32,244 bases of DNA from a virus (taxonomy: Duplodnaviria; Caudoviricetes), in the IMG/VR virus record IMGVR_UViG_3300046103_001452, positions 1 to 32,244 of that record; one strand, given 5' to 3'. A program made the translations under genes and the position numbers. Of this stretch, positions 1-32,244 are shown one piece after another. Each line of letters starts with the position of its first letter. Positions within the stretch are counted from its first letter, which is position 1. The notes below the pieces were generated by a model. That model was not told where the DNA came from. It made no database searches and saw only the letters and a program-made list of their open reading frames with translations.

Positions 1-2128
1 TGGCTCCGCTATCTCCTACAGAGACATTACCACCAAGTTGTCCGCCTAACAGCGCACTACATGGAATATTCGGTAAGTCTTCACACCCAATGAAACTGTA
101 ACGATACCCATCATCCAAAGTATTTATATTTACTACTTTGATATTTGAGTAGCCCAGCGTTAGCAGTAGCTTATCAGTAGCAACCCATCGTACTTCTACT
201 TCTGTACCCTTAGTCTCTGTGGCCTGATTCGTTACAATTGCTTGCGCGGAAAAATCAGTACGTTCCTGCCTATAGTTAGAAATAGCAAAGTAGAGACTAT
301 CATCTAGAAAGCTTCCTTTTATCCCTACTTCCAGCAGTTCTGACTCGTCAAAAGCTCTTCCTTTCAGAATATTTTTAACGGTGACTTCTGCGCCCTGCCC
401 AACAATCATAGTTGACTGTGTAGAGGCTGTGATGTAAGGAATTAGCCCTATTGGAGAATCGTAACTAATACTAGCAGTCCACGATATTCCATCAACTGTA
501 TCTTTGGCATCTAAGTCCGCACAACCTGCAACTGGGCAGAAGTTATTAGAACTAGCAAAGAGAAGTTGTCCCTCTGGCTGGCTGCTTTCCATATCAATTG
601 TGTCATACCGTACACCTGCGAGAATGCCTAAACCATTGTTCCAAACCAAATCTGTCATTACGGCAAATCCTAAGTTTGTGTATTCACCAATGTAATACTC
701 TGTGTAATCAGTATCAATTTTGGTGGATAACAATCGTTTTGCAACTGCTGTATTAGCAGGCTGGCTGAGGTCGCGTCTTCCAAAGTACTCATTTGTATAG
801 TCATCACCGTGTTCGAAATCAGTGTGGCGTATAGACGGAGATACTTGAAAAGATGCGGACATGCTCTCAAAGTCATATGTCTTAGATAGTATGATTTTAT
901 CCTCTACTACCCAACTCTTATGAAATTGTGAGAAACCATATGCATTTTCATTAATGTTATCGTATTCTTCAAAGAACAGTTGGTTCTTCAGCTCCCAGTC
1001 ACTCCCGAGTGCAATAATTACGTCAAAGTACAACGTAGTTACTTGATTCTCTAGGACATCTTCTGGGTCTACTAGAACATTACTTCCATCCAGCTTAGTA
1101 AGCCCGGGATTTATGAGTGCCATATAGGATAGATCACCTACAAATACTTCTAAGTCTGCTAAGGTCTCGTTCGACCCCGCTGTAAGAGCCCCCCCTGGAG
1201 CACCACTTAAGAAATCAAACCTAAAAGGATTGTAGTTAGTGAAACCATCTCCATCAGTATCGTACTCTTGATGAGATACTCTACCATCTCCATTAATATC
1301 TAATGAGGCGGGAGACCCCGTGATGTATGTTCCATCATCAATCAAATCCTGTGTAACTCTATTCCAACCCGCTATCTGATTACCCGAATAGTCATGATAC
1401 ATTCCTCCGAACTGTATTCTAACATTATCCGTGATATCCATATCGAAAGAAGTCTGGAAAAGATTTTGCTCCACTCCTGAGTTATCATAATAACTATCAG
1501 AGTCTTCTAGCTCAGTATACACATAGTATCCTAGGTCTTTACCAAAAACAGTGGCTGGACCTCCAACTTCTGCTGTTAGCGTACTCTTGCCCCAGCTTCC
1601 AGTTGTGTAGGATATAGCACCCTCTGTCTCCGTTATGAACTGACCAGTTTCTTCAATTCGTGCAGACTTAGGGTTAAAGTTTAGATAACCTCCGATCTTA
1701 GAGGGGCCATAGATAGGAGATGCTGGACCTCTTACTATGTCGACTCTATCGGACGCACCTATAGGAGTTGGATAGTTACCTGGGTTGTCAAGACGTCTAA
1801 CACCCCTAAAGTAAGTTTCTCCAGGAGTCCCTCTAACATCAAGACCTCCTGCTACTCCGAAAAAAGACTGCGTAAAACTACCGGGTGCTAAGGCAATTAA
1901 CTCATCAATATCATGCATGTTAAACCTTTCCATCATCTCTTCCGAGATAGTGGAGGCAGAACGGGGAGTCTGTAATAGGGATTTGTTAAAGCCAAATACT
2001 GACTTTACACTCTCCCCTGGCAAGCTGCCTAGGTCTCCTAGTACTACTATTTCTTCCATTGCTGCCGCTCGTGCGCTCATTCCTAGTATAAGAATGGCAA
2101 GTAGACACGTTACTATCTTAATCTTCAA
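1..2128 (-). CDS. TonB-dependent outer-membrane receptor (3' end runs off the window; at least 709 codons)
   Basis: Missing from the ORF track because no stop codon falls in the window. Manual translation from TTG at 2128 (SD GGAG upstream): signal peptide MKIKIVTCLLAILILGMSARA, TonB-box-like EEIVVLG, plug motifs TPRSASTIS and DRVDIVRGPASPIYGPSKIGGYLNF, barrel motifs GSWG, AGVRYD, LLEVGIKG, TKGTEVEVRW, LTLGYS. Frame is open to position 2. Confidence 0.92.
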   Translation of the reverse strand, partial: MKIKIVTCLLAILILGMSARAAAMEEIVVLGDLGSLPGESVKSVFGFNKSLLQTPRSASTISEEMMERFNMHDIDELIALAPGSFTQSFFGVAGGLDVRGTPGETYFRGVRRLDNPGNYPTPIGASDRVDIVRGPASPIYGPSKIGGYLNFNPKSARIEETGQFITETEGAISYTTGSWGKSTLTAEVGGPATVFGKDLGYYVYTELEDSDSYYDNSGVEQNLFQTSFDMDITDNVRIQFGGMYHDYSGNQIAGWNRVTQDLIDDGTYITGSPASLDINGDGRVSHQEYDTDGDGFTNYNPFRFDFLSGAPGGALTAGSNETLADLEVFVGDLSYMALINPGLTKLDGSNVLVDPEDVLENQVTTLYFDVIIALGSDWELKNQLFFEEYDNINENAYGFSQFHKSWVVEDKIILSKTYDFESMSASFQVSPSIRHTDFEHGDDYTNEYFGRRDLSQPANTAVAKRLLSTKIDTDYTEYYIGEYTNLGFAVMTDLVWNNGLGILAGVRYDTIDMESSQPEGQLLFASSNNFCPVAGCADLDAKDTVDGISWTASISYDSPIGLIPYITASTQSTMIVGQGAEVTVKNILKGRAFDESELLEVGIKGSFLDDSLYFAISNYRQERTDFSAQAIVTNQATETKGTEVEVRWVATDKLLLTLGYSNIKVVNINTLDDGYRYSFIGCEDLPNIPCSALLGGQLGGNVSVGDSGA

Positions 2129-2273
2129 GTGGTGCTTCTCCTACGGTAGGCTGCATTTGCGCAGCCGCTTGGTCTTGTACTATTTTAATTACGTTCATAC
2201 TGAGCTTAGCAGGAACTTCTCCTAAACCCTGTAGAACAATGTTTACTTCTTCTATACTTAGTTCAAATTTCAT
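2118..2273 (-). CDS. small hypothetical protein, 51 aa (MKFELSIEEVNIVLQGLGEVPAKLSMNVIKIVQDQAAAQMQPTVGEAPLED)
   Basis: ATG overlaps the nrdB TGA (ATGA); its 3' end overlaps the receptor TTG start; fills the gap exactly. Confidence 0.8.
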   Translation of the reverse strand: MKFELSIEEVNIVLQGLGEVPAKLSMNVIKIVQDQAAAQMQPTVGEAPLED

Positions 2274-3232
2274 TTAAAGATATCCTGCCAGTTACCAGTT
2301 GTACTTGCTCTCGAATATTCTGTAGACCTATTCTCGAAGAAGTTAGTGTGTTCAACCCCGTTGAGCATGTAATCCAACCAGCCTAACGGGTTCTCTGTAC
2401 TCTTAAATATTTTCTTTAGTCCCAGTCCTAATAGTCTGCGATCTGCAATATAACGAATATAGCCTTTTATCTCATCAGGTGTTAGATTGGGTACTTCCGC
2501 ACCTTCAAAACACAAATCAATAAAAGCATCTTCTAGTTCGACTGTGCGCTCTGCTGCACAATAAATTTCATACTTTAGATCATCATTCCATATGTCAGGG
2601 TTCTCCTTTACAAATGCTCGGAACAGATGTGACATTCCTTCAACATGCAAAGTTTCATCTCGTACAGACCATGTGACGATTTGACCCATACCTTTCATAA
2701 GGTTATGTCTCGGAAAGTTCAACAAGATAGCAAAACTACTAAATAGCTGAACTCCCTCGGTAAACCCTGAATAGATAGCCAGTGTCTTAGCGATATCCAT
2801 CGGAGTTTCCATACCAAAATTTCCCAAGTACTCATGTTTATCCAACATTTCTTTATGTTCGAAAAACTTCTGATACTCATCATCGCGGAAACCTAGGGTC
2901 TCCAGCAACAACGAATACGCTTCTTGATGCACTGCTTCCATTGCTGCAAAAGCGGATAGCATCATTCTTACTTCAGGTTGCTTAAATGTAGGTAGATAGT
3001 GCTTTGCATATCCACAGCATACATCTACATCAGCCTGTGTAAAAAACCTAAAAATCTGTCCTAGTAACCTTTTGTTACCTTCAGTCATTTTTTCTCTATA
3101 GTCACGCAGATCGTCTGCAAGGTTAACTTCATCAGGTAACCAGTGCATGTGCTGCTGTTGCTTATAATACTCAAATGCCCAAGGGTAATTAAAAGGCTTA
3201 TAATACTCTCTTTCTACTAATAAATCACTCAT
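2270..3232 (-). CDS. nrdB: ribonucleotide reductase class I beta subunit
   Basis: YPWAFEYY and HWLPDEV; metal ligands in FTQAD, EAVH, TEG, RDETLH; radical Tyr in HQEAYS; C-terminal NFFENRSTEY. Confidence 0.97.
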   Translation of the reverse strand: MSDLLVEREYYKPFNYPWAFEYYKQQQHMHWLPDEVNLADDLRDYREKMTEGNKRLLGQIFRFFTQADVDVCCGYAKHYLPTFKQPEVRMMLSAFAAMEAVHQEAYSLLLETLGFRDDEYQKFFEHKEMLDKHEYLGNFGMETPMDIAKTLAIYSGFTEGVQLFSSFAILLNFPRHNLMKGMGQIVTWSVRDETLHVEGMSHLFRAFVKENPDIWNDDLKYEIYCAAERTVELEDAFIDLCFEGAEVPNLTPDEIKGYIRYIADRRLLGLGLKKIFKSTENPLGWLDYMLNGVEHTNFFENRSTEYSRASTTGNWQDIFK

Positions 3233-3235
3233 TTT

Positions 3236-3400
3236 TCACCAATTATGTACTATGTTTGATGTGATAAACAAACAGGTTACAACATTTATTATTACTATTA
3301 TACTTCTAATACCTGCAATAATATTGTCATACTCTAGTGTCTTATCATCACTGAAACTGCCAATAGTATACTTCCAAATTAACCAGACTTTACCCTTCAC
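3236..3400 (-). CDS. small membrane protein, 54 aa (MKGKVWLIWKYTIGSFSDDKTLEYDNIIAGIRSIIVIINVVTCLFITSNIVHNW)
   Basis: GTG start overlaps the nrdA end; fills the nrdA-nrdB gap; hydrophobic C-terminal helix. Confidence 0.7.
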   Translation of the reverse strand: MKGKVWLIWKYTIGSFSDDKTLEYDNIIAGIRSIIVIINVVTCLFITSNIVHNW

Positions 3401-5159
3401 AAGCTAAACAGCCTTCGTCGTCTATACTGTCAAATATGTACTGACGTAGCGCTTCATCGGAAACCGTCTCTGCGCGCTTTGATGCCTCACTTCTTAGATA
3501 GTATAAAGTTTTTACTTTCTTTTTCCAAGCCATCATGTGAATAGCGTGGAGTTCCTGTTTTGATACGTTAGACGGAAAGAATATATTTAGAGACTGGCTC
3601 TGGCATATCTTCTCCTGTCTGTCCGCTGCCATCTCGATAACCCAACGTTGGTCTATCTCTACAGCAGTCTTGAATACGTCCTTTGTATAATCATCGAGAA
3701 ACTCTAAGTGTTGAACTGAGCCTCCGTTCGTAATAATACTTTTCCAAACGTCATCCGTGTCCTGCCCTATCTCTTGTAGAGCATGTTCTAAGTACTCGTT
3801 CTTCAATAAGGAAGATCCAGATTTAGTTTTTTGAGTAAATGCGTTAGCCCTGTAAGGCTCAATACTGGGAGAAGTATTACCACAAATAATACTGCTGCTA
3901 GCATTAGGAGCCACAGCCAACAGATGAGCATTCCGAACCCCAGCACTAGCCCCATCAGGGCACGGACCACGTTCCACAGCCAGTTCTCTTGTAGCATTTT
4001 CAGCCTCTCCTTTTATAAAGCCGAACATTTTATTGTTCCTGCTTTTTGCCATCGCACTCTCAAAAGGAATGTTGTGGCGTTGTAAATAAGCATGAAAGCC
4101 CATAGCCCCCAGACCTATACTTCTTTCTGCTTTTGCACTTGCTACTGCTCTATATAGCTGTGCAGGGGCAGCATCGCAAAAATGAGTTATCACATTATCT
4201 AGCATTCTTACTAGATCATTTATAAACTGTGGATTATCTTTCCACTCATCATACTCTTCCAAGTTTACACTAGATAGACAACATACTGCTGTACGATTCG
4301 CGTTTGTTGCAAGCGTAATCTCAGAACATAAGTTAGAGTGATTTACCTGCAGCCCTAAGTCTTTCTGGAACTGAGGTAACGCAGCTTGTACAGTGTCTTT
4401 AAACATAATGTACGGTTCGCCTGTCTCAACTCGGTTCTGTATGAGCTTCACCCATAGAGTTTTAGCAGACACAGTCTTAATAACTTTCTTACTATGTGGG
4501 TCAATCAAGTCCCAAGAGTCATCAAAGCCTTCTACTCGCGTAGCCTGCTCTATGATATCCATGAATCTATCATCAATAAGGACACCATGATGTAAATTAA
4601 CTGATTTTCGGTTAACATCGCCGCCTGTAGGCTTGCGAACATCCAGAAACTCTTCAACTTCTGGATGTGATATGTCCAAATATGCTGCATAACTACCTCG
4701 TCTTGTAACTCCCTGAGAAAATGCTAACATCTCAGCGTCCACTACTTTCATGAATGGTATAACACCAGTACTTTCTGATCCATTAGATGTTGTAGACCCT
4801 ACTGAGCGTACAGCGCTCCAAGAGCCCCCAACGCCACCACCCACACTAGATAAGAAGGCATTCTCAGTGTAATGCCCGGTAAGTCCTTGTCTGCTGTCCT
4901 CAACATAATTAAGAAAGCAACTAATAGGCAGCCCACGGGATGTCCCACCATTAGAAAGTATAGGAGTAGAAAACATGAACCAAAGTTTACTAGCATAATC
5001 GTATAGCCTCTGTGCATGAGCATCATCATCTGAAAAAGCCTTAGCAGCTCTTGCAAACGCGTCTTGAGGAGAAGTTTCACCCTCTATTAAGTACCTGTCC
5101 TGTAAAGTTTTATGACTGAACTCCGATAGATAATTATCTCTATCATAATTTATTAACAC
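3390..5159 (-). CDS. nrdA: ribonucleotide reductase class I alpha subunit (short, no ATP cone)
   Basis: STPILSNGG, PISCF, SNLCSEI, VCCLSS, APNASSS, KTLYYLR and C-terminal CLACEG. Confidence 0.97.
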   Translation of the reverse strand: MLINYDRDNYLSEFSHKTLQDRYLIEGETSPQDAFARAAKAFSDDDAHAQRLYDYASKLWFMFSTPILSNGGTSRGLPISCFLNYVEDSRQGLTGHYTENAFLSSVGGGVGGSWSAVRSVGSTTSNGSESTGVIPFMKVVDAEMLAFSQGVTRRGSYAAYLDISHPEVEEFLDVRKPTGGDVNRKSVNLHHGVLIDDRFMDIIEQATRVEGFDDSWDLIDPHSKKVIKTVSAKTLWVKLIQNRVETGEPYIMFKDTVQAALPQFQKDLGLQVNHSNLCSEITLATNANRTAVCCLSSVNLEEYDEWKDNPQFINDLVRMLDNVITHFCDAAPAQLYRAVASAKAERSIGLGAMGFHAYLQRHNIPFESAMAKSRNNKMFGFIKGEAENATRELAVERGPCPDGASAGVRNAHLLAVAPNASSSIICGNTSPSIEPYRANAFTQKTKSGSSLLKNEYLEHALQEIGQDTDDVWKSIITNGGSVQHLEFLDDYTKDVFKTAVEIDQRWVIEMAADRQEKICQSQSLNIFFPSNVSKQELHAIHMMAWKKKVKTLYYLRSEASKRAETVSDEALRQYIFDSIDDEGCLACEG

Positions 5160-5971
5160 GCAAACCTCTCCTTTATCTCGGCAACATTATTTTTACCGAT
5201 AGCTTCATCACAGTAAGTAATCAAATCCATTAATTCGTAGTTCTGTAATATCTGTTCATAGTTCTCATTGAGAGACTCTATATATTTATACTTGCCTGCA
5301 ATAGGTGCTGCGTCGTATATACTGAAGGCATCTCCATACTCTTTTATAAGTCCATAAGCTCTCTTTGGGCCAATGCCAGGAATACCAGGAACGTTATCGC
5401 CCTTATCTCCCGTTAAGCACTTGAGAGAGATGAACTCCTCTGGAGTAACTTCATAATGATCGTACCAATTGTTTATAGTTACTTCTTTTCTGTTTACATA
5501 TGAGAACCTATTTACACCCTCTTGTATAAGTAGATCCCAGTCTCTATCACTAGAGATTAACCACATATTCTCGAACCCAAACTCCTCTTTGTTCTTTACT
5601 AGATGTGCTGCTATATCATCAGCCTCTACTCCAGCGTACTGTAACACAGGCCACTCTATCATATCTAAAGTAGCTTGGTACTCTTCAAAGAACTCTTCAA
5701 ACGCAATTTTTTCTTCTTCCGTCTGGGTTGCGTACTTCTCTTTCCTGTTCCCTTTATAGTCAGATCGTATGCCCTTTCTGTAGCTAGAGGCACCTCCGTC
5801 TGCTGTAATAATTATATCTTTACACTTGTATGAGTCAGCAAACGACTGTACTGTCTTAATATAGTCGTACCTAAAGTCTGACCTTCCTGCGTGCTTCCAA
5901 CGAAATGCTAAGTTAAGAGCGTCTACTACAAGTGTACCCGTCTTTCTCTGGTCGTTAAAACTAATTGCCAT
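5153..5971 (-). CDS. 5'-3' exonuclease / flap endonuclease (T5 D15-like)
   Basis: VDALNLAFR, YKGNR, VEADD, SSDRD, GDKGDNVPGIPGIGPK (H3TH); T5 synteny. Confidence 0.95.
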   Translation of the reverse strand: MAISFNDQRKTGTLVVDALNLAFRWKHAGRSDFRYDYIKTVQSFADSYKCKDIIITADGGASSYRKGIRSDYKGNRKEKYATQTEEEKIAFEEFFEEYQATLDMIEWPVLQYAGVEADDIAAHLVKNKEEFGFENMWLISSDRDWDLLIQEGVNRFSYVNRKEVTINNWYDHYEVTPEEFISLKCLTGDKGDNVPGIPGIGPKRAYGLIKEYGDAFSIYDAAPIAGKYKYIESLNENYEQILQNYELMDLITYCDEAIGKNNVAEIKERFAC

Positions 5972-6404
5972 TTATAAATTCTACCTTTTCTTTATCTAAC
6001 CACTCTTCTGCAAGAGAAACGTAGCAGTCTAAGTCACTTACATACAGATAAGATATGTGTAGAGGACATACTGCCGTACCTACATATACCTTTGATCTGT
6101 TATACTTAAAGAAGAGAAGGGGCTTTTGGCCCCCTCCTTCTGCCTGTATAAGTAACTTTTTCCACCACTGAGTTAGATGATTTGTCTTCTTCTGCGTAAG
6201 TATTTTATCAGTGAGCGGTGACTCAGCATAATTTTTTACTTCTATACAAAAAAAGTTTTTCTCATTTGGAACATATAAATCTCCTTTTAAGTATTCCAAA
6301 GCACCTGACATTGGTACTCTTTCGAACTGAAGATTAGTATGATCTCGTAATAAGTCGCGTACTAGATACTCTCCTCTAGCTCCCTTTGCTCTACTGTCAA
6401 CCAT
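5961..6404 (-). CDS. PD-(D/E)XK endonuclease / Holliday junction resolvase (T5 D14-like)
   Basis: SRAKGARGE, GDL...IEVK; lies between D13 and D15. Confidence 0.88.
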   Translation of the reverse strand: MVDSRAKGARGEYLVRDLLRDHTNLQFERVPMSGALEYLKGDLYVPNEKNFFCIEVKNYAESPLTDKILTQKKTNHLTQWWKKLLIQAEGGGQKPLLFFKYNRSKVYVGTAVCPLHISYLYVSDLDCYVSLAEEWLDKEKVEFINGN

Positions 6405-6405
6405 T

Positions 6406-8199
6406 TTACTCCAATCTACTGATATTTTCTTCTTTCACTACTTCGATCTTATCGAGGAGTGGATGAGTCCAGCCGTGAGATACTATGTATGTATTCAAAT
6501 CTTCTTCGATAAGAACCTCTACCAGCTTCTCGCGACCCGTGTCGTCTAATACTGCAATAACTTCATCTAAGAAAAGTATGTTTAACTTGGACTTAGATAT
6601 ACTACTCATTAGCTTACGAATAGCTATAAGAGTCGCTGTGTTTACTCTGGCTAGCTCTCCTGAAGAAAGTGCGAGAATATCTACTATTTTGCCGTCGTCT
6701 GTAACTTGTACATTTAGCTTATCATTTGATACTACAAACTCTAAAGTAAACCTACCATCAGATAGCTCTGCTAGATAAGTATTCGCCATCTCTTCCAATT
6801 CTTTTACAAGGTTTTCAATCTTGTAAGCAAGAAGTCCATTAGTACTAAATGCTTTCTTCAATATATCCAAATTTGAGGCAAGAGCTTGCTGTGTGTCTAA
6901 GCTCTCTTGCATTTCAGAAAGCTGGCTTAGAAACCCCTCAGTCTGCTCCTGTATTACTTGGATTCTGGTATTGTGCTTTGTTCTTTTTTCATTCTCCTTT
7001 GCTGTGCGCTCCAACTGCTCCTTGCGTTGAAGTAGCTCAGCTCGAACGCTCTCCAACCGTGCCGCAAGCTCGTTCTTATCCAAGAGAGACGTAGGAAGAT
7101 TCCTATCCACACTGCGATAAATTTCTTTCCAATCCGCTTCAAGAGTCTGTAGACGCGTGAACTCATTATTATCCCTTTTAATGCTTTTAATTTCTGTTTC
7201 AATCTTCCCAATTTCTCTCTCCGATACCGATATCTTATCAGTCTCCTCCTTTTTTAAATCCTCTACAAACTCAGAGTCTACTGACTGCTCGCAAGTAGGG
7301 CAAGTATCCCCTAATTGGTTTAACTTTGTTAAGAGCCGTTTTGACCCCGCTGCGATTTGCGTAAAGTTTCCTACTTCTTCCTGTAGTGTATCATACGACT
7401 TCCGTTCCGTTACAGAAGGATTTTGTACGTCCTCTAAATCAATCTGTGCCAGTAAGTCAATTAATTGATTATTCTTAGAGATTTTTTTGTTACGCTCTAA
7501 GATATTTTCAATCTCCTTCGTAAGATGACGGAACTCTTTCTCTTCTTCTTCCGTATTTATTCGTAAATCTAACATGGGAAGTATACTACTATCACTCAAT
7601 TTATTATCTGAGAGCCATTTTTCTATTGTACTAACGGCGGATTGGATTACCAGTATATCCTGTGTTATATCTTTAGACCTTTCTTTGAATACTTCGAACA
7701 GTTCTACATACCCTTCAAGGTGTAATAGATCAATCAAGAACTTTTTACGATTTGTATCTGTGGCAGTTAAAAACTGTAAACTTGCATTTGTACTTTGATA
7801 TACTAACTGAGAGAAAGTCTTGAAGTCTACTCCAATTATCTCCTGTATCGTCTTATAGGTATTAGTGGCAGTATGGCTCGATATATCCTCACCATTCTTT
7901 TCCAACTTTACCTTAACTGTGGTCTTCCTATCTATACTTACTGTATAGTTATCCGTGTCCTTAGTGAAGGTAAGCTGTATATTATAGCCGTCACCTTGAT
8001 ATCTATTAGGAATATCTGCTTTCTTTATGCCTTTTGAATTTTTATTATACAGAGCTTCCTCAATGATTAAAGGTATTGACGACTTTCCAGTGCCATTTGT
8101 TCCAATAATTTGAGTTACGGTATTCTCATCAAGTAGTAACGTATTGTCAGAGCCGTAGCTAAAACAATTATTCCACTGTAGCTGTTTGAGAGTAATCAT
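6406..8199 (-). CDS. SbcC/Rad50-like ATPase (T5 D13-like)
   Basis: Walker A GTNGTGKS, coiled coil with CPTC zinc hook, signature LSSGE, Walker B LFLDE, SH switch. Confidence 0.95.
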   Translation of the reverse strand: MITLKQLQWNNCFSYGSDNTLLLDENTVTQIIGTNGTGKSSIPLIIEEALYNKNSKGIKKADIPNRYQGDGYNIQLTFTKDTDNYTVSIDRKTTVKVKLEKNGEDISSHTATNTYKTIQEIIGVDFKTFSQLVYQSTNASLQFLTATDTNRKKFLIDLLHLEGYVELFEVFKERSKDITQDILVIQSAVSTIEKWLSDNKLSDSSILPMLDLRINTEEEEKEFRHLTKEIENILERNKKISKNNQLIDLLAQIDLEDVQNPSVTERKSYDTLQEEVGNFTQIAAGSKRLLTKLNQLGDTCPTCEQSVDSEFVEDLKKEETDKISVSEREIGKIETEIKSIKRDNNEFTRLQTLEADWKEIYRSVDRNLPTSLLDKNELAARLESVRAELLQRKEQLERTAKENEKRTKHNTRIQVIQEQTEGFLSQLSEMQESLDTQQALASNLDILKKAFSTNGLLAYKIENLVKELEEMANTYLAELSDGRFTLEFVVSNDKLNVQVTDDGKIVDILALSSGELARVNTATLIAIRKLMSSISKSKLNILFLDEVIAVLDDTGREKLVEVLIEEDLNTYIVSHGWTHPLLDKIEVVKEENISRLE

Positions 8200-9127
8200 T
8201 ATAAGTTCCTATAATACTTGATATTTTTTCATTTGGGAGTTCTAGAATGTAAGTTAAGTACTCGGCTAGTTCATCTCCAACACTCATTTCTTTCGTAAGA
8301 ACAAGTGTTGCTTCCGTACTACGTTTTACTACTTTCTTATCTAACAACTCAGAGTTCTTAACTTTTGAAAGGTCTTGTATATCCCCTTCCAGCTCATATA
8401 TTGTGTGATGATAGTCACTAGGTATCATATCATCTGGGTCTTGCACTGTCTTTCTCAGCAATTGAGGCAGCTCAAACCTCTCCCACATCCAAGACCAGTC
8501 TAAGTCATTTATTAGTAAATAACCTGTCTCTACTATGTTTCTATGAAACGAAGTAGTCATAGGACTTCCTGGGTACACAATGTTTTGCTGCGTATTACTA
8601 TGAGCGTGTAAGTCTCCTGCAAATACTACAGGGAAGTCTTCAAATCTTTCTAGCTCAACTTCTGGCTTCACATGCGGTGGGATTTCTCCCCGTACATGAG
8701 TAAACAGAGGCCACTGATTATTAAAGGCTTCTATACTATTCTTTCTATGTAAGTCTGCGTAAGGTAGAACATTGAACCCTCTGTCTTTGTCCACATAGGA
8801 CAGGTCTACAATGTGAATAAAAGGATTGATATCCCTACTCACCTGCTTTAGTTGACTAAAAAAGGTCTTGTTCTTCTTAGTGGCTTCGTGGTTCCCATCA
8901 TAAATTAGAGTAGGTATTCCTACTTGCCTTATGAATGTGAAGTACAACTCCAACTCTTCCATAGTTGGAAGACGATCAAAGAGATCGCCCCCAATTATGT
9001 GCATACTACACTCGTTCTCTATCTCGTGAATTTGAGCAAAGAAAGACTCATATCTTTTCCTTGCCCAGTCAACTGGGACATTCTTCTGTCCCAGTTTCAA
9101 GTGCCAGTCTGCGGTGAATAGAATCAT
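8168..9127 (-). CDS. SbcD/Mre11-like nuclease (T5 D12-like)
   Basis: Metallophosphoesterase motifs ADWH, GDLFD, GNHE, GDLH, YPGS. Confidence 0.95.
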   Translation of the reverse strand: MILFTADWHLKLGQKNVPVDWARKRYESFFAQIHEIENECSMHIIGGDLFDRLPTMEELELYFTFIRQVGIPTLIYDGNHEATKKNKTFFSQLKQVSRDINPFIHIVDLSYVDKDRGFNVLPYADLHRKNSIEAFNNQWPLFTHVRGEIPPHVKPEVELERFEDFPVVFAGDLHAHSNTQQNIVYPGSPMTTSFHRNIVETGYLLINDLDWSWMWERFELPQLLRKTVQDPDDMIPSDYHHTIYELEGDIQDLSKVKNSELLDKKVVKRSTEATLVLTKEMSVGDELAEYLTYILELPNEKISSIIGTYNDYSQTATVE

Positions 9128-9750
9128 CCTACGTTGAATTCTGCTTCAAGAGTGTCATCAACTTCGGATGTACTAGCCTGTCGTACACGATCCAACAACT
9201 CTTTCTGAGCATCAGGAGTCGGGCGAGACATTACTTCGTCCATAGACTTAATCTCAGCTACTAGAGCCATGTCAGCATCGCTGAGAGCTTTGGGCTTGCA
9301 CTTCAGAGCTTGAAGCTGGTACTCTACATTATAGGGCAGAGGGCCAGTCTTTACTCGCTTGAAGATAATATCCCAACCAGTAACTGGGTCAGTAGGATCG
9401 CCGAGGTCTTCAGCGGCACTGATAATTGATTCCCAGAGCTTCTTCTTGAGATTCACAACTTTGATTTCACCGTTGTCAATACACTGTGTAGCGTAGCTCC
9501 AGCCACACTTGAGGTCGGGATAGTACTCACGAACCCAATCTTTTTCTTGATTTGTAAAGGCTTCTGCATCTCGATCAAAAGACAGACACTCCAGAGGAAT
9601 GTTCTTGTCGTTCTCACCTTTCACCCAGTACACATAGCGAGCGAGAATATCGCCACAAATACGCATGCGGTTGTCACCGTCTTTGTACTGAAAAGTACTG
9701 ATGGAAGTTTTCTGTGCAGAACCTTTTTGTTTGTTAAATGATATAGCCAT
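9124..9750 (-). CDS. T5 D11-like probable ssDNA-binding protein
   Basis: Synteny between D10 and D12; acidic C-terminal tail; resembles T5 D11 as recalled. Confidence 0.75.
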   Translation of the reverse strand: MAISFNKQKGSAQKTSISTFQYKDGDNRMRICGDILARYVYWVKGENDKNIPLECLSFDRDAEAFTNQEKDWVREYYPDLKCGWSYATQCIDNGEIKVVNLKKKLWESIISAAEDLGDPTDPVTGWDIIFKRVKTGPLPYNVEYQLQALKCKPKALSDADMALVAEIKSMDEVMSRPTPDAQKELLDRVRQASTSEVDDTLEAEFNVG

Positions 9751-9752
9751 AT

Positions 9753-10154
9753 CTAGTTTTTCTCCATTGGGACTTCTTCGTGAAGGAAATGGATATCATC
9801 ACCTTCTAACCAAAGTAGTCTATTATTGTTTATAAAGATTTCAGGATCTAGTTGCAAGTGCAGTAGATCCAAGGTTATTTTACCGGATGCTTGATACTCG
9901 CCATATGAGCGTAAAGCTGCAAAAGCGATGTATATGCAAACATCTCGGTAAGAATATTTATATAGTTGGTATAGTAGAACGTCAGGGTGAACTAAGAAGC
10001 TCTGCCCAGAAAAATCTATGTTTGAGTACTTGTACACAGGGTCATACTTATTTAAAGGTAAATCCTTGTCAACTAACATTTTGAACACTCGGATGATTTC
10101 GGGTGGATTCGCTTTGCAAGTTTTAAATACTTTATTCCAATTATATAAGAGCAT
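9753..10154 (-). CDS. conserved T5-like hypothetical protein
   Basis: 133-aa ORF between D10 and D11; SD-like TAAGG upstream of ATG. Confidence 0.75.
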   Translation of the reverse strand: MLLYNWNKVFKTCKANPPEIIRVFKMLVDKDLPLNKYDPVYKYSNIDFSGQSFLVHPDVLLYQLYKYSYRDVCIYIAFAALRSYGEYQASGKITLDLLHLQLDPEIFINNNRLLWLEGDDIHFLHEEVPMEKN

Positions 10155-10195
10155 ATTATACCTTAAAATGTCACTAATGTCAAGAACTATTTTTT
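10155..10195 (-). promoter_or_regulatory. sigma70-type phage promoter
   Basis: AAAAAAATAGTTC-TTGACA (10183-10178), 17 nt, TATAAT (10160-10155). Confidence 0.9.
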
Positions 10196-11478
10196 TATAG
10201 TTGGTTTATTTTATACCCCTCTTTGATATAGTACCCCATCCTATTGGAAGCTTGCCGGCGTGCAGTATTCCCCTTTAAGTGTATATCTATAACCACAGGT
10301 GGCTTTTTGTTTTCCTTCTTGCGTATGATACGCCCTATTAGCTGAGTGAGCAGAGGCTCATTATTAACAGGAGTCGCTAGTATCAAACAGCTCAGGTTAT
10401 CCACTGAGATACCTTCTGAGAATATAGCTTGAGTTCCGTACAGTACGTCCTTCCGCCCACTACGCATCTCGTCTATGAGGGTCTCCCTATCTTCGTGCGC
10501 TACATCTCCCGTGACACATATTGCTCTGTCTCCTGTCAGCTCTGCACAGGCTTTCAGAAAATGTACACGATCAGATACTACCAGAACCTTATGCCCCTTT
10601 GCAGCGTAGGCTGCCGCTATGAGAGATACACTATGTCTATACTCCTCCTGGTTACATAGCTGAGTTACTTTGTTAGCCCATGGAGTCCGCTGCCCGTCCA
10701 TGAACCGTATATCCGAAGGGTATATAGTTATAGAGGGAACCATATAGTTCTCCTTGGGAGGCTTAAACACCTTACTTCCAAAGTAATCTCTGAACACAAC
10801 ATGCTTACCGTCCTTTCTCTCAATAGTTCCCGACAGCCCTATCTTATACCTAGCATAGTTTGTGTCTATCACTTTAGAAAACGTCGGAGAGGAGACATGA
10901 TGCATCTCATCTAGTATGATGGTGCCAAACTGCTTATTTATCTTGAGAATATTCCGGTACAAACTTTGGGTATTCCCAATTACAATTGGAGCATCAATTT
11001 CAAACTTACCACTACCTATGATACCAGGAGTAATTCCATATACTTTTTCTACTTCCTTTGCCCACTGGTTTCTTAGAGGTACTGTGTGAACTATGATAAG
11101 TGTTTTCTGTCCCAGCTTGCCAGCAATAGCAAGACCTGTAAAAGTCTTTCCCCAACTGACCCAAGCGTTAATTATAGAGTTGTCTTCGATCTCATCATAA
11201 ACCTCTTGCTGGCTTGGTCGTAGTGGTAACTTAAACTCAGGAAAGTCTACTGGTATATTGATACGCTTATCGACTACTTCGTAGTCAGACGGTATCAAAT
11301 CCGTTCTTCCTATTGGTATACTAACCAGCGTATCACGTACCCTTGCCATATTCTTTATGACAAAGGGAGGGTCTTTCGGATTGAACGAAGGAATAGTATA
11401 GGTAAGTTCTTTGCTTAAAAACTCCTTGTATTCCTGCGTTACCTCAAGGTAAATGCGATTGCTGATTAGTGCTTTTAT
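10195..11478 (-). CDS. SF2 (UvsW-like) helicase, T5 D10-like; probable ATA start at 11478 (track start 11349)
   Basis: LRPSQQE, WGKT, LDEMHH, LSGT, QLIGRIIR. Upstream in-frame KALISNRIYL resembles the recalled T5 D10 N-terminus. Confidence 0.9.
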   Translation of the reverse strand: MKALISNRIYLEVTQEYKEFLSKELTYTIPSFNPKDPPFVIKNMARVRDTLVSIPIGRTDLIPSDYEVVDKRINIPVDFPEFKLPLRPSQQEVYDEIEDNSIINAWVSWGKTFTGLAIAGKLGQKTLIIVHTVPLRNQWAKEVEKVYGITPGIIGSGKFEIDAPIVIGNTQSLYRNILKINKQFGTIILDEMHHVSSPTFSKVIDTNYARYKIGLSGTIERKDGKHVVFRDYFGSKVFKPPKENYMVPSITIYPSDIRFMDGQRTPWANKVTQLCNQEEYRHSVSLIAAAYAAKGHKVLVVSDRVHFLKACAELTGDRAICVTGDVAHEDRETLIDEMRSGRKDVLYGTQAIFSEGISVDNLSCLILATPVNNEPLLTQLIGRIIRKKENKKPPVVIDIHLKGNTARRQASNRMGYYIKEGYKINQL

Positions 11479-12134
11479 AGTCCTATATCCTTCTTAGCGA
11501 TTAAGTATTCTTTTACAAAGTCACTTCTGACAATGTCCCCTACTTCAAAATTAACCATATCAAAGGCTCCCATAGTTTCTAATATCTTTAGAAAGTCTTT
11601 TAGCCCATTATTCTTTAGGTCAGACTGTTCAAAGTCCCCACAGAATATAACTCTACAGTACTGCCCCACTCGGGTGATAATTGAGTCTAGCTCATGAAAG
11701 GTCATGTTCTGGCACTCATCTATCAGTATAACAGAATCTTTCAAAGTTATACCTCGTATGTACGATGTAGTCATAAAGTGTACTAAACCTTTAGTCTTGA
11801 GTATTTGATATGCGTCTCCACGATTAAATAACTCATTTGCAACTTCTTTATACGGTTCTTCATAAACTGAGGCTTTCTCCTTTTCGTTACCAGGTAGAAA
11901 CCCTATGTCTCTTGTTGGTACTGCACTTCGGATTAAGACTAAGTTAGAATACTGTCCTTTAATCATATCATCAAATGCTAAGTAGCAGGAGATAAAGGTT
12001 TTACCCGTACCTGCTACTCCGTGCAGCACTAGATTCTTTTCAGACTCGAATGCAATTAGTTGATTCTTTGTTAAAGGCTCTATCTCTTCTAGCTGAAGAC
12101 CTGAGCCGTTTAAAGTTTTACGCTTGTTACCCAT
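11475..12134 (-). CDS. phoH: PhoH-family ATPase
   Basis: GVAGTGKT, RDIGFLPG, YIRGITL, IDECQN, GDFEQSDL, DIVRS. Confidence 0.95.
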   Translation of the reverse strand: MGNKRKTLNGSGLQLEEIEPLTKNQLIAFESEKNLVLHGVAGTGKTFISCYLAFDDMIKGQYSNLVLIRSAVPTRDIGFLPGNEKEKASVYEEPYKEVANELFNRGDAYQILKTKGLVHFMTTSYIRGITLKDSVILIDECQNMTFHELDSIITRVGQYCRVIFCGDFEQSDLKNNGLKDFLKILETMGAFDMVNFEVGDIVRSDFVKEYLIAKKDIGL

Positions 12135-12141
12135 ATAATTC

Positions 12142-12636
12142 CTATACCTTTCTTCGAGTGTCCTTTAGTTTCCCTTCGGCGTACTCGTACAACATCCAAG
12201 GTGCATCTCCTTGATGTAGTATTCCCGCCCAGGACCTCCCCTCATAAGGAGGCCGTGGAATTGTGAAGGGAATAGTAACTTTATGCACCCACAGTAAAGA
12301 AGCTACCTCTCTATGTTCAACCCTACGAATCTTGTAGTATTTTAACTTACAGAACTGGGTTTTCTCATATATGAAAGGTACGCCTCTTGAATCTATAAAA
12401 GTTTTGTTAGTTTGTTTTATAACCCCTACATGGTTAATAAGAGCTCGACTAAGACGCATTATATCCCTGAAAGGAGTTTGTAGTCTTCGTAAGCCTAGAG
12501 TTTCTCCTGGCTGGTTAGTATCATCTACTAATAGATCATCTACAAAAAGTAGTCCATCAGAATAAGTCCAGTTGCTTGACGGGATCTGGTATACCGGGAA
12601 GGTTACGTGTTGAACGTCCCTGTATGTAATGATCAA
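12142..12636 (-). CDS. conserved T5-like hypothetical protein (between polymerase and D10)
   Basis: 164-aa ORF, TTG start; FPVY...G.TLG.RRL...TRRKV pattern and synteny. Confidence 0.75.
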   Translation of the reverse strand: MIITYRDVQHVTFPVYQIPSSNWTYSDGLLFVDDLLVDDTNQPGETLGLRRLQTPFRDIMRLSRALINHVGVIKQTNKTFIDSRGVPFIYEKTQFCKLKYYKIRRVEHREVASLLWVHKVTIPFTIPRPPYEGRSWAGILHQGDAPWMLYEYAEGKLKDTRRKV

Positions 12637-12781
12637 TTAAAACTCCATTATTATAAATTTTTATATCGGTAGAACCACCGTTTTCTAGTGCTTGAGCCAT
12701 TCCGTATACGCTGCTATTTAAACTATATGAGTAAGACAGGTCTTTTCCTGCCTTACTTGTCCACTTGATATTATAAGTCAT
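12557..12781 (-). CDS. hypothetical protein
   Basis: 74-aa ORF with GGGGG SD-like sequence; overlaps the next gene. Confidence 0.55.
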   Translation of the reverse strand: MTYNIKWTSKAGKDLSYSYSLNSSVYGMAQALENGGSTDIKIYNNGVLIDHYIQGRSTRNLPGIPDPVKQLDLF

Positions 12782-12789
12782 TGAACCCC

Positions 12790-12888
12790 CTAATTGGTCA
12801 TTAGTACTGCGGTTTCAGTTAAAAGATATATAAAAGACAGCCCCATAAGGCACTTCACGAGCTGTGCAAGCCAGCCATGAAGGTTCAT
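12790..12888 (-). CDS. small hydrophobic peptide, 32 aa (MNLHGWLAQLVKCLMGLSFIYLLTETAVLMTN)
   Basis: Starts 1 nt after the iscU stop and fills the gap. Confidence 0.5.
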   Translation of the reverse strand: MNLHGWLAQLVKCLMGLSFIYLLTETAVLMTN

Positions 12889-12889
12889 C

Positions 12890-13261
12890 CTAGTGCTTAC
12901 CTCTGTAGTCTTTGATTGCAGCTTTAATTGCGTCTTCGGCAAGTACGCTACAATGAATCTTTACAGGAGGGAGGGCTAACTCTTCTACTATCTCTACATT
13001 TTTTATACTATTAGCAGACTCTAAAGTTCGCCCTTTTACCCACTCTGTTAGAAGAGAAGAAGATGCAATAGCACTACCACACCCATAGGTTTTGAACACA
13101 GCATCTGTAATGATACCGTCCTCTACTTCTATCTGTAATCTCATAACGTCACCACAGGCTGGTGCTCCCACCATGCCTGTGCCAACCTTATCAGTAATCT
13201 CCATCTTACCCACATTACGTGGGTTTTGATAATGGTCGAGTACTTGTTTACTATAGCTCAT
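12890..13261 (-). CDS. iscU: Fe-S cluster scaffold protein IscU
   Basis: MSYSKQVLDHYQNPRNVG, APACGDVMRL, YGCGSAIAS, LPPVKIHCS (three Cys plus HscA-binding LPPVK). Start reassigned to ATG 13261. Confidence 0.97.
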   Translation of the reverse strand: MSYSKQVLDHYQNPRNVGKMEITDKVGTGMVGAPACGDVMRLQIEVEDGIITDAVFKTYGCGSAIASSSLLTEWVKGRTLESANSIKNVEIVEELALPPVKIHCSVLAEDAIKAAIKDYRGKH

Positions 13262-13841
13262 CGTGACTACCGCTTTTCTTATGTTTATTCCAAGCAAGAA
13301 AGCCGCAGATACGAAGTGCATAATAGGCTAAGTAGTTTAATAATCTAAAGCCATTCACTTCTATACATATATCTCTAAACAACTGATCCATGTACTTCTG
13401 GTCTTGCCACTCATGCTCAAGTACAGAACTATTACGCTTCTTTAACCTAGAATACTTATATCCGTAGTCATGTACAAGACCGCCCATCAATAGAACTCCT
13501 ACAGGGGACAGCCAGATTGCAAGAAACTTAGGGACAGAAGCTCCATCAAAAACAAAGCCTTTAGGTACTATAAACGCATCATCATTAAGCGTATAGTTAA
13601 AGTCTTCTGCTAGTTCCCACTTTCTTGTTCCAGTTAACCACATCCAAATAGCACCCCAAAAGCCTTTCTCGCCTGTTTTAATAGGCAAGGGTCGCATACT
13701 GGGCATATCCTCGTATGTGAAGTTAACTCTGTTTTCTCTTGGTCTTTTGTCAAATACATTGATTAAGAAGCCTGTTAGTACCAGTATGATTAGTATACTC
13801 CATTGCCAGAACGTGCTAGCAAATGCCCAAAGTTCCTCCAT
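13251..13841 (-). CDS. DUF1353-like protein with N-terminal TM helix
   Basis: IVPKGFVFDGASVP...GLVHDYGY...DQLF; start reassigned to MEELW (13841). Confidence 0.8.
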   Translation of the reverse strand: MEELWAFASTFWQWSILIILVLTGFLINVFDKRPRENRVNFTYEDMPSMRPLPIKTGEKGFWGAIWMWLTGTRKWELAEDFNYTLNDDAFIVPKGFVFDGASVPKFLAIWLSPVGVLLMGGLVHDYGYKYSRLKKRNSSVLEHEWQDQKYMDQLFRDICIEVNGFRLLNYLAYYALRICGFLAWNKHKKSGSHDEL

Positions 13842-16098
13842 ATTGTTTCTCGAATTTACCCATAGAGTAGTCATCTCCAACATCGAAGTCACAACCTACA
13901 GGTGCTCCAGGAATTGATATTCCTCTGTCCATTTGTACATATTGCTCTAATTGCTCACAATATCCATCTACCTCTGAGATTGGTACTTCCGCCAATATCG
14001 AGTCGTGCACTAAAGCAAAGATTCTTGCTTTAGACTTAGTGGCTTTTAGGTATGCTTGCATATCTATAGCCCCAAGAAGGTTAATGTCACTAGCAGTAGA
14101 CTGCACCAGAAAGTTAAGACCAGAACGAATGCTATGACTTTTGATGCCCGCGTCTGACGACTTGACATTTGGTAGTCTCCTCTTTCGGCCAAAGAAACTA
14201 TATACAAAGCCATTCTGCTCTATAAATTTATGATTATTCTGTATCCAGTTCTTTAGTTGAAAGAAAGACTGAAAGTAATCATCAATAACTTCTTTTGCTT
14301 CTTGCTGACTAAAATAAGAGCCAGAGTCTTTTGTGACTTGCTCACTGATCTTCTTAGGGCCAGCGCCGTACATAATACCAAAAGTAACAGCTTTAGCAGC
14401 CTGTCGTTCCTTTGAAAATAAACTTGCAACGTCTTCTACTTCACAGTTTAGTTTGAATACTGTCTTTGCAATTGAACTATGAAAGTTACCGCCTGAGCGA
14501 AATACTTCTATAAGGGCCTTGTCCTCTGCCAGAACTGCAGCTACATATACTTCTGCAGTTGTTAAGTCCATTGCTACTATCTTATGGCCTTCCGCAGCTC
14601 TGATACAACCTTTTACAATAGGGTTATCCCTAGGTAGTTGTTGCATATTAAGTTTACCACTAGAGCTAAGACGGCCACTAGTAGTACTGTGGAGATTGAA
14701 GCCTGTGCGTAACCGACTATCTCTATCCAACTGCGGTATGATTTTGTCCAAGTAAGTATTCTTAATTTTGGATCGTTGACGTATGTTAAGGATAAGTCCA
14801 GGAACTTCAGATTGGGATGCAAGTTCGCCGAGTACTTCTGCATCCGTTGAGTTAGCTCCTGTTCCTGTTTTCTTACCAGTAGGACGTAGACCGAGAAAAT
14901 CAAAAAGGAGGCTACGAAGCTGGACAGTGCTGTTAGGATTAAAATCTTTTCCATTTATCTTCTCGAATTTGTTAATTGCAGGGTCACTGTATAGTGTACT
15001 AATAGCTTCATCAATCTGCGTTTGCATAAGGTCTTGAGATACCTGAAGCCTATTCCTATCGAAAGGCACACCATTATCTTGTACACTTATAAGAAACCTA
15101 GTACCTGGAATAAGTAAGTTGTCATATACTTTTTTGAGCTTGGGGTTCTGCTTAATTTTTACGAACTTCTCAAAGAGAATGAACGTACATAAAGCATCCA
15201 TAGCCGCATATGTTTTCATCACGTCAAAAGGAATAGACGCCCACTGGAAGTCAGCCTTTAGTACGCCGTGCTCTTTTCTATAGTTATCCATCCACTCGTA
15301 CATTGGCTTCTCGTAATCGCCATAGACTGTATACTTGATAGACAGAGGCTTAAGGCCGTGCCCTCCAGGGTTCTCGTCTATGAGGTAATGGAGCAACATT
15401 GTGTCTTCTATAGACGGAAAGTTAAAGTTAAAATGGTACTCAAAGAACGCTACGTCGAACTTTGCATTGTGGAATATTACTGTCTTTTTAGTAAATAGTT
15501 CTTGCAGTAACGCTTCAGTAGTCTCATCAAAGCACTCGGTATTAATATAAGCACCTTGGACACCATCAAAACATAATGATATACCGAGTATATGGCCGTC
15601 CCTAGGATATAACCCAGTCGTCTCCGAATCGAGCGCCACATAAGTAGTTTCATGGTCAATAGCCGCTTGTATAAAGCTGTTACACTGGGTAGTATCTTCG
15701 ATTCCGATAGCAACTGTTTCATCTACTATTACCTCCTCAACTAAGCCTTTAATATGGTTAATGATACTTTCTTTAGAAGTTTCCCACGTCTTACGAGCCT
15801 CAGGTTTGAATGTGAGCATCGCAGGGTTAATTACAGGTAAAAATTTCTTTTCTACTTTCTTGCCGGAGTACTCCGTTACTGAATTAATTTTGGTAAAGTA
15901 CTTAAGCGCGTCACTACCTACTAGTATAACCCAGTCGTAGTGGTCTGTGTTTATATCAATATCACAGTCTCGCTTCAATACTTTCTTGATAGTTGGATCA
16001 GAGCATAGCTGATATTGATCAAAGTCGAACTCGTCATCGAATTCTCGTCTGTAATCAGTTCTACCCTTTTTAGTTTCTACTAAGGCAACTCTAGCCAT
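13816..16098 (-). CDS. polA: family A DNA polymerase with 3'-5' exonuclease (T5-like)
   Basis: Exo DSET and HNAKFD; TSGRLSS; motif A DLTTAEV; motif B RQAAKAVTFGIMYG (Phe at E. coli 762); motif C VHDS. Confidence 0.97.
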   Translation of the reverse strand: MARVALVETKKGRTDYRREFDDEFDFDQYQLCSDPTIKKVLKRDCDIDINTDHYDWVILVGSDALKYFTKINSVTEYSGKKVEKKFLPVINPAMLTFKPEARKTWETSKESIINHIKGLVEEVIVDETVAIGIEDTTQCNSFIQAAIDHETTYVALDSETTGLYPRDGHILGISLCFDGVQGAYINTECFDETTEALLQELFTKKTVIFHNAKFDVAFFEYHFNFNFPSIEDTMLLHYLIDENPGGHGLKPLSIKYTVYGDYEKPMYEWMDNYRKEHGVLKADFQWASIPFDVMKTYAAMDALCTFILFEKFVKIKQNPKLKKVYDNLLIPGTRFLISVQDNGVPFDRNRLQVSQDLMQTQIDEAISTLYSDPAINKFEKINGKDFNPNSTVQLRSLLFDFLGLRPTGKKTGTGANSTDAEVLGELASQSEVPGLILNIRQRSKIKNTYLDKIIPQLDRDSRLRTGFNLHSTTSGRLSSSGKLNMQQLPRDNPIVKGCIRAAEGHKIVAMDLTTAEVYVAAVLAEDKALIEVFRSGGNFHSSIAKTVFKLNCEVEDVASLFSKERQAAKAVTFGIMYGAGPKKISEQVTKDSGSYFSQQEAKEVIDDYFQSFFQLKNWIQNNHKFIEQNGFVYSFFGRKRRLPNVKSSDAGIKSHSIRSGLNFLVQSTASDINLLGAIDMQAYLKATKSKARIFALVHDSILAEVPISEVDGYCEQLEQYVQMDRGISIPGAPVGCDFDVGDDYSMGKFEKQYGGTLGIC

Positions 16099-16918
16099 AT
16101 AACTTCTTCCTTAATTTATCTACTGAAGTTTGAGTAAGTGCACCAGGATCAGTATCCTTGAAATGGATATTCCTAGCTACGAGACCAGCTTTCTCACACT
16201 CACTCTTTAGTTTCTCTGCCGCTGTCTGACCTGCGTCATCCCCGTCAAAGAATATTTCTACATACTCTGCGCCTTGTACACGCAGCATTGAGAGCTTACT
16301 CTCATTATAATTGTTCGTTCCAAAACAACATACAGCATTAGTCAAACCTTTATCGTGCAAGTTTATCATATCGTAGATACCTTCTACAAGTATAACAGAG
16401 CTTTGTATAAACTCTACTATAGGAAAGAAAGGTAGTCTAGCCCCAGGGGGAGTAAACTTATACTTAGGTATACCATTACCGGTATGCCTACCTTGAAACG
16501 CAACTATATTACCTGATATATCCCGTATGGGAAATACTATTCTACCTACATAATCTGCCGCAGCGTGCTGGAAAGCTTCAAACTTTCTATAAGTTTCTGG
16601 ACGTATACCCCTCCAGTTTCCTACATACGGCAAAGTATTTTGGGGAAAGGACAAACCAACACTTTCGGAGCGCTTTTGTGTAAGCTTCTTCTTAAAAAGG
16701 TCTCTCTGTTGTTGTAGCTGATTTGCCCTTTCCCCAAAATGATTAAATAAGTTACCCTTAAATCCACACGAAAAGCACTGAAAGATGCCAGTAATCTGGT
16801 CAATCCTCATACTAGGATTTCTATCCTCATGCTCAGGGCTTAGACACTTTACTAGAAAGTCTGCACCCTTCTGCATAAAGTATACGTCATGCTCTTTTAA
16901 GATTCTTTCTATGTCCAA
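16091..16918 (-). CDS. dnaG: DNA primase
   Basis: Zn finger CLSPEH...CFSC; TOPRIM LVEGIYD, FDGDDAG, DPG. Confidence 0.95.
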   Translation of the reverse strand: MDIERILKEHDVYFMQKGADFLVKCLSPEHEDRNPSMRIDQITGIFQCFSCGFKGNLFNHFGERANQLQQQRDLFKKKLTQKRSESVGLSFPQNTLPYVGNWRGIRPETYRKFEAFQHAAADYVGRIVFPIRDISGNIVAFQGRHTGNGIPKYKFTPPGARLPFFPIVEFIQSSVILVEGIYDMINLHDKGLTNAVCCFGTNNYNESKLSMLRVQGAEYVEIFFDGDDAGQTAAEKLKSECEKAGLVARNIHFKDTDPGALTQTSVDKLRKKLYG

Positions 16919-16920
16919 TA

Positions 16921-17061
16921 CTATCTCTCATGGGGTTTATAATCTGATTCTTCTTCTTGACCATCGAAGTTAAGATCAAGCATCTCTCTTACTTTCCTTC
17001 TGTAGTCGGCTCCTTGTAGCTTATCCAACCACTCAAGAATTTCTTTGGTATCATCCTCCAT
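16921..17061 (-). CDS. small acidic protein, 46 aa (MEDDTKEILEWLDKLQGADYRRKVREMLDLNFDGQEEESDYKPHER)
   Basis: Fills the gap directly upstream of the primase. Confidence 0.6.
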   Translation of the reverse strand: MEDDTKEILEWLDKLQGADYRRKVREMLDLNFDGQEEESDYKPHER

Positions 17062-17065
17062 TGCG

Positions 17066-17284
17066 TCAATCCCAGAACTTGGTGTCCTCTTCTACCATTT
17101 TAGGTAGACAATAAGCAGTTATTATATTTTGGGTGTACAAATAAGGATATTTATCATCCTTGAAGCTACCCGTCTGTACTTTATATGCAAAGTAGTTGCA
17201 TCTATTTATATCGTTGAAGTACATATCCTCGGTTACAGCAGGGGTTCCTTCTATCAAGACGACTAACAGAAACCCTAGTATCAT
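17066..17284 (-). CDS. hypothetical protein with hydrophobic N-terminus and two Cys
   Basis: 72-aa ORF abutting its neighbours. Confidence 0.65.
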   Translation of the reverse strand: MILGFLLVVLIEGTPAVTEDMYFNDINRCNYFAYKVQTGSFKDDKYPYLYTQNIITAYCLPKMVEEDTKFWD

Positions 17285-17569
17285 CTATCTACCTATATCT
17301 TCTACACTCTCTGCACTGATTACTTGATATGCGCCTTTATTGTACGCGGGTGCGATGGTGTAGCCTGCCGATACTTCCTGCTTGTAGGTTTCATCCTTTG
17401 CTGGACGATACGGAGTCATGGGAGCAGACGGATAATTAGGAGTTTCTCTAATAATCGGCTCGTCTCTGTCTAACTGAAAGAATTGAACTTTTGCTTTCTT
17501 ACTACGGATAATACGCTTTTTTCTACGACCACTATAGGTATGATTCATACTTCCCTCAATTATTGGCAT
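17285..17569 (-). CDS. hypothetical phage protein
   Basis: 94-aa ORF, GGAG SD, downstream of a promoter; YTIAPAYNKGAYQVIS. Confidence 0.75.
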   Translation of the reverse strand: MPIIEGSMNHTYSGRRKKRIIRSKKAKVQFFQLDRDEPIIRETPNYPSAPMTPYRPAKDETYKQEVSAGYTIAPAYNKGAYQVISAESVEDIGR

Positions 17570-17595
17570 GACAGCTCCGTTGAATTTGAAAGTAT

Positions 17596-17634
17596 ATTAT
17601 ACTAGATTTTAAGGTGACTGTCAAGAACTATTTT
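17596..17634 (-). promoter_or_regulatory. sigma70-type phage promoter
   Basis: AAAATAGTTC-TTGACA (17624-17619), 17 nt, TATAAT (17601-17596). Confidence 0.9.
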
Positions 17635-18985
17635 AGAGATCGTCTATGTCTTCTCCAGTTTTTTGGTCGTTATCCTCTTTCTCTGTTGGAGTCAAAGCTG
17701 ACTCAGGGCCAATCTTCAGAGTCTCCCAGTCCATTGTAGAAGTAAAAGAACGCATAGCGGCTGCTCTCATCTTTACGCAAGTAAACGTCATACAACCATC
17801 TTCTTGGCTCCAAGGTTCCATAGAGTACGCTGCATCAGCAGCATCAAGAATACCTTTTGCGAATCGAGCTTCACCGCTAGCGTCTGTCTGATAGGGCGAG
17901 AATATTGGGGTTTCAAATTCCTGCGCCATACTCTTCAAAGCCTTGCTAACTTCTATTTGCTCTGTCCAGTCATACTGCCCTCCACGAGAAGGCATACTAG
18001 ACCGCTTAACTTGATTAATGTAGTCAACGATTACTACGCCAACGTCCATCTTACTTTTAACTTTCTTATCAAGCTCGGCTCTTATCTTAGAGACAGTAAG
18101 AGAGGGGTCATAAACCACGTCCAACTGCTGAGTGGGGTGTAACTCGCAAGTAGACTTTAGTTTATCGTGGAACTGCTCAAAGTTTCGGTGTTCCTGATAC
18201 TCTGCCAGTCGCTCTTGACTGTCTTGATATCGGCCAGCCCACCAACTAGCAACCTTCTCCCATTCCGTTACGTTAAGATTCTTAGCGCGTAGGCGTGAGA
18301 AAGGTATTTCAGTTGCAATAGAACAACACCTCTGAAGGATTGCTCGACTGTCCATCTCAATAGTGAAATAGATTGCAGACTTACCAGATTCATAGACATT
18401 ATTAGCAATGTTTGAACAAGTAATAGATTTCCCTGCCCCTCGGCGACCGCCTACAAGAATCAAGTCTCGGGGGGAGAACGAGATTTCGTAGTCATTATCG
18501 GTATTTAAGCCGAGAGGTAGGTACTTTCCTAACTCCTCATCAGGTTCGAACAAGGGAATACGTTGCATACTCTCTTGCGGTTCTTGAAGCTCTACTTTTT
18601 CTTCGATATCAAGAACGATCTGATGTAGGTGTGCTACTGACTCCTCTGCATCCTCAAAGGATATAGAGTGGTCAACATAGTCCTCAAGGGAATTCAGTAT
18701 CTCTTTCTGAGTGTACTCATTCTTTAGGTACTGAAGAAGCATGTACGCGTCAGCATCTACTTCCACTGCATCAACAGCAAATAGTAGTTCCTTAGTCGCA
18801 CCGTCTCTTAGTTCAAACTTGAGGTCTTCAAACGTAGGGAGTTCATGGAATTTTTCACAGTGCTTGTCTATCTCAGAAAACAATCTGTGATAGGCTGCGG
18901 GCAAGTAGTGCTTACGCACGGATGACCAAGACTCGAAGTCTCGCGCATCCAAAACTTGCTTTATAAAAGCACTAGCTATATTCAA
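17633..18985 (-). CDS. dnaB: DnaB-like replicative helicase (T5 D6-like)
   Basis: GGRRGAGKS, FTIEM, IVDYINQ, SKALKSMA, PYQ, KMR. Confidence 0.93.
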   Translation of the reverse strand: MNIASAFIKQVLDARDFESWSSVRKHYLPAAYHRLFSEIDKHCEKFHELPTFEDLKFELRDGATKELLFAVDAVEVDADAYMLLQYLKNEYTQKEILNSLEDYVDHSISFEDAEESVAHLHQIVLDIEEKVELQEPQESMQRIPLFEPDEELGKYLPLGLNTDNDYEISFSPRDLILVGGRRGAGKSITCSNIANNVYESGKSAIYFTIEMDSRAILQRCCSIATEIPFSRLRAKNLNVTEWEKVASWWAGRYQDSQERLAEYQEHRNFEQFHDKLKSTCELHPTQQLDVVYDPSLTVSKIRAELDKKVKSKMDVGVVIVDYINQVKRSSMPSRGGQYDWTEQIEVSKALKSMAQEFETPIFSPYQTDASGEARFAKGILDAADAAYSMEPWSQEDGCMTFTCVKMRAAAMRSFTSTMDWETLKIGPESALTPTEKEDNDQKTGEDIDDL

Positions 18986-19000
18986 TGAATCCCCCGAATG

Positions 19001-19039
19001 AAAAAAATGTAGTCAGAACAACCCCTTGCCCTGACTACA
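19001..19039 (-). terminator. intrinsic terminator/attenuator after D5
   Basis: TGTAGTCAG/CTGACTACA inverted repeat with a 7-nt U-tract on the minus strand. Confidence 0.75.
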
Positions 19040-19055
19040 CAGACTTAACTACTTA

Positions 19056-19784
19056 CTAGGAAGCAGCTTTCTCTTTCTTTGCAGCTCCATCATAATCTGA
19101 CGCTGTCAGACCACGACGAGTCAACATAGTTTTGACGCCTCTGGCAGTCTTACCGATTTGCTCTGCAATCGACTCAACTGTCATGTCAGATACATCACCG
19201 AGGTCGGCCAAAGGATCATCCTTAGCTGAACCTTTAGTGAATTCCTGACGGGGAATGGCCTCAATTTCGCCAGAACGAAGAAGGCTAAGAGCCTTGCCAC
19301 GAACACTGTTCACAGTACGGTCTAAAGTTTCTGCGATTGCTTCCACAAACGCGCCATCATTGACCATAGATACGAAGGTCTTCTCTTCCGCTGGGGAATA
19401 AGTCCTTACAGTCTCCACTTTGGGAGCTGGCTTAACGTGGTCAGTAAGTTCCATAGACAGAATCTTACCTTGGATAGACTTAGGACTAAACGCCCCGTCT
19501 TCAAAGTGAGATGCGATCTCTGCGTATGTGTACTCGCCGCTGTTGTCTTCGACAAAAGACGAGAGAGTAGCTTCTTGAGACTCGCTGAAAGCGCGTGTGG
19601 CTTTCGCAGAGGCAAGCTCTACTTCGAATCCCATTTTACGCAGTTTACTAGAAACTGACCGTGTTGTTGTTTCAAGCTGTTCTGCGGCTTCTGCTACAGA
19701 GGCTTGAGAGACAGGTGTCTCATCGCCGACAAAATTAGTAAGCGTGTCGGTACGCTCATCAGTCCACTTAGGCAGTGTTGCCAT
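19056..19784 (-). CDS. T5 D5-like DNA-binding protein / transcription regulator
   Basis: RSVSSKLRKMGF, YTYAEIA, QGKILSME, RGKALSLLR, RGVKTMLTRRGL..DYDGAAK match recalled T5 D5. Confidence 0.9.
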   Translation of the reverse strand: MATLPKWTDERTDTLTNFVGDETPVSQASVAEAAEQLETTTRSVSSKLRKMGFEVELASAKATRAFSESQEATLSSFVEDNSGEYTYAEIASHFEDGAFSPKSIQGKILSMELTDHVKPAPKVETVRTYSPAEEKTFVSMVNDGAFVEAIAETLDRTVNSVRGKALSLLRSGEIEAIPRQEFTKGSAKDDPLADLGDVSDMTVESIAEQIGKTARGVKTMLTRRGLTASDYDGAAKKEKAAS

Positions 19785-20544
19785 TGGTTGCTTCTCCTAA
19801 AAAGTTTAATAGATTGGTTACTATTGTTACGCCAGAGTCTCTGGCTTTCTTTGTTTTTGCACTCTCTATGCCACTCTCATTAACTAGAATGGTTACATCC
19901 TTGGTTACGCTGCTTTTGACATCATAACCGTGTAAGCAGAGAGCGGCTGTTGCAGCGTTCTTAGTAGGAAAACTTTTTAGTTTACCACTAATACATACTG
20001 TACCGTGTGCCTCCTGTTGTGGAGCTTTCTGCTCAAACTCAAAAGAAAACGGTAGCTTTCCTACATCACCGAAGAGCCACTCGTCTTCTAACCAATCCAT
20101 CAAACTTTCAGTTGTCTTAGCGCCCAGACCTGCTTCTTGACATTTATCTGGTGTAATCTCAGCGATACTGAGTACAGTTGCAGACAATTTCTGTGTTGCA
20201 GTCTTTCCTACTAAGGGTATACTGAAAGCGGGTAGTAATTGGTTTAGTGTTGCTTTCTTACTATTATCAATCTCAATGAGTAGCTTCTCTGTAAGAGGCT
20301 TAGAAGATAGGGCTAGCATAGTAAGATCATAGTCAAGCGAGTAAATTTCATGTATTGATGAAAGATGCAGCTTTTCTATAGTCTTAGGGCCTAACCCTTT
20401 GATCTTCAAGGTCTTAGCAAAATGCTCTATCTGTTTACTAATCTGAGCAGGACAGTATGGCTCATTACAGAATAGTAAATCATTTCTCCACACAAGAACA
20501 GTACCGCATGAACCACAAGTAGTGGGGGCTAGTATCGCTTGCAT
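19768..20544 (-). CDS. NAD-dependent DNA ligase, C-terminal subunit (Zn finger, HhH, BRCT)
   Basis: CGSC...CNEPYC, IKGLG, IPLVG, BRCT VCISG...SVTKDV...SAKTKKA. Confidence 0.93.
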   Translation of the reverse strand: MQAILAPTTCGSCGTVLVWRNDLLFCNEPYCPAQISKQIEHFAKTLKIKGLGPKTIEKLHLSSIHEIYSLDYDLTMLALSSKPLTEKLLIEIDNSKKATLNQLLPAFSIPLVGKTATQKLSATVLSIAEITPDKCQEAGLGAKTTESLMDWLEDEWLFGDVGKLPFSFEFEQKAPQQEAHGTVCISGKLKSFPTKNAATAALCLHGYDVKSSVTKDVTILVNESGIESAKTKKARDSGVTIVTNLLNFLGEATNGNTA

Positions 20545-20570
20545 TGGGACTCCTCTTGAATTGAAAGTAT

Positions 20571-20610
20571 ATTATATAGAATTTTGACGTTATTGTCAAG
20601 AACTATTTTT
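20571..20610 (-). promoter_or_regulatory. sigma70-type phage promoter between the two ligase halves
   Basis: AAAAATAGTTC-TTGACA (20599-20594), 17 nt, TATAAT (20576-20571). Confidence 0.9.
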
Positions 20611-21553
20611 AGTTAAGTCGTCGTACTATACGAGGGATAATTTCACCACTGCGTATGACCTCGACTTCGCAGCCAAGTTCTAGCCCTAGCTCGTTGATAT
20701 ATTCCATATTATGCAACGTAGCTCTGGAAACTTTTGCTTCACCTATCATGACAGGCTCTAGGAGAGCTACTGGAGTAACTACTCCAGACTTACCAGTCTG
20801 CCACACAACATCCAATAGAGTAGTAGCTACTCCGGCTTTCTGCTCTTTGAAAGCAATTGAACCCCGTGGGTGATGTGCAGTAAAGCCGCACTCATTCCAT
20901 ACTTTTAGGCTATCTATTCTGAAGACTACACCGTCTGTGGGGTAGTCAGTACAATCAAAGTAAAGGTCAGTATGAAACCCCAGCACTTCTGAGCAGTGCT
21001 GCATAACTTCTGACCAGTACCTAAATCCAGTGCTAGGCCGCATATCATGGGCTACAAACGATAGATTAGGTACTCGTTGCTTGAACTCTTCTTCAGACTT
21101 CAGATTCAATGCACCTGCTGCATAGTTTCTGGCATTAGGTATACTGCTGGGAGCTATTACTTCTCCGTCAATCTGCATCAAGGTTTGACGACTGATTTCA
21201 TTGGCAACTAAGTGTTTGATGTTATTAGTTATATCAACACCTTTAACACCGTCACCACGGCTAGTAGCTCGAACGAGTACTCCATTGTTATAAAAAAGAG
21301 AAACGGCTGCACCGTCAAGTTTGGCAGTGTCGATAACATAGTTATCCCCAATCCAAGCTGTGACTTCCTCCATAGAAAAAGATTTCTGTAGGGAGTACAA
21401 CGGATAGAGATGCCTAATACTCTCTCTAGGGGTGTACCCTACAGTCTGATTGTCATCAAGAAGATCCCACTCATAGTCATCGAGAGGGCTAGTGCCTTCT
21501 TCGTAGTAGAGTTTTGCTATCTTATTGCGGTAGTCTTCACCGATGTCGCTCAT
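20609..21553 (-). CDS. ligA: NAD-dependent DNA ligase, N-terminal subunit (adenylation + OB)
   Basis: YY...DYEWD, KLDG, SRGDG, RNYAAG, TDGVV, ATLHN, RSGEIIP. Confidence 0.95.
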   Translation of the reverse strand: MSDIGEDYRNKIAKLYYEEGTSPLDDYEWDLLDDNQTVGYTPRESIRHLYPLYSLQKSFSMEEVTAWIGDNYVIDTAKLDGAAVSLFYNNGVLVRATSRGDGVKGVDITNNIKHLVANEISRQTLMQIDGEVIAPSSIPNARNYAAGALNLKSEEEFKQRVPNLSFVAHDMRPSTGFRYWSEVMQHCSEVLGFHTDLYFDCTDYPTDGVVFRIDSLKVWNECGFTAHHPRGSIAFKEQKAGVATTLLDVVWQTGKSGVVTPVALLEPVMIGEAKVSRATLHNMEYINELGLELGCEVEVIRSGEIIPRIVRRLN

Positions 21554-21581
21554 TTGTTCTTTCTCTCATTTATTTAAAGAT

Positions 21582-21620
21582 ATTATACAGAAGAATAGGG
21601 AAAAAGTCAAGAACTATTTC
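21582..21620 (-). promoter_or_regulatory. sigma70-type phage promoter
   Basis: AAATAGTTC-TTGACT (21610-21605), 17 nt, TATAAT (21587-21582). Confidence 0.85.
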
Positions 21621-21931
21621 AGACTATCTTCCGGATAAATCTCTCTAATGAGATCACCGAAGTTTTCTTCAATGATTTGGCGAGACTCGGCTAACGATAT
21701 TATTTCTGTTAAAGCGCGGAATAGCTCTTTAGAATTGTTGAAGTCAAGAGGGAAAGCTATTCCTTTTGGGGTAGGCTTCCATTCCTCTGTAAAGTCCATG
21801 TAGTACTTACGAACGTGTAGATATTCTACCCCCCGAAAAGTATTAACAGTGACTCTAACTTGCTCCTGTTTCACCTCATCATAATGAATTACATGCTCAT
21901 ATACCTCAACAGGCTCTGTTAAGTCAATCAT
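21614..21931 (-). CDS. PC4/YdbC-like ssDNA-binding protein
   Basis: VNTFRGVEYLHVRKYY...WKPTPKGI is the PC4 signature. Confidence 0.85.
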   Translation of the reverse strand: MIDLTEPVEVYEHVIHYDEVKQEQVRVTVNTFRGVEYLHVRKYYMDFTEEWKPTPKGIAFPLDFNNSKELFRALTEIISLAESRQIIEENFGDLIREIYPEDSLK

Positions 21932-22194
21932 ATGTCATTCTTTAAGATGGATGATAAAGGTACTACGCTTGTGATATTAAAAGGTTTCAACAGACGATAT
22001 GAGTCTGTATCCCAACAGAACAGTAGTAACGTACTGCTGGATTCTTTCGCTCTATTTTTCTTGCTCTGAATATAAGGCGTACTAAAGTCCAACGTGCAAA
22101 CATTGTACTTTAGTTTTTTTGAGTTCTCACTACGATAAGTAATGATAGCGTCGCCATACTCCGTCACAAGAGAGGCTAGTTCTTCCTTTTTCAC
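21928..22194 (-). CDS. conserved T5-like hypothetical protein
   Basis: GTG with AAGGAG SD; T5 position downstream of D3. Confidence 0.75.
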   Translation of the reverse strand: MKKEELASLVTEYGDAIITYRSENSKKLKYNVCTLDFSTPYIQSKKNRAKESSSTLLLFCWDTDSYRLLKPFNITSVVPLSSILKNDI

Positions 22195-22257
22195 TAAGAC
22201 TCCTTAGGTTTAGGTGGGTAAAATCTTTTACATTCCTACACTCTAAAGGGTGGTAGT

Positions 22258-22271
22258 GCCCCCGAAGGGGC
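22258..22271 (-). other. C(UUCG)G tetraloop hairpin after D3
   Basis: GCCCC-TTCG-GGGGC on the minus strand; no U-tract. Confidence 0.6.
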
Positions 22272-22279
22272 GGGTGATA

Positions 22280-22711
22280 CTAGTCTGTGATTAGTGTGGT
22301 GAAGTACTGTGCAGCTTTGCCAGTCAACTTGGATACGATATCCATGTCCACTTCTTTCTCTGCGGCTCTAATAGCTTCTACAAGTGCGTCCTGGGCGTCT
22401 TGCTTAGATACTCTTGTACTAGGAGCTTTAGCGTTACCACCAGATGCGGCTGCGGCTGGAGCTTTCTTGATATAGACACCAGCTTTGCTAAGAATCATGC
22501 GAACCCCATTAGGGCTTTCATTTAACTCATCAGCTATCTCTTTTACAATCTCCATTGAGTTTTCTGAAGTTGGAGCTTGTGCTTCATACATTTCTACTGC
22601 TTGTGCTTTCTTGTCGTCATCCCACGGCATTCTGCGGTTCCTTGTTTTAGTTTTTATTCCTGGGCAAGTGCCCAGCTTATCTAGTTGCTGCTGGTAAAAT
22701 CGGTCGCCCAT
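22280..22711 (-). CDS. T5 D3-like DNA-binding protein (start 22711; alternative 22630)
   Basis: SMEIVKEIA..ESPNGVRMILSKAGVYIKK and KLTGKAA. The track start (22816) lies upstream of the promoter; AAGGA SD precedes 22711. Confidence 0.85.
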   Translation of the reverse strand: MGDRFYQQQLDKLGTCPGIKTKTRNRRMPWDDDKKAQAVEMYEAQAPTSENSMEIVKEIADELNESPNGVRMILSKAGVYIKKAPAAAASGGNAKAPSTRVSKQDAQDALVEAIRAAEKEVDMDIVSKLTGKAAQYFTTLITD

Positions 22712-22735
22712 CGGTTTCCTTAAATTTGAAATGAT

Positions 22736-22775
22736 ATTATATCGCGAAATAACATTTCTGTCAAGAATTATTTTT
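22736..22775 (-). promoter_or_regulatory. sigma70-type phage promoter
   Basis: AAAAATAATTC-TTGACA (22764-22759), 17 nt, TATAAT (22741-22736). Confidence 0.9.
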
Positions 22776-22876
22776 CTATAGTAGCCAATTAAACATTCGT
22801 GACTGGTGCATATCAAATAAAATTTCTGTGATATGTAGGCCTACTTCGAGGTACAGCAACATCAATATTGTTTTTA

Positions 22877-23095
22877 TTACTCTGAACTCTTCCATTCTAT
22901 TATGCTATCCTTTACGATGTCTTCATACATCTTTGTCTTAGTGGATACTACTACCAGTTTATCACTGTAGTTATTACTAGGTGCGTCATAACCTCCTATC
23001 AAAGTATAGTGTCCTTCGTGCTCTCTATCCGAGGTTACACTTTTATACTTTATATAGCAGGTTCCGCTTCTAAGGGCTGCCATTAATTCATTCAT
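22877..23095 (-). CDS. hypothetical protein
   Basis: 72-aa ORF coupled to D2 by an ATGA overlap. Confidence 0.7.
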   Translation of the reverse strand: MNELMAALRSGTCYIKYKSVTSDREHEGHYTLIGGYDAPSNNYSDKLVVVSTKTKMYEDIVKDSIIEWKSSE

Positions 23096-23733
23096 ATCTT
23101 ACTTAAGTTAACTCCATGCTCCTCTAAGTGAGAGAGCCTACCCAGCTCACAGGCTAGGACATACGCATAGAAGCCGCCTACAGTTTCCTCGGATTTCTCT
23201 AGGATATATACTCTGTAGCCCTTGCTTTCATACTTGTTCTTTACTTCTACTTCCTCATCAACTATTGCAGGAGCGTGGTAAGCTGCTGACCATACCTTTT
23301 CTCCCGCAAAGAACTCTGTAGACACACAGCTATCAGGGATAATAGAGGGCGCTGTACGTTCTTCTACGCTCACAGGTCGTTGTGGTACTCCTACTCTATC
23401 GAGTATAGCACGCACGAAGCCTGACGAGCGATATAACCCCGCTGCTATTTCGGAGACAGATGCTCCCTGCAAATAAAACGTGATAGCTTCTGTTATTTCG
23501 TACGATGCTGCTCTTTTTCCTTTATTCGTGGCCTTCCGTTCTGCTACATACGCTTTACGTTCTTGGTACTCTACTATAATCTTATTCAACCTCGCTGTAT
23601 TATACGAGATATTTAGTATTTCACATGCCTCCTTTTTGGTGATGGGTTTCTCGTTCTTTGATAACAAGCCTACCACGTTCTCTATATTTTGCGCAGTCAG
23701 GTTCTCGTAATCCTTCTTCTTCACTCTCGCCAA
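23092..23733 (-). CDS. T5 D2-like DNA-binding protein
   Basis: TKKEACEIL, YLQGAS.SEIA..LYRS, GEKVW, HLEEHGV match recalled T5 D2. Confidence 0.85.
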   Translation of the reverse strand: MARVKKKDYENLTAQNIENVVGLLSKNEKPITKKEACEILNISYNTARLNKIIVEYQERKAYVAERKATNKGKRAASYEITEAITFYLQGASVSEIAAGLYRSSGFVRAILDRVGVPQRPVSVEERTAPSIIPDSCVSTEFFAGEKVWSAAYHAPAIVDEEVEVKNKYESKGYRVYILEKSEETVGGFYAYVLACELGRLSHLEEHGVNLSKI

Positions 23734-24019
23734 TTAATTCATCCTCCAATTTAAACATTAAACAACATATAGCATGTGCTAGGTGAGACAGTCCTGTCTC
23801 TTCATCTGCGTCTTCCCCATCTATGTGAGCGAATATGTGACGCAACGCTGCACTACTATAGCGATTCTGTAGATCATCTACTTTCCTCCAGTTATGGGGG
23901 TCGTACTTCTCTGCTCCAAATGTAAGTACTTTTCCTACTTCATTTATGGACTTAGGGGGAAGTAGATAGAGTTTAGGCTTACCACTATCATACTTCTTAC
24001 CGTGTGATTCTTTGCTCAT
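23621..24019 (-). CDS. dATP/dGTP diphosphohydrolase-domain protein (DUF5664-like)
   Basis: GKKYDSGKP, GAEKY..HNW, AALRH, DEETGLSHLAHA; start reassigned to MSKES (24019). Confidence 0.85.
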   Translation of the reverse strand: MSKESHGKKYDSGKPKLYLLPPKSINEVGKVLTFGAEKYDPHNWRKVDDLQNRYSSAALRHIFAHIDGEDADEETGLSHLAHAICCLMFKLEDELIGESEEEGLREPDCAKYRERGRLVIKERETHHQKGGM

Positions 24020-24569
24020 ACTCTGCCTCTTCTTCAGACCACCAAGGTGGCTTATCCCTATACTTCCAGGAAGCAAAGGTCGCTTTATCTTTATGGTAAA
24101 ACTTACGGTACGCTTCTACTGTGTCTCTCCCTTTGAGCTCATCGGGCATGGCTTGAGCAAAATCAGTGAGTCCACTTCGTGGTAAGCTAATTGGTGATGG
24201 TAGTTTAAGTATAACTTCATGCACCGATTTATGTGATTTTCCGTATCTATATCCGTATTCGTCGTTGAGGGTGAGGGCATAGCAGAATAACCACTCGTAG
24301 TTATCCAGAGAAGTTCTAGCCCAAATGGTACAAGGATGATTATACATAGTAGGAAGATAAGGGAAGTCTCTAATAGCGTTTGTTTTTGCTGCTTTAACGA
24401 CTGCCCACTCTTCCTTAGTAAGTTTTCTAGGAACGAACCCAATGTATTTCTCTATCCAGTGATTTGTGCAGAGCATCTGCGCAGCTTCTAGCGGCATCTT
24501 TACGATGTGCTTATCTACGTGATACTCTGCACACTTCTCTAAGTCTTTGTCTAGTATAAAAATATTCAC
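23997..24569 (-). CDS. denV: pyrimidine-dimer DNA glycosylase / endonuclease V family
   Basis: MNIFILD...DKHIVKMPLEAAQML, NHPCTIW, EYGYRYGKSH, QAMPDE, AYRKFY. Confidence 0.82.
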   Translation of the reverse strand: MNIFILDKDLEKCAEYHVDKHIVKMPLEAAQMLCTNHWIEKYIGFVPRKLTKEEWAVVKAAKTNAIRDFPYLPTMYNHPCTIWARTSLDNYEWLFCYALTLNDEYGYRYGKSHKSVHEVILKLPSPISLPRSGLTDFAQAMPDELKGRDTVEAYRKFYHKDKATFASWKYRDKPPWWSEEEAEYEQRITR

Positions 24570-25075
24570 TAAACTAAGTTTAGTTGCTTTATTACTGCTA
24601 AAGTGTCTGCGTCTGTTACAGTACGTTCAAGAGTACACCAAGGTTGAGCTGAAAGAACTACGAATAGCTTTTTAGCCCAGGCTTCTTCTCTGATATCTGA
24701 GGAGGAACGTGCTACTGTCTTCTTCTTTACAGAGGGAACGGCTTCTGGTTTACAGTCCATCTCTTCTCTCATAAGACTTTTAATAAGTATGAGAAATTTA
24801 CCCTTGAGACAACCAGCTCCTGCTCCTCTAATATCTGTAACATCGTACCCTGTTTCTTTAGCTATGAATTTTGAAATATGAGAACTATGAGCAGAGAAAC
24901 CTAACTGCTTTTGAACTTCTACTTGAGTCTTATACCTCCATATGAACTCTAGAACTTCCTGTACACTAACACCTAAGTTAATATCTCTGCTATTTCTTAC
25001 ATGATCTGGAATAGCCTCTAAGAGCCACTCTAGCTCTGCTTTACTTTCCGGTATATTATCCAACTTCATTACCAT
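24569..25075 (-). CDS. hypothetical protein, possible HTH
   Basis: 168-aa ORF with AGGAAG SD behind its own promoter; TQVEVQKQLGFS. Confidence 0.7.
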   Translation of the reverse strand: MVMKLDNIPESKAELEWLLEAIPDHVRNSRDINLGVSVQEVLEFIWRYKTQVEVQKQLGFSAHSSHISKFIAKETGYDVTDIRGAGAGCLKGKFLILIKSLMREEMDCKPEAVPSVKKKTVARSSSDIREEAWAKKLFVVLSAQPWCTLERTVTDADTLAVIKQLNLV

Positions 25076-25139
25076 TGCACTTCCTTTTAAGTGTGTTAAA
25101 ATTTAAAATTAAAAAGTTACACTTTAATTTATAGAAGAT

Positions 25140-25178
25140 ATTATACAGAAGTTTTGTTTATTTGTCAAGGATTATTTT
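25140..25178 (-). promoter_or_regulatory. sigma70-type phage promoter
   Basis: AAAATAATCC-TTGACA (25168-25163), 17 nt, TATAAT (25145-25140). Confidence 0.88.
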
Positions 25179-25237
25179 CCGTATGTTTGTATGTTTACGA
25201 ATCTTTCTCTTTGTTGGCAAATACACCGTTAATTAAG

Positions 25238-25903
25238 CTAATCCTCAAAGGCTTTTATTACACTCGGAAAGTGTGTGCCTATTATATCCCAGCACAATTC
25301 TGCTATCTCCTGGTGCTCTTTCTGTGTGCCGTTTGCCATCCGCAATTGGCAGTAGTGTATCCAACTACGCAGAGTTCCGGCCATGTACAGTGTAGTACCT
25401 GTTAGCCCTTCGGGAAGAGCTGCTCGTGCTTGCTCCTTTGCAATGCCACGTCCCAAAGCCCACTCGTACACTTCTCTTGACTTCCGCAGAACTTCCTGCT
25501 GTTTCAAGTACCAAAGGTCGGCCAGCTTCTTAGACTCTATGTTAGAGATGTCAATTTCTACACTGTTCTGCCGGTTCTTAGGGTCTTGCAGTCTTGTCTC
25601 CCTTGTCTCAAATGTGTCCGACACTGCATACCGTTGGCTGAATTCCTGATAGGAAAAGCTACGGTGACGTACTATCTGATGGGAGATGTCTCTGGTTGTC
25701 TGGATCTCCATAGTAATAGATACCATTTCGAAGGGACTCCAGTGGTCATTCTTGATTAGGTACTTGAGCAACCCCGCTGCGGTTTTGGGGTTGTTCTGGT
25801 TCCCTGGGTTACTTACTCTAGCACAGTAGGCTACAAACTCGTCTGCTCCATGTGTCCCTGTAATTGCTGATGGTGTACTTAAAGAAACTAATTGTACTTT
25901 CAC
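25238..25903 (-). CDS. thyX: flavin-dependent thymidylate synthase
   Basis: ARVS, HWSPFE, RHRSFSYQEFSQRY, EQARAALP, TQKEH. Confidence 0.97.
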   Translation of the reverse strand: MKVQLVSLSTPSAITGTHGADEFVAYCARVSNPGNQNNPKTAAGLLKYLIKNDHWSPFEMVSITMEIQTTRDISHQIVRHRSFSYQEFSQRYAVSDTFETRETRLQDPKNRQNSVEIDISNIESKKLADLWYLKQQEVLRKSREVYEWALGRGIAKEQARAALPEGLTGTTLYMAGTLRSWIHYCQLRMANGTQKEHQEIAELCWDIIGTHFPSVIKAFED

Positions 25904-26347
25904 TTAGGCTACGTTCTCCATTCTAATCATTAATCTTTCAGCGCGATTTGTGACTTGCTTATGCCAACGAGAATCCCGCCCCTCTACTGCTGCTTGTTTC
26001 CAGTCTTGTTCATACAATGCCCGACTGAAGTTCTTGAACTTCGACAGGCGTGGCCTGCCCATATTAAACATCATGTTGATCAGTATCTCTCGCACTTCTT
26101 GGGGTGCGCTATCGAACCAAGGGTAGAGGATAACACACTCATCAGACGCTGTCTGTAAGTCTCGCTCTAAACATTCCTCGACTCTTTCCTTAGATACACT
26201 AGCGCCTACTTCCATGTGGAACTCTGGGTCTACCCTTAATATGAGGTGTCCAACCCCGAAAGTAGGATAGCCTAGATGATCTTTATAGACTTCATACACT
26301 ACACCTTCATCTGAGGTGATTTGAGCTTTTAAGTTTTCTGTTATCAT
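25904..26347 (-). CDS. T4-type (GH24) lysozyme / endolysin
   Basis: DEGVVYEVYKDHLGYPTFGVGH (E-D-T triad), NMMFNMG, SRWHKQVTNRAER; start MITENL. Confidence 0.92.
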   Translation of the reverse strand: MITENLKAQITSDEGVVYEVYKDHLGYPTFGVGHLILRVDPEFHMEVGASVSKERVEECLERDLQTASDECVILYPWFDSAPQEVREILINMMFNMGRPRLSKFKNFSRALYEQDWKQAAVEGRDSRWHKQVTNRAERLMIRMENVA

Positions 26348-26658
26348 ATTGAAAAAGTTTTCCCACAACCACAACGCGCTTTCTCTAACGGGTTAATGAA
26401 CTCAAAACCTTCATTAAGCCCCTGCTTCTGATAGTCTAGTGTGATTCCTTCCAGTAAGGCACTGGCCTTTGGATCCATTAGTACTGAAAAATCATCGTAC
26501 TTATTTACAGTGTCCTCTTCATTAACTGTATCCGCAAACTCTAGCTTATAAGCATAGCCGTTGCATCCAGTAGTTTCGACACCTATACGAATACCTACAC
26601 CTCTGCCACGCTTGGACAAATGATGCTTGATCTTCTCTTTTGCTGTATCTGTTACCAT
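26344..26658 (-). CDS. iscA: A-type Fe-S carrier protein (IscA/HesB family)
   Basis: RIGVETTGCNGYAY, LDYQKQGLNEGFEFINP, CGCGKTF. Confidence 0.96.
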   Translation of the reverse strand: MVTDTAKEKIKHHLSKRGRGVGIRIGVETTGCNGYAYKLEFADTVNEEDTVNKYDDFSVLMDPKASALLEGITLDYQKQGLNEGFEFINPLEKARCGCGKTFSI

Positions 26659-27161
26659 TACTCACCTCCAAGAAACTTAGGTAACTTAAACTTACTTTTT
26701 ATAGTTTCTTCAAACTCTTCTTGGTTAGGAACAGTACTCTGGTCAGCCTGCAGCTCATCATTCTTCTCAAGCCACTCCTCTGCATCGTCTGCTGCATCTG
26801 TAGCAGCTCTGTAATACAGAATTATTTCTTTTTGCTGCCTTATGAACCTACGAATTTCTTGAAGGTTATAAGCCATACTCTCATATCCTGTGGGAGTGAG
26901 AGCTATAACTACGAAGTCTCCACCTAATAATTCTTCTACTCTCTCTACTGCCTCTTCATAGTTCTCTTTGGTGATAACGAACCAAGTTACATCCTGCATG
27001 GATATCTCTTGGGGTAGGGGCGGTTGGTAGATATCCAACTTCACCTCTGTTGTTATTACTTGAACAGGCGGGGGAGGTGTAAAATCTATTTTAGGTAGAA
27101 CACTACATCCACTACTTAGTAGTATCGTAAGACAACTCGTCGCTAGTATCGTCTGCTTCAT
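26658..27161 (-). CDS. lipoprotein, probable o-spanin (Rz1-like)
   Basis: Signal peptide ending LLSSG-C, Pro-rich TPPPPV; overlaps an upstream coiled-coil membrane gene. Confidence 0.72.
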   Translation of the reverse strand: MKQTILATSCLTILLSSGCSVLPKIDFTPPPPVQVITTEVKLDIYQPPLPQEISMQDVTWFVITKENYEEAVERVEELLGGDFVVIALTPTGYESMAYNLQEIRRFIRQQKEIILYYRAATDAADDAEEWLEKNDELQADQSTVPNQEEFEETIKSKFKLPKFLGGE

Positions 27162-27564
27162 CTAATTCCCTGCTATCTGCTTCCACTTGACGGAATACCT
27201 TCGCCGTCCCACTGTTAATCTTTGGTTCCATGTACCCAGGCCTAGCTCTCGCAGTCTTAGTGAGGTTGTGCCTCTTAAAGATGCTAAGGTACTGTGTCTT
27301 ATCTTTCTCCAATGAGCTATTCTTCTGGGTAAGATCAGCGAAGGCTTGTGCTTGCTCCTTCATCTGCTTCTCCATTCTAGTAATAGTACTCTCATTGGTA
27401 GCTGCAGCCGTTTGAAGGGCTACATTTTGTTGAGTTAGGGACGCTATTTGCATCTGCAATTGAGTAATAGTATTATCCTTTTCAGTTACTACTACTTTAT
27501 GGTACGCAAAGGCTCCTCCGCCTACTATTACTGCAAGTCCCATCGCCTGTATCATTCCAAACAT
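27112..27564 (-). CDS. probable i-spanin (Rz-like)
   Basis: N-terminal TM helix followed by a long coiled coil; upstream of the lipoprotein and endolysin. Confidence 0.72.
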   Translation of the reverse strand: MFGMIQAMGLAVIVGGGAFAYHKVVVTEKDNTITQLQMQIASLTQQNVALQTAAATNESTITRMEKQMKEQAQAFADLTQKNSSLEKDKTQYLSIFKRHNLTKTARARPGYMEPKINSGTAKVFRQVEADSRELDEADDTSDELSYDTTK

Positions 27565-27609
27565 ATTATTATCCAGTTAGTAGAAACCTTTATGTTTCTA
27601 GCTTGGCAC

Positions 27610-27756
27610 TCAGTCGTCAACTTCTATCATTCCTTTTTCTATTAGATAGTCGACCGCGCCCTCTATTCCAACTCTTTTTCCCAGATGCCAGCAAGTAAGA
27701 CCACTTCCTATCATACAGAAAGTAAATATTATAAAGCCTGCTACTGTAGTTTCCAT
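27610..27756 (-). CDS. small single-TM protein, 48 aa (METTVAGFIIFTFCMIGSGLTCWHLGKRVGIEGAVDYLIEKGMIEVDD)
   Basis: GGAG SD; first gene after promoter 27795-27823; not in the ORF track. Confidence 0.75.
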   Translation of the reverse strand: METTVAGFIIFTFCMIGSGLTCWHLGKRVGIEGAVDYLIEKGMIEVDD

Positions 27757-27794
27757 GCTGGATCTCCGTACTATTGTTATTTTCAGAAGTGTAT

Positions 27795-27833
27795 ATTATA
27801 TCGGAAAAGAACTTCCATGTCAAGAAACATTTT
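27795..27833 (-). promoter_or_regulatory. sigma70-type promoter for the lysis/iscA/thyX operon
   Basis: TTGACA (27823-27818), 17 nt, TATAAT (27800-27795). Confidence 0.88.
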
Positions 27834-27846
27834 TGTAATGTGCAGT

Positions 27847-27887
27847 AAAAAATAGTTCTTGACATCAACGTTATTCTTTAGTATAAT
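27847..27887 (+). promoter_or_regulatory. sigma70-type promoter, divergent
   Basis: AAAAAATAGTTC-TTGACA (27859-27864), 17 nt, TATAAT (27882-27887); ATG follows after 6 nt. Confidence 0.9.
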
Positions 27888-27893
27888 AATCCC

Positions 27894-28079
27894 ATGAGAA
27901 TTTATAAAAAGAAACCGTGGAGCAAGAAAGAGAAGGTCACATTGGTTAGTAATTACTATCTCATACCAACAGAGGAAATGTATGCACTACTTCCTGACCG
28001 GACTCCGAATTCAATAAGAAAACAAGTATTATACTTAAAGGCTAAGAGGTGGCCATTCAAACGTGAAAGTAAAAGTTAG
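27894..28079 (+). CDS. small Myb/SANT-like HTH protein, probably leaderless
   Basis: KPWSKKEK..L....Y......MYALLPDRTPNSIRKQ. Confidence 0.7.
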   Translation: MRIYKKKPWSKKEKVTLVSNYYLIPTEEMYALLPDRTPNSIRKQVLYLKAKRWPFKRESKS

Positions 28080-28263
28080 AAATAATAATATAGAGAGCGC
28101 ACTTCGTGTGTTTAAGAAAAGGAGTAGTGAGACAATATTCGAGTACAGAGAACGTCAGTACTATGAAGGCCCCGCTGCAGAACGCCATAGAGCTAAGAAG
28201 GCTGCTAAGACCAGAGAACTCAGACGCCAAGCTCAAGACACACAACCAACAAGGAAATATTAA
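28063..28263 (+). CDS. rpsU: ribosomal protein bS21
   Basis: VKVRNNNIESALRVFKK, EYRERQYYEGPAAERHRAKKAA match the bS21 pattern. Confidence 0.9.
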   Translation: MKVKVRNNNIESALRVFKKRSSETIFEYRERQYYEGPAAERHRAKKAAKTRELRRQAQDTQPTRKY

Positions 28264-28670
28264 TGACACAATTACAGGGAACTAACTTCGAATTGGTCGG
28301 AGACTTTATGGAAGCGATGGATCAGGAGATACAAATCTACCCGGTCTTTCCGGATGAGCATATACAAAATCTCAGAGTTGACCTGATTGAAGAAGAGTTT
28401 GATGAACTTCGGGATGGTATCGAGGCCAAGGACATAGTTGAAGTAGCTGACGCACTTACTGACTTGTTATATGTGATTTACGGAGCAGGGCATGCGTTTG
28501 GAATAGACTTAGACGAGTGCTTCAATGAAGTACACTTGAGTAACATGAGTAAATTAGGGGAAGATGGGAGAGTAATAAAAAGGGAAGATGGTAAGGTTAT
28601 GAAACCTAACACATACTTCCCTCCCGATATTGAAAGTGTACTAGCCACGGCTATTACTCAAGTGTACTAG
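28263..28670 (+). CDS. MazG-like / PRA-PH family NTP pyrophosphohydrolase
   Basis: LIEEEFDEL, EVADALTDLLYVIYG, EVHLSNMSK, REDGKVMK. Confidence 0.9.
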   Translation: MTQLQGTNFELVGDFMEAMDQEIQIYPVFPDEHIQNLRVDLIEEEFDELRDGIEAKDIVEVADALTDLLYVIYGAGHAFGIDLDECFNEVHLSNMSKLGEDGRVIKREDGKVMKPNTYFPPDIESVLATAITQVY

Positions 28671-29119
28671 CCGTCTGAATAGAATATGTGATCGCCTATT
28701 ACCGCTGTGCGGTGGTAGGCGGAGGCCCAGTACGGTTTCACTTTATAACTATGATACCAATAAGTGTCTGAGGGCACAGTATCAGCTACTCGCTTCGAGA
28801 GTGCAATGTATGCTATAGTAACACATACATTCCAATTGTACTCGTCCCTCGGTTTGTCACTTAGCCCATCACAGAACCAACTGAATTGACATATCCATTG
28901 CTTTCGTACTAGTTTACGTTGTTTTACTACTTCGCAAACTGAGTTCGGCCACCTACGATCCTTTACTCTGTTGAGGGTGACTTCGGCTACCGCATACATC
29001 CCAGTCAATTGTTGATTCCGTGCCTCCCAGTAAATGTTCTTTGCTAGGCAGTCCATCTCGTCTGCTATCACGGGGAAGCTGCACATAAAAATTATTATAG
29101 TACCAATACAATTCCTCAT
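28667..29119 (-). CDS. SleB-like cell wall hydrolase (Hydrolase_2)
   Basis: Signal peptide, CLAKNIYWEAR, VTLNRV, CQFSW, PYWA, IGDHIFY. Confidence 0.93.
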   Translation of the reverse strand: MRNCIGTIIIFMCSFPVIADEMDCLAKNIYWEARNQQLTGMYAVAEVTLNRVKDRRWPNSVCEVVKQRKLVRKQWICQFSWFCDGLSDKPRDEYNWNVCVTIAYIALSKRVADTVPSDTYWYHSYKVKPYWASAYHRTAVIGDHIFYSDG

Positions 29120-29131
29120 CTAAATACTCCA

Positions 29132-29398
29132 TTACTTTTCCGATTTGAAAAACCTCCATAATGTTTCAATATCCCAACTTGGGGTTGCGTTTACTACTAA
29201 TTCTGTTACTCTGCCTGTGTACATGCCTACATAAGGCTCTACACGACGTCGTTCCTTTTCTATGCCAGCCGCGAAGGCGGCTAACTCCTGTGATTCGTAT
29301 ACTCCTACAACGTAGGAGAAGTCGCTGTGTTGATAGCTACCGCTAGCATCACTTTCCTTCATTTCCTGCATCTCTAATAGATATAGTCTACCGCGCAT
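29132..29398 (-). CDS. hypothetical protein (start probably MRGRL, 29398)
   Basis: GAGGG SD; VVGVYESQELA motif. Confidence 0.65.
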   Translation of the reverse strand: MRGRLYLLEMQEMKESDASGSYQHSDFSYVVGVYESQELAAFAAGIEKERRRVEPYVGMYTGRVTELVVNATPSWDIETLWRFFKSEK

Positions 29399-29525
29399 TA
29401 AGAACCCTCGGAGAGTTAGGCTTTCGTGTTGCCCTATAAGTTCCATGGGATACTACTTTACGACCTTGCTTACGTCTTTTGACAGTCTCATCTCGTGTCA
29501 TCTCTCTAATCGCTCTTTTACTCAT
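29388..29525 (-). CDS. small basic peptide, 45 aa (MSKRAIREMTRDETVKRRKQGRKVVSHGTYRATRKPNSPRVLNAR)
   Basis: AGGA SD; fills the gap; stop overlaps the next gene. Confidence 0.65.
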   Translation of the reverse strand: MSKRAIREMTRDETVKRRKQGRKVVSHGTYRATRKPNSPRVLNAR

Positions 29526-29532
29526 AATTTTC

Positions 29533-29721
29533 CTATATTAGATAATCTACTTGGTGTGAATTTGTGGAGGTCTGTAAACCGCCCTTACTGGTATATAGAG
29601 TAACTTCGTATATTGTCTCCACTACTCTACTCTTATTGTCTTCTCCACCCGCATTGTGCACTCTTGTCACAGTTTGGGTGTAACTAGTACTGGTTGGTGA
29701 TACTGGGGCTATCTCACTCAT
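29533..29721 (-). CDS. hypothetical protein (start MSEIAP, 29721)
   Basis: AGGAG SD; start overlaps the upstream stop (ATGAGTGA). Confidence 0.7.
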   Translation of the reverse strand: MSEIAPVSPTSTSYTQTVTRVHNAGGEDNKSRVVETIYEVTLYTSKGGLQTSTNSHQVDYLI

Positions 29722-29851
29722 ACGATCTCCTATGCTTTTGATAGCCATTTTTATCTCTCCGCTTTCTGTCCTGCTCCTTTCTGGAGCGATAAGGCGTACC
29801 CTTCTCAAAGAGAATAAAGTGCGCTCGCGTTTTTTGTCGTTGCTTTTTCAC
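29714..29851 (-). CDS. small basic ArfA-like peptide, 45 aa (MKKQRQKTRAHFILFEKGTPYRSRKEQDRKRRDKNGYQKHRRSYE)
   Basis: Strong TAAGGAG SD plus GTG; not in the ORF track; loose similarity to the ArfA core. Confidence 0.65.
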   Translation of the reverse strand: MKKQRQKTRAHFILFEKGTPYRSRKEQDRKRRDKNGYQKHRRSYE

Positions 29852-29865
29852 TGTATACTCCTTAG

Positions 29866-30141
29866 TTAGTGTACTACTATGTCGTCTTCCAGAAAAACTG
29901 GAAAGGTCTTTACTTCGTCTCTGTGTTCTGATATAGCATCTACAAGACTGTCGTAGTCTTCGCGAGTAAGTGAACTCCTATAGATTTGCAAGGCGAGGGC
30001 AGCAAAGGTTCCGGCTATAACGAGAGGACTAGCATCGTACTTAGTCATTAATCCCGCAGCTAAACCTTGTGCATTGGCCATAAGCTCCTCCATAGTGTCA
30101 CTACTAACTTCTACATTGTCTATTATAAATTTCTTTTTCAT
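29866..30141 (-). CDS. hypothetical protein, probably leaderless (start MKKKF, 30141)
   Basis: The track start (30177) is the TTG of the -35 box; ATG follows TATAAT after 7 nt. Confidence 0.75.
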   Translation of the reverse strand: MKKKFIIDNVEVSSDTMEELMANAQGLAAGLMTKYDASPLVIAGTFAALALQIYRSSLTREDYDSLVDAISEHRDEVKTFPVFLEDDIVVH

Positions 30142-30148
30142 GGGAATT

Positions 30149-30187
30149 ATTATATCGGCTTTTAACATTTCTGTCAAGCACTTTTTT
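30149..30187 (-). promoter_or_regulatory. sigma70-type phage promoter
   Basis: AAAAAAGTGC-TTGACA (30177-30172), 17 nt, TATAAT (30154-30149). Confidence 0.88.
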
Positions 30188-30265
30188 CCGTCTCCTACAT
30201 AGAAATATGAAATTAATTTACGTTAGCTATCACTCGTTCAACAAGGAGAAGTCATATAGGTAACC

Positions 30266-30305
30266 AAAAATAGTACTTTACGGATGCCAAAAAGTGTGAT
30301 AAAAT
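30266..30305 (+). promoter_or_regulatory. variant phage promoter facing non-coding DNA
   Basis: AAAAATAGTAC-TTTACG (30277-30282), 17 nt, TAAAAT (30300-30305); same upstream signature as the other promoters. Confidence 0.7.
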
Positions 30306-30311
30306 AAACAC

Positions 30312-30525
30312 TAAATTGATAAGTAATCAAGTCAAACGACAATTATTACAACCAATGCTGAAGAGAATAGATTGAAATATTTATGCAATTGTAGGGGAAG
30401 CGGAATTAAGGGAGCTTCCTATCTACAAATCCATAAGATTATTGAAGTTTCTATTGAGTCAGCATAATCCCAATATCAATCTACTATAACCGGTAATTAA
30501 CTTTCGACAAATCGTTATGCACCGG
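30312..30525 (+). ncRNA. candidate structured ncRNA (6S-like rod plus 3' hairpin)
   Basis: Nested helices ATTGATA/TATCAAT, ATGCTGA/TCAGCAT, AATAGA/TCTATT, TTATG/CATAA, TTGTAG/CTACAA, GGAAGC/GCTTCC; then a CCGGT/ACCGG hairpin. No sizeable ORF; promoter immediately upstream. Confidence 0.6.
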
Positions 30526-30664
30526 ATAAATCAAATACTTTGCTATATATAAAAAGAACAAACTATCTTTCTGGGAATTCGTCTTAATTATGCCCAACCC
30601 GTCGATAAAAAACCCGCTCTTTACCTTATTCCTTTGGGTTAATTTGGGAAGATTGGGCTTTGTG

Positions 30665-30817
30665 CTAGGACTTGTAGAAGATAGCTGGAAGCAATAGTAG
30701 GATTACTAGAGCAAATAGACCAATGAAGAACTCTTCGAATCCTCCAGAGAATAGTATAGCTGGTGACATAATGAGTACATATATCCACCACATTACTGAT
30801 AGTATAGATCCAATCAC
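30665..30817 (-). CDS. small two-TM peptide, 50 aa (MIGSILSVMWWIYVLIMSPAILFSGGFEEFFIGLFALVILLLLPAIFYKS)
   Basis: GGGAG SD; GTGA overlap with the upstream stop. Confidence 0.7.
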   Translation of the reverse strand: MIGSILSVMWWIYVLIMSPAILFSGGFEEFFIGLFALVILLLLPAIFYKS

Positions 30818-30894
30818 AGTAGTACTCCCATTATAAAGGTTGCAACTGGAAACAGGAAGAAAAGTGATAGTATTAGCACTTCAAATATATTCAT
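30814..30894 (-). CDS. hydrophobic peptide, 26 aa (MNIFEVLILSLFFLFPVATFIMGVLL)
   Basis: ATGA overlap upstream, GTGA overlap downstream. Confidence 0.6.
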   Translation of the reverse strand: MNIFEVLILSLFFLFPVATFIMGVLL

Positions 30895-30995
30895 AGTATT
30901 AAGCTCAATAGTGAACCTACTAAGACTGCTGCTATACAGCCAAAGTAGATTAGGATTACGACTACAAAGAAGCAGTCTAGGAGTTTTTGCCACAT
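30891..30995 (-). CDS. hydrophobic peptide, 34 aa (MWQKLLDCFFVVVILIYFGCIAAVLVGSLLSLIL)
   Basis: Overlaps the end of the MazG-like gene; coupled to the next peptide. Confidence 0.6.
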   Translation of the reverse strand: MWQKLLDCFFVVVILIYFGCIAAVLVGSLLSLIL

Positions 30996-31240
30996 TCACC
31001 GTTCTCGTCAAAGTAGTTTGAGTACTTACTTAATGTTCTCAACTGCTTTCTTTTCATAGACGGGTTATCAATCAATCCTCGCTGCTGTAATAACTCTATA
31101 ACAGCTACCACATCTCCGATCTCCTCTGATAAATGTTGCTTCTCAACCCCGTGGCGACCCCGCTTTAAGACTTTAGAAGCTGCCCTTACTACTTCACCGC
31201 ACTCTTCCATGAGTTTGACGTACAAATTAAACGACTCCAT
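30977..31240 (-). CDS. small MazG-like NTP pyrophosphohydrolase
   Basis: LMEECGEVVRAASK...LSEEIGDV (EExxE...EExxD). Confidence 0.85.
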   Translation of the reverse strand: MESFNLYVKLMEECGEVVRAASKVLKRGRHGVEKQHLSEEIGDVVAVIELLQQRGLIDNPSMKRKQLRTLSKYSNYFDENGECGKNS

Positions 31241-31541
31241 TGATACCCTTTTCCAATAATTTAAGTGTGTTTTTAGGTGCTTTGTCTAATCCAAGGAGTG
31301 TATCCCCGTCGAGACCCAGCGATTCTGCTATACTTGATACAATTTCTACTTTGGTTACAGGGGTCTCACCTGACTTAGTTTTATAGATTTCACGGCGATA
31401 TACTCCCTCTCTGGAGAGTTTACCTATCACCGATTTTATACTCTTATCTAGCTCTTCGGCTAGTTTTTCAACTGTTTCCCTAGTAGGGTCAGCTGTATAC
31501 TCTTGCACCATATACTTGGTACTCAGCTCACTGTAGTTCAT
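31227..31541 (-). CDS. T5 A2/D3-family HTH DNA-binding protein
   Basis: VEKLAEELDKSIKSVIGKLSREGVY and LDKAPKNTL resemble recalled T5 A2/D3. Confidence 0.7.
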   Translation of the reverse strand: MNYSELSTKYMVQEYTADPTRETVEKLAEELDKSIKSVIGKLSREGVYRREIYKTKSGETPVTKVEIVSSIAESLGLDGDTLLGLDKAPKNTLKLLEKGINGVV

Positions 31542-31959
31542 CCATCTTTTTCCTTAAAAAGTTAGTTATAGAATCCATGAACTCAGTTATGTCGTCCACA
31601 GCTTTATCCCCCGTCTTAGGTCTCGCCACAGGGTCTTCCCCAGCCAGTGCTTTCTCATCGTCATCCTCTAAGGCAAACGAAATCTCACTAGTATCGGCAT
31701 CAAAACTTGCTATCACTTTAGTACAATATTCCATAATTCCTAGAGGTAGATTCTCTTCTCCCACAGCCGCAGCATACTTCATTACTAGCATATCATACCG
31801 CTCCTGTAGCTCATTACATTCGGTTTCTAACTGTCTTGAGGCTACATAGTGATCCGTTAGCTGGTCAAACCTCGATAACAGGCTCTCCTGTAGCGTGGTT
31901 ATCTGTTCGGCTAAAACTTCTACTTTCGGTTGAATTGGAAACTCTACTACATTTGACAT
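31528..31959 (-). CDS. hypothetical acidic coiled-coil protein
   Basis: AAGGAG SD; 143 aa. Confidence 0.8.
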   Translation of the reverse strand: MSNVVEFPIQPKVEVLAEQITTLQESLLSRFDQLTDHYVASRQLETECNELQERYDMLVMKYAAAVGEENLPLGIMEYCTKVIASFDADTSEISFALEDDDEKALAGEDPVARPKTGDKAVDDITEFMDSITNFLRKKMDELQ

Positions 31960-32065
31960 CTTTTTCTCCTTTTTTCTGTACAGGTCTTATCCCCGTTTCG
32001 ATAAATATCGTACCTACCTCGCGAAAAGGTGTGGGTACAAAAGGGTGCTTGGTCTTTCTAAGCAT
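31865..32065 (-). CDS. hypothetical protein
   Basis: GAGGAG SD directly after a promoter; 95-nt overlap with the next gene lowers confidence. Confidence 0.5.
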   Translation of the reverse strand: MLRKTKHPFVPTPFREVGTIFIETGIRPVQKKGEKDVKCSRVSNSTESRSFSRTDNHATGEPVIEV

Positions 32066-32097
32066 AAAATTCTCCTCTTAATTTTTTTATCTTGATT

Positions 32098-32136
32098 ATT
32101 ATCTCACGAAATACCATATTTGTCAAGAACTATTTT
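32098..32136 (-). promoter_or_regulatory. sigma70-type phage promoter
   Basis: AAAATAGTTC-TTGACA (32126-32121), 17 nt, GATAAT (32103-32098). Confidence 0.8.
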
Positions 32137-32147
32137 GGCTCACCCAT

Positions 32148-32184
32148 AAAAAAACCACTACTCAATTACTCAAGTAGTGGTTTT
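32148..32184 (-). terminator. intrinsic terminator (possibly bidirectional)
   Basis: AAAACCACTACT/AGTAGTGGTTTT stem with a U-tract on the minus strand. Confidence 0.8.
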
Positions 32185-32244
32185 GGATGGTGTTAATTCG
32201 CCCCTCCTGCGCTCCTTAACTCTGCCTGATACCCGGCAGTCCCT

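Follow-up and report, generated by a model that had tools for sequence, protein, structure and literature searches.

A candidate purine importer of the outer membrane, carried behind the ribonucleotide reductase genes of T5-like marine phages

What use would a phage have for an outer-membrane transporter of its own, encoded directly behind its ribonucleotide reductase (RNR)? The question is posed by a TonB-dependent transporter (TBDT) gene at the edge of the window analysed here, i.e. the entire 32,244-nt contig of a T5-like marine phage, which encodes (Pfam, PHROG) a class I RNR (nrdAB), helicases, ThyX and lysis genes. Its replication module (Table 1) comprises 5' exonuclease, resolvase, SbcCD, SSB, helicase, PhoH, IscU, PolA, primase and DnaB, together with a D5-like regulator and a split NAD ligase; the best matches of PolA (44-45% identity) are Aeromonas and Vibrio phages, which we take to be T5-like. 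A preliminary description of the sequence had proposed that a phage-encoded receptor was wired into the RNR operon, and had offered supply of nucleotides or of the metal-dependent RNR, competition for TonB, and alteration of the cell surface as its possible purposes.

Table 1. Positions of the features discussed, in nucleotides of the window.
Feature	Position	Strand	Basis
T5-like replication module	5153..21553	(-), same strand as TBDT	Pfam, PHROG
nrdA, class I RNR large subunit	3390..5159	(-)	PF02867, PF00317, phrog_84
54-aa ORF, phrog_1679 (unknown)	3236..3400	(-)	PHROG
nrdB, class I RNR small subunit	2270..3232	(-)	PF00268, phrog_86
51-aa phage ORF between nrdB and cargo slot	2118..2273	(-)	nrdB synteny
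Shine-Dalgarno-like AGGAG, 9 nt upstream of TTG, within the 51-aa ORF	2138..2142	(-)	sequence
TBDT of purine-locus family, codons 1-709 of 814	2..2128	(-)	ORF, Pfam, L001
Probable Sec signal peptide, residues 1 to ~23	2060..2128	(-)	by eye
TonB-box-like segment, residues 25-31	2036..2056	(-)	alignment
Plug domain PF07715, residues 52-147	1688..1975	(-)	Pfam
EF-hand-like acidic 12-residue segment, residues 277-288	1265..1300	(-)	alignment, model

The receptor ORF begins with TTG and is still open at the contig end. The stop of nrdB overlaps the ATG of a 51-aa ORF (ATGA), the stop of which overlaps the receptor TTG by 11 nt, exactly as first described; a promoter scan registered 20 sites against 17.6 expected, none of them between nrdB and the receptor. 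The 51-aa ORF had no Pfam or PHROG match, and its Atlas matches were hypothetical proteins only. The richness in CTA, ATA and GTA codons that had been noticed at the outset amounts to 0.28 of the Leu, 0.35 of the Ile and 0.56 of the Val codons, GC3 is 0.33 (0.32-0.41 in the other window genes), and relative synonymous codon usage (RSCU) correlates with that of the phage core genes (ten other window genes) at r = 0.77. For 45 of 46 bacterial orthologues (see below) this correlation was <= 0.13, the exception coming from a 39% GC locus.

As the contig end cuts the gene, one could suspect a chimeric assembly, or else a neutral piece of host DNA inserted not long ago. A second IMG/VR contig (L001; 96.6% DNA identity to the window over 9.4 kb) provided the leftward extension: its receptor is complete (814 aa, C-terminal Phe, 99.6% protein identity to the window copy) and is followed by a terminator-like hairpin, suggestive at most because such sites numbered 8 against 4.3 expected, and by convergent phage genes. 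The nine first-found, separately assembled viral contigs (some of them the same phage) hold the receptor at 81-99% identity with phage genes on both sides, in 9/9 cases directly after nrdB and an ORF of 51-55 aa. In sequencing runs that are possibly the window's own source, single DNA contigs bridge the nrdB-receptor junction (X1 and X3; one of 8.6 kb matches positions 1-6000 without a difference and extends ~2 kb beyond, and another covers 1-2948), and depth is level across the junction in 4/4 DNA runs (e.g., 200.8 vs 206.3 in X7). Together with the phage codon usage, a near-saturated synonymous divergence and a dN/dS of ~0.05, these observations reduce a chimera or neutral fragment to a negligible probability, and the absence of a host-contig junction, argued originally from codons, is borne out. 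The receptor is a genuine phage gene.

The protein carries the plug domain PF07715 (E 9.6e-12; 45.8 bits, cut-off 23.9), whereas the Pfam barrel model PF00593, listed for several close orthologues, did not match it, so that the domain search proposed earlier succeeded for the plug and failed for the barrel. The barrel emerged from structure prediction: AlphaFold2, run on a full-length relative with 122 sequences, returned a plug and 22 barrel strands (mean pLDDT 91.3, pTM 0.90; low confidence at the N-terminus), superseding an earlier model from 15 sequences (pLDDT 48), and in both models 22 long strands lie between residues 169 and 813. The top Foldseek matches were all TBDTs (E 5e-37, TM 0.64-0.68, 11-15% identity), in accord with the plug and barrel first read from the open reading frame. 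Within the segment that, after known TBDTs, we presume to be the TonB box, E26, V28, V29 and G31 are invariant in the alignment, giving a putative E-x-V-V-x-G pattern in phage and bacterial rows alike; the terminal Phe is present in L001 and in all aligned rows shown. A sequence search of the PDB produced only weak plug-region matches, to three TBDTs; 50,697 cultured phage records yielded no full-length relative and five weak matches (22-29% identity); and PHROG 5687 (unknown function, 760 positions) matched weakly over the plug region (E 3e-7), the match being limited to residues 38-156 and by this test not indicating the same family. No structure or assay for any family member was found in the databases and literature searched.

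The nearest bacterial relatives are chromosomal: uncharacterised TBDTs from metagenome-assembled genomes of marine Pseudomonadales (72-75% full-length identity; same plug, putative TonB box and C-terminus), some labelled Ca. Azotimanducaceae, the orthologue records as a whole carrying the labels Ca. Azotimanducaceae, OM182 and K189A clade. A match at E <= 1e-50 was present in 111 of the 251 genomes sampled from the donor family, and the cultured Congregibacter brevis possesses an orthologue with 58% identity. Most of these genes have similar surroundings: 42 of 50 bacterial loci had a purine gene within 8 kb (in the remaining 8 none was found). The neighbours included NUP-family proteins (PF06516; 33 loci), secreted adenosine deaminase-like proteins (31), AzgA-like NCS2 permeases (23), adenosine deaminases (22), PuuE (17), purine phosphoribosyltransferases (PRTases; 14), xanthine-permease-like NCS2 permeases (13), allantoicase (12), ureidoglycolate lyase (11) and urease (6). 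As a control, the 101 plug-bearing genes of five genomes were compared with the positions of NCS2, adenosine deaminase and purine PRTase genes: 8 lay within 10.5 kb of such a marker, of which 5 were the very orthologues by which the genomes had been chosen, leaving 3 of 96 others, a figure lowered by the short contigs of draft genomes. Several more distant paralogues (34-49% identity) occupy other gene contexts. The clade A gene (defined below) was likely taken, as far as sequence comparison can tell, from a purine-scavenging locus of marine Pseudomonadales; amid the adenosine deaminases, NUP-family proteins, NCS2 permeases and PRTases of that locus, the phage took the receptor alone and holds it at a GC3 of 0.33.

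This setting bears directly on the proposal that the receptor imports iron (as siderophores) or another metal, which would go either to NrdB with its di-metal centre or into Fe-S clusters under assembly. The window does encode both IscU and IscA (Pfam), the siderophore receptor model TIGR01783 is the best family match, and the best-matching folds are siderophore receptors: FpvA, PiuA, FoxA, FhuA and Fiu likewise consist of a plug and a 22-strand barrel (TM 0.62-0.68). The phage protein, however, is only 13-15% identical to these, has longer extracellular loops and comes from a purine rather than an iron context; TIGR01783 reached 108.3 bits against a cut-off of 223.5, the receptor stayed below every NCBIfam cut-off, and siderophore genes did not recur among the orthologue neighbour clusters examined. 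For B12, the BtuB model TIGR01779 scored 28.6 bits (cut-off 599.7); the RNR, for its part, belongs to class I. Metal import is accordingly a very improbable reading, iron and B12 are disfavoured as cargo by the sequence comparisons, and among the purposes first offered it is nucleotide supply that the purine loci of the orthologues favour.

A profile scan recovered 22 viral loci, which fell into two clades (~60% identity): 13 in clade A, to which the window belongs, and 9 in clade B, where the gene precedes terminase, portal and prohead protease in at least 6 of the 9 contigs (two contigs end inside the gene). In trees built under LG+G4 both clades were monophyletic (100/100), clade A grouping with Azotimanducaceae-labelled rows and clade B with K189A-labelled rows (100/98). 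A single origin of the two was rejected (AU p = 0.0095; 29 of 80 rows). By these trees clade B captured the same TBDT family separately from clade A.

The site behind nrdB was surveyed in the best 80 nrdB relatives from 29 of the 64 parts of the collection, several of these loci ending early. It is a variable, swappable cargo slot, whose occupants were a clade A-type TBDT (4 loci), a different TBDT (2), a TorF-type porin (6) or a 2OG-Fe(II) oxygenase (5), the remaining loci having small ORFs or nothing there; a Phage_OMP-like barrel is also among the outer-membrane proteins found in these cargo slots. The 51-aa ORF is present in 29 of the 80 loci, where it precedes all 12 outer-membrane cargo genes. 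The notion that the receptor is wired into the RNR operon consequently stands insofar as it is coupled to nrdB, and falls insofar as the slot is variable and clade B has its member of the family ahead of terminase. With 4 of 80 nrdB loci carrying the receptor, most related phages do without it.

The other TBDT (756 aa), which occupies the slot in sister phages, represents a second family, which aligns with the 814-aa receptor in two short stretches only (20-24% identity). Its phage copies form one clade; they follow nrdB, face it in convergent orientation, or adjoin the gene of the small terminase subunit. From 68 metagenome loci of this family 15 were left out because phage neighbours, or an identity of >= 83% to the receptor of the phages, marked them as viral, and a purine gene was present in 48 of the 53 that remained, the five misses being contigs of 1-2.8 kb. 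The commonest setting was an AzgA-like permease, the TBDT and a purine PRTase (PRTase in 40 and NCS2 in 32 of 53), and in one genome (G022) the gene adjoins guanine deaminase, allantoicase, allantoinase and related genes. As the family was found through the slot and not through purine genes, its purine link is a fair test against the background of ~3-8%, although kinship among the 53 loci prevents each from counting as an independent event. Its distant relatives (42-48% identity) had no purine neighbours in 3/3 loci. Each of five partial phage contigs (30-45% complete) bore one plug gene only, and no PRTase was found in them. Counting this family, TBDT capture in T5-related ocean phages likely comprises three separate events.

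The captured genes are maintained. Clade A has dN/dS values of 0.016-0.062 (17 of 21 pairs, 4 being saturated) with synonymous divergence near saturation, clade B of 0.038-0.072, and the second-family phage copies of 0.023-0.128. Of 250 columns kept in >= 95% of 46 bacterial rows, 240 were the same throughout clade A, which also retains the plug, the putative TonB box and the final Phe. The receptor, judged by these comparisons, is intact and under purifying selection, and several marks of an auxiliary metabolic gene are found together in it: host derivation, a viral flank to the left and right in independent contigs, intactness and purifying selection. The earlier suggestion that the phage has an outer-membrane importer of its own is upheld; the gene is intact and coupled to the end of the replication unit.

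An alternative is surface remodelling, in which the protein would act as a decoy or altered receptor, in superinfection exclusion, or as a TonB sink that shuts out TonB-dependent phages, its purine origin being incidental. T5 binds the TBDT FhuA (PDB titles 8b14, 8a8c), the slots also hold the TorF-type porin and the Phage_OMP-like barrel, and the outer loops have moved further from those of the bacterial kin (70% identity to the nearest rows) than the kin have from one another (78%). Against this, conservation is highest in the plug (90% identity to the nearest bacterial rows, where strands reach 73%, and 93% within clade A), the loops are not diversifying within the phage clades (88-95% identity in each), and the conserved positions are retained as in a working transporter. 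Nor does remodelling predict that two unrelated purine-linked families would be chosen against a background of 3/96 to 8/101, and T5 itself excludes by means of the lipoprotein Llp (PDB title 8a60). We hold it to be quite unlikely.

Gene context, background control and repeated capture together point to a purine cargo, and we assign a probability of about 0.6 to the reading in which the phage TBDT is a purine nucleoside or base importer that feeds salvage and the RNR, with gene neighbourhood as the guide to its putative substrate. In this purine-import reading the receptor gene would come last in the replication transcription unit and owe its translation to coupling. The export of TBDTs by Sec and BAM and their energising by TonB-ExbBD are established biology; here the host machinery would export and fold the receptor, and host TonB-ExbBD would energise it. 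Periplasmic purines would then pass through a host AzgA/NCS2 permease and a phosphoribosyltransferase to NMP and NDP, and phage NrdAB would reduce the resulting ribonucleotides to dNDPs, saving nitrogen and energy. The presence of TonB, permease and PRTase in the host is presupposed here; the D5-like phage protein had no match in 401 genomes from the order to which the donor belongs, a search without positive control and uninformative on the host. T5 destroys host DNA early, for which reason a phage-borne importer copy would be useful: it may stand in where the host's own uptake genes are repressed or missing, or are destroyed in the course of infection. As the family also sits beside terminase, the link to the RNR would be metabolic more than regulatory. 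Given that capture likely happened three times and that the bacterial kin lie in purine clusters, infected cells likely import seawater purines for phage DNA. The wider proposition, that T5-like marine phages have on at least three occasions taken over the outer-membrane step in bacterial purine salvage, drawing on two unrelated, undescribed TBDT families, and so route seawater purines into phage DNA, seems to us slightly better than an even bet.

The same importer might mainly yield nitrogen, if the host broke the purines down to xanthine, allantoin, urea and ammonia and the nitrogen went into virion proteins and newly synthesised nucleotides, in place of direct salvage into dNTPs. The PuuE, allantoicase, ureidoglycolate lyase and urease genes counted above in the donor loci would fit such a gain, as would the full catabolic cluster beside the G022 copy, and SAR11 draws nitrogen, carbon or energy from purines (PMC11698098). 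The second family, however, mostly belongs to a minimal salvage module of permease, TBDT and PRTase, and clade A as well as most second-family copies adjoin nrdAB. A predominantly nitrogenous benefit is thus unlikely.

That a virus supplies the host uptake step for a limiting nutrient is familiar from cyanophage PstS and from viral ammonium transporters. Those proteins are periplasmic or reside in the inner membrane and handle phosphorus or ammonium, whereas here we deal with an energised outer-membrane gate and a predicted purine cargo. To our knowledge, phage-encoded TBDTs have rarely been reported, and none with a tested cargo. As such they are already known, since the marine megaphage Mar_Mega_1 has been described as encoding a SusC-like TonB-dependent receptor proposed to raise nutrient uptake in infection (PMC9723777). 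By description only, the two cases share a phage-encoded TBDT and a proposed uptake role, and differ in that the Mar_Mega_1 receptor is SusC-like, has carbohydrate as its proposed cargo and belongs to a megaphage rather than a T5-like phage (PMC9723777). Purine cross-feeding in the ocean has been described in a study whose main text does not contain 'TonB', 'outer membrane' or 'phage' (PMC11698098). The literature searched held no relevant paper on a purine-linked TBDT or on a TBDT of a T5-like phage, though the auxiliary-gene supplements of virome studies could list them. If the purine reading is true, these phages would tap the ocean's purine cross-feeding network directly for genome building, the receptor would be a virus-encoded nucleobase or nucleoside importer, and the choice made by the phages would point to two new TonB-dependent substrate classes. 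Two TBDT families can be named for assay now, one of them with an orthologue in a cultured bacterium.

RNA-library contigs cover the receptor in 4/4 metatranscriptomes, giving neither strand nor level, with no silent control and with DNA carry-over uncontrolled, and two of them bridge nrdB and receptor. In X16 and X20 the RNA cover drops off past the receptor, contig RNA depth being unfit for ranking genes. The protein itself displays an EF-hand-like acidic segment within a long extracellular loop, common to the bacterial orthologues, where Ca2+ may presumably be bound.

In the related phages, the position following nrdB and its small linker ORF was found to accommodate several kinds of cargo besides the receptor. 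A TorF-family putative porin gene, placed either immediately 3' of the receptor or by itself in the slot, was recovered from 6 of the 80 nrdB loci, and a 2OG-Fe(II) oxygenase filled the slot in five. Small exported proteins adjoin some receptors, and for one of these (L069) Atlas features indicated Phage_OMP (PF24653, score 0.96).

Sister phages carry in this same slot a 756-aa TonB-dependent transporter (TBDT) unrelated to the window receptor, which elsewhere lies next to the small terminase gene or faces nrdB in convergent orientation. The bacterial relatives of this 756-aa transporter sit in a module composed of an AzgA-like permease, the TBDT and a purine PRTase (in some contigs apparently flanked by guaB and guaA, both labelled by eye). 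Since the first eight residues of the two unrelated receptors (L006:4719 and L094:7103) are identical, and the DNA that follows the small ORF is near-identical between them, the sequences hint that cargo genes are swapped by recombination at or close to the beginning of the signal peptide. Both linker ORF alleles co-occur in sequencing runs X7 and X12.

A second, separately acquired clade of the receptor family (clade B) occurs in related phages (L065-L072, L074), directly upstream of the terminase, portal and prohead protease genes; in some of these phages PPK2 lies upstream.

In the predicted extracellular loops of the receptor, an EF-hand-like acidic segment and two pairs of cysteines (531/536 and 682/690) are conserved among close orthologues. 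Three tandem copies of the family were observed within the purine locus of an Alteromonadaceae genome (L027:7965-16000).

The window itself encodes a rich nucleotide-pool gene set (PhoH, a dATP/dGTP diphosphohydrolase, two MazG-like pyrophosphatases and ThyX), as well as Fe-S assembly proteins.

Coordinates of cargo, linker and window features (L-numbers denote compared loci)
Feature	Location	Remark
TorF-family putative porin	L002:4899-5483; L065:10527-11099; L095:7114-7701	Gcw_chp, PF09694
Small exported protein	L069:2803-3126; L065:7598-7876; L181:567-863	adjoins receptors
2OG-Fe(II) oxygenase	L112:7102-7746; L125-L127	slot 3' of nrdB
Unrelated TBDT	L094:7103-9373; L098; L154-L157; L173-L184	756 aa
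Small linker ORF, two alleles	window 2179-2269; L001:7151-7318	51 and 55 aa
EF-hand-like acidic loop of receptor	window 1265-1300	predicted extracellular loop
PhoH	window 11475-12134	
dATP/dGTP diphosphohydrolase	window 23621-24076	
MazG-like pyrophosphatases	window 28263-28670; 30977-31240	
ThyX	window 25238-25903	
IscU (NifU_N)	window 12890-13321	Fe-S assembly, phage-encoded
IscA-like	window 26344-26658	Fe-S assembly, phage-encoded
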